Positions 1 to 64,000 of a stretch of 64,000 nucleotides of DNA are shown here, piece after piece (position 1 is the stretch's first letter; each line of letters opens with the position of its first letter). Under the pieces are notes generated by a model, which worked only from the letters and a program-made list of their open reading frames with translations, did not search any database and had not been told where the DNA came from. The translations under genes and the position numbers were made by a program. The stretch spans positions 2,607,462 to 2,671,461 of the forward strand of contig CM082592.2 in NCBI GenBank assembly GCA_040954595.2, written 5' to 3'. The DNA is from Balanoglossus misakiensis (Eukaryota; Animalia; Hemichordata).

Positions 1-490
1 TCGGATTCGGTTTCGGATTCGGGTTCGAGAGACTGAAAGTAGTTAAGCATTTTCGAGCGACCATCGCGGTTTGGCATCTGCAGTACGAGTATGAAAATAA
101 CTCTGTTAAAATATGAATATATCTGATCAAACTCTCTCGACATGTTAAGTATGATATTTTTGGCACCAAAACACTGTTTTTTCACATCGGAAATTGTTAA
201 ATACATATTTTATTATCGAAAAACATACTTCAATGATAGAAAGATAATATTTTGTAATTTTCGGTTTGAATAAACATTTTTTGGTTGAGAAAAATGTCAT
301 ACATAATAAGTACAGATTAAATCAAATTTATTCGTGTTTTAGTAAAGTAATTTTCATCCTCGTACTGCAGATGCCAAACCGCGATGGTTGCCCGAAAATG
401 CTAAACTACTTTCAGTCTCTCCAACCCGAATCCGAAACCGAATCCGAAACTGAATCCGAAACCGAATCCGAGTCTTACTTCAGTATCGTC
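1..490. mobile_element. Palindromic MITE-like element with long terminal inverted repeats containing (CCGAAW)n hexamers; left end cut by the window edge
   Basis: 1-~120 is the imperfect reverse complement of ~328-450 (tcggattcggtttcggattc...gcatctgcagtacgag vs ctcgtactgcagatgcc...gaatccgaaaccgaatccga). A further copy of the right end lies at ~1392-1472. Confidence 0.6.
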
Positions 491-1825
491 ACGTTCAAGT
501 GTGTGGCAAGAGGCACGCTGAATGAAATGTCTGCATTTGGTGTTTTCGTTCTTCCTAACTGCGATATGATTTCCATGTTCCGTATTGGCAAGCGTCGTGT
601 TGGCAGGTTTGTACTCATATTTAGTGTAACCCTATTTTATTAATTATGCATGTGGATGTGATGACAGACCCCTTGATGTGATGCACTAAGAAATTGTACA
701 TACTGGGATATAGCACAATGCTATAAATCACAGTATTTACACCTGCATAAAACTCGATTTCGATGATCACACATGCGTGTGGGCCAACAGGGTTCAGGGA
801 AATCTCTTGTAACCTCTGTCACGAATGTGTGGTTGCATTACAGAGGTCACAAAGGCTGGTACCTGAGGGCGTATCACATTAGGCAATGCAAACAAACATT
901 CTGGTAGTCACAAGACAAACACAAAGACAAAGGTGTTTTGCTTTCCATAAAATAAGGTATTTTATTTTTCATATTTCAACAGGAAAACACCATAGTGACA
1001 TATGTTAATTATTGGCCATGCACTTCTGTGTCCCTGTGGTCAAGGCAGTAAAGTTTGCCATTAATTAAAGGTAAATCTTGGGGGGATATAGCAAAGATAC
1101 AAACTTTTGCTATTTGGCTGATGTTTTTGATTATATTTAAATGTTTCTGGAAAAATTGGGCATAGGTCAATTGGCCAGGTCTTGTGATCTCATCATAAAA
1201 GTGAAAAATTGTGCATTAATTAATTAAGCAATAACCCTCGCCGCAGGCGGGTATACACGAGATTTGGGTACAATTCGTGACATATAGCGCGAGCCGTCAG
1301 GCGAGTGCTACATCGTGGTCTATATATTTTTCATGCCCGAAATGATTCTTTGACTGTATGAAAAACTATAGAAAATCAGCTGTTAATGATAAACTACTTT
1401 CAGTCTCTCGAACCCGAAACCGAATCCGAAACTGAATCCGAAACCGAATCCGAGTCTTACTTCAGTATCGTCATGATATCTTTTCTTAGCGTGGGCGCCA
1501 ACTAGAGTCCAATCGATAGCGTTTGCTTTGTTTTTATCCTAGTTCCGCCAACTTTTAAAGGCCAGGTGACCAAGGCGGCCAGGTGACCAAGATGTGAGCG
1601 AGGGGAGAACAGCCCAGTTCCATTGCAGCTCCAGCTCCACTCCGCTCCAACTCCACTCGCGCACAGGCGATCGTTTAATTTTCCTGAATGATCGTGCGCA
1701 ACTCCGTGCAAACACTTCCAAATGCTGCCACGACGATCATATGTTTCATGTCTCGGTATGCAGTATACATTAAATATTGTGATTTGCATTCACTTGTACT
1801 TTCCCTCAAACATTCCGTGTTTGCG

Positions 1826-2837
1826 TAATCGTCACAAGCTGTGACAAATCACCGTCTGTTTTCGATGTGCGCCTGTAATGTATATAAACAGTGTTCTCAA
1901 ACATCTATGGAAGATGAAAGACATTTCGAATTTTGTTTTTCACTCGAATTCACAAAAATCGTGACGTAAAATTGATGGGAGGGTATATCAGAGAATACTG
2001 TATGACATAATTCACTGTCCTTCAGCTGTCAATGAAAAGCCGAGAACGATCAGCCACATGTTTTTTTTATCCCATGACATTATTATGGGGTGAGAGCCTG
2101 TTCAACAATGGGGGAACAAATCCATTTCAGCATGTGTTTGTGACGTGTCGTGTTGAGAGAATAAATGATCCGCGACTATAGTTTTTCAAATTGTTATTTG
2201 CGTGATCGTCACAAGCTGTGACAAATCACCGTCTGTTTTCGATGTGCGTCTGTTATGTATATAAACAGTGTTCTCAAACATCTATGGAAGATGAAAGACA
2301 TTTTTTCCCTCGAATTCACAAAAATCGTGACGTAAAATTGATGGGAGGGTATATCAGATTTTATAACACACCATGCAGCGAACCCTCGATCGTGATTCGT
2401 CAATACGACGTCACGTGACCTTAGTCATTTCGAACTGTTCCCTAGGGCATCAGTTCGATCGGTTTGGTGTGTTTATAAAACACATGATGACTGACATATT
2501 CGGGCAACAGTGTATTTTTGATGACCTCGGGACTGCCAGTCACACCAAAACAGTCTGTTTTAGTTGTGACTAGCAGGCCATCGGTCATCAGAATACACTG
2601 TTGCCCTCATTGTCAGTCATCATGTGTATAATGACATATGACAGAATTCACTGTCCTTCAGCTGTCAATGAAAAGCCCGGCCATAGAGATGAACGATCAG
2701 CCACATGTGTTTTTATCCCCTGACATAATATTATGAGGCCAGAGCCTGTTCAACAATGGTGGTACAAATCCATTGCAGCATGTGTTTGTGACGTGACGTG
2801 TTGAGAGAATAAAATACTCGCGACTATAGTTTTTCAA
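1826..2837. repeat. Local tandem duplication (~360 bp) whose second copy is interrupted by a hairpin element
   Basis: ~1826-1992 recurs at ~2204-2356 and ~2002-2188 recurs at ~2632-2837. The insert 2357-2631 contains an imperfect inverted repeat (acacatgatgactgaca...gggcaacagtgtatt / aatacactgttgccc...tgtcagtcatcatgtgt). Confidence 0.6.
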
Positions 2838-3248
2838 GTTTTTGAGCATCGGCGTTAACCTGTAACGGTTCCACCGTCATTGTTGCGCGGAATCTCACTT
2901 TGGTTTCAAAAATTATCGATCTTTCCCCCGTTCGTTCACTGGTGCAATACAACGGATGTTCCTTCAAAGCTCTAGAGGCCTATTTGCTGTAACTTTGGAC
3001 TGTTTTTGCAGTATTTCTTCCCTTTGCATCGACTGCAGTTTCTTATCTGAGGCCTCAAAACACGACGAAACGCTCAGCAGTTTCAATTTACAGCCTCTAC
3101 GTGCAGATTCAGCACTCTTATTGGTGAAACTCAATTCAAGCCCGGACTATTATTAACTTGTAAACAACAGTGTAACTGCAAAACATTCACTTTGTCCTTC
3201 ATTGTCACCCTTCTTCTTTTTCATGATATCCAGGACATTGATCGGAGG

Positions 3249-6200
3249 ATGATGATACTGGCATTCGTCAGCCTGTCACTCCTGGTGTCTCCATCATTTA
3301 CACAGGAGCCAGGTAAGGCAGTATTCTCAATTTTTATTTTTATTTTTATTTTGAATCGTGTGTTTATTTTTTACGTAAATATTTCCTTTATGGACACTTG
3401 ATATTCGAGAATTCGCTCAATTAAAACGCAAACACGTCTAACCAATTCATTCTGCTCTCTGACAACGGAAATATGCAAAGCTTGAAATGCTTTGTATAAT
3501 AAGTGGATTTTATAGGAGAGAATGGGGTCATTGAACAACGTCTTGCCGATCCCATTTGCTATTTATTCTGTTCTAACTCGAAGATTTAAACGAGCTCGAG
3601 AAAAAGTGAACACAAAATTCAAACGGTCGTTGCTAAATACACAGGATCGTGCCTTGAAAATCCTTGTTTTTATGGAGCGACTTGCACCGACAACGCCGAT
3701 GGTGGATTCACGTATCATAAGATAAATGTGTGTTTTTTATGTTTTGGTTAACAGTTTTCTATTCAACAATGTTCTGAAATTATATGTACACATAGCATAA
3801 AACACAAATGTTTTTCAAGTATACAAGATGTCAGAATAACGCACATTTGCATTTGCTGTGTATTGTATAGTTGTCCATACCATGTTTATGCATTTTTGGT
3901 CACGTGTCTCGACTGCTTTGAAGTGACCTCGAATTTTCCACCACCCCCCCCCCCCACACACACACACACCTGACTATACATAAAAGTGAACATGTTTACA
4001 ATGGCCTTTCCTACAATTTACAATAGTTGCTGCAACATGTACCTACGAGGGAACATCGTATAAGGAAGGCATGACGAGGCCACAGGACTGCAATACTTGG
4101 TAACAGAGAGAGAGAGAGCGAGAGAGAGAGGGGGGAGGGAGGGAGGGGGAGAGAGAGAGAGAGAAAGAGAGGGAGGGAGGGAGAGAGAGAGAGAGAGAGA
4201 ATGAGGAGAGAGTAGAGAGAGAGAGAGAGTGAGAGAGAGAGAGAGAATGAGGAGAGAGGGGGGAGAGAGAGTGAGAGAGAGAGAGAGAATGAGGAGAGAG
4301 AGAGGGGGGGAGAGAGAGAGAGAATGAGGAGAGAGAGAGAGAGAGAGGGGAGAGAGAGAGAGAATGAGGAGAGAGAGAGAGAGGGGAGAGAGAGTGAGAG
4401 GGGGAGAGAGAGAGAGAGAGTGAGAGAGAGAGAGGGGGAGAGAGAGAGAGAGAGTGAGAGAGAGAGATACAGAGAGAGAGAGTGAGAGAGAGAGGGGGAG
4501 AGAGAGAGAGAGGGAGAGGGGGGACACAGAGAGAGAAAGAGAGAGCGAGAGACTGAGAGAGGGGGAGGGAGGGAGGGAGAGGGTGAGAGAGAGAGAGAGC
4601 GAGAGTAGAGAGAGAGGGGGGGTGAGAGAGAGAGAGAGAGAGAGTTTAAAGAGAGAGAGAGAGAGAGAGGGGGGAGAGAGAGAGAGAGTAGACAGAGAGA
4701 GAGTAGACAGAGAGAGGGGGGAGGGAGAGAGAGAGAGAGAGATATAGAGAGGGTGAGAGAGCGAGCGAGAGAGTAGACAGAGAGAGAGGGGGGAGGGAGA
4801 GAGAGAGAGCGAGAGATAGAGAGAGAGAGAGTGAGAGAGATAGCGAGAGGGTGAGAGAGAGAGAGAGAGAGTTTCGATGGATGCCGTTTCGTAATAATCT
4901 ATGTTGTGTTCACATTGTCTTATTTCTGTCCAAAAATAACAACCTGTTCTGTTTAAGTACGTGCCAACAAGGTAACTGGACGTGCAGCACGATGCCATGC
5001 CCTGAAGGTAATTATTGTTGTCAACGTCTCTCTCATTTTGCATTTGTTAAATTCTTATTTTGATATAATTGGTTGCTGTTTTGCCGCGGCACCGAAGAAT
5101 AACGGGATACATAATTTTGAATTCTAAGAAACGGACAGAGACCCATATGCTAGGAGAGAAACATGTACACCGTTTGAAATGAAAAGTTGGTTGTAATGCG
5201 ACGGACAAACTCAGATCCCAGTAGACATTTGCTGTCGGTTCCCTGCGAGAGACGCACTGCCGTGCCGATGGCCACGTAGCTTAGTTTTTTTTAATCAAAA
5301 TATGCAGCTTTGATATTATTTTGGGGTGTCATCATGACAAGTTTTTGTTTATTTCTGACGCAGAAAACTGCTACCATGGTGAAGTATTATACCCAAACGG
5401 CGGCACTAGGCAAGAAGATTGCAATACCTGGTAAGTCCTGGAGGTTCTGATAACCATGGAGACCGTGCTGTTTAATTCCGCCTTCTTTACTACTACCGTC
5501 TTCTCAGTAAATTCTTTTACCTTTAGTTTGAACACCTGATACCTCATTAGATCCAGAAATGTGTTATGAGAGAGAGAGAGGGGGAGAGAGAGAGAGAGAG
5601 GGGGGGGAGAGTGTGAGAGAGAGAGCGACAGGGGGGTGAGAGAGAGAGAGGGAGAGAGGGGGGAGAGAGAGAGAGAGAGAGGTGGGGGAGAGAGAGAGTG
5701 TGAGAGAGAGAGCGAGAGGGGGGGGTGAGAGAGAGAGAGGGAGAGAGAGGGAGAGAGAGGGGAGAGAGAGAGAGAGAGAGAGAGGTGGGGGAGAGAGAGA
5801 GTGTGAGAGAGAGCGAGAGGGGGGTGAGAGAGAGAGAGAGAGGGGGGGGAGAGAGAGGGGGGGAGAGAGAGGGGTGGGGGAGAGTGTGAGAGAGAGAGCG
5901 AGAAGGGGGGTGGGAGAGAGAGAGAGAGAGAGAGAGGGGGAGAGAGAGAGAGTGAGAGAGGTGGGGGAGAGAGAGAGTGTGAGAGAGAGAGCGAGAGGGG
6001 GGGTGAGAGAGAGAGAGACAGAGAGAGAGAGAGGTGGGGGGAGAGAGAGAGAGGGAGAGAGACAGAGAGAGAGAGAGTGAAAGTGAGAGAGAGAGAGGGG
6101 GGAGGAGAGAGAGAGCGAGAGATAGAGAGAGAGAGAGTGAGAGAGATAGCGAGAGGGTGAGAGAGAGAGAGAGAGAGTTTCGATGGATGCCGTTTCGTAA

Positions 6201-9200
6201 TAATCTATGTTGTGTTCACATTGTCTTATTTCTGTCCAAAAATAACAACCTGTTCTGTTTAAGTACGTGCCAACAAGGTAACTGGACGTGCAGCACGATG
6301 CCATGCCCTGAAGGTAATTATTGTTGTCAACGTCTCTCTCATTTTGCATTTGTTAAATTCTTATTTTGATATAATTGGTTGCTGTTTTGCCGCGGCACCG
6401 AAGAATAACGGGATACATAATTTTGAATTCTAAGAAACGGACAGAGACCCATATGCTAGGAGAGAAACATGTACACCGTTTGAAATGAAAAGTTGGTTGT
6501 AATGCGACGGACAAACTCAGATCCCAGTAGACATTTGCTGTCGGTTCCCTGCGAGAGACGCACTGCCGTGCCGATGGCCACGTAGCTTAGTTTTTTTTAA
6601 TCAAAATATGCAGCTTTGATATTATTTTGGGGTGTCATCATGACAAGTTTTTGTTTATTTCTGACGCAGAAAACTGCTACCATGGTGAAGTATTATACCC
6701 AAACGGCGGCACTAGGCAAGAAGATTGCAATACCTGGTAAGTCCTGGAGGTTCTGATAACCATGGAGACCGTGCTGTTTAATTCCGCCTTCTTTACTACT
6801 ACCGTCTTCTCAGTAAATTCTTTTACCTTTAGTTTGAACACCTGATACCTCATTAGATCCAGAAATGTGTTATGAGAGAGAGAGGGGGGAGAGAGAGAGA
6901 GAGAGGGGGGGGAGAGTGTGAGAGAGAGAGCGAGAGGGGGGTGAGAGAGAGAGAGGGGGGGGGGAGAGAGAGAGAGAGAGAGAGGTGGGGGAGAGAGAGA
7001 GTGTGAGAGAGAGAGCGAGAGGGGGGTGAGAGAGAGAGAGGGAGAGAGAGGGGAGAGAGAGAGAGAGGGGGGGGGAGAGAGAGAGTGTGAGAGAGAGCGA
7101 GAGGGGGGTGAGAGAGAGAGAGAGAGAGAGGGGGGAGAGAGAGGGGTGGGGGGAGAGTGTGAGAGAGAGAGCGAGAAGGGGGGTGGGAGAGAGAGAGAGA
7201 GGGGGAGAGTGAGAGAGGTGGGGGAGAGAGAGAGTGTGAGAGAGAGAGCGAGAGGGGGGGTGAGAGAGAGAGAGAGAGAGGGAGAGAGACAGAGAGAGAG
7301 AGAGTGAAAGTGAGAGAGAGAGGGGGGAGGAGAGAGAGAGTGCGAGAGCGAGAAGGGGGTGAGAGAGAGAGAGAGAGAGAGGGGGGAGAGAGGGGGAGAG
7401 AGAGAGAGAGAGGTGGGGGAGAGAGAGACAGAGAGAGAGAGAGGTGGGGGGAGAGAGAGAGAGGGAGAGAGACAGAGAGAGAGAGAGTGAAAGTGAGAGA
7501 GAGAGGGGGGAGGAGAGAGAGAGTGTGAGAGAGAGAGCGAGAGGGGGGTGAGAGAGAGAGGGGGGGAGGGAGAGAGGGGAGAGAGAGAGAGAGAGGTGGG
7601 GGAGAGAGAGGGAGAGAGAGAGAGAGAGAGTGAAAGTGAGAGAGGGGGGAGGACAGAGAGAGTGTGAGAGAGAGAGCGAGAGGGGGTGAGAGAGAGGGGG
7701 AGAGAGAGAGAGAGGGGGGAGAGAGAGAGAGAGAGGGGGGGGGAGGAGAGAGAGAGAGAGTGAAAGTGAGAGAGAGAGAGGGGGGAGGAGAGAGAGAGTG
7801 TGTGAGAGAGAGCGAGAGGGGGGTGAGAGAGGGGAGAGAGAGAGGGGGGAGAGAGGTGGGGAGTGAGAGAGAGGGGGGAGAGAGAGAGAGAGGGGAGAGA
7901 GAGAGAGAGGGGGAGAGAGAGAGAGAGAGAGGTGGGGAGAGAGAGAGGAGAGAGGGGGGGAGAGAGAGAGAGAGAGAGGGGTGGGGGAGAGAGAGAAAGA
8001 GAGAGGGGAGGGAGAGAGAGCGAGAGAGAGAGTGAAAGTGAGAGAGAGAGGGGGAGGAGAGAGAGTGTGTGAGAGAGAGAGCGAGAGGGGGGTGAGAGAG
8101 AGAGGGGAGAGAGAGAGAGAGGTGGGGAGAGAGAGAGAGGGGGAGAGAGAGGGTGGGGAGAGAGAGAGAGAGGGGGGAGAGAGAGAGCGAGAGAGAGAGG
8201 TGGGGGGAGAGAGAGAGAGAGAGGAGAGAGAGGGGGGGGAGAGAGAGGGGAGAGAGAGAGAGAGAGAGAGAGAGAGGGGGAGAGAGAGAGTGAGTGAGAG
8301 AGAGAGAGAGAGAGAGAGGTGGGGGAGAGAGTGAGAGAGAGAGAGTGTTTCGATGGATGCCGTTTCGTAATAATCTGTGTTGTGTTCACATTGTTTTATT
8401 TCTGTCCAAAAATAACAACATGTTCTGTTTTAGTACGTGCCAACAAGGTAACTGGACGTGCAGCACGATGCCATGCCCTGAAGGTAATTATTGTTGTCAA
8501 CGTCTCTCTCATTTTGCATTTGTTAAATTCTTATTTTGATATAATTGGTTGCTGTTTTGCCGCGGCACCGAAGAATAACGGGATACATAATTTTGAATTC
8601 TAAGAAACGGACAGAGACCCATATGCTAGGAGAGAAACATGTACACCGTTTGAAATGAAAAGTTGGTTGTAATGCGACGGACAAACTCAGATCCCAGTAG
8701 ACATTTGCTGTCGGTTCCCTGCGAGAGACGCACTGCCGTGCCGATGGCCACGTAGCTTAGTTTTTTTTAATCAAAATATGCAGCTTTGATATTATTTTGG
8801 GGTGTCATCATGACAAGTTTTTGTTTATTTCTGACGCAGAAAACTGCTACCATGGTGAAGTATTATACCCAAACGGCGGCACTAGGCAAGAAGATTGCAA
8901 TACCTGGTAAGTCCTGGAGGTTCTGATAACCATGGAGACCGTGCTGTTTAATTCCGCCTTCTTTACTACTACCGTCTTCTCAGTAAATTCTTTTACCTTT
9001 AGTTTGAACACCTGATACCTCATTAGATCCAGAAATGTGTTATGAGAGAGAGAGGGGGGAGAGAGAGAGAGAGAGGGGGGGGAGAGTGTGAGAGAGAGAG
9101 CGAGAGGGGGGTGAGAGAGAGAGAGGGGGGGGGGGAGAGAGAGAGAGAGAGAGAGGTGGGGGAGAGAGAGAGTGTGAGAGAGAGAGCGAGAGGGGGGTGA

Positions 9201-12200
9201 GAGAGAGAGAGGGAGAGAGAGGGGAGAGAGAGAGAGAGGGGGGGGGGAGAGAGAGAGTGTGAGAGAGAGCGAGAGGGGGGTGAGAGAGAGAGAGAGAGAG
9301 AGGGGGGAGAGAGAGGGGTGGGGGAGAGTGTGAGAGAGAGAGCGAGAAGGGGGGTGGGAGAGAGAGAGAGAGGGGGAGAGTGAGAGAGGTGGGGGAGAGA
9401 GAGAGTGTGAGAGAGAGAGCGAGAGGGGGGGTGAGAGAGAGAGAGAGAGAGGGAGAGAGACAGAGAGAGAGAGAGTGAAAGTGAGAGAGAGAGGGGGGAG
9501 GAGAGAGAGAGTGCGAGAGCGAGAAGGGGGGTGAGAGAGAGAGAGAGAGAGAGAGGGGGGAGAGAGGGGGAGAGAGAGAGAGAGAGGTGGGGGAGAGAGA
9601 GACAGAGAGAGAGAGAGGTGGGGGGAGAGAGAGAGAGGGAGAGAGACAGAGAGAGAGAGAGTGAAAGTGAGAGAGAGAGGGGGGAGGAGAGAGAGAGTGT
9701 GAGAGAGAGAGCGAGAGGGGGTGAGAGAGAGAGGGGGGGAGGGAGAGAGGGGAGAGAGAGAGAGAGAGGTGGGGGAGAGAGAGGGAGAGAGAGAGAGAGA
9801 GAGTGAAAGTGAGAGAGGGGGGAGGACAGAGAGAGTGTGAGAGAGAGAGCGAGAGGGGGGTGAGAGAGAGGGGGAGAGAGAGAGAGAGGGGGAGAGAGAG
9901 AGAGAGGGGGGGGAGGGAGAGAGAGAGAGAGTGAAAGTGAGAGAGAGAGAGGGGGGAGGAGAGAGAGAGTGTGTGAGAGAGAGCGAGAGGGGGGTGAGAG
10001 AGGGGAGAGAGAGAGGGGGGAGAGAGGTGGGGAGTGAGAGAGAGGGGGAGAGAGAGAGAGAGAGGGAGAGAGAGAGAGAGGGGGAGAGAGAGAGAGAGAG
10101 AGAGGTGGGGAGAGAGAGAGAGAGAGAGGGGGGAGAGAGAGAGAGAGAGAGGGGTGGGGGAGAGAGAGAAAGAGAGAGGGGAGGGAGAGAGAGCGAGAGA
10201 GAGAGTGAAAGTGAGAGAGAGAGAGGGGGAGGAGAGAGAGTGTGTGAGAGAGAGAGGCGAGAGGGGGGTGAGAGAGAGAGGGGGAGAGAGAGAGAGAGGT
10301 GGGGAGAGAGAGAGAGGGGGAGAGAGAGGGGTGGGGAGAGAGAGAGAGAGGGGGGAGAGAGAGAGCGAGAGAGAGAGGTGGGGGGAGAGAGAGAGAGAGA
10401 GGGAGAGAGAGGGGGGGGAGAGAGAGGGGGAGAGAGAGAGAGAGAGAGAGAGAGGGGGGAGAGAGAGAGTGAGTGAGAGAGAGAGAGAGAGAGAGAGGTG
10501 GGGGGAGAGAGAGTGAGAGAGAGAGAGTTTCGATGGATGCCGTTTCGTAATAATCTGTGTTGTGTTCACATTGTTTTATTTCTGTCCAAAAATAACAACA
10601 TGTTCTGTTTTAGTACGTGCCAACAAGGTAACTGGACGTGCAGCACGATGCCATGCCCTGAAGGTAATTATTGTTGTCAACGTCTCTCTCATTTTGCATT
10701 TGTTAAATTCTTATTTTGATATAATTGGTTGCTGTTTTGCCGCGGCACCGAAGAATAACGGGATACATAATTTTGAATTCTAAGAAACGGACAGAGACCC
10801 ATATGCTAGGAGAGAAACATGTACACCGTTTGAAATGAAAAGTTGGTTGTAATGCGACGGACAAACTCAGATCCCAGTAGACATTTGATGTCGGTTCCCT
10901 GCGAGAGACGTGCTGCCGTGCCGATGGCCACGTAGCTTAGTTTTTTTAATCAAAATATGCAGCTTTGATATTATTTTGGGGTGTCATCATGACAAGTTTT
11001 TGTTTATTTCTGACGCAGAAAACTGCTACCATGGTGATGTATTATACCCAAACGGCGGCACTAGGCAAGAATATTGCAATACCTGGTAAGTCCTGCAGGT
11101 TCTGATAACCATGGAGACCATGCTGTTTAATTCCGCCATCCTTTCTACCGCCGTCTTCTCAGTAAATTCTTTTACCTTTAGTTTGAACACCAAAACAGAT
11201 GAGACTCTTTTATGAAGGATAAGCTTATCTGTAATTTTGATGCGGATCATTATTTAGCGTTTATCATATTAACTTATGATATAGCAGGGTCAGCAAGGTA
11301 TTTTGACACTCGTCTATTTGCAGACGATACCAGTCTATTTCATACATTTAATTCAAGAAATATAATAGATCTCTCAGAAGTAAATTCACAATTGAAAAAT
11401 GTTATAAACTGGTGTGATGCCAACAAATTAACTGTACACTCAAAGAAAAGTGAATATGTTATTTTTAGAGGTAAGAACGTGTCAGTAGAGACAACAGGAG
11501 AAATTGATGTTAAAGGGGTAACAATAGACGAAGTACAAACAACTAAGTATATCGGTGTAGAAATAGACAATAAGTTAACATGGAAACATCACATTAGAAA
11601 TGTAAACAGAACGATTAGTATGAAGACTGGTATTCTTTATAGGTTAAGGGATGTTGTCCCACGACATATTCTTATACTATTGTACAATTGTTTTATCCTC
11701 CCACACATTTCCTATGCTATAGAAACTTGGGGAAATACTTATTTATCTTTTTTGAGGCCAATACTTCTTACACAGAAAAGAATTGTACGTGTATTGGCGG
11801 GATCAGACCGTCTTGCACACTCTTCACCATTGTTTAATGAGTTACATATTTTGAATGTATACAAGCAACGTGATCTTCAACTGTCCTTGTTTGTTCATGA
11901 TGCTCTTAATGGCAAGCTTCCACCAGGATTCTCAGAGTATTTCGTTCCTATTCAACACTCTTATCATACCAGATCAAAAGATATAGGCGATCTTCTTATT
12001 CCGAAATATAACAGTAATGCTGGCCAACATTCCATAAAGTACACTGCAGCAAAGGTTTGGAATAAACTTCCTGAAAATATGCGCTCAACAAGGTCAACAT
12101 TTTCATTTAAGAAACATATGAAATCCTTGTTAGGAAAAGTATAGTTTGACTTTTATTTTTTCCTTTTGTATGTATTACTAACTGTTCACCATGAGGGGGT

Positions 12201-15200
12201 GGACTTGACTAGTGCGAATGCACTATTTTTCCTACCTCCTTTTTCACTTAAATAGTACATTTTTTTCCACCATTCGATGTAAAAAAATTGAAAGTGAATT
12301 AAAATTTGATTGATTGATTGATTGATTGAACTTGTGAAACTCCCTCTTTTAGCACATGTTCCAATGGTCACTGGGGATGTACAGATGAATGGTGCAGTAA
12401 GTATGGACCTATTTTGTCTTGTCTGCCGTTGTCTTTTCTTGTAAAACGTTGAATGGGGGCAGATAGATTCTGATACTTACTGTGCAGTTTTGTGGTATAA
12501 ACTTTCGAGGATTAAGCAATAACCCCCGCCGCAGGCGGGTATACACGAGATTTTGGTAAAATTCGCTCCATATAGCACTCGCCTAATAGTTCGTGCTATA
12601 TGCCAGCAGTGGTAAAATAGTATTTTACCATCGCTCTCGTCCAATCAGAATCGCGGACGGTAGCATGATATAATATAATCATGATTAGACTATTAAAGTA
12701 AGCGTCGCCGAGACAATGATTCGAACGTCTCAACGTGAAATTGGCAAAATTGACGTCTACAAATGGAGTAGACTAAGACTATATGGAATTTTCTCAAAAC
12801 GTTGGATTGATGTTTTAAACGATGGTTCAAGTATGTGTCTCTTTCCCTGATACCTCATTAGATCCAGAACTGTGTTTTCATGGAAGTCAAGTATTTGGCA
12901 ATGGTACGACGCGACAAGAAGATTGTAACACTTGGTATGATACCGCTGTTGCCAAAACCTTTTTCTAAGCCAGATATATTTATAAATATATAGCCACATC
13001 AATTTCATCGACTAAATCACATGCTGGTAAATTTTAAATTTGGAAACTGTCATTCATAATCCAAGCTAATGTGTTTTCGATGATCTTTTACTCTCATTTC
13101 TAGCACATGTTCCAATGGTCAGTGGTTATGTACGGAAATGGCATGTTGTAAGTATTGGACTTTTTTTTACAATCATTTACCTACATGTTCAAACGTTTCT
13201 TCCATGACGTCATATGACTGCCTAGCGGCAAATCAGAGTCTTCACATTGAACAGAATACAATGTGGAAGTTAAAGTGAAGATGACACATTATTCTTCCCA
13301 TTGCAGTGACATTTTCAGTGTTTAGCGACATCATTCTCAAAAAGAAAGAAACAAAGGCAAAATGCAGTTTTATACACGTTAATTGACTCCATAATGAAAC
13401 AAGAAGAATATATCAAATTCCAGATGTTTAATAATTTTTCAAAGTGAAACTGAAGAGTCACCCCCGACAAAGTTAGAAAATACAATTCGAGATTCCCAAT
13501 CTGAAAAAAATATGAATTTCAAAATCTAAAAAAAGTAGAAGTGGCGAATAAGAGGAACAATTTAAAGTTTATCTAACCTGATGATTTTCTTGGTAAATTT
13601 TATTTTCAAGTGACACCAATGTGTCCACCGTTATACTATTTTACATGCTCAACTGATAAGCAAAGTGGACTGGATACGTGTCAGTCTGATGGCGATTGCA
13701 TGATTGGAAATAAGTGTTGCACGGACGTGGTGTACGGTTGTTACAAGCAGTGTGTTACACCAGTGTACGAGGGTAAGAATGGGCCGCCTTTGATACTACA
13801 CTAATTTTAGGAAAACAAAACTCGAGAAAACCGGCTGTACTGTGAAACGCTCACATTCCACGGACGATACGCGTGGACATGAATACAATCTGCGACATCC
13901 ACCAGTGAGTTTCGGTACATAACACGGAGATTGATATTTGAACATATATGTTACCGTTATAATACAGTGTTCAGTTTGGCATGTTCTGTCGCCATTCTGT
14001 TTCGTATTCTCGACAGCCAATGGCTTAACAGGCAACGGTTTGTTTGTCTTCTACAGGTTCGGCGTGCCCGTTACACCCCTGTCACAATGGAGGCGAATGC
14101 GTCATAGCAAGTTCGGAATCTCAAATTGCGAACTATCAGTGTCTCTGTCCTCACGGATATTATGGAAAGCAATGTGATGGAACTGGTAAGTTTTTAAAGA
14201 GTTATGACACATTTGCCAGTGTCCAAATGGGTATTACAGGGAGATCTGCCAACATTTCTCTGGTAGGTGAACGCCCGCACATTGTGCAATACATGTATTT
14301 CGTCCCCTTCTCAAAGAGTTTCATCCAAACATAATGCAGGTGAATATTCACGAATATGACTTTTCAAATCGTTACCCGTCATATGCATCACTACAATGCA
14401 GACTGCAAATTAACCAAGAGTGTGAACTGTTAAGGTTGAGTTTCAAGCGCCAAATAACAAGATGTCGTCTGCCTTAGCTATGTATGATCTAACAATATCA
14501 CTTGTCAATTTAGGGTGTCTTCCTAACCCCTGCATGAACGGCGGGACCTGCACGTCGTCAACAACGGGAATGATCCTCTGTGCCTGCAGTTCTGGATTTA
14601 CCGGCGAGAGATGTGAATCTCGTAAGCGAAACGTCTAATTATCATATGAAAATGAAAATCCCTAGCAACCACAGTCGGTGACAGTAGGCCTATACAGGTT
14701 ACTAATTGTCCGTTGAGCATTTACTGCCAGAATGTTTATCTGCGACAGTACTAGTAGGATAGATACAGTTTGTAATAGCTATGAGATTAACTACTTTTTT
14801 TGCTTTAAAGAGCAGCTCTTGGCTCGACGGTTATGATATCTGCTGTTCTTGGAAAAACCATTGCAACGATTGGTGGTTTTCTGATGGATTATGCAATATG
14901 TATCTTGCGTATTTACAAAGTATCAGGACTGCTTTTACTCTCATCTGCGTAAGAGCCCGAAAGAATACGGGATATTTTGAATTATTTGTATAGATAGCCT
15001 ATAACGTTTTTGTTTCATTATAGAAGACTATTTTGTTTTTTATTTTTCAGGTCTGTGTTTGTCCAACCCATGTCAAAATAATGGAACCTGTGTGATATTA
15101 TCCACCGGATCAAAAAACTGTACGTGTCCCTCGGGATTTGCTGGGACATTGTGTGAATTTTATCCAGGTAAGAAGACTTTCATCAACCGTATCCGAGAAA

Positions 15201-18200
15201 GAACGCGTGCCAATATAGCCCTTGTTTAAAGGTATACAGTCACCTACATGTATACGCAAATATAGCTATAGTTAATATGGCAAATTGAGATCTAGCCAAT
15301 CACAGATTTTCTGTGGGTGCCATGGCACACGCGAAAAAAAGTGCGCCATCATCTGTAATTTCTGCTATATGTATGCATGGGTGCATGTACTGTATGTATG
15401 TAGCTTGGAGGTGACCGTAACGTTTAAATGGCGCCACATGCCACGTCACGTGGCACGGGGCGATGGTTCACACATTTGCCAGTGTCCAAATGGGTATTAC
15501 GGGGAGATCTGCCAACATTTCTCTGGTAGATGAACGCCCGCACATTGTGCAATACATGTATTTCGTCCCCTTCTCAAAGAGTTTCATCCAAACATAATGC
15601 AGGTGAATATTCACGAATATGACTTTTCAAATCGTTACCCGTCATATGCATCACTACAATGCAGACTGCAAATTAACCAAGAGTGTGAACTGTTACGGTT
15701 GAGTTTCAAGCGCCAAATAACAAGTTGTCGTCTGCCTTAGCTATGTGTGATCTAACAATATCACTTGTCAATTTAGGGTGTCTTCCTAACCCCTGCAAGA
15801 ACGGCGGGACCTGCACGTCGTCAACAACGGGAATGATCCTCTGTGCCTGCAGTTCTAGATTTACCGGCGAGAGATGTGAAACTCGTAAGCCAAACGTCTA
15901 ATTATCATATGAAAATGAAAATCCCTAGAAACCGCCGTCTTATTTTGATGAAATTGGTTGCTGTTTTGCCTCGGCACCGAAGAATAACGGGATACATAAT
16001 TTTGAATTCTAAGAAACGGACAGAGACCCATATGCTAGGAGAGAAACATGTACGCCGTTTGAAATGAAAAGTTGGTTGTAATGCGAAGGATAAACTCAGA
16101 TCCCAGTAGACATTTGCTGTCGGTTCCCTGCGAGAGACGTACTGCCGTGCCGATGTCCACGTAGCTTAGTTTTTTTTATCAAAATATGCAGCTTTGATAT
16201 TATTTTTGGGTGTCATCATGACGAGTTTTTTATTTCTGACGCAGAAAACTGCTACCATGGTGATGTATTATACCCAAACGGCGGCACTAGGCAAGAAGAT
16301 TGCAATACCTGGTAAGTCCTGCAGGTTCTGATAACCATGGAGACCGGGCTGTTTAATTCCGCCATCTTTACTACTACCGTCTTCTCAGTAAATTCTTTTA
16401 CCTTTAGTTTGAACACCAAAACAGATGAGACTCTTTTATGAAGGATAAGCTTATCTGTAATTTTGATGCGGATCATTATTTAGCGTTTATCATATTAACT
16501 TGTGAAACTCCCTCTTTTAGCACATGTTCCAATGGTCACTGGGGATGTACAGATGAATGGTGCAGTAAGTATGGACCTATTTTGTCTTGTCTGCCGTTGT
16601 CTTTTCTTGTAAAACGTTGAATGGGGGCAGATAGATTCTGATACTTACTGTGCAGTTTTGTGGTATAAACTTTCGAGGATTAAGCAATAACCCCCGCCGC
16701 AGGCGGGTATACACGGGATTTGGGTACAATTCGAGACATATAGCACGAGCTGTTAGGCGAGTGCTATATGGAGCGAATGTTATCAAAATAGAGTGTATAC
16801 CCGACTGAGGCGGGGGTTATTGCTATTATATTATATCAACAACTGATTTTGTTAACGAAGCAGCGTCAGAAAAAGAGGTTACGATCGTGAACCAACATGG
16901 CGACGATGAATGTAAACACGAGCGGCCCGGGATCGTGCATTAAACATGAAGCAGACGACAAAAAGTGACAAAAGTGTAAAATATTCAGAGCAGAGTAGTT
17001 CCAAAATAAAACGTCCGTATATTCGTAAAAAGTGTTTTTTATGTTATTTTTTTGGTTTAATCCCACGCGACTGTGGTTTAACCGCACATTTTCTTTACTG
17101 CATGCTAGTTCAGGGCCCGTTTTACCACTGCCAGCAGTGGTAAAACAGTATTTTACCATCGCACTCGTCCAATCAGAATCGCGGACGGTAGCATGATATA
17201 ATATAATCATGATTAGACTATTAAAGTAAGCGTCGCCGAGACAATGATTCGAACGTCTCAACGTGAAATTGGCAAAATTGACGCCTACAAATGGAGTAGA
17301 CTAAGACTATATGGAATTTTCCCAAAACGTTGGATTGATGTTTTAAACGATGGTTCAAGTATGTGTCTCTTTCCCTGATACCTCATTAGATCCAGAACTG
17401 TGTTATTATGGAAGTCAAGTATTTGGCAACGGTACGACGCGACGAGGAGATTGTAACACTTGGTAAGATACCGTTGTTGCCAAAATCTTTTTCTAAGCCA
17501 GCTATATTTATAACTATATAGCAACATCAGTTTCATCGACTAAATCACAAAATTTTAAATTGGCAAACTATCATTCATAATCCAAGTCCAAGTAACCATC
17601 TGGTTTCGACAAGCTAATGTGTTTTCGACGATCTTTTACTCTCATTTCTAGCACATGTTCCAATGGTCAGTGGTTATGTACGGAAATGGCATGTTGTAAG
17701 TATTGGACTTTTGTTACAATCATTTACCTACATGTTCAAACGTTTCTTCCATGACGTCATATGACTGCCTTGCGGCAAATCAGAGTCTTCACATTGAACA
17801 GAATACAGTGTGGAAGTTAAAGTGAAGATGACACATTATTCTTCCCATTGCAGTGACATTTTCAGTGTTTAGCGACATCATTCTCAAAAAGAAGGAAACA
17901 AAGGCAAAATGCAGTTTTATACACGTTAATTGACTCCATAATGAAACAAGAAGAATATATCAAATTCCAGATGTTTAATAATTTTTCAAAGTGAAACTGA
18001 AGAGTCACCCCCGACAAAGTTAGAAAATACAATTCGAGATTCCCAATCTGAAAAAAAATATGAATTTCAAAGTCTAAAAAAGTAGAAGTGGCGAATAAGA
18101 GGAACAATTTAAAAATTATCTAACCTGATGATTTTCTTGGTAAATTTTATTTTCAAGTGACACCAATGTGTCCACCGTTATACGATTTTAGATGCTCAAC

Positions 18201-21200
18201 TGATAAGCAAAGTGGACTGGATACGTGTCAGTCTGATGGCGATTGCATGATTGGAAATAAGTGTTGCACGGACGTGGTGAACGGTTGTTACAAGCAGTGT
18301 GTTACACCAGTGTACGAGGGTAAGAATGGGCCGCCTTTGATACTACACTAATTTTAGGAAAACAAAACTCGAGAAAACCGGCTGTACTGTGAAACGCTCA
18401 CATTCCACGGACGATACGCGTGGACATGAATACAATCTGCGACATCCACCAGTGAGTTTCGGTACATAACACGGAGATTGATACTTGAACATGTATGTTA
18501 CCGTTATAATACAGTGTTCAGTTTGGCATGTTCTGTCGCCATTCTGTTTCGTATTCTCGACAGCCAATGGCTTAACAGGCAACGGTTTGTTTGTCTTCTA
18601 TAGGTTCGGCGTGCCCGTTCCAACCCTGTCACAATCGAGGCGAATGCGTCATAGCAAGTTCGGAATCTCAAATTGCGAACTATCAGTGTCTCTGTCCTCA
18701 CGGATATTATGGAAAGCATTGTGATGGAACTGGTAAGTTTTTTATAGAGTTATGACAGAAACGGGAAAAGGAGAGGAAGGGGGCATATGAGGTAAGAGAG
18801 AGAGAATGGGAGGGGGGTTGAGGAAGTTTGAGAGAGAGGACAAAAGTAAATAAATGTTCTATTTAGAGGTGACGAAAGTATTTTAAGCCTTTAATTTCAC
18901 CCTTTCTGTTGTTTTTCTGTAGATTGTGTTTCCAACTATTGTATGAATGGCGGAACTTGTTCCTTATCTAAAGATCCTGAATCTTTTGTGATCTGTATTT
19001 GTCCCGAAGATTATAGCGGCATATTTTGCGAGGACAAAATCGGTAAGATGCCACTGTTATGATATCTACTGTTCCTGTAAAAACCATTGCAACGATTGGA
19101 GGTTTTCTGATGGATTATGCAATAAGTATATTGCGTATTTACAAAGTATCAGGACTGCTTTTACTCTCATCTGCATAAGAACCCGAAAGAATACGGGATA
19201 TTTTGAATAATTTGTATAGTTAGCCTACAATGTTTTCGTTTCATTATAGAAGACTATTTTGTTTTTATTTTTCAGATCAGTGTTTGTCCCATTCATGTAA
19301 AAATAATGGAACCTGTAAGATATTACCCTGGGGGGGATCATCCTACTGTTCCTGTCCCTCGGGATTTGCTGGGCCATTGTGTGAACTTTATCCAGGTAAG
19401 AAGACTCTCATCAACCGTATCCGAGAAAGAACGCGTGCCAATATAGCCCTTGTTTAAAGGTATACAGTCACCTATATGCAAATATAGCTATAGTTACTAT
19501 AGCAAATTGAGATCTAGCCAATCACAGATTTTCTGTGGGTGGCACACGTGAAAAAAAAGCGCCATCATCTGTAATTTCTGCTATATGTATGCATGGGTGT
19601 ACTGTATAGCTTGGAGGTGACCGTAACGTTTAAATGGCGCCACATGCCACGTCACGTGGCACAGGGCGATGGTTCACACATTTGCCAGTGTCCAAATAAC
19701 AAGTTGTCGTCTGCCTTAGCTATGTATGATCTAACAATACCACTTGTCAATTTAGGGTGTTATCCTGACAGCTGCAAGAACGGCGGGACCTGCACGTCGT
19801 CAACAACGGGAATGATCCTCTGTGCCTGCAGTTCTGGATTTACCGGCGAGAGATGTGAAACTCGTAAGCCAAACGTCTAATTATCATATGAAAATGAAAA
19901 TCCCTAGCAAACGCCGTCGGTGACAGTAGGTCTATACAGGTTACTAATTGTCCGTTGAGCATTTACTGCCAGAATGTTTATCTGCGACAGTACTAGTAGG
20001 ATAGATACAATTTGTAATAGCTATGAGATTAACTACTTTTTTGCTTTAAAGAGCAGCTCTTGGCTCGACGGTTATGATATCTGCTGTTCTTGGAAAACCA
20101 TTGCAACGATTGGTGGTTTTCTGATGGATTATGCAATATGTATCTTGCGTATTTACAAAGTATCAGGACTGCTTTTACTCTCATCTGCGTAAGAACCCGA
20201 AAGAATACGGGATATTTTGAATTATTTGTATAGTTAGTCTATTATATAATGTTTTTGTTTCATTATAGAAGACTATTTTTTATTTTTTTTATTTTTCAGG
20301 TCTGTGTATGTTCAACCCATGTCAAAATAATGGAACCTGTGTGATGTTATCCACCGGATCATACTACTGTACGTGTCCCTCGAGATTTACTGGGACATTG
20401 TGTGAACTTTATTCAGGTAAGAAGACTTTCATCAACCGTATCCGAGAAAGAACGCTTGCCAATCTAGCCCTTGTTTAAAGGTATACAGTCACCTATATGC
20501 AAATATAGCTATAGTTACTATGGTTAATTGAAATCTAGCAAATCACATATTTTCTGTGGGTGACACACGCGAAAAAAAGAGCGCCATCATCTGTAATTTC
20601 TGCTATATGTATGCATGGGTGCATGTACTGTATGTATGTAGCTTGGAGGTGACCGTAACGTTTAAATGGCGCCACATGTCACGTCACGTGGCACGGGGCA
20701 ATGGTTCACACATTTGCCAGTGTCCAAATGGGTATTACGGGGAGATTTGCCAACATTTCTCTGGTAGATGAACGCCCACACATTGTGCAATATATGTATT
20801 TCGTCCCCTTCTCAAAGAGTTTCATCCAAACATAATGCAGGTGAATATTCACGAATATGACTTTTCAAATCGTTACCCGTCATATGCATCACTACAATGC
20901 AGACTGCAAATTAACCAAAAGTGTGAACTGTTACGGTTGAGTTTCAAGCGCCAAATAACAAGTTGTCGTCTGCCTTAGGGACCGTTCAGTTTTTACGGCA
21001 GGGGGGGGGCCGGCAAGTTTGTGTCATCGGTTCTCAAAATCAGGCCGACCCCCCCTTCACCCAGGACCAAAAAATGATGACCCCCCCTTTGACAGACCCA
21101 AAAATATGATGACCCCCCCCCCCCACGCCCAAAACATTCGCCGTCCTGATCCTATGTACACTGTATGCAATAAAGGGAATGAGGCTCCTCACACCTCAAT

Positions 21201-24200
21201 TATATATTTCTTAAAGTATTATTGAAGTTTATAATTATAGTATATCGTTGCAATAAAGAAATCTATGAAAAAATTAAAATGACAAGTCAATACAATAGTT
21301 GCTAGAATCGGTAAAACAAGAAAAGTGGCGGGGGTGGGCGTGGGAGGGGGTGGCCCCCTCCCACATAAGAAAATTTTGTCAAATACGGTGCTCAAAGTTG
21401 CAATTTAATTAACTCAAAAGCAAATTAACTCAATGTTAGGGAGGACAAATTTTAATTTTGCCACTCCACTCAAAGTAAGCATCGGGGGTCGGGCGGCAAG
21501 AAGTTTTCCCTGGTACACTAGACAAACCAATGAATAAATGCAATGTGGCGAAGAATGGAGGGGGTGGGTGTGGGAGGGGGTGTCCCCCTCCCAGATAAGA
21601 AAATTTTGTAAAATATGTTTCGCAAAGTTGCATTTTAACGAACTCAAAAGCAAATTATCTCAATGTTTGGGAGGACCAATTTTTACTTTTTGCGACTCCT
21701 ATCAAAGTTAGAAGATTTGGCGTCATCTTGTCATGACATCATTTATAAAACTTCTAGTATATAGAAGATGCAGCGCGAAACTATCAGATATGCAAAATGG
21801 TTTAAACAATTATTCTCCTTTATGTATGCACTTTGTTAAATATTATCATCGGTGGGGTTGGGGTGGCAAGCATTCTGCCCTGCTACACTAGACAAACCAG
21901 CAAAAAATGAAATGTGGCGAAGAATGAAGGGGGTGGGTGTGGGAGGGGGTGTCCCCCTCCCGCATTAGAAAATTTTGTAAAATAAAGGGTGCGAAACTGC
22001 AATTTTGTGGACTCAAAAGCAAAAGTTCGGTGGCAAAAGTATGTGACCCCCCCCCCCCTGAACGTTTAAAAAAAACAGATGACCCCCCCTTTGTGGACTT
22101 CAAAATTTAAGTGACCCCCCCCCTGGATTTTGCCGGCCCCCCCCCGGCCGTAAAAACTGAACGGTCCCTTAGCTATGTATGATCTAACAATACCACTTGT
22201 CAATTTAGGGTGTCTTCCCAACCCCTGCAAGAACGGCGGGACCTGCACGTCGTCAACAACGGGAATGGTCCTCTGTGCCTGCAGTTCTAGATTTACCGGC
22301 GAGAGATGTGAAACTCGTAAGCCAAACGTCTAATTATCATATGAAAATGAAAATCCCTAGCAAACGCCGTCGGTGACAGTAGGCCTATACAGGTTACTCC
22401 TTGTCCGTTGAGCATTTGCTGCCAGAATGTTTATCTGCGACAGTACTAGTAGGATAGATACAGTTTGTAATAGCTATGAGATTAACTACTTTTTTGCTTT
22501 AAAGAGCAGCTCTTGGCTCGACGGTTATGATATCTGCTGTTCTTGGAAAAACCATTGCAACGATTGGTGGTTTTCTGATGGATTATGCAATAAGTATCTT
22601 GCGTATTTACAAAGTATCAGGACTGCTTTTACTCTCATCTGCGTAAGAACCCGAAAGAATACGGGATATTTTGAATTAGTTAGCCTATTATATAATGTTT
22701 TTGTTTCATTATATTAGACTATTTTGTTTTTATTTTTCAGGTCTGTGTATGTTCAACCCATGTCAAAATAATGGAACCTGTGTGATGTTATCCACCGGAT
22801 CATACTACTGTACGTGTCCCTCGGGATTTACTGGGACATTGTGTGAATTTTATCCAGGTAAGAAGATTCTCATCAACCGTATCCGAGAAAGAACGCTTGC
22901 CAATCTAGCCTTTGTTTAAAGGTATACAGTCACCTATATGCAAATATAGCTATAGTTACTATGGTAAATTGAGATCTAGCCAATCACAGATTTTCTGTGG
23001 GTGCCATGGCACACGCGAAAACAAGAGCGCCATCATCTGCAATTTCTGCTATATGTATGCATGGGTGCATGTACTGTATGTATGTAGCTTGGAGGTGACC
23101 GTAACGTTTAAATGGCGCCACATGTCACGTCACGTGGCACGGGGCGATGGTTCACACATTTGCCAGTGTCCAAATGGGTATTACGGGGAGATTTGCCAAC
23201 ATTTCTCTGGTAGGTGAACGCCCGCACATTGTGCAATACATGTATTTCGTCCCCTTCTCAAAGAGTTTCATCCAAACATAATGGTGAATATTCACGAATA
23301 TGACTTTTCAAATCGTTACCCGTCATATGCATCACTACAATGCAGACTGCAAATTAACCAAGAGTGTGAACTGTTACGGTTGAGTTTCAAGCGCCAAATA
23401 ACAAGTTGTCGTCTGCCTTATCTATGTATGATCTAACAATACCACTTGTCAATTTAGGGTGTCTTCCCAACCCCTGCAAGAACGGCGGGACCTGCACGTC
23501 GTCAACGACGGGAATGATCCTCTGTGCCTGCAGTTCTGGATTTACCGGCGAGAGATGTGAAACTCGTAAGCCAAACATCTAATTATCATATGAAAATGAA
23601 AATCCCTAGCAACCGCTGTCTTATTTTGATGAAATTGGTTGCTGTTTTGCCTCGGCACTGAGGAATAACGGGATACATAATTTTGAATTCTAAGAAACGG
23701 ACAGAGACCCATATGCTAGGAGAGAAACATGTACACCGTTTGAAATGAAAAGTTGGTTGTAATGCGAAGGACAAACTCAGATCCCAGTAGACATTTGCTG
23801 TCGGTTCCCTGCGAGAGACGTGCTGCCGTGCCGATGTCCACGTAGCTTAGTTTTTTTTAAATCAAAACATGCAGCCTTGATATTATTTTAGGGTGTCATC
23901 ATGACGAGTTTTTGTTTATTTCTGACGCAGAAAACTGCTACCATGGTGATGTATTATACCCACACGGCGGCACTAGGCAAGAAGATTGCAATACCTGGTA
24001 AGTCCTGCAGGTTCTGATAACCATGGAGACCGGGCTGTTTAATTCCGCCATCTTTACTACTACCGTCTTCTCAGTAAATTCTTTTACCTTTAGTTTGAAC
24101 ACCAAAACAGATGAGACTCTTTTATGAAGGATAAGCTTATCTGTAATTTTGATGCGGATCATTATTTAGCGTTTATCATATTAACTTGTGAAACTCCCTC

Positions 24201-27200
24201 TTTTAGCACATGTTCCAATGGTCACTGGGGATGTACAGATGAATGGTGCAGTAAGTATGGACCTATTTTGTCTTGTCTGCCGTTGTCTTTTCTTGTAAAA
24301 CGTTGAATGGGGGCAGATAGATTCTGATACTTACTGTGCAGTTTTGTGGTATAAACTTTCGAGGATATAACCCCCGCCGCAGGCGGGTATACACGGGATT
24401 TGGGTACAATTCGAGACATATAGCACGAGCCGTCAGGCGAGTGCTATATGGAGCGAATGTTATCAAAATAGAGTGTATACCCGACTGAGGCGGGGGTTAT
24501 TGCTATTATATTATATCAACAACTGATTTTGTTAACGAAGCAGCGTCAGAAAAAGAGGTTACGATCGTGAACCAACATGGCGACGATGAATGTAAACACG
24601 AGCGGCCCGGGATCGTGCATTAAACATGAAGCAGACGACAAAAAGTGACAAAAGTGTAAAATATTCAGAGCAGAGTAGTTCCAAAGTAAAACGTCCGTAT
24701 ATTCGTAAAAAGTGTTTTTTTATGTTATTTATTTGGTTTAATCCCACGCGACTGTGGTTTAACCGCACATTTTCTTTACTGCATGCTAGTTCAGGGCCCG
24801 TTTTACCACTGCCAGCAGTGGTAAAACAGTATTTTACCATCGCTCTCGTCCAATCAGAATCGCGGACGGTAGCATGATATAATATAATCATGATTAGACT
24901 ATTAAAGTAAGCGTCGCCGAGACAATGATTCGAACGTCTCAACGTGAAATTGGCAAATTTGACGTCTAGAAATGGAGTAGACTAAGACTATATGGAATTT
25001 TCCCAAAATGTTGGATTGGTGTTTTAAACGATGGTTCAAGTATATGTCTCTTTTCCTGATACCTCATTAGATCCAGAACTGTGTTATTATGGAAGTCAAG
25101 AATTTGGCAACGGTACGACGCGACGAGGAGATTGTAACACTTGGTAAGATACCGTTGTTGCCAAAATCATTTCTAAGCCAGCTATATTTATAACTATATA
25201 GCAACATCAGTTTCATCGACTAAATCACATGCTGATAAATTTTAAATCGGAAAACTATCATTCATAATCCAAGTCAAAGTAACCATCTGGTTTCGAGAAG
25301 CTAATGTGTTTTCGACGATCTTTTACTCTCATTTCTAGCACATGTTCCAATGGTCAGTGGTTATGTACGGAAATGGCATGTTGTAAGTATTGGACTTTTT
25401 TTTACAATCATTTACCTACATGTTCAAACGTTTCTTCCATGACGTCATATGACTGCCTAGCGGCAAATCAGAGTCTTCACATTGAACAGAATACAATGTG
25501 GAAGTTAAAGTGAAGATGACACATTATTCTTCCCATTGCAGTGACATTTTCAGTGTTTAGCGACATCATTCTCAAAAAGAAAGAAACAAAGGCAAAATGC
25601 AGTTTTATACACGTTAATTGACTCCATAATGAAACAAGAAGAATATATCAAATTCCAGATGTTTAATAATTTTTCAAAGTGAAACTGAAGAGTCACCCCC
25701 GACAAAGTTAGAAAATACAATTCGAGATTCCCAATCTGAAAAAAAAATATGAATTTCAAAGTCTAAAAAAGTAGAAGTGGCGAATAAGAGGAACAATTTA
25801 AAGATTATCTAACCTGATGATTTTCTTGGTAAATTTTATTTTCAAGTGACACCAATGTGTCCACCGTTATACTATTTTACATGCTCAACTGATAAGCAAA
25901 GTGGACTGGATACGTGTCAGTCTGATGGCGATTGCATGATTGGAAATAAGTGTTGCACGGACGTGGTGTACGGTTGTTACAAGCAGTGTGTTACACCAGT
26001 GTACGAGGGTAAGAATGGGCCGCCTTTGATACTACACTAATTTTAGGAAAACAAAACTCGAGAAAACCGGCTGTACTGTGAAACGCTCACAGTCCACGGA
26101 CGATACGCGTGGACATTAAAAACAATCTGCGACATCCACCAGTGAGTTTCGGTACATAACACGGAGATTGATACATGTATGTTACCGTTATAATACAGTG
26201 TTCAGTTTGGCATGTTCTGTCGCCATTCTGTTTCGTATTCTCGACAGCCAATGGCTTAACAGGCAACGGTTTGTTTGTCTTCTATAGGTTCGGCGTGCCC
26301 GTTACACCCCTGTCACAATGGAGGCGAATGCGTCATAGCAAGTTCGGAATCTCAAATTGCGAATTATCAGTGTCTCTGTCCTCACGGATATTATGGAAAG
26401 CATTGTGATGGAACTGGTAAGTTTTTATAGAGTTATGACAGAAACGGGAAAAGGAGAGGAAGGGGGCATATGAGGTAAGGGAGAGAATGGGAGGGGGGTT
26501 GAGGAAGTTTGAGAGAGAGGACAAAAGTAAATAAATGTTCTATTTAGAGGTGACGAAAGTATTTTAAGCCTTTAATTTCACCCTTTCTGTTGTTTTTCTG
26601 CAGATTGTGAGCCCAATCCTTGTATGAATGGCGGAACTTGTTCCTTATCTAAAGATCCTGAAGGACCTTTGGTGTACTGTATGTGTCCCCTTGATTATAG
26701 TGGCATATTTTGCCAAGACATGACCGGTAAGATGCCACTGTTATGATATCTGCTGTTCCTGTAAAAACCATTGCAACGATTGGTGGTTTTCTGATGGATT
26801 ATGCAATAAGTATATTGCGTATTTACAAAGTATCAGGACTGCTTTTACTCTCATCTGCGTAAGAACCCGAAAGAATACGGGATATTTTGAATAATTTGTA
26901 TAGTTAGCCTATAATCATGTTTTTGTTTCATTATAGAAGACTATTAATAGAACCTGTGTGATGTTATCCACCGGATCATACTACTGTACGTGTCCCTCGG
27001 GATTTACTGGGACATTTATTCTGGTAAGAATACTTTCATCAACCGTATCCGAGAAAGAAAATGGCGAGGTTTGCTAAACGCGTGCCAATCTAGCCCTCGT
27101 TTAAATGGGCCACATGCCACGTGGCACGGGGCGATGGTTCACACATTTGCCAGTGTCCAAATGGGTATTACAGGGAGATCTGCCAACTGCATTTCTCTGG

Positions 27201-27558
27201 TAGATGAACGCCCGCACATTGTGCAATACATGTATTTCGTCCCCTTCTCAAAGAGTTTCATCCAAACATAATGCAGGTGAATATTCACGAATATGACTTT
27301 TCAAATCGTTACCCGTCATATGCATCACTACAATGCAGACTGCAAATTAACCAAGAGTGTGAACTGTTACGGTTGAGTTTCAAGCGCCAAATAACAAGTT
27401 GTCGTCTGCCTTAGCTATGTATGATCTAACAATATCACTTGTCAATTTAGGGTGTCTTCCCAACCCCTGCAAGAACGGCGGGACCTGCACGTCGTCAACA
27501 ACGGGAATGGTCCTCTGTGCCTGCAGTTCTAGATTTACCGGCGAGAGATGTGAAACTC
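3249..27558 (+). CDS. Secreted modular Cys-rich protein: signal peptide + 10 six-Cys pacifastin/VWF-E-like modules + 3 WAP + 15 EGF (~1,150 aa, ~39 exons; terminal exon not identified)
   Basis: GT-AG exons with consistent phases. Signal peptide: 3249-3312 ([21 protein letters not shown]). Six-Cys module half-exon pairs: 4027-4099/4958-5007, 5364-5430/6264-6313, 6670-6736/8434-8483, 8840-8906/10614-10663, 11019-11085/12353-12396, 12862-12934/13104-13147, 16245-16311/16521-16564, 17390-17462/17652-17695, 23931-23997/24207-24250, 25071-25143/25339-25382 (e.g. [35 protein letters not shown]). WAP: 13611-13772, 18158-18319, 25847-26008. EGF: 14057-14185, 14514-14621, 15051-15167, 15777-15884, 18604-18732, 18923-19042, 19276-19395, 19756-19863, 20300-20416, 22209-22316, 22741-22857, 23458-23565, 26288-26416, 26604-26726, 27451-27558. 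All modules are phase 1-1 and the spliced frame has no stop. Confidence 0.8.
4105..4871 (+). repeat. Complex (GA)n/poly-purine tract 1, intronic
   Basis: Almost pure A/G on the + strand; lies in the phase-2 intron splitting module 1. Confidence 0.95.
5568..6177 (+). repeat. Complex (GA)n/poly-purine tract 2, intronic
   Basis: Same composition and same 3' flank (gtttcgatggatgccg) as tract 1. Confidence 0.95.
6874..8346 (+). repeat. Complex (GA)n/poly-purine tract 3, intronic
   Basis: ~1.47 kb with recurring sub-motifs (gtgaaagtgag, gcgagagggggg). Confidence 0.95.
9044..10527 (+). repeat. Complex (GA)n/poly-purine tract 4, near-copy of tract 3
   Basis: Same order of sub-motifs as tract 3, differing mainly in run lengths. 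Confidence 0.95.
11276..12328 (+). mobile_element. 5'-truncated non-LTR retrotransposon (CR1/L2-group-like LINE): C-terminal RT region plus 3' UTR
   Basis: ORF to the stop at 12144 with RT motif LFADDT and [17 protein letters not shown]. (TTGA)n tail at 12306-12328. 5-bp TSD AACTT (11271-11275 and 12329-12333). Empty sites in the paralogous blocks at ~16497 and ~24183. Confidence 0.9.
15202..15525 (+). pseudogene. Dead EGF exon interrupted by a TTAA-target MITE (other copies at ~19430-19697, ~20450-20763, ~22892-23209; MITE-free decayed copy ~27077-27199)
   Basis: Removing the MITE and a 5-nt duplication gives the consensus [40 protein letters not shown] followed by a GT donor (six-Cys EGF pattern). 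Confidence 0.8.
15230..15423 (+). mobile_element. ~190 bp MITE with TTAA target duplication (Kolobok/piggyBac-type target); copies at 19458-19629, 20479-20661, 22920-23107, ~38968-39148 (reverse), ~45001-45187
   Basis: TIR AGGTATACAGTCACCT / AGGTGACCGTAACGT. TTAA on both sides. Empty site cgtttaaatgg at ~27098-27108. Dispersed copies in the TRPM introns. Confidence 0.85.
16681..17205. mobile_element. Hairpin-bearing non-autonomous element (copies ~24367-24885; internally deleted ~12513-12675; fragment ~1225-1310)
   Basis: ~140 bp imperfect palindrome agcaataacccccgcc...gggtatacac...gtgtatacccg...gcgggggttattgct at 16683-16824, with a dispersed fragment outside the tandem array. The right boundary is approximate and the family is unassigned. 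Confidence 0.55.
20978..22168. mobile_element. Non-autonomous PIF/Harbinger-type DNA transposon (1.19 kb)
   Basis: TIR GGGACCGTTCAGTTTTTACGGC / GCCGTAAAAACTGAACGGTCCC. 3-bp TTA TSD (20975-20977, 22169-22171). Empty site tctgccttagctatg in paralogous units. Three internal sub-repeats. Confidence 0.9.
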
Positions 27559-28213
27559 GTAAGCCAAACGTCTAATTATCATATGAAAATGAAAATCCCT
27601 AGCAAACGCCGTCGGTGACAGTAGGCCTATACAGGTTACTCCTTGTCCGTTGAGCATTTTACTGCCAGAATGTTTATCTGCGACAGTACTAGTAGGATAG
27701 ATACAATTTGCAATAGAAATGAGATAACTAGCTCTTGGCTCGAAATACACTCTGGAGAATAAATAATAATTGGGCTTGTGTGTTATATGCTTGTGTCCTT
27801 TTTATTTTTTCATAAGGATAAAAAAATGGTAAATTGAAAAATGTTCAGGGCCTGTCAAAAAACTTCTGGGAAGTTCTGTTTGGGCCACGCCCTTACACGT
27901 GACGTCACTAGAGGAACCCATTTACGTACGTTTGCAACAGACTTAGCATTGTACATTGCAGTGGTTGAATTGCAATTATACATGTCTGTGATCTAAACAG
28001 CTTTGCTGGGTCAGCCTGGGTACAACTCTGGATTCCCCGTCCCCTTCAAAATAAACGTACATATGTATACCTTATCATCTAGGGGAGATGCGATTATGAA
28101 AAAAAAAACTACCCGGCCCGGCTACAGCCTTGCATTGCAAGCAGTACACCACAGGCAATGGCAGCGGATGTGTATAGGCGCCCTACACATACAATGATTG
28201 CTGCCTCGATTAA

Positions 28214-28525
28214 AAGCTCGTAGCTCGTCTCACACGCATGTTCCAACTGTAGCCGCTGGTTACAGACGTTTAGTGAACAGTCAATCCCATAAGGCAGGGC
28301 TCTGTCCTAACGACAGAGAAGATGGCGGCGACCATAATCTGTGTCGGAGATCGGGAAAAGACACTAGCTTGGGTGAAAAGGAGGGACAAAACCAGAATCT
28401 ACTTATACGGTGCACATTAAATATATGGAAGGAAACGTCGCATTTAGGCAGTCCACTATTTGAATGCATCGAACGGAAAATTTGCTGGGAAGTTACGCGC
28501 ATGCGCGTGAGACGAGCTACCCGCT
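28214..28525. mobile_element. MITE with TTAA target (copies ~36837-37148 reverse; ~48494-48737 reverse, partial)
   Basis: TIR AGCTCGTAGCTCGTCTCACACGCATG / CATGCGCGTGAGACGAGCTACCCGCT flanked by TTAA; internal sequence shared with the two dispersed copies. Confidence 0.8.
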
Positions 28526-29772
28526 TTAACCGTGGAATATTGCCCAGAATACTGGCTTAGGACTAGAGTGTTGGGTCTAAATCTACTTATCTTGGACAAT
28601 GTCAACTTATTGACAACTGATCCGTGGTCTTTTGGCGATTCTCGATCACTGACTCAAAAGACAAAATACGCACGTGTTATTAAAACAAAATGAAGTAACC
28701 GGCAATCATGCCAGGCCGACCCACTCACGCTCACAAAGCATGAAACCTTTTCATTGATACACACGAATATCCAAGTTTATTGCGAAATACATTGGGTAAA
28801 ATCACTATTAGCCTTGATTCTTACTAAAAAGTAAACGTGTTTCTTGTATGAGCAGCAGGCAATGACTTTTTGAGAAATGGCCACAGGCTGTTAACTTTCA
28901 AATAATAGAAATGCCCTTTCACCATTCCTCGTTGTTTGCCCATTGTTCCAACCTAACCCTCTTAGTTTTACCCACAACCGCTTTTTATGTCTGAACACCC
29001 GTAAGCTCTACAACAACAATTATTGCACAGAAAATAACAAAAACCTTCTTGGATTGTATTATACTGCATACTTTATGTGTGGCAAATGTAAATTTTCTAA
29101 ACGAGTATAGAATGATATGTACTCTTCGACTGAATGGAAATTAACGTTAGCGACCTTCTTTTTATCCTTCATCAAAATGCAAATTCAAAAAAATCATCAC
29201 ATCACATTTTACATAAACTTTAAATTCACCAAATTATTATGATCGTAGTTTGACTGTATGAATTTCATTGAATAATTGTACAATTCGTACTAAATATCTT
29301 TCACCATTTGCCAATATTTGTGCCAAGTTCATTTATCAATGAAAGAAACTTTGCAAAGTTCACAACTAGAGTACAATTATTGCAACAATAGCATGGAATG
29401 TGGACATCTTCAACAATCATAATGAACTAAAAAGATTGTAATTGTACATTCCATTCCTGACAACGTAGGCAAATTGACATTATAAACGTATGTGCGCGAG
29501 GCTTTCGTCATTTTAACAGACTCTGCAACTTGTCAAAGTCCTATTCTTCCAAAAGAAGAGTAATTTGTTACAAAAGGGGTACTCTTTTTTCACTAAAAAC
29601 AACAAAAACAACTTTTGTCAAAAGTGAAGACCATATACATCTGCATTCATGTATGTTTTGACTGCTCCAGTATTTGCATTAAACTTGTTTGTTTGGTTGT
29701 TGTTGTTGTTGTTTTTTTGGAGGGGGGGGGGCTGAGCAAGAAGCATCAATTAATACACATTTGAAGGTTAGT

Positions 29773-32700
29773 TTATTGATTGCTGCTTGGTCGAGTATTT
29801 CCGTGCTGTGGACATGTCAGCCGATTTCTCTTGTAGTTTTGAATACACTTCGTACACACAACTGTACATCCACATTCAAGAGGAATGTCAGCTGAAAAGA
29901 AGTGAGCAGACAATATTGAAATCATCTCAAGGTTGATATTAGCCTGTAGACAGGCAATGGATGAGAGACATTTTAAAAATAGCTTACCAGTAGTATGGGC
30001 CTTTAAGTTTAAACGATATAAATACAAAATGTGTTTGATTCTACTGAAAGTATGACTAAAAAGTCGTTGTGGTACTTACAGACAATGTTGGTCAAACACA
30101 TGCGACACTTCCTGCAATCTGTAGTGTTGAAAAGTAACACTCCGTGGGATTTTGATAGATCCTGCAACATGATGTGTTTTATTTTAAATGATTTCAGAAG
30201 TATTTTTATTGATCTAGTGCAATTATTGTAATAGCATCCGTTTCTTTAAAGTCGACGAAAGTTGAGTTTGAAGCTATGAAAACGTGCATTTTATAACTAA
30301 ATGTATATGTGAGTCGTGAAATGTCCAAAGTTTTCATGGCGTGATACCAGCCCCGAACCAATCGACTTGCCTATTCCAACTAGATATGCGCAGTTCTGTT
30401 GTATACAGGATATTGTTGAAGAATTATGCTAGATCATAGTACATTACCTCCAACTTTCTACATACTATGTCCACATGTACTCTTTTCTTTCGCTTGGTTG
30501 TCAAACAAGACACTATAATCTGAGCAAATTCGTGTTTCAGTTTATCTGGCCAAACCTTTAAAAAGGAATACAAACGTGGATTTATGTGTATACTAAACAT
30601 GTATCAGAAGCATGATTTGTAAGTGATGTTATTTGATACCTCAAACGGACAATGGCTTCATGATCACTCACCGTGTTTTCAGCCAACTGTGCCAGTTCTT
30701 CCGTGTCTTCAAAGAAGCCATCTTCTTCCCATTGATTATGGATAAAGTCATCATCTGCAGTTGAACTTGCGAGCACACCGGTAAACAATTCCAATAACAC
30801 TATAAATAAAACAATAAATATCACTATTTATGTATGTATGTATGTATGTATGTATGTATGTATGTATGTATGTATGTATGTATGTATGTATGTATGTATG
30901 TATGTATGTATGTATGTATGTATGTATGTACGGTATGTATGTATGTACATTGTATAGTCGTTGCAAATAGTCAAACATCTTATTCTTACTTCTAATTTCT
31001 TTTCCCGGCGTTTGTTATTGTGTTAGTTGCAGGATTTTCGGGAACATGTTAACATCGAGTAATATGTCAGGTTTATGAACATTGTAAATGGAATATTTCT
31101 GTGCATATACATGTACATGTATAGGGTCGAGTTTACCTCACCTTTGCCATAGCTGAACACGTCACCAGCTGCGTCATAGTATCCTGGTGGTTTACTGGCA
31201 AGTGCTGGATCGCTGTATCCCAATGTACCACATACATACGCGTTGGCACAGACACCTTCAAGAAGAACATTGGGGTCGTGCAATTATCAGTTTATTATTG
31301 TCGCCAATAGAAAACGGTGTGTAATAACACGTAATACATTTTAAAATGAATGACAAATATTTAGTTTAAAAAAGTACTGGAGACAGAAAAAATCAATGAA
31401 ATACTCATTCGGTATTGAAGGACAGAGGTCATGTACCTGTTCTAGACTTATAGAACTTCTCTTTCGGTATTTCTCGCGTCAATCCCGTGTCCCCCAAATA
31501 TGGCCACCAAGTTTCGTCGAGTAGAATGTTCGCTGACTTGATATCACGGTGAAAAATCCTTGAGCGTCTAAAAATACAGACCAATGGCTTGAAATGGTAA
31601 CCGTTCTTTAATGTATCTTAATGTCAAATGCAAAACTGTTCCATCTGACTTTAAAGGATTAAATCTGGCTTGTTGATGGCAAGTAAGTTAAGTATTCTAT
31701 CATGATATACGACTGGCGAGAGAGACAAATTTGCTCTATGGAGACTTTGAAATTGTCATGCAGCGTGCAGAGCATTGCTTTTTTGTGTTGAAAGGGGTGT
31801 AATGCATAAATCACCTCAACTCCGTGGGTGTGTGTAGACATGATATTGCGCGTCCAATTCCAACTCCTATGACAAGCCTTTTCTGCCATGTAAGTTGATG
31901 ATTTCTTGCTTTCAGTTGATATGCTAGATCTCTGTTGGCCATGTATGGATAAACGATGCATCTGTCCAACAGAAAAGAACGCTTGGTTTCACTGATGTAC
32001 AGCTAGTCCTCGAAGGGTGTACATGTACTTGTTTCTCTAATGCCTTCTCACACTCACATTCATTGTGAACCTCCTTAGGTTTTAGATCTAAATCACAGCT
32101 TAGTTAGAAATGCATTGTGCTAAATGCAGAATGTTGAACACTCGAATGCTATAAGAAAATTGAACTACAATCTGAGTAAAATGTTCTGCAGGACTTTTAT
32201 GGAGAAACTGTTTACATGGGATTTGAACTAATGCTGGTCACTTACCCATCTTCTTCACACACAGCAAAGACAGGAAGGATGTTCGGATGCTTTACTGCAG
32301 CGACAGTCTTTTCCTGTAATTCCAGATGCGAAGAAAATAAGAGAGGATGATTATAAATGCAACTACTGCAATCAGTCATTTTATCAGCGAAATCATGTAT
32401 CTATTTTCGCTTCTGTACATTAAAAAATGGGCCAAGCTTTTACCAGTCTGTTTTAAGGTACATGTAGTACGCGCCTCCAAAATCAAAGTCTTAAACTGTT
32501 ACTCCTACAGTGATTGAGACAAATTTTGATTATTCTCAAATTGACAAAAAGTTTGGTCACGGTGCAAAATTTGGATCTTTTTCACTTAGTGGACACAACT
32601 ATACCCCATGGGCAATACCATTATTTTTTAGAGGGCGAGGGGTGGCAATGAGGGTGAGTTTGTATGGGTCACCGGTTAGGGTTAGGAGGGTTAGGGTTAG

Positions 32701-35640
32701 GGTTAAACTCACCCTCACATTTCCACCACTCACACCCTCATTACCACCCCTAACCCACCCTCATTGCCACCCCTCGCCCCCTAAAAGTAATGGTATTGCC
32801 CAGGGGGTATAGTCGTGTCCACTCAGTGAACCAGATCCCAACATCTTTAATGAGAGAGCAATTTGAATTTGAATTCAAAATGACCGCCAATTTCTGTGTT
32901 TACTCTATTTTATGCGAACATGCCAGCGAACACTGTCTTTACTTCTTTTATTTCATAGAGACTCCTCAAACACTTTAATATAAAACAAAGAATTGGCAGG
33001 TTTGGAGAACTGTAGTTTTTCCCAAAACTCTTTTCCCCGAGTGTGAGGAGCTTTCAACAGCTTTGGTATTCACATATTGTGAGTAAATCAACAAACGAAC
33101 AAACTTGCACATATTTTCTTAACCATAGTGACATACACTGGTCTTACCCTATTGTATTCCCTGTTACCTTGGTCTCCAGATTTGTCCAATACTTTTATGG
33201 CTACCTCCTGACCCTTGTAGGGACCACTGCACGGAAATGTACCTGCAGACAGACAAAATGACTTTTTTTCATTACATTTTTGAATTCATTCCTCCGTGAC
33301 AACTTATTACCAAAGAAAGATGTACTAAATCGCCAGCACTGAAGTGGATGCTGTTTCAAGACTTACCTTTGTAGACTGGTCCAAATGCACCCTCGTTCGA
33401 GATAAGTGTTTTTCCCTCCGACATGATTCCTGCAATTTGATCACGTGATAACGAATATACGCCAGTGTCCGGATCACTTGAGAGGGCCGCCTCAGCACTG
33501 GTGATTTTGTCAAGTCCCCCTTCCCGGATTTCTATTTCAGAGCTCTCTCGGCATCCTTCAGCATCAGTGCCACAGAACGTATACTCTTTCTTCTCTTTGA
33601 CTGGTCTTGCACTGTGACTTTGTAAATCGCAATCACTTCTCGGAAAGGTGAATTCTTCAGGCGAATCTGTATCTGCCATCACAGATGAGCGTGCAGAACT
33701 TAGTGTTGCCGTATCAGTGGGATATCAAACATGTTAAAGCCTTCCATCAAGTGGGTGGAATCAAACCAGAAGTATGCAGCATTTTAAAGCATTTGGGACG
33801 TGCCATACGCTCAATTAAATTATCCAAAACCACAAAAGATTTTATTTAGACGAGTACAAACTTGTTATTTCTGAAATAGGTTACCTGGGTCCTTGATAGT
33901 GTCATCATCACCTTTGTCATCATCATCACTGTCAGTGTCACTTTCATTGTCTTCAGAGACATCATTACTCGCTTCACCTGCACCCACTATTTTGCCGTTA
34001 TCTCCAATGATAACGTTTCCACCATGAATATGGTAAATGTTGCCTCCAGCATCATATTCTGACATTTTATCTAAGATCAATTCAAATTAATTACTAATGG
34101 AGGTGTGTCATCTGTAGGCATATTTGATGTTAATGTATGTATGTATGTATGTATGTATGTATGTATAAAGAAGGGTAGGAGAAACGGAAGGCGGTAAAAT
34201 CTCTACAGCGCTGTTTCGTGAGTTGTATGTATGTATGTATGTTGGTTGGGTATGTGTGTGTCATTCGTAGGAACCTGCATACCAAATTTCAAAGTAATTT
34301 GTCAAGCAGTTTCTGAGGTGATTTTCTACCAAAAAACGCCCAAACTGCTCGAAATCTACAAATATGCAAATTTCAACACATTATAAATAAATGTAACCTA
34401 TGTCTCCACAAGGGACCTGCATACCAAACTGGATGTAATCAGACAAGCGTTTTCAGAGAAAAAGATTTTTTTTTTCTGCCAGAACTGGCAAAAATTGCCA
34501 CTAAATACTACAATGTAATATGAAAATTTTAACATAATTTGAACAAAGTTTATTTAGGTTACCCCAAGGAACCTGCATACCAACTTTTAAAGGAATCGGA
34601 CCAGTGGTTTCAGTGAAGAAGATTTTTAACAAGTGTTGACAGACGGCAGACGACGGACATCCAACCTATCTGATAAGCTCCACTTCGCTGATAGTGTAGC
34701 TAAAAATTGTTTCCCAGTTCAAAACAAGCCAGAGATTTCATATTTATTATATCCAGACCTTTTATTTCTTCTACAGCTTCAGCAATAAGTTCAGTAAAAA
34801 CTTCTGCTAGTGGTGAGAATTCTTTCCTGAAAATATCCGCAGAGTGGCACATTTTGTGAAAATCCAATTGCTCACCTAGTTAACAGTCACTATCCCAGCA
34901 CAAATAATGTATAGAAACAACCGACACAAGTTACTTCACATTTAATATCCCATGAAAATTAAGTTTTAGTTTACGTGTAAATCTGATTTTGATGTTTTGT
35001 GGTCATTTGCTGCGCTAGGCTTACGTACTGCATACCACAAAAATGAAAAATAACTTACTTGACAGCCTTTTTGAATGAAGTCCATATAGATCCGTCATCA
35101 TCATCATCATCATCATCGCCGTCGTCGTCGTCATCATCATCGTCAGCAGATTTGTCATCCGTAACGTCACTACTTACAATTACCCCCGGTAGTTCTAAAC
35201 ACCGTTTCACCGGCCATATAAAACGTGACGTCTATTAGCATGTTGCCTTAAGGTCAAAAGTTTTGTTAACCAGCCATGTAAAGTAAATCATGGGACAATT
35301 TGTAGTGTACTTCGAGACTGCACTTTGGCCTCAGAATTTCACGAATTTCAATGTATCTCCACAATGACGTAGAATCCAAACTTTTTGCGAGGTAGACTAC
35401 ACCTTTGTCCAAATCGCATTCAAAACTGTTTTGTGAGCCCCAAACAGCCTGATGTTTTGCATGTGTCCTTTGCTGTCAGAGGCCACCGTGGTAGTAAAAC
35501 ATATATGGCAAGGCAATGCCACACAGGATATGGGCATTTATCACCCTGCTAACATTAAAAATCAAACTATTGATAAATTAAACCCATGTATAAATTATTG
35601 TAAAAGGTATCTCACCAAGTAATTCTTCTGACGCCATCAT
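29773..35640 (-). CDS. IRAK/Pelle-family protein kinase with N-terminal acidic tracts and RHIM-like motif and C-terminal RING-like finger (~570 aa, 14 coding exons)
   Basis: Exons, 5'->3' on the - strand: 35640-35616, 35194-35059, 34826-34759, 34070-33885, 33672-33367, 33242-33148, 32313-32246, 31961-31815, 31567-31437, 31255-31142, 30799-30672, 30555-30448, 30161-30080, 29891-29773 (TAA). Phases join without stops. Motifs: NEGAFGPVYKG, VAIK, KHPNIL, CIVYPYM (Tyr gatekeeper), LTWQKRL, HRDIKSANILLDE, DTG, GTLGYSDP, DVFSYGKVLLELFTG. Confidence 0.88.
30828..30946. repeat. (TATG)n microsatellite in a kinase intron
   Basis: Long near-perfect tatg run; shorter runs at ~34134-34165 and ~49865-50000 (mixed ACAT/ACAG/ACAA). 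Confidence 0.95.
32588..32823. mobile_element. Palindromic MITE carrying internal (TTAGGG)n
   Basis: ~70 bp imperfect TIR (agtggacacaactataccccatgggcaataccatta... / ...taatggtattgcccagggggtatagtcgtgtccact), with ggttagggttaggagggttagggttagggtta at ~32674-32705. Confidence 0.7.
33985..34041 (-). other. RHIM-like (amyloid-forming homotypic) motif coding segment within kinase exon 4
   Basis: Translates NIYHIHGGNVIIGDNGKIV, matching the RHIM pattern of a hydrophobic strand, a turn and a [IV]-x-[IV]-G-x-N core. Confidence 0.7.
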
Positions 35641-35794
35641 TGAATATATGTTGCCTGAATCTCTATGTGTTTTTTTCTTGTGTGGACGGTATGACGAAAG
35701 TTTTAATTCGTACGACGCCACAAAGAGAGAAAAAACCCAGGTCTAAAATTAGCTCACTTCCGATCCCTTGTTGAACTTTGATCTAGCTTGTCTT

Positions 35795-36280
35795 GTACGC
35801 AGTCGCGTTGGGGATGTTTACACACGGTGATATCTCCTATGACTTATAAAAGGGAGAAGTCTTGAAACCAACTATATTTTCAACACACACATTTCGAAAT
35901 TCAGATGTTTTCACTCGACACAAAGGCAACAAATTAGCATCAATACCACCCATTCCATGTCAAAATTCATACCTGCTATGCTTTTTGCCTATTATTATCA
36001 ATCTTCTGTGAGTTTTGGGGCGATTTCTGAGGCTGGGGACTACACTTTCTATGCTCGATACACTTGTGAGCTACCTTCCCGAACAAGTGGTGTTGTGATT
36101 AGCTATCTACGCATTTCCTATAAGTATATAGGCAAGCAATAATTAACAGCATGCACCACTACTTTCCATCGGACAGCTAAGGTACCTCCAAAGTGGATTT
36201 AGTTTCAAGACTTCTCCCCTTTCTAAGTCATAGGAGCAATCTTTATGTGTAACAACCCCCACGTGACCGTGTTTGTACGA
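35795..36280. mobile_element. Old MITE-like inverted-repeat element just upstream of the kinase gene
   Basis: ctcctatgacttataaaagggagaagtcttgaaac (~35834-35868) is the imperfect reverse complement of gtttcaagacttctcccctttctaagtcataggag (~36202-36236); pairing extends outward. Confidence 0.6.
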
Positions 36281-38531
36281 CGTTATCGCAGGATATTATG
36301 AAACCTCATTAAGGTTCAGTCCATTTGTAAAGTTGATTTAATGTGTATTTTACCATGCATATTTATTGCTGTTATTTCATGAATATCCTCGTGAACCAGA
36401 GCTCTCTTTTCGCTTCACGTAAATAAGCCAATACATGAAAGGTGTCGAAGAATGAAGGGGGTGTGTTTGGGTGTATGAAGGGAGTGTTGCCTACCACGTT
36501 AGAAAATTTTGTAATACATGTAATACTGTACAAGTATTAATGTTTCACAGGATTTTAATTTCACAAAATCCAAGAATTTAAGACCAAGTATAAATCTGCC
36601 TCAAATATCAAGACAGTGAAATTAAATCCCTGTGAAATTAATTCATGATTTTACAGACTAGCAAAAATATTTTACCGCCTGTTTCCTGCAAATATTTGCC
36701 TTATTCGTACCATGTGTTCATGACACTTTTTTAACATTTCACTAGTATCAACTACCTGCATGATCATTGACAACCAGTACAACTTCATCATTTCAACCAT
36801 CAATTAAAGCCCCAACAGCTGCCATTTTTGCATTAAGCCCGTAGCGCAACTCACGTGCATGCGCGTAACTTCCCAGCAAATGTTCAGCAAATTTTCCGTT
36901 CGATGCATTCAAATAGTGGACTGCCTTCGCTTCTTTCCATATTTCATGAGCACCGTATCAGTAGATTCTGCTTTTGTCCCTCCTTTTCAACCAAGCTAGT
37001 GTCTTTTCCCGATCTCCGACACAGATTATGGTCGCCGCCATCTTCTCTGTTGTTAGGACAGAGCACTGCCTTATGGGATTGACTGTTCACTAAACACCTG
37101 TAACCAGCGGCTACAGCTGGAACATGCGTGTGAGACGAGCTACGCGCTTTAATATTTTCATGAATTTAATTTCAAACTTAGATTAGGACTATTTAAAGGG
37201 GTTAACTGAGTGAAATAAATGCATTCTTATAGCACGTGTAATCATAAAGGCTAGCCGTGGCAACCATTTGAAACATGTAGTCAATGATCAAAAATGTTTA
37301 ATAGAGATATAAGAAAAGTTAAAAGCCTTTATTAAAAAAAATAAAACATATAAAAAGACCTATGCAACATGTGGTCTACTCTACAGCTAAGCTAAAAGTT
37401 TTCAAGTTGCCTCATTACCACTGCTATTCCATGCCAGAAATATATGGGAACAAACATACATATTTTTAGAACCGCTTGCGTTCTGCATAGGTCACAACAC
37501 AAAACTTTGAAGCCCGTCAGCTAGCCCTGCATAGCGTATGTAAAGCTAATGAGACAGGGGAAATATTAGTAAGGTTGACAACTGACTTGCTCGCTATCAA
37601 GATTTAGAAGGAATTTATTTGCTTAGTGAGGCCAGGACATTAATTGCCCCCAACCAAGCAAAATCCACGTGGGTGGAGCTCATTATCACACATAGACATT
37701 GCTACAACTATTGTTCACATCAGGGTTATAATCACCTCCCCATTAGCCCTTCTTGCCGTAACACCTGCCCCAAATTGCCGTAATGGAGCACACATTCTTT
37801 TGTTTCAAACTATGGGAACCTTTGTAGTTGCCGTAAACTAAGACAAAAAACATCAATTAACCAACAAAAGAGGTGTTGCCGTAACATCTCTGCTACAACA
37901 CTGCTACAACTAGTGCGGGAACTTTCCCGTACAGTTTAGTTGTTGTACGCTGTTGGGACTGTATTACTCCATGATCTCAATACTGAATTGAATTTTTAAA
38001 ATAATACAAACGATAATGTGCATTTAAAAAAAAACTCACATAGAATAGTCATACAACAAAATCAATGATTGTATGAAATCAAAGGATGTTCATTCTTCGA
38101 GTCATGGGTTTTGTAAATATACTGTGCTCATTATATTACACCCACAATATATCAATCATAAACACTGCATTTATAACATCTAATTGTTCATTAATAAGCT
38201 AATGTCTATAAACTCTTGGGTATTTCTACATACAGAGTAAATACTTGGGAATTATAAATTGCATCTGAATCAACCAAACTACTGGTACGATCAAACGCTA
38301 GAAAAATGATATCATTCAATTAAACTTCAGGTAAAATCAGAAAACCTTTCCTGGAACTGATTTAGATTAAAATACACTGCAGGGCACAAACTTGATCAGT
38401 AAAAATGGGCATACTCTGTCATTACAAATTATAGCAGAATATATACGTGAGAAACATGCACATATTACCTCAATTTGATTCACAATACATCTGTACTGTC
38501 TTCTACATCTTCAGTAACCGTGTTCTCAAAA

Positions 38532-41500
38532 TCACTCACTGGTTTCAAGAGTTTCTCCAATCCAATATTTGTCAATGATTCTGTGTTCAAAAGATTTCAA
38601 TTTAAATAATCCTGAAAAAAAAGAATAAAGATGATTAAAACCTTTGGATAAATGTTTTTAACAGATATAACTCATCCTTGATAGAAGCCTGGCCCATGAA
38701 TTTTTGGTTTTCCCCTCGCCCTTGCCAATAAACAAACCTTTGGTCAGGGCGTTGTCCATTATTTCTATAACAGTAAAACTTGTCTAAACGGTAAACCATG
38801 CCAAAAATGGCCAAGCATGGGACTCATGAGGACATATATCTTGTTTACACATGATGTCACTAACTGAAAGTGTTCATTACAAAATGGCTTCCACTCGGTG
38901 TCTACAGACTTCAGTGCACCAGCTCTCAAGGTAGGTCAATCAAGTTTTGTTTTTGAAACACAAACTTAAAGGTCACATCCAATTTACATATGCCCATATA
39001 TGGCTGAAATGGCGTATTTGAAGGTTCTAAAGAACATATGGTGGCGCTCTTTTTTTCGCGTGTGCCACCCACAAAAAAAACGTGATTGGCTAGATCACAA
39101 GTTTACCATGGTAACTATAGCTAATTTTCCATAGGTGACCGTATACCTTTAAACTTGCATTATAAGCCAGTTCTTACCATCATTTGCTTTGGAGTCGGTA
39201 GTAACAAGTGTGCTCAATTCATACATACAGCTATTCTGCCGTTGTTTACAGATAGACATTAGCTTGGTGACTGAGAGATAGACCCACACGAAGATGCATC
39301 CAAAGGGAAAGAAAGGCGCTTTATAGGTGTATTCCATGATCATTCCATAGCGATAAAATGACCAGATCATATCCGATCTCTCCTGGACTTCTTCGACATA
39401 CATGCTATAAAATTTAAATAAATTAGAATGTAATTAATGCAATATACGTGACTGCCTATTATACACAGAGTCTGGCGTATAATATGTCACACAATATAGT
39501 GTATGCAATGTACTGGATGTGTGGTCTCTTCAATGCATCATTAACAGTGCCCTCATTCCACTTTGCGGTAAATGTAAGGATTGAAGTTACTATTAAATGC
39601 CATCAAATCAAAGTATTCTGTTATGTATAGTTTGAACTCATCTGAGAATAGATTATTTTCCACTCTAGACTTAATAAATTACCATAGCAATGGTAATAAA
39701 ATCAAACTTTGTATGAAACTAAAATAGACGCAGCGCTTAAATAAAGCCCCTATAGCTGTTACTTTTGCCATATTTTTAATTGATGAAATACTTCAATCTT
39801 CTCCTTATCGTCAGTCGACAAATGATTCTTTTTGACTATGTGGGGACTTTAATATTCATGTGCACATATCATGATAGTTGTGTACTCATGGGCAATTATT
39901 TAAATGGGTGTGGCACCTGTTTATTATTTTACCTGTTCATTTTTACATGTACAGCGACAATCGGATGTTGGCGATACGTTTGTGTGACCCACCAATTAAC
40001 TCACTCAAATGAAACATCTAAGTTCAAAAGTAATATCATGAAAATAATTTTAAAATTAGCACCTATTGAGGCTTTAACAAAAAATGTAACTTTTGTGTCA
40101 TGATGGGCCATCCCATGTACTGTAAAACACTTTATTTTCACGAGCAATAAATTTTCGCAAAATACGCGAGAGCCAAAATAGCGTGAAAATAAAAAGTCGC
40201 GTAATTTTTTTTTAAGATAACGATGCAGTGAATGAAATAAGAGAACGCGAAAAATTAATACTCGCGAAACAGTGGCCTCTCTCGATATCGCGAAAATTTT
40301 AACTCACGAAAATAAAGTGCTTTACAGTATTTGTCCTTTGCCATGAGAATGTCCTAGCCAATCTCACAGGGTTTCGTGCAGTTTGGAAAATGCTCTACCG
40401 GTATTAATAACATACCTGAACACAGCAATCAGCAGATTAAGTAGCAGTACATTTGCAATGAGCACATAAGTGGCTATCAACAATGGCATCCAAACTTGCA
40501 CAACACACCCTGGATCACTTGGTTCAACACAAGTTATATTTTCACCTGAAACCCAAAAAAAATAAAAAAATTCTTTAAATATTGTGTGGGCTCTGGAAGA
40601 TTTTTAGAGGGGAAAAAATCCTGCAGACATCAATAAAAAAAATAGCCACAGATGGCTTGAAAAAACAGGTGGCTATATGCTAATTATGTAAAAGGCTGAT
40701 GAGGCACCATACCTGATACATGTTACCTGATACACGTGTCCGGCAGTTCTAAAGTAAAAACATACTCGGAAAAACTTTTACTGGATGCCGAAATATTTTT
40801 GGCCCGTCACCTGGAAATGACAACGCCATGGGTCGCATGGCCAGATCACGTGATTGATGGCAAAGAATAGGAAATTTATGTCCAAATTGAGTTTACAGAT
40901 GTGAAAAGGCTTGGTTGTTGACAGTACTTGAGTATGATAACTTTCCGTTGCATCACAATCAATGTAAATTATTACCTTTCACTTCTACGTCATCTGTGAG
41001 CAGATCACCATGCATTCGAAAGTAGAACTGGTAGAGAATACTTGCAAACACAACAGGACTTGCTGGAGTGTTGGGTTGTTCCAGAGCAATGTAAGCTGTA
41101 CCAAATGCCAAGTAGAACACCAGCAATATGACAAGAAATATCAACAACTCCTTGACCTGTGTATTAAAGAAATCAAAATGATGCCATCCAGAATTTACAT
41201 CTCGAATTTACTTACAGTAAATCTACAATGAGTCGAGAGTGTGGGATCAATTTGATACCACACTCTTCCAGAATCGAAAGCTTAAGAGACGGGCGCTGAT
41301 TGGATGACAAAATGTTCTTTAATTAATGCTTGCTAAATGTTATCCAATGGCGTGATGTGTAACACTTGGACAGAAACTATACAAAGGGCCAGACAACAAT
41401 GTTTCTAGTGTGAATAATGATATTTTGTGGGAGAAATAGAATCTCACACACCAAGGCAAGGATCTGAGATCAGATTTCTCACAAGAGTTTTTGTCCCCCA

Positions 41501-44500
41501 CGAGCCGCAATAAATGAAATTTTGGGAAATGAGAATATTTTCAGTTTTGAGTAGACCTGACATACCTTATTGCATGATCAACAAAATGACAACAAACAGT
41601 TAATTCTGATTGGGGGGAGACACACCTTGTGGCAACTGCTGTATTTGAAAACAGCAGGTGCAATCTCCTTATAGTCATGCACGGAACAAATTGTTTATAT
41701 CATTTGATAACTACGCAGAAACGGCATACTACAAAGTTAATTTTTTTCAGCCGATGATGTGTCACATAAAAATCAAAACTGCTTACCATATGCTTGATCA
41801 TGATGAGTTTTGCTCCAAGGTGGCGGAAAGCAAACATGAATGGTAACAGACTGAGATAGCACATCAGTAAGGTCAGACCGTACAAAATTCGTACCCACAC
41901 AAAGTAGCGGGCAGCCATGAGAATCCGGGTAATAAATGACACCCAAAATAAACCCAGCATTATCAGTTTGATCATATTCCATCGTTGCACAAACCAATTC
42001 TTCATCATGGAAACGAAAGACTCTATATCATAAATGTATGGGACCTGCAGACAAAAGAATTGAGATTCAGATACATGTACATGTAGTTGGTATCATGAAA
42101 GAGCAACACTATAGCGACTGCATGTTCTGTGATTCTACTGCTTGCACAATTTTCTGATGGACACGTTCATGCTTGCTGAGAACACTTGAACTATTTTAAA
42201 GGGACAAAGTCTCTCTCTCGCTGCCCTTTTCCCGTTATTATGTTTTATACTAGACACCATTTATGTTATTCTACATATAGATCTATAGTGAATCAACGTT
42301 CGACCACACACAGTACAAGTCAACTATGGAGGACGTGCATTTACTTCAGCTGCTTAAAATCTCTGGAACTCACTGCCTATAATGACATTCGACTAGCACC
42401 CAGTCTAGACTCTTTGAAGAGAAAACTGAAGACATTATTTGTTTGAAATAGCCTACGGTGAACTACTGGATTATGGTGCCATATAAATTTGTTGATTGAA
42501 ATTTTGTTGATTGAAGACTACGGCTTGATTGATATTGTTCTCACCTACCAGTCGGATTTCTTCAATAGTGAACAAGAACATCCACACAGCAACTATTATT
42601 TCAAGAACACTGGGGGCGCCATTTTCACCATATGTATGCAGATCAGTCAACACAAAGATAGTGAACATAGTCAACAGAAGAATCATTGACAGCTGGAAGA
42701 TACAAAGTGGATTTCATAATTATTACAAAACAGATGGTATGATATGCTAAGTGACGTGTTTCATAAATTGCTTTCAACATGAATTTTTAAGACAACCAAA
42801 ATGAAGATATCGACTTCCGAAAATAACCATCATGAATAAAATTGAACATTATGCCAAGATATTAATTGAAGCATGAAAATTCAGGGCAAAGGTAGCTGAC
42901 AAGTAACTTACCAAGCTGAAGTAAAACTGCGTTCGTGGAGAGAATAAAAAGCTTGTGAACTCTTTCATCCATTCATCAGATCCACTTTCATATGTGCCGT
43001 CTTTGCCGCACCACAGTGTGGTCAGTTTTGTCTGACAACACGGCTGGTGCATGAAATCCTCATTGTGGTAGTACCACGCAATCTTCAAACAATTGATCTC
43101 TCCAAACGGCTGCTGTGAACTAGATTCGTGTGATAGCTCCAGAGGAGAGACCAACAGTTCTTGCGACTTTTTCCTGTCTTCGTTGTAACATTTCTTGATT
43201 GCATCACAGGCAAGTTTGGAGAATTCACTGGTGAAAAAAATGACGGAGAAACTCATTGCTGTGATATGATTGACAGTTTTCTGATTGGTGATTCATGTCA
43301 TCGACTGACTCTACCATTTTCACTTTGACCATAGCTAATACATTTAGTTTGACAATTCTGTCAGGGTGGTCATTCAGCATACTGTAAAACACTTTATTTT
43401 CGTTAGCAATAAATTTTCGCGAAATACGCGAGAGCCAAAATAGCGTGAAAATGAAAAGTCGCATAAATTTTTTTTGATAACGATGCGGTGAATGAAATAA
43501 TAAGAGAACGCGAAAATTAATACGCGAAACAGTGGCCTATCTCGATATCGCGAAAATTTCAACTCGCGAAAATAAAGTGTTTTACAGTATATCATCTAGT
43601 TTTACTTCATAGTATATGTACCGGTACTTCCAATTTGTAGTTTCAGTTTCACAACAGCTTACAACATGTCGAATTATATAAACTAAATATAAGAGAAAGT
43701 TATGTAACATTCATAAAAAACCTGCATGCCCTTGCTATGTCTTTATACTTGCAAGAATGTAGTCTTATATTTTTTTTTATGGCTCTTGCGTATTTCGTGT
43801 AAATTTATTGCTCGCGAAAATAACCTGTTTTACAGTATTATAACACACCTTTAATCCGTAATCTGTGTTGTAATTCGCCAATGTCAAGTCACAAGAGGTG
43901 TATCAATTTGGCGCTGTTGCCTGGCCAAGTTGGGAAGCACCATCTATGCCAAACACTCAAGAAAACTAAGACGGCGACGTCGTCTGCGCCCAAGCCAATT
44001 TGATGACAGCAGAGAAATTTCCTGATTTGTGCTACTATCGGATAAGGTGTGTTATAAAAGAAATATTGAATGGCCATTATAATTCGCCCCTAAACAGTCT
44101 GTTGCACTCAGCCTCTGGAAACAGACTGTTTTGAGGCAACCCACAGTCCCTCGGAATTCAAAAACAAACGACTATGCTGTTTAACCCTACCTATGACATG
44201 GCCGGCCAATATGTGTATAGTAATGCTCATCTGATACAATTATATGTCATTTTCTTACAGCAAACTGCAAGTTCAAATCTACTAAAAATATTGCATTCCA
44301 CCCCTCCATGTTTAAATTCCAACTTTGACAGAACACAAACCATGCACGTCCAAAATAAACGGTATATCTGCTTGCTTGCTTGCTACTCAAGTTAATCAAA
44401 TGGTTTGACAGGTCAACCACCATCATCAGACAAATGCTGCAGGTGATTTTGATTCTGCATTTTCAATTTCATGAGATTTCTAAATTTACAAACTTTTGTC

Positions 44501-47500
44501 CCCTGTGCAAACAGCCCTGCTATGTTCTTTTAAACACTGAAAACTGGCAATTTCTGTCAAACTTGAAATGGTTCGAATATCCTTACCTCTTTGTATCTTG
44601 TAATATTTCAGACAATTGATTCTCTTCGTAGTGTTTTGCCATTTTACTCAGTGATTTCAAAATCCTGCAGCCAATCAGTGCCAGAGCTATATGAGGTCAA
44701 AGGTTAAAACAATCAATGCAATTTATATACAGTTTTATATTGCTCAATGTGATAATATACAGCTTACTCTTTACTGAATCAGTTTTTTCACCCATTCTAC
44801 AAAAGCTTTGCGTAAACAGCAGTTGTTGGTGTGTTTTTTATAAGATTATTAGTTCACCCATTTCAACAAATCAAAACTTGACAGAAACATCATGGAGCCT
44901 CCTGGTAACATTTAGAAATAGCTGAACTGAACTTGTTCAAGCCTGGATGAAGGAAAATGTACCCTATACAAATGTACTGTGTTCATTAGTAGATTGATTG
45001 AAGGAACACGGTCACCTATGGAAGTTCAACTACAGTTACCATGGTAAACTTGAGATCTAGCCAATCACAGATTTTCAGTGGGTGGCACACGGGGGAAAAA
45101 GTGCGCCACCATATGTTCTTTAGAACGCTCAAATACGTCATTTCAGCCATATATGGGCGTATGTAAATTAGAGGTGACTGAATACCTTTAAAGCCCCAAT
45201 AGAAGCCACTTTTAGCATAATATTTAATTGATAAAATACTTCAATATTCTCCTCATCCTTAGTTGATAGACAACACCACATTGACTTTGTGGAGAGTCTA
45301 AAAGTCATGAGTGTACACCACCATGGTTGAATGTGTATTCTTGCAATCTGCAGCTTAATAAACAGGTGCAGCACTCATTTATTATTTAACTTGTCTATAC
45401 TTACATGTACAGCCACAATCAATGGTTGATGATGTGTTTGTTTATATCCAACAGTATTAAAGCTCATTTAAATTGACCATTCTAATTTTGGAAATAAAAT
45501 AATTAAATAAAAAACTTAAAAAGTGGCAACTATTGGGGCTTTAATTAGGTAACCAGATGTGTTTCATATACATGTACATGTAGTTTAGGTATTCCTGGGT
45601 CAAAGCTTACCACTGTGGTCATGTGCTCTACTCCATATTATCTTGGCTAATTCTATCCGTCCAAACAGTAATGCCCAGAAATAGATATCCTTCGGTGAGA
45701 GCTGATCATCCCCTATGAGTAAAAATGTGTAAGAGAATGGTCAGGTTCAGTGGCTGCAGTCGGGATCACAAAATCAAGAATTTTGACATTACCGTAGTGT
45801 TTACTTTATATCACTGGAAAGACACTTTGCTTTCAGCCACTTTCGTGAAAATTTCACGAAAATGACAATATCGAAAAGTGTTTTCTGAAAATTGTACATG
45901 TTAGGCAATATGGAATGTGACAGTCACACACTACATTGCTGATGAGACACAACATAACAATAGATCTTATATTAAGTAATTCTTGCAAAAATATATACCT
46001 ACCGTTGTTGCTGTAGTAAGGTACAACAATACCACAGGTTAGATCTCGAACAAGGTTTTCCACAACTTTGAATAGGTCATCTACATTGTCTGGATGTTTC
46101 TGCAAGAAATTGTTTGACATCAAAGCAACTCACAATGGAATCTTTGAAAATCATGAGTCATTTCCATATCCAGATGCAAATTGATGTTGGCCCCTAACTC
46201 CTTTCTACCAGGAACAAACTAAGTCAGTCCACAGGCAGACACAGAGTGTCCACATTGCTTATTTCATGATGGCCTCCTGGGCCGTAAACACCAGTGCTAC
46301 ACAGGCATAACTTGCAAATCTGAACGTATATTCTAGACTCACTATTTTTTCCTTCAGCTTCTCACTTAAAGTACGTTTGATGAGATCTGAACATCCACAT
46401 AGGCCTTCTTTAGGAAGCAAATGTTCATGAAATAAAACCTTGAAAAGAGAGGTATAGAAACAAATTGTTATAGATAAAAATAAAATATGGCGCAAAATGT
46501 ATTTAATTTCTCACATAGCACTTTGGCATGTAACATGGTTGACTTTTCCAGGTCCACAGCTGATTATCTTTAAATTGTGCAAATCTTTCCTGTTGTTTCC
46601 AAATATGCCCTAAACAATGTATAACTTCCTGCAATCTGTATTATTGAAATCAAAGTAGTGTACATGTATATCCAACCACAACAACACCAATGGCAGCATA
46701 CTTTCCTGCTCTTAAAAGTAATTTAATAAAAACTCACAGAATGATACAACTTTCCAAGAGTTTCCCTTTTGCAAAATTGCTCAAGTGGCATTCCATTTTC
46801 TAAGAACAATTTCAGCAACTCCGTCTTTCCAAGAACCAATGCTGACATCATGACCTCTGTATATGAAACATTCTGTCCAGAAAAGTCAGATGAAAGTCAA
46901 GAATTTTTTTTTAAATAGAAAAAAGGACAATGATCATGAAGTATTTTGAAACAGTTTGTTTTTCATAATAAGTTTCAAGGATTTAACACACAAGTACACT
47001 AATAGCAGGCCCATATTTTAAAGTGATTAGTAGCATACAGCAAAATGTAGGATAGAAACCCTGTTAGAATTTTAAAGAAACAAAATTTGAAAATTTTTAT
47101 TCATTTTTTATTTCTCCAAGGTAAGAAGTGGATAAATAGAGAAGTTCGGTTTCTGTTAAGACGTCACCAAGTTTTGTGTAAAGTTTGACGTTCACGTAAA
47201 AGACTTTGCGTTTTTTACGTGGAGATAGGTGTTTTCACGTTAGTTGCAAACGTGAAAAGTTATTCTCATTTTGGGCAACAAAAGTCATATTATCTACAAA
47301 ATATGGGTATGCCTTGTTAGCTTGATATCTCATTGTGACAAACGAAAACGCATTTATTTCTTTTTAGTCATTTCATGTGAAATTTGGTCATCAATTTGTA
47401 TGGTCGCCCGACGGTTGAATCCGTAGTTGCAGTGCAGTGACACGGCCGTGTAACGATGTACACGCTCAAAATTCGAATACAGAGTGCGCGTGCCACACAA

Positions 47501-50500
47501 ACTGACATTGACGTGAAGCCAAACTCTTTTCCACCCAAACGTCTAACGCGAACGTGGGTTCTACGCGTCCACGTAAAACGTGTAGCCGAGCCTGTTATTG
47601 CTTTTGCTTGGAGAGGATCAAAAGTGTTGGTAATGTTTCTGAATGAATGTATGCTATTGATAAATTGAATGAGAGACACAATCAATACACTTTATCTAAA
47701 TATCCAGAGATCACCAGGATGATACTGACAAACTACGCAGAATGATCATCATTGTAAAAAAGTCAGAAATCTGTTTTTCAGCCAAAAACATCACTCCCTT
47801 ACCTGTCTTTTTATATGTAACCCCAGTATATCTTCAGCCGATTTCTTTGAGTGAATCAGATTTCTGTCGGATGTGATCAACTGCAGTTGACAATTATCTG
47901 CACTCCCAGCAGCTGTCAAATAAAATGAAAAATACATGTAGAAGAGAAATTTAAAGAGAAACCATAAATCAAGAATCTGGTTTTAATACTAAAGACATAG
48001 GATCTCATTGAACCTGTATTTCTTTCTGTTGGTTTCTGTCTGTGAGTTTAAAATGGCGGCTGGTTCAAATCATGCGTATGTCCACATTTAAATTCAATCT
48101 TAGTGTAAAGGGCATAAACATAGTTCACGGCATTCTTTAAAGGGACAAAGTCTCTCTCTCGCTGCCCTATATATTTCTATTAGTTATGTTTGATAGAAGA
48201 CACCGTTTATGTAATTCTACATGTGGATACATGTATATAGTGAATCAACGTTCGACCACATGCACATTGCCACTTCCACTCCACTTGTAGACACGAGAGT
48301 GAATACTCGCAAAAATGAATAATCGGTCTCCACCATTTATTCATTTTGGCAAGATTTTTACTCTCATATCCTACAAACGGGATGGAAGTTGTGTGTGGTC
48401 GAACATTGATTCACTATATATCCACATGTACCGGTAGAATAACATGGTGTCTTGTATCAAACATAATTAATACAAATAGGGCAGCAAGAGAGCATTCAAA
48501 TAGTGGACCGCCTTCGCTTCCTTCCATATTTCATGCGCACCGTATAAGTAGATTAATTCTTGTTTTGTCCCTCCTTTTCACCCAAGCTGGTGTCTTTTCC
48601 CGATCTCCGACACAGATTATGGTCGCCGCCATCTTCTCTGTTGTTAGGACAGGACTGCCTTATGGGATTGACTGCTCACTAAACGTCTGTAACCAGCGGC
48701 TACAGCTGGAACATGCGTGTGAGACGAGCTACGTGCTTTAAATTCATGCGTTGTATCTTCTGAGCTATGTCAAGAAATTACCTTTGAAGATGGCATCTGT
48801 AATGACCTTCAGTGCTCCTTTACTCACATGAATCCCACAGACTATTATCTTCTGTTTTGAAAGACATAACATGGAAAAATAAAAATTGACATTTTTAAAT
48901 CCACATATAATTTTAACAGAATGTTCAATTTAATGGCAAACGACAGACATGTGGATCGATAGGGCTTGTTTGGAAGACTTTTGATTTTAAAGGGTGATGC
49001 TGAACATACTGCTATTAAAAATATCAATTATTCTGAAACAGTAAACTTTAAAAGAAGGTGAGGAATTATCAAAATAAACACATAAATGTCAAAATTTGAA
49101 CTAAGCTGAAAAAGGGTCATCCCTATAGTCCTACAGTATATACAATGTAGCAAATAGTTTATGAAATTTATTGTCAGGGTCATATAACTAGGCAAAACCC
49201 CCGCTGCAGCATGTACAATTTAAAGCCTGTCAAATTGAAAGAAAGTTTTTAGAAACCAAAAATTTATAAGCTTGAGGCTAATCCTTACATTTTCATCATT
49301 TTCACCTTGTTCCAGATTATTAATCTGTTCGAGACATTTCTCATACACGTTGAAATCCTCTTCAGAACATTTCACACCTTTTAACATTCCTGTGATTTGA
49401 TTGGTAGACAACGGCACGCCACTGCTCCTGAAACAAAGCATTAGGATAGACACATTCACTCCATGTGGGAAAAAATTTGGTTTAAAAAATCAGTGAGCTG
49501 GTTCACCAATGCTATACACTTTGGGGTGAGGGGGTCATGTATGCATATTATTTCATAGCAGGATTTAGAAAAAAATTGAGCATCACAATTAAATTCTGTG
49601 ATGTGACCTCACTTTTGTATATGTGTAAATGCCACCATGTCATCAGCTGTTCCCTTTTCCATGTATGTTGTTAAGATACGGATATCCTGGCTGAGTGCAT
49701 GGCAAGCCGCTTCCAATTCGACTTTGCCACCTTGTACCAAGAACCAGGTCAATGAAACAGGCTTCTTCGCTGTTTGTACAAAAAATATCCAATAGTTTTA
49801 TGAAAGTCTAAAATCTCCAGCTTTCTCCAGTCTCCTTGTAATCACATGGAACTCAGCCTGATAAACAAACAAACAAACAAACAAACAAACATACCGACAG
49901 ACAGAATACATACATACATACATGTACTTACATACATACATACATACCGGTACAGACAGACAGACATACATACATACATACGACAGACAGACAGACAGAA
50001 TACATCGTTGTAAGCCACAAGGTAAATCATAACACGCTGACTACATGTACATTGCGGAAATTGTCACTGCACTGTCCAAAGAATCACGTGTCTGCATGAC
50101 CAAGGAAAAATCAATTTTCATGCAAGTATAGCATCAGACCTTGATACGTAGAACACAGATGGAATGTAGAACATATATATATAAACACGTTCTATTTCAA
50201 TTTCTATACTGGCCAAGTTTGTAACGGTTATACATGTGAGTGCGTATCAGCCAATCACGAATATGACATAATACGTGAGGTGTAATAACATTAGATAACA
50301 TAAGACTTACTGTCTTTATCAAGGTCTTGAGTATCATGAGTATGATTGTGCTTCTTGTGACTGTGGACAATGAAGTTAAAAAACAATACAGTGAAATCTC
50401 TATTGGGAAAACTGACAAGAATGCTGCGCAAAATGACTTATTTTGCACAAATGTTGATTTTATCATGAAGAGTGGAGAATGTTGGCAGAAAAACATTTTC

Positions 50501-53500
50501 AAGATTTTGTGGTCTGATTTAGATAATACCAAAGCAAACTGGATTTTTATTGACATGACCAGCTGCCAATTTCTGAATTAATTTCATGACTCAACTTTGA
50601 AACTAAAGAATGGTCCATTGAAATGAACTATGTGATGGGTTTACCCGAACATATTATCAACCTCTTACAATTATTGGGTGGCACACCTGTTTATTCTACT
50701 GGTATGTGCAATGATACATTAGAATCCTATTATCATTTGAAAATATCAGCTCAAATCTATAGCAGTACATGCAACATGTCTGAGACTCACCTATTTTGAA
50801 ATCCTTTCCATTTGTAACACACGCCACATAACACGTCATTTTTGCATATATTCTCACTGCAGGTGTAGATGGTATCCCAGATGTGCTTGCCACATCTTGT
50901 GCATCTCCTGAAACATGGGTGAAGAAATATACAGTTTGTAATAATCAATTCACTTGAAGGGAAGCGGTCGCGTGGGTGTCCCCCTCAATGAGAATATGCA
51001 TCAGTCCTCCCATAGCAGCGCAAACCCCACTGCAGTCGCCACGACCTACTAGGATCTTCAGTTGCTGTCATGCCCAGTCTACGCTACGGTTGGCTGCTTC
51101 GTTCATTCTAAGAATTATCTTATTTGAGGGATTTGTGGATGAATTGTTTATAAACAAACAAACGCGGCGCGATGACCCCTTCACTTTTATAGGAATTAGT
51201 AATGAATTTACCGGTAGTAATTATACCAGAGTGTTTACTTCACTGTGTGCGCACTTCAAAACTATCTCAGCATGCAATTACACTGCAATTTTGCTTCAAT
51301 GCCACAGAAATCTGTTGAATTCCGTTCCAGAAATTATCATACAGTCTCATAGATGCAGTTCAAGCAGAACCCAAATATAAAAGATGCAGGTAGCATCCGA
51401 TACATTTCATAAAATGTTATCATTACACAGTGATAATTCTATACGGACTATCATGTTGGGGCTGCATTCAATTGTCTTCACGTTTATGAGCATGTACTTT
51501 GCTTTACTTGCAAAATATACACCAGGACACTTACCATGATCCTTTACGCTTGTCAATCGGAGCAAAATGTGCTGGAAAGTTAAAATATAAAGACTTTTAT
51601 GACAATGAAGATTGTAATGACTATAACTCCTTCAGATTTATGTATTAATTGTTGGCAAATGTAATTGATTGTACTCTTTCAATCTATCTGATGTGTATAA
51701 ATAATAGTTCTTACTGACCACATCACAGGGTTAATTTAACTGAGTGACAATTTATAGTCACATTATTGTTACATTGGAAGAAGATGAAAGATTGAACAAA
51801 AAGACAATGGAGATGTCTGTATCGTAGTACCTGCAGACAGTAAAACTTGACTAAACCGAACACCATGCAAGGGGACTGAAGAAATTGTTCATTTTACAGA
51901 GGTTTCTGGTTTATCGAGTGAATCAAGGTTCGACCACACACAACTTCCATCCCATTTGTAGGATATGAGAGAAAAAATCAATAGACGGTAGAGTCCGATT
52001 ATTCATTTTGGCGAGTTTTTCACTCTCGTGTCTACAAGTGGGATGGAAGTTGTGTGTGGTCGAACGCTGATTCACTGTATATCCACATGTAGCATAACAT
52101 AACGGTGTCTTGTATCAAACATAATTAATGGGAAAGGGGCAGCGAGAGAGAGAATTTGTCCCTATTAAGCGAAGCTGTAAATATGTTAGTCTATCTGTAA
52201 AATGACAAACCTGCATCCCATGTATCAAAATTCATAATGGATGAGTCATGACCTTCACTATCATGCCTGCATGGAAATATACAAAGAGTTTGGATATACT
52301 AATATTTGAAAATTACAATTGTGGACTGGATATGCAGTAAAAGCCCCAGTAATTCCAACTTCTGGCTAATTTTTCAGTATTTTTCTCACATGTATCAAGT
52401 CCGGTTTCTTGTTCTACTATGCATATAGCTTTATGAAATATTCAGTTTTTAGCTTCTCAAACAAAACATTTAAGAGTAACAGTCAACGTTATTGTTCAAA
52501 AGTGAAATCAAGTCTGGACCTGAATTCAATTTTTAACAATATCAATAATGATAATACTGAGCAATTCTTTATGTTTTAAAGAGCAGAACAAGAAACCACA
52601 GTTGACACCCAAAACACAATTACTGAGGAAATAGCTCAAAGTTAGGGTAATTAACTCTTGCTATAATGTTATAGTATGAAAAGACTTTAAATCATATATG
52701 AATGAAGTTAAATAATTTTGCCGAGTTTTACTGTATCTTTAAATACGGCACTCTCTGATAGTGCATGTTGTGTACTAAAATGAAATGTTAAAACATGGAT
52801 TTTAAGCCTTGAGACCGTCAAGCTGGGAAAACTGAAGACCCCGCATTGGAATTAAAAATCTCACAGATTTAATTGTTTGGCACATCATTGCTTTCATGGA
52901 ATATGGAATATTAGGTGAAAGGCCAAATATTGCAGGCAAACTTACCCCTTCTTCCATTTGCCACTCTCCATACACACACTACAAAGATCATAGTCACCAC
53001 ATCTGGAACAGTGTGCACCTGGTCCAATTATTAATCGGCTGCAACCATCACAAGTCCTATCGTAATATGTAAATAAACAGATTCTCTGCTGTTAAAGGGA
53101 CAAAGTCTCTCTCTCGCTGCCCTTTACCCATAATTAAGTTTGATACAAGACACCGTTTATGTATATAGTGAATCAATGTTCGACCACACATAACTTCCAT
53201 CTCACTTGTAGACACGAGAGTGAAAAAACTCGCCAAAATGAATAATCGGTCTCTACTGTTTATTCATTTTGGCAAGTTTTTACTATCATATCCTACAACA
53301 TAAACGCCACCGTGTCTTGTATCAATCATAATTAATGGAAAAGGCCTTTTTTAAGGGGCAGCGAGAGAGAGACTTTGTCCCTTTTAAATGTCATCAAGCT
53401 ACATCAAGCCGGTGGCCCAAACATGACTGAAATTAGTGAGTGCTAATTTGAAATTCATTTGGTGAACACAGTTTTCTTCTTTATTTTCAAAAAGACTCGT

Positions 53501-56500
53501 TGTATAACTTTCAGATAGCAAAGAATAAAGGCTTTGGAGGACTTTCATTTTCCCGAAAATCTGTCCTCGACAACCCCAGTGTATGGTTATCATATTCCAT
53601 AAGCCTTATGTCTTGAATTTTTATAAAAGACTGTTGCAATATTGTAATTTTCTTGAAATTTTCACAAAAAGTTCCAAGAAAAGAGAATTATTAAATGACA
53701 TAAACAAAAAACACTATGTCAGCCATGCTCAAGTTTTCAATAGCTGTGTTCAGATTGTTTTTGCCATAAGAAAAAAATAGCATGAGGAATGCAAGGAAAG
53801 TGCTGGCTCAGCATTTTCCACAATATTTGAGACCCCCCTCGTAACTAAAAAAAGTAGGATGGGAACTCCCTGCTTTCTCCCTGTATGTATCTCCCTATTC
53901 TTTGATACACAATATACATAAACATCAGCACCTATCGTTCGCTATAAAGCACCTTCTGATTGGTTTACTGGCCAAGCAAAGCCTGAGATTTCAACGGGAG
54001 CTTCAGTGGAAGTTGGTCAGATGTAGTGTGAGGCGACAGCATAAGAAAACCGTACCGCGTACGTAAAAGACGTCGCCGTTCCCTACATCTGACTTTTTAA
54101 TCAGATTGCTATTGGGGCTTCAAATCAAGAATTTTTTTGAAAGATCCTCAATAATCATGCATCAACAGCCAACAAAACGTACCAGTGAAATTCTCTGTCT
54201 TGATTCCCACTTTTTGGAACTGTAAAAAAATAATAGTGATATAAGGGTATTAGGAAAACCCTTTGGACATCACATCACATCACATACCACACTACATTAC
54301 ACTACACCACATGACATGACATCGCACCATGTCATATTACGTACACCACATCACATCGTAATCACAACATATTTCACCACACCACACCACACCACACAAC
54401 ATGACATCACCCCACATTATATTACGCCCAATGAAATCACATCACACCACATCAAATCAAGCATCATATCACACCAGTGACACCACACTACATGTACATC
54501 ACATATCACCAAATAACAATAAGCCTTAGACATATATGACCAACGTCTATATAGTCAATCAAGTAATTTTTGTTTCTTCCTGAACAAGACAAACCAGTCT
54601 TTCAATTAACTGCTCTTTCCAAATTAGATCAAGATTTTGCACAATACAAGACTTGTGTTTATATGATCAGCTGCAGGAGGACAGTCCACTGACGTGTGCC
54701 TTGACAGCTGTTGCACCCCAAAAAGCAAAGTCTCACATATAGCTCTGGTGATAAACAAGATCTCATCGGCCATTATGCGTCAAAGGCTAAACATTTGTCA
54801 AAGAGTAGGCCTAAAAATACAAAATCTGAATGTTCTTACCAAATTTTGAAAATTCATTCGAACAGGTATCTTTCAAATACTTGACCAGCTGAACACTAAT
54901 TTCATATGTCTTTGTCATGTTTCTTTCCCTATCATTATTATCTTCAACAAGGATGTAGAAGTTGTGGCGGAAATCAAGGAATGTCTTCCCAGTTTGTCTA
55001 GAGCTCTTTCCATCAGTACCACGAACGTCGCAATCAAATGAATTTTGATCTGTCCTTCTCTGAGGATAAAGAAGACAAATGAGATTTATTTGGGAATACT
55101 GGTGTACCGCTATGTACCAAATTAGAAAATATATTATCTATATCATTTGAACAAGCTGCAGCCACTAATAAAAGCCTCCAGAGCTGCCAAATGTCACGTT
55201 TCTTCCACAATAAAATGCTTTGAATCTATTCCCCACTATTAGGCCATATTATTTTTATTTTCATCATTTTGTCATCTCTTGGCAACACATACCACGATAG
55301 CTGCGTACTGTTTGTATGGAGGCTGATTAAACTTTTTTTTTGGGGGGGGGGGGGGTTAAGTCTGGACATTGACTAGTTGAAACATACATACATGTAATTG
55401 ATTGTCTGTGGGTAGATTCTTTCCTGCGCACAAAACACTTTCCATTTGGTTTCCAAACAAGCATTTTGCAATTCTAATTTAGAGTCACAGTTGGCTGGCT
55501 CAGTAACTACTACCATATTGTGACACACAGGCACTACCATGGCATAGGATTCTGCAAAGGCTTCCACAAGATTACTTATAAGACATTGAGAACACATCAA
55601 AGAAATAGTAGTGATATAGAAAAGCAATTGGACAAGTACTCAAAATGGTTCCTGATAAATAGTTTTTAACCCAAAGTGGCAAAAATTCTCCCAAATATGA
55701 TATGAACAAATTTGATGTGGACCATTCCTGCACAGTTCACACCAAATATACCTGTGAGCAATTGGGCAAGTAAAACAGATGTTTTGAGAAAAAATGAAGA
55801 TTTTGTTTTTTTAATTAACTAAAAACACAAAAGTTCTCATAGTCATAATGGCTCAAGATATACTACAGGGTATACCGGGTACAGTCACTATGGTGCATAC
55901 AAACTACATTTCAAAGCATTCTTACTAAATTCTCTGTGACATGTCAATTAATTTTAAATAAAATAGTCACTGAACTCACCAAATTACATAAATGACTCTC
56001 TGCTGCTATGGCAACCAAGTATACATCTTTGCTGAGGCAGAAATCTTTCTGTTCAGCTCGTTCCTCTTCCAATACATCACACAACATTTCAGTGATGCCA
56101 CAGTGAAAACCGCTGGTGATTATCAGTGCACCTATCAATACACATGAGAAATATCATTTTTTTATTATAAGAATGCATGTACTGTAAAATGGGAAATTAA
56201 CACGACAGGAAATTTTCGTGTTAGATAAAGCAGTAACTGTTACACGACAATATCCCCGGCCCCGAAAAACATTCATGTGACTTTTATTTTCATGTTTTTT
56301 TTTGGCTCTCGTGAAGTTCGCGAAAATTTATCGTTCGCCAAAATTTCCCATTTTACAGTACTCCTAGTACTCCTACAGTACTTCACACTGAATCATCACA
56401 GTTACTTCATGGACACATCAATCAATATAACAACTGGTCTCTTACCTGTCTGAAGTGCACCCTCAACCACATTCTGTAGAAATGTTCTCATCAATGAAGG

Positions 56501-57741
56501 ATTCTTGACTTCGTCCTCAGAGGACATGATACCATAAACTATTTCCGGAATTTGCCAACCATCTCCAAAGCTCTTCTCCACAGAATTCCATATTTCACTA
56601 ATGTTGTGTTCATTTATTTCTTTTTCTTTATTCACCCGAAGGAACTTTGAGATTAAAGACAACGACAGACTGGTTGACAATAATACGCAAATGTTCAAAT
56701 CAGTACTTGCAGTTTTGGATTTTTCTTCAAAATTTCTCCCTTCTCCATTTTAACTGCAGTTTTTTGTTCTACTCTTAAATGATGAAATGTTCACTATTTT
56801 GCTTGTCAACATAACCCACATAACAGTTATAGCTATGTTATTATTGATAAATGACTTCAAGCCATTGACATCCATGCTTAATAACCATGTGTTGTAATGG
56901 CATCAGCCTAGGAGATAATCCGGGATGAGACCATTACCAAAATTGACCATAGTAACCATGGTTGACCAATACTAGTACACAGTCAAGCAAAATTGGATGA
57001 GTCATCATCACTGATGATCATCATGGTCTATAAATAGTGTGTCTAATGGATCGCACAATAGGGTATTAAAGGTACAAAGTCTCTCTCTCGCTGCCCTTTT
57101 TCCATTAATTATGTTTGATACAAGACACCGTTTATGTTATGCTACATGTGGATAATATAGTGAATCAAAGTTCGACAACACACAACTTCCATCCCGCTTG
57201 TAGACACAAGAGTGAAAAACTCTCCAAAATGTATAATCAGACTCTACCATTTACTGTAAAACACTATTTTCGCTTTTTTTGTTAATTTTTTAGTTAATTT
57301 TTTCGCGATATCGAGAGAGGCCACTGTTTCGCGAGTATCACTTTTCGCGTTTTCTTATTTCATTCACTGCATTGTTATCTTAAAAAAAAAATTACGCGAC
57401 TGTTTATTTTCACGCTATTTTGGCTCTCGCGTATTTCGCGAAAACGTATTGCGAAAACAAAGTATTCATTTTGGGCGAATTTTAACTCTCATATCATACA
57501 AGCGGGATGGAAGTTGTGTGTCGTCGAACATTGATTCACTATATATCCACATGTAGAATAAGATGATAAATAGTGTCTTGTATCAAACATAATTAATGGG
57601 AAAAGGGCAACGAGAGAGAGACTTTGTCCCTTTAACTATTATACATGATAATTACTCTACATCTTACTGATGTATACTTACAGATTTTTTAGGTCCATCA
57701 TGTTGTTCAAAATTTATAGAACCTATAGCAAACTTCATCAT
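38532..57741 (-). CDS. TRPM-family cation channel with two ZZ zinc fingers inserted in the SLOG/MHR1-2 region (~1,126 aa, 26 coding exons; extreme ends uncertain)
   Basis: Exons (-): 57741-57682, 56644-56446, 56131-55980, 55059-54840, 54219-54183, 53056-52946, 52266-52211, 51571-51535, 50907-50791, 50360-50311, 49769-49613, 49427-49289, 48851-48782, 47912-47803, 46872-46738, 46438-46343, 46099-46003, 45712-45611, 44686-44587, 43227-42912, 42692-42549, 42044-41787, 41156-40976, 40545-40416, 39404-39178, 38611-38532. TRPM hallmarks: GALIITSG, LDFRHNFYILVED, LVQGG, LKLFLENG, YFWALLFGRIELAKIIW, CCQTKLTTLW, six TM segments, HLGAKLIMI, S6 NVLLLNLLIAVFS, TRP box IWSFYRY. Confidence 0.88.
39745..40073. 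mobile_element. MITE family with AGCCCC...GGGGCT ends and TTAA target (second copy ~45192-45540)
   Basis: aaagcccctatagctg...ctattgaggctttaa, and ttaaagccccaatag...ctattggggctttaa, share internal sequence. Confidence 0.6.
40120..40327. mobile_element. Tc1/mariner-type MITE with TA target (copies 43382-43587, 56182-56358, nested ~57254-57463)
   Basis: TA|CTGTAAAACACTTTATTTTC ... GAAAATAAAGTGYTTTACAG|TA. Confidence 0.85.
50311..54219 (-). other. Two tandem three-exon ZZ zinc-finger cassettes inside the TRPM gene
   Basis: ZZ-1: FHWTCDGCSRLIIGPGAHCSRCGDYDLCSVCMESGKWKKGHDSEGH. ZZ-2: SWRCTRCGKHIWDTIYTCSENICKNDVLCGVCYKWKGFQNSHKKHNH. Confidence 0.85.
54266..54510. repeat. Degenerate pentanucleotide (CACAT/CACCA)n repeat
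   Basis: catcacatcacatcacataccacactacat... directly visible, intronic. Confidence 0.85.
57070..57631. mobile_element. Palindromic TTAA-target MITE (AGGGACAAAGTCTCTCTCTCGCTGCCC ends) with a nested TA-MITE; other copies 53096-53383, 48141-~48493, ~51915-52164, ~42200-42330
   Basis: Long TIR, TTAA on both sides (57066-57069, 57632-57635), five copies all in TRPM introns. Confidence 0.85.
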
Positions 57742-58507
57742 GGTTTCTGAAAATATAAGTATCAACAGTATTGAGCAAATAGTGACTTTTGCATACAGAG
57801 TGGATTTTAGAGACATCTGATGAACTACCAACCAATTCTCTTAAACAAGGAACAGTATGTACGAATTGAAATTACGTGTAAAAAATACACACCAATTCTC
57901 ATCTTACACAGGTTTGTGAAATACAAATTGCAACACAAAACACAAAGGTATACGGCTAGAGACTACAGCCAGATCCAGGGCACCTTGCAGTGAACTTCTG
58001 GTAGGCAACTCCGAGATCCCAAAGCCCTGTGCACTGGCCAGAAATAGCCAATCAAGGTACCACAAGTTCATTGCCAGGTGTCCTGGATCTGCAGCACCAG
58101 CCCAGCATGTACCCTTTTCTATTGACGCATTTTTTGACACAGATGAAGTGGCAGGTTTGAAAGTTGACAATGAAAGGGAGCGATCGATAGCTATGTGATG
58201 ATTATCAAACTTGGTCACTTATGAATCGAACTCCGAACACTACTTGACAGGATATAGCATTTGACAGCTCCTTATCAATTTCTCTCAGACTATTATTTAG
58301 GTTCCTGTCTTCCAAGTAAAACGTAACATAAAATTCAGCGTTTTCTATGGGAAGGAATTGTAGCCCTATGGCACATAAAGGCCCATGGGCTACAATTATT
58401 GCAGCTAAGTCTATACAAACACAAACTAAAGGCAGTGCCTGTGCTGTTTAAGAAAAAGAGGAAGTTATAGCAAAGTTTAGATAGACTCACACACAAGGTC
58501 TATCTAA

Positions 58508-58668
58508 GGGACCGTTCAGTTTTTACGGCCGGGGAGGGGGGGGGGGGGGCAAGTTTGTGTCATCGGTTTTCAAAATCAGGCCGACCCCCCTTCACCCAGG
58601 ACCCAAAAATGATGACCCCCCCTTAGACAGACCCAAAAATATGAAATATTAAAAAACTGAACGGTCCC
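58508..58668. mobile_element. Short internally deleted copy of the Harbinger-type element at 20978-22168
   Basis: Same GGGACCGTTCAGTTTTT TIR, with a TAA target duplication. Confidence 0.85.
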
Positions 58669-59379
58669 TAAAACACACTGGGTATGGTGACCAGGCTAAG
58701 CAAATACGGGTTTCACTCACAGAAAAGGCGAGAAGAATTAATTCAACACGTACAATCAACCTCTTTTTCTAAACGACATACATGTACATGTATATAGACT
58801 AGGGGGTAGCCCCCCCCCCCCCCCCTCAGCGCGGCAGAATTTTCACCCCATTCTTTATACATGAAATTGACAAGAAATAACGTTTTTGGTGGGAAAATAA
58901 ATTCTGTTGAAAATAAAGTATTAAGCAGTATTTAATTGTGTACAATGAATTGCACTCACTAACCATGCATGCTAAGAAAATAAGACCCCTTCTTCTGAAA
59001 AGACGGTTTTCTCTGATATCTTCCTCAAGTTTAGGTCTTTGTCAATTGGCGAACTTTAACACACTACTCCTACACAATTCTTGTCAACTTCATCGATTTT
59101 TCTGCCCACTCAGCATTGTTGTTCAGATAACCACTCTGACCTTAGATCAGGCCACTTTTTACAGATAACACACCCACTAACCTGTCCCACCAGGTACCAG
59201 ACTATTTAAGTGCTCCCTAGTTTGGCCATATTTCATATTATTTACAAGTCACATGCCCTGTTTAACCAATCAGTTGCAAGAAGCCACCCATGACAGTTTT
59301 GCTAACACCATGATAAAGAGCTCTATCACTAACTGTTCCTCATTTGGTCCAGATCTGTGAGCAAGCTAACACATACAGA

Positions 59380-61590
59380 ATGGCGACTGCAGGCACCGAA
59401 GGGAAAATCCTGAAGGAAATCAGTGAAGATTTCCTGTGCTGTACCATCTGCCTGGAGCTGTATACAACTCCTAAAATTCTACCATGTCTGCATACCTTCT
59501 GTCAGCAGTGTCTGGTCACTCTGGTTGCAAAGACAGGATCTCTCACCTGTCCAGAATGTCGACAGAAATTTCAGATTCCTGTTGGACAAGTGCCAAGTTT
59601 GAAGGGAAATTTCTTCATGGCCAGCCTTGTCGACAACTTCAAGCGACGGATGGAGTCCGTGCGTGCACCTGCTGAGGTCAAGTTCAAGTGTGAAGCTTGC
59701 CAAGAGAATACAGCCACTCACAGGTGTGTGGAATGCAAACATTATCTCTGTAACAGCTGTGTTCAGGTCCATAGCAATCTGTCGAAAACCCACAGACTTT
59801 TGACCATTGAAGAGTTCGAAACAACAAAGTCAAGCAGTCCGGTGACATTGCAAGCAGTAGAATATTGCAGTGTCCACACCAAGAATGAAATTGAATTCTA
59901 CTGTGACACCTGTCAGGTTCCTGTCTGTACAAACTGTACAATAGATAAACACCGCATACCAGAACATGTGTACAGAGACTTGAAAGACGCAGCAGACGAG
60001 TATCTGAGAGACTTGGCAGCCATGGTTGACAAACTGAAAGTGAAAGAACAGGAAGCTGAAAAGAACAAAAGCCTGGCCAAGCAGATACACAGTGATCTCA
60101 CAGAGCAGCGCAAGAGAGAAGAAAGGAAGGTGACAATGAAAGCAGAAGAAGAAATCAACCGAATAAAGAGAGAAGAGCAAAGACTTGTGGATGAGCTGAA
60201 CAACATCTACAAAATGAAACTAAAAACAGCGGCTGTGTGCATTGACGAGTTGGAATTAAAGCATGGAAACATTAAGAATGCCTGCAGTTACGTTGAAACA
60301 CTGATGCATCATGGGCATGCAGCTCAGCTGTTGTCTACAAAGGGTGACGCAGAGCATCGCATCAAGCAACTGATTACCATGGAAACAAAACCACAGGCAC
60401 GTAGTGAGGAAGTTGTATTCCAACCAAGTGTTGACTTCAATGAGCAGGGAATTCTGGGACTACTGACATCTGATGTCTGTATTTCAAAGTGTACCGTCGA
60501 AAACGTTCCCAAACAACTCCTGAAAGGTGACTCTGCAGATCTACTGATCACAACCAGAGATTCCACCGGAAAGCAAGTCGCCCCAACACAACCGGTGAAA
60601 GCCAAGCTGAGAAAACCTGATGCATCGTGGGAAGACCTGAAAGTATCGGATAACAGAGACGGGACGCACAGACTGACAGTGGATGGAAAACAGGATGGTA
60701 AATATCAGGTTGCCGTGACAATTGGGGATCAACCGGTACCAGGCTCTCCTGTCAGCATACCTGTCATCAAAGGATTGGTTCAAAGCATTGGCTGTGAAGG
60801 GAGTGCTGAGGGACAGTATGACCGGCCCTTGAGTGTGGCCTTAAACAAAGACAAAGACATTGTCACAGCTGACACAGACAATAACAGACTGCAAATCACC
60901 ACCAGACAGGGCAGAGTGAAGAAAATCTTGAAATTTACACAATTTGAGAAACCCTTCAGACCATTGGACGTATCTGTATCAAGTGACAATACACACTATA
61001 GTTTAGATAACAAAAATAAGCAAGTAGTTGTTAGTGATGAGAATGGACGTGTCATCAGATGCTTTGGACAGAATGAGCTGAAGGATCCACAGGGGATATC
61101 TATCTGCCCTGTCAGTGGTAATGTATATGTGACAGACCAGGCTGGGGCATGTGTCTTGATTTACTCACAGCATGGCAAGTACATCAGGTCATTTGGGTCA
61201 TTTGGTAAAGGTCAGGGGAAATTCATGAATGTCTGGGGGATAGAAGTGGCAAGTAATGGGATGGTGTTTGTAGCAGACTACGGCAACAAGCGTGTCCAGG
61301 TCTTCAATTCAGATGACAAGTATCTGTATTCCTTTGGTTGTCAGAGCGGGGATGGGGAGCTGAGATCGGCCAGGGGAATAACCACTGAGAATGATAAGTA
61401 TGTGTATGTTAGTACAGACATTCCCAGCAGCATTCTGAAGTTTGAGATTGGTGGCAAGTTTGTTTGTCGCATTGATTGTGATGGGGACAAGCTGAACCGC
61501 CCCACTGGTATGGCACTGACAGATGATGTGCCTTGCAGGGTGATTGTAGCTGATTATGGCAACCACTGCATCAAAGTGTTTGTACAGTAA
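59380..61590 (+). CDS. TRIM-NHL E3 ubiquitin ligase (TRIM2/TRIM3/TRIM71-like): RING, two B-boxes, coiled coil, filamin, NHL repeats; 736 aa, intronless CDS
   Basis: Single ORF from ATG 59380 (MATAGTEGK...). RING CTICLE..LPCLHTFCQQC..CPEC; B-box1 CEAC..CVECKHYLCNSCVQVH; B-box2 CSVH..FYCDTCQVPVCTNC..H; filamin DNRDGTH..PVPGSP; NHL repeats VADYGNKRVQVF and VADYGNHCIKVF. Confidence 0.95.
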   Translation: MATAGTEGKILKEISEDFLCCTICLELYTTPKILPCLHTFCQQCLVTLVAKTGSLTCPECRQKFQIPVGQVPSLKGNFFMASLVDNFKRRMESVRAPAEVKFKCEACQENTATHRCVECKHYLCNSCVQVHSNLSKTHRLLTIEEFETTKSSSPVTLQAVEYCSVHTKNEIEFYCDTCQVPVCTNCTIDKHRIPEHVYRDLKDAADEYLRDLAAMVDKLKVKEQEAEKNKSLAKQIHSDLTEQRKREERKVTMKAEEEINRIKREEQRLVDELNNIYKMKLKTAAVCIDELELKHGNIKNACSYVETLMHHGHAAQLLSTKGDAEHRIKQLITMETKPQARSEEVVFQPSVDFNEQGILGLLTSDVCISKCTVENVPKQLLKGDSADLLITTRDSTGKQVAPTQPVKAKLRKPDASWEDLKVSDNRDGTHRLTVDGKQDGKYQVAVTIGDQPVPGSPVSIPVIKGLVQSIGCEGSAEGQYDRPLSVALNKDKDIVTADTDNNRLQITTRQGRVKKILKFTQFEKPFRPLDVSVSSDNTHYSLDNKNKQVVVSDENGRVIRCFGQNELKDPQGISICPVSGNVYVTDQAGACVLIYSQHGKYIRSFGSFGKGQGKFMNVWGIEVASNGMVFVADYGNKRVQVFNSDDKYLYSFGCQSGDGELRSARGITTENDKYVYVSTDIPSSILKFEIGGKFVCRIDCDGDKLNRPTGMALTDDVPCRVIVADYGNHCIKVFVQ

Positions 61591-63417
61591 CACTAAAACA
61601 TCCAATGAACAAGCCAGGCTATCACAAATTTGTGATTGTAATATTTCATGCCATTAAGTGAGAATTGCCTACAGTTAAATGTAGGTTAATAATTCCCAAT
61701 GTATGAAACGTCAGTAGCATCATGTGTTTGGAGAATTTTTTTCAGAATTTTGATTTCATATTTGGCAAAAGACACTGGATAAATGCATGTGTTAAATTTG
61801 ACCACAGATAGATTTTTTTTTATCTGTAGATATTTGAATATTTGTATTTGCCGTCAGTTACTACGGAAAACAGCAACCGCTGTGACCAAGTCTACATTGC
61901 AAAATGAGTGAACTGTCAAATTTTGCTGAATTATCACTGTATGGTGGATACATTTATTGAAACCTTGACCAGTTTAGACACTCAAATGCAGACGTTTTTT
62001 GAATTTTCGAACAATTTTTTTAGTTCAGACAACACTATCTGAGTCTTATCAGTATGTGGCTCTTAAGTTTCAGCTCAAATATGTTAGCATTAAATAATAT
62101 TCCTTTTTCAATTTGCAAAGTGGACTTATGAAACGGGATGTTTACTTTTTCATGCAGATTCTTTTTAGAATTCCAAAGTTGGTTTATGTACTTGGAAACC
62201 AGGGAATTTTTGAACTTTGAACACAATTAATGTACACTGTTAAATCTGGTTGATTTTATTGAGTGGGATTTTGCTTAAGAATTCAAAGTTTTTATTCAGA
62301 TCAGAGTTCTTTCACATTTCTGTAGTTTGCCTTTTTTTCTGTGATTTGTGTATCAAGTGTTGCATTATTCACATTACCAGATTTGAAATTTAAAAAAGTT
62401 GGATGAATGAATTTTACGTTTCATTGGTGTCCTTCTTTGATCACAAGATCGTTCAGTGAAACTTGTTAATTTAAATACCGTGTTGGAGCGCCACCTAGTG
62501 GCAACACTGGATCTGCAAAAAATGGTCTTAGTAAATGAAAGATAAAACAAAGTCTACTACGTTTGGAGTAAGATAAACTTCAGACAGTAACAAAACTGAT
62601 ATCACATAAAATATTACAAGAAATAAAGTAGTGAAAAGTTGATTTTTTGCAACAGCTGATATTTTTGCTTTTGCTTGAATAGTTAGAAAACCTGAAGCAT
62701 CTTCACTGGATCAGTTGCACCGTTTCGGCATCCCTCTCCCCCCGCTTTGGCATGAGACATTCCACATTACAAAAGGCCTGGAACATCCCATTTTTAGTCC
62801 TAGAGGTTGACAGCTACGAAGGTGTGGACAAAAAAAAGTGTGTCGTTCCCCGGCCCCTACAGTCACTACGTGTTAACGCCATGAAATCCAATCACCTTTT
62901 TATAATAAACAACCAATGAAATAGTGTTCCCAATATTTACGTGTTCAACTCAAACTGTAAAAAAATCCAATCAGAGGACATTAAACAAATAAATCGCACG
63001 CGTAGCTTAAAACATGTTCAAAAAAACAACAACAGCATTTGTTTGATTTATGTAGCTTATTTTCTTCATTTTGAACAATAAATTCATGGTGGCGTACGGG
63101 GTTAGCGAAGTGACAGATGTGACGTGGGCAGGCTTAGTCATGGTATATGGTATTCCGGCGGAGTGCGTGCGTTCGAAACGAGTTTTGTCGCGTTGTTTTT
63201 TTTTCTTTTTTCTTTTTCCTTCTGTCCTACTTAGTAATTTTTCTCTTCTCTCTCACCCTCTTTCCCACCCTTACCCCTTTTCCCGCTACATTCATTGCAG
63301 CTATCCGTCAGTTTTTATAATGTCTGCCCACAGCAAGTTACAACGGGTCAATCGGTTTTCTAATAACAACCGGCCATGGTTAGGTAGGGTATTACCGTTT
63401 AACAACAAGTCTATATA

Positions 63418-64000
63418 GTATTATTACACCTCACGTATTATACCATATTCGTGATTGGCTGAGACGCGCTCACGTGATATAGAAAAAAAAGTGATATAAC
63501 ATGGCTAGAGTTGATAAAGCCCTGTCGCGTGCTCTGATATTGCCCGCTGGGTTGTTTTGGTGTTCTGCGCGCGACTTCTGCGCGTTCCAAACTGTCGTTC
63601 AATGGCTTCCTTCACGATCAGTCAACTCCCGCATATATGGCTTCAAAGCGACACATAGGCTTAACACCTGTTCAACTGGACGATATTTTACCACAAACGG
63701 ACAGTAAATACAACAAAATCGCAACCAACAGTGCAGTATTTTCAAAATAATCTAAGTTCGAAGTAGGTATCGTATAATTCTTGGGAGATCGAGACATTTT
63801 ACATTCTCAGCAACGTACGACATATGGGCGCGCGTCTACGTTCTTCTATGCCTGCCTTGTATGTACGTTCAAATGTTCGGCGTAATAAAATTAATAACAC
63901 ATGATGCTCGGGCAACATCACGATTTGAAGCCTGCTCTCGGGCTGGTGATCTCTGACCACAATATTGATGATACCCTCGCCTGCGGCTCGGGTGTCATCA
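63418..64000. mobile_element. Probable hairpin-bearing non-autonomous repeat, truncated by the window end
   Basis: CpG-rich block ending in a stem-loop (tgatgataccctcgcctgcggctcgggtgtcatca), similar in style to the hairpin elements at 2357-2631 and 16681-17205. No second copy in the window. Confidence 0.35.

Follow-up and report, generated by a model that had tools for sequence, protein, structure and literature searches.

RIPK1 and RIPK3 are the necroptosis kinases that signal by RHIM amyloid. RHIMs sit in disordered regions, and their core glutamine and the asparagine at +6 are the amide residues expected to form ladders. The core tetrad has been defined as (V/I)-Q-(V/I/L/C)-G (PMC9444067, PMC13506858); the cryptic RHIMs of insects are of the form VxxG (PMC13506858), and repeat 2 of HET-s has the core VLIG (PMC4262963 supplement). 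In RIPK3, single changes of the core to TQIG or VQSG can abolish NF-kB activation, cell death persisted with all core variants tested, and the glutamine is unaltered in those listed (PMC12119088). For Branchiostoma, Kajava et al. (2014, PMC4262963) described a large and mixed group of RHIM proteins with the RHIM at the usual death-fold positions, and tandem RHIMs have been reported in invertebrates (PMC4262963). Invertebrate deuterostomes have MLKL genes, which are duplicated in hemichordates, but RIPK3 was found only in vertebrates and the RIPK1 of Ambulacraria is reported without a RHIM (PMC11507063); the RIPK1 of lancelet, Lingula and mussel is reported with a RHIM (PMC12119088).

Here we analyse a window of 64,000 nucleotides from the acorn worm Balanoglossus misakiensis (contig CM082592.2). 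We read its minus-strand kinase gene, with modest confidence and from sequence, as a 14-exon Pelle/IRAK-superfamily kinase with a RING-like finger and a degenerate homologue of the RHIM, which has probably lost its death domains and in which the motif probably serves as a homotypic, amyloid-type docking tag. Its closest relative is Ptychodera flava XP_070576017, whose core at the corresponding position is VQMG and which combines two death domains with a RHIM; in the kinase tree the gene is sister to the P. flava sequences P0001 and P0002 (support 100/100), P0001 being an annotated isoform of P0002.

Gene structure and predicted protein

Reading of the sequence gave 14 exons (Table 1) that join into an open frame of 570 aa, with GT-AG boundaries at 13 of 13 introns. 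Exon 3 is needed because exons 2 and 4 do not join in frame; a direct splice between the two runs out of frame into a stop codon and was rejected. The original prediction was confirmed in the sequence as to the motif island of exon 4, but it omitted exon 3, which the frame requires, and was silent on the C-terminal RING-like finger of exons 13 and 14. An alternative in-frame join of exon 1 to exon 4 would give a 502-aa form. With a leave-one-out PWM from this gene's introns, the exon 2 donor fell at the 95th percentile of GT sites; the exon 3 donor is weak (77th percentile), as is the exon 4 acceptor (58th percentile). On the same strand, some 2.9 kb separate the kinase gene from the end of a TRPM-like gene upstream of it.

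Table 1. Exons of the predicted kinase gene and position of the motif within the window
Feature	Coordinates	Strand	Content
Exon 1	35616..35640	-	start codon, predicted first coding exon; phase-1 donor
Exon 2	35059..35194	-	acidic region, Asp run 35144-35094
Exon 3	34759..34826	-	short amphipathic segment like helix 1 in the first UBA-like domain of the family
Exon 4	33885..34070	-	motif and acidic tail
Degenerate RHIM-like motif, aa 87-105	33985..34041, core VIIG 34014-34003	-	aligned to relatives' VQMG/VQIG cores
Exon 5	33367..33672	-	linker and kinase G-loop
Exon 6	33148..33242	-	VAIK lysine, beginning of helix C
Exon 7	32246..32313	-	kinase N-lobe
Exon 8	31815..31961	-	Tyr gatekeeper (CIVYPYM) and LTWxxR; 83% identity with P. 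flava P0001
Exon 9	31437..31567	-	catalytic loop HRDIKSAN and DTG at DFG position; Pfam Pkinase E 3.6e-6
Exon 10	31142..31255	-	P+1 loop (GTLGYSDP)
Exon 11	30672..30799	-	kinase C-lobe
Exon 12	30448..30555	-	kinase end
Exon 13	30080..30161	-	RING-like finger, first half
Exon 14	29773..29891	-	RING-like finger, second half (seven Cys, His = last ligand) and stop codon

The N-terminal ~220 aa had been described as low-complexity and acidic. This is so for aa 1-45 and 106-140 (46-49% D/E), including the expected Asp run, which is encoded by mixed GAT/GAC codons, but aa 46-78 and 141-220 have only 21-22%. The amphipathic segment of exon 3 was the top PSSM match in the N-terminus, equalled by 16 of 2000 shuffles in a post hoc comparison, and when the pre-motif helix was aligned directly to P0002, 88 of 1000 shuffles did as well, which is not significant. 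At the other end of the protein, Pfam zf-C3HC4_3 matched the finger at E 0.0046, with E 0.0011 also obtained, both below the curated cut-off. The ligand pattern of seven Cys and a final His occurs in 10 of the 11 tabulated family relatives, and the orthologue's C-terminal part had as its top ESM Atlas cluster a kinase with zf-C3HC4_3 (0.99), kinase-U-box clusters following close behind.

The RHIM-like motif

The motif island of exon 4, with its VIIG core, is present in the sequence where the original prediction had placed it. Ranked with a PSSM from 7 family motifs, from which the P. flava orthologue was excluded, it was the best of 51,531 six-frame windows (15.1 vs 10.3 for the next), and none of 2000 shuffled versions of the N-terminal 225 aa scored as high; a PSSM scan found no partner with the same motif within the window. 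Likewise, 0 of 1000 shuffles aligned as well with the VQMG motif of the orthologue. An HMM of eight family motifs, whose rows were chosen by eye and which is too sharp, gave its training rows 28-41 bits and the window motif 4.2 bits, a value reached by 0 of 2000 shuffles, or by 6 of 2000 when the orthologue was left out of the HMM; in the eight-motif version the motif ranked outside the top six ORFs. With a PSSM of amphioxus motifs only, 256 of 2000 shuffles scored as high and the motif did not stand out. The resemblance nevertheless goes beyond chance. Exon 4 also provides the only N-terminal match to P0001/P0002 above the chance-level ones (9/18 identical, E 0.36), and positional homology indicates that the motif is descended from one of RHIM type. 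Searched by itself, the motif exon had 0 matches in the PDB, no homologue among 82 candidates, which is weak evidence, and low-scoring clusters only in the ESM Atlas (0.80, 0.76).

The identification of the island as a RHIM is borne out in that it is a RHIM homologue by alignment to relatives, but it is degenerate and has neither the core Gln nor the +6 Asn. Its VIIG departs from the RHIM (PF12721) core tetrad, with which the VQIG of relatives agrees and the VQMG of the orthologue nearly agrees. The pattern of Asn at +6 and an apolar residue at +8, present in P0002, P0004 and P0008, is likewise not reproduced, the window motif having Gly and Ile at these two positions. VIIG does fit the cryptic core VxxG, a loose pattern that carries little weight alone. 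By comparison with the RIP1/RIP3 alignment of the PMC4262963 supplement, the motif retains the upstream alternating apolar residues, the V, I and G, and an apolar residue at +8; its flanks have diverged. Pfam RHIM did not match it at E up to 10; RHIM was the Pfam family matched by most motif rows, namely 2 of 9 (best E 0.012), both among the 8 relatives' motifs, and it found no match on whole family proteins.

Such losses would also be expected of a decaying relic. The gene would then be a stripped-down duplicate that has shed its RHIM function together with the death domains and the two UBA-like domains, its kinase-E3 being recruited otherwise or constitutive, a reading that we hold to be unlikely but a serious contender. 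The core Gln and +6 Asn that are gone here are both kept in all three motif-bearing acorn-worm relatives, the Pfam model fails to match, and the remaining N-terminus appears eroded, the motif standing ~135 aa from the kinase as against ~350 aa in P0002. Conservation across homologues is moreover partial: motif-like segments are found in 9 of 14 family proteins, and since the other 5 are without one, the motif seems dispensable in some members. On the other hand, no other part of the N-terminus can still be aligned to the orthologue, and the motif has kept its glycine and its apolar pattern, which points to selection on it; identical deviations recur in amphioxus relatives, where non-Gln cores (VVIG, VVFG, ITAG) and an absent +6 Asn also occur.

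It is very improbable, in our estimation, that the likeness to a RHIM is superficial and the family motif a short interaction element of beta-arch or beta-helix-like kind that forms no amyloid. The weak Pfam support described above would fit this, as would a search of the PDB with the family-motif profile, which returned no RHIM amyloid structure among 17 matches at E up to 10 and did return hexapeptide beta-helix acyltransferases. However, relatives share with the RIP1/RIP3 alignment its core and upstream apolar pair as well as the Asn at +6 and the apolar residue at +8, and their motifs, up to three copies per relative, lie in disordered linkers and adjoin death domains, as in the RHIM proteins of Branchiostoma (PMC4262963). 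In the predicted model of the orthologue the motif region is disordered (pLDDT < 50 over aa 1-83), so that the disordered setting of a RHIM is matched by acidic flanks here and by low pLDDT in a prediction that concerns the orthologue, not the window protein; a single-sequence fold of P0001 had a mean pLDDT of 38 and was usable in the UBA-like part only. A degenerate RHIM that still acts as a docking tag is the reading we prefer.

Kinase placement and history of the death domains

The signatures CIVYPYM, LTWxxR and HRDIKSAN were confirmed. The domain, identical to that of P. flava at 211 of 279 residues, is an RD kinase that retains the catalytic Lys, the Glu and both Asp; it has DTG for DFG, keeps only two glycines of the usual three in the G-loop, and reads YSDP at the site of the YMAPE of IRAK4-like kinases. 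With the orthologue as query, the best 60 of 80 PDB matches listed were all plant RLK/RLCK or IRAK with no RIPK, as were the Foldseek matches among those listed; a PDB search with alignment A3, biased by many plant rows, was not used for family placement, and the kinase tree took in no RIPK sequence. On sequence and fold matches, the kinase can be assigned to the RLK/Pelle/IRAK superfamily and not to RIPK, and the order of RIPK1-5, in which the kinase is N-terminal and the RHIM C-terminal, is reversed here. The family, of which we found no published description in the literature searched, forms a separate RLK/Pelle/IRAK clade of acorn worm, amphioxus and Lingula sequences (support 100/99).

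The original prediction of an IRAK/Pelle-type kinase stands at the level of the superfamily, an IRAK scaffold being neither shown nor rejected (p-AU 0.29 for grouping with P0044, the sole IRAK4/Tube-like row in the tree). That a true IRAK/Pelle orthologue exchanged its death domain for a RHIM-like motif in a single event seems to us hardly credible, even though IRAK4 and IRAK1 are among the best sequence and fold matches and the Tyr gatekeeper, named as an IRAK/Pelle/Tube feature (PMC3498205), is present. In an alignment also rich in plant kinases, Tyr460 of P0001 hardly varies, so this residue marks the superfamily and not IRAKs alone. The family clade stands apart from P0044 on a long stem and has YxDP rather than YMAPE as well as a RING-like finger, and acorn worms and amphioxus possess an IRAK4 orthologue of their own (PMC3498205).

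The architecture of the relatives also bears on this point. P0002 consists of two Death stretches (E 4.7e-17), the VQMG motif, a weak UBA, the kinase and a weak RING, and in P0001 both death domains are skipped and the sequence resumes just before the motif. Of the 14 family proteins, 5 have a Pfam Death match, these being acorn-worm and amphioxus proteins, and all 5 carry the motif; 4 others have the motif and no Death match. Canonical VQ[IM]G cores occur in 6 of 14, with VQMG in the closest relative of the window gene and VQIG in others, and caspase-like or trypsin-like C-terminal domains occur in amphioxus, some acorn-worm and Lingula members. Several members of this domain-shuffling family have no death domain, the window gene among them. 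The proposal that the RHIM replaced a death domain is contradicted by the sister protein, which has both together, and the architecture of P0002, as far as sequence comparison can tell, largely refutes a one-off replacement. Because this relative has two death domains along with its RHIM and every Death-bearing family protein carries the motif, loss of the death domains with an inherited motif is most likely.

No death domain was found within the window by tblastn or by a death-domain profile, and the search for an upstream exon that might supply one found none there, as the original prediction had it; the orthologue's long isoform does have the N-terminal death domain typical of IRAK/Pelle/Tube kinases. 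A death-domain relic suspected in intron 1 (35269-35475) gained no support from the death-domain searches. We consider it very improbable that death domains lie outside the window or are too diverged for detection, or that exon 4 is not in the mRNA. The gene structure is predicted from genomic sequence, the exon 4 acceptor is weak, and in held-out controls the profile missed 30-45 aa pieces of two reference domains (the first P. flava domain and an amphioxus domain). Yet pieces of the second P. flava death domain were recovered in the same controls, tblastn with the orthologue recovered the kinase exons, the RING exons and the motif, with nothing above chance for orthologue aa 15-232, and intron 1 is 421 bp long, the longest stop-free upstream frame has 73 codons, and the TRPM-like gene ends ~2.9 kb away.

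Proposed mechanism and comparison with known systems

If the docking-tag reading is correct, a cross-beta stack would be nucleated by a sensor or adaptor that bears a RHIM, or by a paralogue that bears death domains, and the motif would add the kinase to this stack through an acidic, disordered tether some 130 residues long. Crowding in the stack could then lead to trans-autophosphorylation of the RD kinase, the RING-like finger might add ubiquitin, and the output would presumably be innate-immune, through NF-kB or cell death. The suggestion that acidic flanks act as a brake on polymerisation finds no support as a general rule, because the orthologue's RHIM has no flanking Asp runs. More speculative, and in our view unlikely, is the idea that acorn worms and amphioxus have a second necrosome-like system built on a Pelle-type kinase, in which Death+RHIM members are RIPK1-like nucleators and RHIM-only members RIPK3-like amplifiers that stack via amyloid, carry their own E3 finger and are perhaps the missing activators of invertebrate MLKL. 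RHIM-only forms would then arise by exon skipping in P. flava and by gene-level loss here, amphioxus members would bring their own caspase-like protease, and the family would be a candidate for MLKL activation in lineages without RIPK3. The RHIM-Pelle kinases are testable candidates for that role in invertebrates, and the natural VIIG variant offers a test of the requirement for the core glutamine. The single gene is less remarkable than originally held, since it has several death-domain-less counterparts and RHIMs at death-fold positions were already reported in amphioxus.

Among known systems, IRAK1-4/Pelle/Tube share with the family the kinase superfamily, the Tyr gatekeeper, the HRDIKxxN loop and, in 5 of 14 relatives, the N-terminal death domain. 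However, the window gene has no death domain, and the family differs in its RHIM-like motif, UBA-like and RING-like domains, in DTG/DAG/DPG for DFG and YxDP for YMAPE, and in forming a separate clade. The RHIM proteins of Branchiostoma exemplify the same general phenomenon of a RHIM at a death-fold position, although the text of that paper names RHIM-NACHT and no RHIM-Pelle kinase-RING family (PMC4262963). RLK/Pelle kinase-RING and kinase-U-box proteins (haptophyte, rotifer and plant clusters) also have a Pelle-type kinase followed by an E3-type finger (p-AU 0.53 for grouping with the family), but the four examined have no RHIM or death domain and have standard C3HC4 ligands. The cryptic RHIMs of insect PGRP-LC/LE and Imd and HET-s repeat 2 are functional amyloid motifs with non-Gln cores; they have no attached kinase and are like the window protein in the core pattern. 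Like RIPK1 and RIPK3, the window protein joins a RHIM-type motif in a disordered linker to a kinase, and the family includes relatives that pair the motif with death domains, as RIPK1 does, and death-domain-less forms that recall RIPK3. Unlike in those kinases, the motif precedes the kinase domain, which is of RLK/Pelle/IRAK type, a RING-like finger is built in and the core is VIIG. A RHIM placed on another kinase lineage, and on the opposite side of the catalytic domain, would be a convergent amyloid-activated kinase, and the gene hints that a second lineage of animal kinases may signal in the manner of RIPK1 and RIPK3.

Gene model and protein layout

The kinase gene lies in a eukaryotic region of ~39% GC and is predicted to comprise 14 exons on the minus strand, separated by 13 GT-AG introns and forming an open frame of 570 aa. 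Direct joining of 35194-35059 to 34070-33885, two of the originally predicted exons, leads to a stop codon; the frame is restored by a 68-bp exon (34826-34759). Together, exons 2 and 3 make up a cassette of 204 nt, so that splicing exon 1 straight to exon 4 also keeps the frame, giving 502 aa. Intron 1 is 421 bp long. Scored with a leave-one-out matrix derived from the introns of the gene itself, the splice sites range from the 58th percentile of background sites, for the exon-4 acceptor as the weakest, to the 99.9th.

Features of the predicted protein and of the surrounding sequence
Feature	Position	Strand	Remarks
Kinase gene	35640 to 29773	minus	the one copy of the family in the window
Acidic region	aa 1-45	
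Likely amphipathic segment	aa 46-78	
RHIM-like motif	aa 87-105 (34041-33985)	minus	
Acidic region	aa 106-140	
Kinase	about aa 227-505	
RING-like finger	aa 520-560	
TRPM-like channel gene	38480-57000	minus	multi-exon, directly upstream; sub-threshold Pfam matches to TRPM2 and Ion_trans
TRIM2/3/71-like protein	59317-61590	plus	single 757-codon frame; RING, two B-boxes, Filamin, NHL repeats
Repetitive gene	4000-27500	plus	EGF-like exons, repeated Cys-rich exons; several blocks are near-identical tandem copies
Long GA-rich simple repeats of the repetitive gene	4000-10600	
Non-LTR reverse transcriptase fragment	11203-12144	plus	weak RVT_1 match
SINE-like dispersed repeat, ~300 bp	28200-28520, 36830-37165, about 48500-48740		three places

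The VAIK Lys, the Glu of helix C and HRD are all present in the kinase, as is the DFG-position Asp (DTG). In its Ptychodera flava orthologue, Val399, Ala416, Lys418, Glu434, Asp513, Lys515, Asn518, Asp531 and Gly533 are invariant across 51 aligned kinases, which suggests that the window kinase is likely to be catalytically active. The last exon matches Pfam zf-C3HC4_3 below cut-off (E 0.0046), and the finger Cys pattern is present in 10 of 11 tabulated relatives. The exon-3 segment is similar to helix 1 in the first UBA-like domain of the family (16 of 2000 shuffles as high, in a post hoc comparison), which fits an eroded N-terminus.

Relatives and the missing death domain

A search with exon 8 returned a single protein, P. 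flava P0001, whose cluster consists of two NCBI-predicted isoforms. Isoform X1 (P0002, XP_070576017) combines two Death stretches with a weak UBA match, the kinase and a weak RING match; X2 (P0001) is without death domains and resumes just ahead of a VQMG motif. Further searches, extra isoforms uncounted, gave a family of 14 proteins from Ptychodera, Glandiceps, Branchiostoma species and Lingula, with differing front ends (Death in 5 of 14, DED in one, CARD in one, or none) and, in several members, a caspase-like or trypsin-like domain at the C-terminal end. Some models are partial: P0008 ends mid-kinase, P0004 is without the finger, and P0011 and P0153 are without part of the kinase. In a tree of 55 kinases, from which P0008, P0011 and P0153 were excluded as partial, the window protein and P0001 are sisters (100/100) within a four-member acorn-worm clade (100/98), and all 12 family rows included are set apart from the other kinases by a branch with 100/99 support. 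This placement points to an acorn worm as the probable source.

Searches of the window detected no death domain, in line with the original reading of the N-terminal region. With P0002 as query, tblastn picked up the motif and the exons of kinase and finger, and for the death-domain region only two chance-level matches (E 5.8 and 7.7), distant from the gene. Over 3267 ORFs, the best E reached by a profile built from four family death domains was 3.8; in controls this profile recovered 30-45 aa pieces held out from the second death domain and missed those from the first P. flava and from the amphioxus death domains. Pfam Death had no match in 63 selected minus-strand frames, mostly of at least 25 aa, from 34080-39433. 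The TRPM-like gene, on the same strand, ends ~2.9 kb upstream, limiting the room for upstream kinase exons. The motif had been thought to replace the death domain; however, all five relatives with a death domain, acorn worms and amphioxus alike, also carry the motif, so that death-domain loss is the more parsimonious history. Since four other family proteins (P0008, P0011, P0125 and P0153) carry the motif but no death domain, the state of the window gene is not unique.

Among the relatives, a C-terminal caspase-like domain is fused to kinase and finger in P0007, P0122, P0123, P0125 and P0153 (Branchiostoma), P0191 (Ptychodera) and P0197 (Glandiceps). P0197 has two DEDs, and the Lingula protein P0199 combines a CARD with a trypsin-like domain. 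A Pelle-type kinase, an E3 finger and a protease in a single chain may merit separate study. The catalytic loops of P0122, P0123, P0126 and P0153, and those of P0191 and P0197, read HCD or HLD instead of HRD, which makes these non-RD kinases; P0125 likewise has HCD. Non-RD kinases are associated with pattern-recognition signalling. P0001, P0002, P0003 and P0008 represent three paralogous P. flava genes with longest contigs of equal length, two of them with consecutive accession numbers, which suggests a tandem cluster.

Nature of the motif

Beyond chance-level matches, the motif is the sole N-terminal match of the window protein to P0002 (tblastn, 9/18 identical, E ~0.37), and local alignment of aa 44-110 was better than 1000 of 1000 shuffles. 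A check of conservation in relatives, as originally proposed, showed a VQIG or VQMG core lying N-terminal to the kinase in 6 of 14; when the pattern is relaxed, 9 of 14 have motif-like segments, and amphioxus proteins often have two or three of them. A PSSM built without the orthologue ranked the window motif top of 51,531 windows, a score that 0 of 2000 shuffles reached; a PSSM from amphioxus alone did not single it out (256 of 2000 shuffles), and an HMM of family motifs left it outside the top six ORFs. Scoring with Pfam RHIM, as originally proposed, gave no match for the window row, two matches among nine motif rows (Glandiceps P0004 and P. flava P0008; best E 0.012) and none on any whole family protein. 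No RHIM fibril was among the 17 PDB matches of the family motif profile.

Against the RIP1/RIP3 alignment (PMC4262963 supplement), the core Gln, the Asn at +6 and an apolar residue at +8 are all present in the three acorn-worm relatives with the motif. In the window motif, V, I and G of the core are retained along with the apolar residue at +8 and the apolar pair upstream, while Ile stands for the core Gln and Gly for the +6 Asn. Amphioxus relatives also show both deviations, the core of HET-s repeat 2 is VLIG (PMC4262963), and a cryptic RHIM is defined as VxxG (PMC13506858). The motif is accordingly, judged from sequence, RHIM-derived and degenerate. The main rival to the docking role proposed below, namely that the motif is a relic, seems less likely to us. 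The suggestion that acidic flanks act as a brake lacks support, the orthologue's motif having no adjoining Asp runs.

Kinase affinity and a possible mechanism

An IRAK/Pelle-type kinase had been predicted, and the active site of the window protein does resemble that of an IRAK, but we do not class the protein as one. Among solved structures, the orthologue comes closest to plant RLCK/RLK kinases (E 1e-29) and to IRAK4 (E 7e-20), with no RIPK among the best 60 of 80 PDB sequence matches. Foldseek lists the same groups for the P0001 model (kinase pLDDT mostly >80), itself built on an alignment rich in plant kinases. In the ESM Atlas the C-terminal part of the orthologue is nearest to a mainly haptophyte kinase-RING cluster (0.99), then to kinase-U-box clusters. 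Topology tests, which included a single IRAK4/Tube-like sequence and no RIPK, rejected neither grouping of the family with that sequence (p-AU 0.29) nor with environmental kinase-RING proteins (p-AU 0.53). Acorn worms and amphioxus possess a separate IRAK4 orthologue (PMC3498205). The environmental proteins P0015, P0032, P0050 and P0099 combine a Pelle-type kinase with a standard C3HC4 RING.

It has been reported that amphioxus has many RHIM proteins in which the motif occupies a death-fold position (PMC4262963); the text of that paper leaves the present family undescribed, and its Figure 1 may include a member. Literature searches, mainly outside subscription papers, found no description of a RHIM-Pelle kinase-RING family, and six accession or locus names gave 0 matches; PMC8195603, PMC9573974, PMC9444067, PMC11507063 and PMC12119088 were also consulted. 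The original observation is confirmed in part, and its interpretation is supported in part. RHIM-kinase-RING proteins constitute an apparently undescribed invertebrate family, of which the window gene is a death-domain-less member with a degenerate motif.

We lean, by analogy, towards a docking role for the motif. A sensor, or a family member with a death domain, would nucleate a RHIM stack, and the motif would dock the window kinase onto it. Crowding on the stack would then switch the kinase on, with ubiquitin being added by the finger. This scheme follows from the RIPK3 mechanism (PMC13506858); that the family represents a convergent RIPK1/RIPK3-like system appears improbable.

Follow-up and report, generated by a model that had tools for sequence, protein, structure and literature searches.

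The TRPM6 and TRPM7 chanzymes are TRPM channels that have acquired a foreign signalling domain, a kinase appended at the C-terminus. Among ZZ domains, those of p62/SQSTM1, ZZZ3, HERC2, p300, KCMF1, PRT1 and BIG read protein N-termini. According to PMC6098011, the alpha-amino group of a peptide is held in the p62 domain by D129 and D149, and its first peptide bond by D147, irrespective of which residue comes first. Asn132 is the fourth key residue of the pocket and serves the side chain of that first residue, and Arg139 contacts the second position. PMC6138639 reports that the equivalent aspartates of ZZZ3 bind the unmodified Ala1 of histone H3, and that acidic residues put into the ZZ domains of TADA2A/B were insufficient for binding. 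In nvTRPM2, ADP-ribose gating requires R271 and R329 (PMC6914804) and the S2-S3 Ca2+ ligands are E893, Q896, N918 and D921 (PMC5976436). The TRPM-evolution papers covered here discuss three accessory domains, namely NUDT9H, the alpha-kinase and a Cys-rich segment at the N-terminus, and the word 'zinc' is absent from these papers.

We analysed a window of 64,000 nucleotides (the whole stretch of DNA) from Balanoglossus misakiensis, which contains a TRPM gene resembling the chanzymes in having taken up a foreign signalling domain. Unlike them, it would carry a binding module inside the N-terminal SLOG fold. The features are as follows; identities are to the Ptychodera flava RefSeq protein XP_070581326.1.

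57741-57682, minus strand: probable start of the coding sequence, a phase-0 exon of 20 codons beginning with ATG, placed by splice sites and frame.
56644-38532, minus strand: TRPM coding model whose 25 exons form a single uninterrupted frame of 1106 codons, with AG/GT splice sites throughout its 24 introns.
55059-54840, minus strand: SLOG/MHR1-2 exon upstream of the insert, placed by alignment with ordinary TRPMs.
54219-54183, minus strand: insert exon 1, 37 nt, opening module 1 with the linker that precedes ZZ-1, AG/GT; 10/12 identities, and kept in Saccoglossus XP_077864174.1.
53056-52946, minus strand: insert exon 2, 111 nt, bearing the six core Cys of ZZ-1 and the counterparts of the p62 aspartates D129/D147/D149; 25/37 identities.
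52266-52211, minus strand: insert exon 3, 56 nt, both His ligands of ZZ-1 plus linker, AG/GT; 13/19 identities.
51571-51535, minus strand: insert exon 4, 37 nt, opening module 2 with the linker that precedes ZZ-2, AG/GT; 7/12 identities.
50907-50791, minus strand: insert exon 5, 117 nt, bearing the six core Cys of ZZ-2 in a divergent, basic sequence with no acidic pocket; 28/39 identities.
50360-50311, minus strand: insert exon 6, 50 nt, His region of ZZ-2, AG/GT; 4/17 identities, the least conserved insert exon.
49769-49613, minus strand: SLOG/MHR1-2 exon downstream of the insert, a strand running into the GG motif; 33/52 identities.

The six insert exons, each flanked by AG/GT, total 408 nt (136 codons), and the reading frame is stop-free from 55059-54840 through all six to 49769-49613; the coordinates given for them in a preliminary description of this DNA hold. 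The upstream exon stops past the helix bearing the ADP-ribose arginine position of TRPM2, as judged by alignment with ordinary TRPMs, and the insert stands where TRPM2 and TRPM3 have a short, variable loop (∼7-15 residues). The insert consists of two 204-nt modules with three exons apiece and identical intron phases, suggesting that they are likely the product of a tandem duplication. The 12 splice sites of the insert were scored with a matrix derived from the remaining 19 donors and 19 acceptors of the gene. They outscore 82-100% of the GT (364) and AG (262) sites in the span, nine of them outscoring more than 95%; one donor and two acceptors are weak. The minus strand of the span contains two matches to a ZZ-like six-cysteine spacing pattern; of 500 order-2 Markov simulations, three gave one match and none gave two.

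XP_070581326.1 bears the same insert at the same position (residues 230-362). Across the whole channel, 658 of 1087 aligned residues are identical (60%), and the membrane exons of the window reach 72-84%, so by alignment this protein is an ortholog-level match. Identity over the insert is 87/136, compared with 222/394 for the rest of MHR1-3. RefSeq names the protein 'TRPM3-like' and its precomputed domain list contains no ZZ; a direct Pfam scan finds one (E 6.7e-5). The newer Saccoglossus kowalevskii model, XP_077864174.1 (292 aa), has the same divergent SLOG (98/257 identical to XP_070581326.1) followed directly, after the same SLOG exon, by ZZ-1 (Pfam ZZ, E 1.9e-4), and ends within that finger, short of the His pair and of ZZ-2. 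Conservation in the P. flava model is the decisive check on the insert exons, and at the sequence level it confirms them and supports the predicted SLOG-ZZ-ZZ-SLOG-TRPM architecture. The SLOG-ZZ-TRPM arrangement that the preliminary description proposed to look for in other hemichordates is found with its whole insert in the P. flava model and with ZZ-1 in a Saccoglossus model. The predicted insert is common to acorn-worm relatives, and its carriers so far are acorn-worm records only.

It could be argued that the insert exons lie outside the channel protein, belonging to a nested gene or arising as an artefact of prediction; the sequences of all three species come from gene models, and the Saccoglossus models disagree, the newer one breaking off inside ZZ-1. 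However, the insert is on the same strand as the TRPM exons, fits their phase at both ends and has no start or stop codon of its own, the alignment is unbroken across the SLOG-ZZ junction in the three species (gene models in every case), and very short exons of the insert are conserved at 58-83% relative to P. flava. We regard this explanation as highly improbable.

A second question is whether the insert is a regulated alternative cassette, with ZZ and ZZ-less isoforms coexisting and the common channel perhaps lacking the fingers. The direct splice 54840>49769, raised in the preliminary description, is indeed in frame and stays an open reading, as is inclusion of either three-exon module alone; in the older Saccoglossus model, XP_006814778.1, the SLOG exons on either side are joined directly and the insert is left out, and the three weak splice sites fit such use. 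Yet in-frame skipping is to be expected, because any symmetric inserted module allows it, the P. flava model has all six segments, and XP_077864174.1 continues from SLOG into ZZ-1. Cassette use, which is compatible with the other alternatives discussed here, seems to us very unlikely.

The preliminary description recognized two ZZ fingers within SLOG/MHR1-2, and for ZZ-1 this assignment is firm. Its exon scores 36.1 bits with Pfam ZZ (E 5.9e-9), above the cut-off of 21.4, its zinc ligands are six Cys and two His, with the His pair on exon 3 present in the window and in P. flava, and its best PDB sequence match is the p62 ZZ (E 1.7e-6). Other PDB relatives are HERC2, BIG, KCMF1, p300/CBP and MIB1, the group comprising adaptors, E3 ligases and acetyltransferases. 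Equivalents of D129, D147 and D149 are present in ZZ-1 of the window, P. flava and Saccoglossus, as had been claimed for the window. The further idea of a p62-type N-degron pocket stands for these aspartates and fails for Asn132 and Arg139, which are replaced by Ser/Arg/Gly and by Gly, respectively, in the three species. ZZ-1 also differs from the p62 system in having no PB1 domain beside it, a membrane channel as host and a pocketless finger as neighbor.

The second finger is harder to place. The ZZ-2 exon has no Pfam ZZ match at E≤1, and the leading Atlas assignment is ZZ at a score of 0.77, short of the Atlas threshold of 0.9. Using a ZZ profile of our own, built from 10 unrelated ZZs, the window copy scores 15.6 bits (reached by 0 of 1000 shuffles) and the P. 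flava copy 1.8 bits (38 of 1000); the latter also lacks the second His at the spacing seen in the window. The exon phases of ZZ-2 equal those of ZZ-1, and none of the three p62 pocket aspartates is present, in agreement with the earlier view that they were lost. On these features ZZ-2 is a putative ZZ copy, divergent and basic, with no pocket.

All twelve core cysteines of ZZ-1 and ZZ-2 are kept in the window and P. flava, ZZ-2 having retained its own with no pocket to maintain, and CD and DxD residues are common in the ZZ domains compared, a set chosen by such patterns that gives no frequency. These observations would suit fingers that sense zinc or thiol redox state or that brace the structure, in which metal release or Cys oxidation unfolds them and alters MHR1-2, the aspartates being inherited ZZ consensus. 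Against this, conservation extends to non-ligand residues around the pocket, namely the linker before the first Cys and Gly/His positions of the first hairpin, in all three species, and Saccoglossus alters the residue between the two aspartates yet keeps both. We consider the sensor or brace explanation distinctly unlikely.

The host is a divergent TRPM, 24-29% identical to the two ordinary TRPMs compared, with TRPM3 as its best PDB sequence match (E 3.6e-58). XP_070581326.1 scores 47.1 bits with Pfam LSDAT_euk (E 2.6e-12), for which the cut-off is 25.7, and matches MHR3/4 (PF25508, E 5.3e-27) and the ion-transport domain (PF00520, E 3.2e-12); exons of the window taken singly give no LSDAT_euk match. 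Its SLOG is degenerate by comparison with the ordinary TRPMs of Branchiostoma and Glandiceps, for which LSDAT_euk E values are 1.3e-62 and 4.4e-76. By eye, exon 57741-57682 appears to resemble the start of the P. flava protein. The channel shares with TRPM2 (nvTRPM2, human, zebrafish) the SLOG/MHR1-2 region, MHR3-4, six helices, the TRP helix after S6, two pore-loop cysteines and an acidic third filter residue (Asp at the position of nvTRPM2 E1037), the helix and cysteines being placed by alignment; it is probably Ca2+-permeable. Unlike TRPM2, it has no N-terminal Cys-rich segment, has the 136-residue ZZ insert, and has no NUDT9H, the frame stopping at 38532 and XP_070581326.1 ending at the same place with no Nudix match. 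The residues on which TRPM2 relies are also lost in part. By manual mapping, gapped at R271, the equivalents of R271/R329 are Ser/Thr in the window and Ala/Ala in P. flava, with Lys at the R329 position in Saccoglossus, and the positions of E893, Q896, N918 and D921 read E, L, N and K in the window and P. flava, two of the four ligands being gone.

These features suggest, with somewhat less than even confidence on our part, that a cytosolic protein or peptide is bound by ZZ-1 through its free N-terminus, and that this binding shifts MHR1-2 and thereby regulates the probably Ca2+-permeable pore. A phase-1/phase-1 ZZ exon module would have entered an intron before the Ptychodera/Saccoglossus split and later been duplicated. 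Four copies of ZZ-1 per tetramer could provide avidity for a weak ligand, whose binding would be coupled to the gate through the domain on which ADP-ribose acts in TRPM2, with ZZ-2 serving as a structural or docking finger. Such N-terminus binding is supported by the better conservation of the insert than of the remaining MHR1-3, with the pocket aspartates kept, and by the loss of the ADP-ribose arginines and two Ca2+ ligands. Three-way identity also favors it, at 23/47 over the linker and ZZ-1 (17/41 with the invariant Cys left out); the N-terminal parts on either side reach 52/179 and 61/194, and the membrane part 87/186. It is opposed by the loss of Asn132 and Arg139 together with the TADA2A/B result, and by XP_006814778.1, which has no insert. 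In addition, a SLOG that is degenerate throughout may no longer couple to the gate, and since TRPM3 too deviates from the TRPM2 Ca2+ site, the lost ligands imply no new one.

The ZZ pair could instead be a protein-docking module that governs location, turnover or recruitment of a partner (an enzyme or scaffold, for instance) and does not itself act on gating. The nature of the PDB relatives of ZZ-1 fits this, as does the site, a variable loop from which the insert could hang off the surface, and so does the conservation of ZZ-2 in the face of its missing pocket. On the other hand, TRPM2 senses its ligand through this same host domain, and with the usual ligand residues lost the trigger of the channel is left open. 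Docking alone strikes us as a serious candidate, if a rather doubtful one.

If N-terminus binding by ZZ-1 does gate the pore, recognition of N-termini would be linked to membrane excitability. A bolder version, which we think unlikely, is that the reader has replaced the nucleotide site of SLOG, such that fresh N-termini produced by proteases, wounding or arginylation bind the four ZZ-1 copies and open the pore; cytosolic proteolysis would then be converted directly into a calcium signal. The preliminary description named cleaved or arginylated neo-N-termini as examples of a ligand, and these become one option among several, because acidic residues are insufficient in other ZZs and the same aspartates read H3 Ala1. 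The predicted gain is a conserved protein-binding module within the SLOG fold itself, accompanied by loss of the usual ligand residues. The channel may offer a naturally occurring test of the coupling between MHR1-2 and the gate, and it marks a loop tolerating 136 residues that could be useful for engineering ligand-gated TRPM sensors.

No ZZ-bearing TRPM was found in the portions of the literature searched, TRPM-evolution papers included, which agrees with the earlier statement that none is described; Burroughs et al. 2015, on SLOG architectures, lies outside that search and could mention one. Homolog searches matched 0 of 7 candidates with the upstream SLOG exon, and 1 of 17 (XP_070581326.1) with a membrane exon. 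Residues 170-400 of that protein, compared with 299 candidates of 630-2006 aa, matched only themselves, the 292-aa Saccoglossus model having been left out by the length window. A representative search returned 12 proteins, among them two full-length ordinary TRPMs (Branchiostoma and Glandiceps) with no ZZ match; apart from XP_070581326.1, the others are fragments that do not include the SLOG region. Residues 20-480 gave no usable match in the Atlas, and twenty metagenome loci had ZZ-like matches with no TRPM similarity. AlphaFold2 models of XP_070581326.1 (16 rows, mean pLDDT 52.9, below 50 across nearly the entire insert) and of the insert alone (14 rows, mean 45.1) were not used as evidence. 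Foldseek with the low-pLDDT insert model gave no match at E≤0.001, and its ranks 1-11 are the p62 ZZ, probably driven by sequence.

XP_006814778.1/.2 are among the closest Saccoglossus records, and the accession is absent from the eight Saccoglossus TRPMs of Table S1 in PMC13143021. The 25-exon model has no kinase tail. Fusion of the TRPM to downstream kinase exons, for which a possible alternative donor lies near 38541, is unlikely given that the frame stops at 38532, that hexamers resembling poly(A) signals follow from 37619, that 35000-35500 is rich in CpG and that the kinase exons have their own ATG at 34065.

The preliminary description placed six small minus-strand exons (54219 to 50311) between the SLOG/MHR1-2 exons at 55059-54840 and 49769-49613 of a TRPM gene, spliced in frame and encoding two ZZ fingers. 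The exons lie at these coordinates, each with AG and GT at its ends, and the 408 nt of insert are free of stops between the two SLOG exons. The insert comprises two modules of 204 nt, with exons of 37, 111 and 56 nt in module 1 (ZZ-1) and of 37, 117 and 50 nt in module 2 (ZZ-2). Within the span, 82-100% of AG and GT sites score lower than the insert's splice sites, and two six-cysteine patterns sharing a strand turned up in none of 500 simulated spans. Intron phases are 1-2-2-1 in both modules, which align with a score of 44, reached by one of 2000 shuffles. Together, this likeness and the identical phases point to tandem duplication of one symmetric exon module.

The complete insert is present at residues 230-362 of the Ptychodera flava model XP_070581326.1. 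Identity between the two species is 87/136 for the insert and 222/394 for the remainder of MHR1-3; five insert exons are 58-83% identical, and the sixth matches at 4 of 17 positions. In Saccoglossus, whose family diverged from that of Ptychodera several hundred million years ago, the newer model XP_077864174.1 has the same SLOG exon followed by the same linker and ZZ-1, where it ends. The three species agree at 23 of the 47 linker and ZZ-1 residues (17/41 without invariant cysteines), compared to 52/179 and 61/194 in the flanking N-terminal parts and 87/186 in the membrane part. On this comparison, which rests on gene models, we take the ZZ-bearing TRPM architecture to be real and conserved, so far only in acorn-worm records. 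That the exons are not part of the channel protein appears very improbable.

Direct skipping of the insert had also been described as in frame, and the full-skip junction does read open, as do transcripts with module 1 or module 2 alone. One observation runs counter to the conservation above: in XP_006814778.1, the older model from Saccoglossus, the two flanking exons are spliced to each other, either as a genuine isoform or because the prediction took a short cut. The same model carries a short tandem peptide repeat (residues about 358-443) missing from the other two species. This is probably a mis-included repeat, and it lowers trust in the model and in its skip. A cassette mostly skipped seems quite improbable.

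The host gene was modelled as follows.

56644 to 38532, minus strand: TRPM coding model, 25 exons, one open frame, 1106 codons
57741-57682, minus strand: probable first coding exon of TRPM

Its nearest database relative is the P. flava protein (labelled 'TRPM3-like'; 658 of 1087 aligned residues identical), with identities of 42% to Saccoglossus and 24-28% to ordinary TRPMs; by these figures an acorn worm is the most likely source of the window. A Pfam scan of the P. flava ortholog found LSDAT_euk, TRPM2-like and Ion_trans and no Nudix or kinase domain; its top PDB sequence matches are TRPM3. By domain tests, we class the window gene as a TRPM, not a TRPM2-type channel. At the insert's place, between the nv R271 helix and the strand preceding the GG motif, nvTRPM2 and TRPM3 have a loop only about 7-15 residues long. 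ADP-ribose gating of nvTRPM2 is reported to require R271 and R329 (PMC6914804; PMC8145809). Manual mapping, which crosses a gap at R271, gives Ser/Thr in the window and Ala/Ala in P. flava. The reported TRPM2 Ca2+ ligands E893, Q896, N918 and D921 (PMC5976436) correspond to E, L, N and K in both species. The third filter position is Asp where nvTRPM2, a channel highly permeable to Ca2+, has E1037; the two pore cysteines are retained. With both arginines and two of the four Ca2+ ligands changed but acidic filter and cysteines kept, the channel looks intact but stripped of TRPM2 triggers.

The remark that no ZZ-containing TRPM was known agrees with our full-text literature searches, which covered few subscription papers and found none; the ZZ-domain papers they retrieved dealt with autophagy and dystrophin. 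Morini et al. 2026 (PMC13143021) survey which domains TRPMs have gained and lost: 'zinc' and 'ZZ-type' are absent from the portions searched, and XP_006814778 is missing from the eight Saccoglossus TRPMs listed. 'Zinc' is likewise absent from the portions searched of Himmel et al. 2020 (PMC7306681). As far as the literature was searched, the ZZ-in-SLOG architecture is undescribed.

In each of the three species, ZZ-1 scores above the Pfam ZZ cut-off, and its closest solved relative is p62 ZZ. There, D129 and D149 reportedly hold the alpha-amino group and D147 the first peptide bond; the side chain of the first residue is held by N132, and the second residue by R139 (PMC6098011). The three aspartates, noted earlier in the window, are kept in all three species, but position 132 is Ser, Arg or Gly and position 139 is Gly, so that 3 of 5 pocket positions match. 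ZZZ3 is reported to use equivalent aspartates to bind histone H3 Ala1, and acidic residues added to the TADA2A/B ZZ created no binding (PMC6138639). From these comparisons, the pocket predicts, not with certainty, a free N-terminus as ligand rather than N-terminal arginine in particular. The proposed neo-N-termini are one candidate among several.

Starting from the exons, conservation and residue patterns observed, we tentatively infer that a free N-terminus would bind ZZ-1, that four copies would give avidity, and that binding would couple through MHR1-2 to the gate of a presumably Ca2+-permeable pore. Fingers serving docking or turnover, without gating, are conceivable though somewhat unlikely. 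That the fingers act in zinc or redox sensing or as bracing we consider unlikely.

ZZ-2 has indeed lost its acidic residues: none of the three positions is Asp, and the finger is basic. It keeps six cysteines, with a second knuckle four residues long. Pfam ZZ gives no match for ZZ-2, and Atlas gives ZZ as a lead that stays below its confidence threshold. Against a profile from 10 unrelated ZZs, the window ZZ-2 outscores all 1000 shuffles, and 38 of 1000 outscore that of P. flava. We would class this finger as ZZ-like, a divergent copy. A metagenome ORF (L001:44-1159), thioredoxin-like by eye, also has two ZZ fingers: one shares the four-residue second knuckle and Cys-Thr start of ZZ-2, and the other is close to ZZ-1. 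This suggests that similar modules have been inserted into other hosts.

A family of MITE-like elements (short interspersed repeats with inverted ends) occupies TRPM introns, two of them insert introns.

53092-53387: MITE-like repeat
51917-52169: MITE-like repeat
57066-57636: MITE-like repeat
48136-48492: MITE-like repeat
42193-42312: MITE-like repeat

Upstream, on the opposite strand, lies an intronless TRIM-NHL gene (59380-61587, plus strand) encoding RING, two B-boxes, filamin and NHL repeats. A multi-exon protein kinase gene (34065-30427, minus strand; one exon matches Pfam Pkinase at E 5.2e-7) sits 4.5 kb downstream of TRPM and is probably separate from it. We take it to be Pelle/IRAK-like from its motifs; its N-terminal part is acidic, and a short stretch of the first exon may resemble a RHIM motif. 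Cysteine-rich exons recur in tandem blocks at about 4000-28000 and by eye look EGF-, WAP- and VWC-like; between 4000 and 10700, long tracts of GA lie among them. The blocks may belong to a gene for an extracellular protein that has expanded, or be a repeat of the assembly. A LINE-type reverse transcriptase fragment lies at 11203-12144 (plus strand; weak Pfam RVT_1, E 0.0025).
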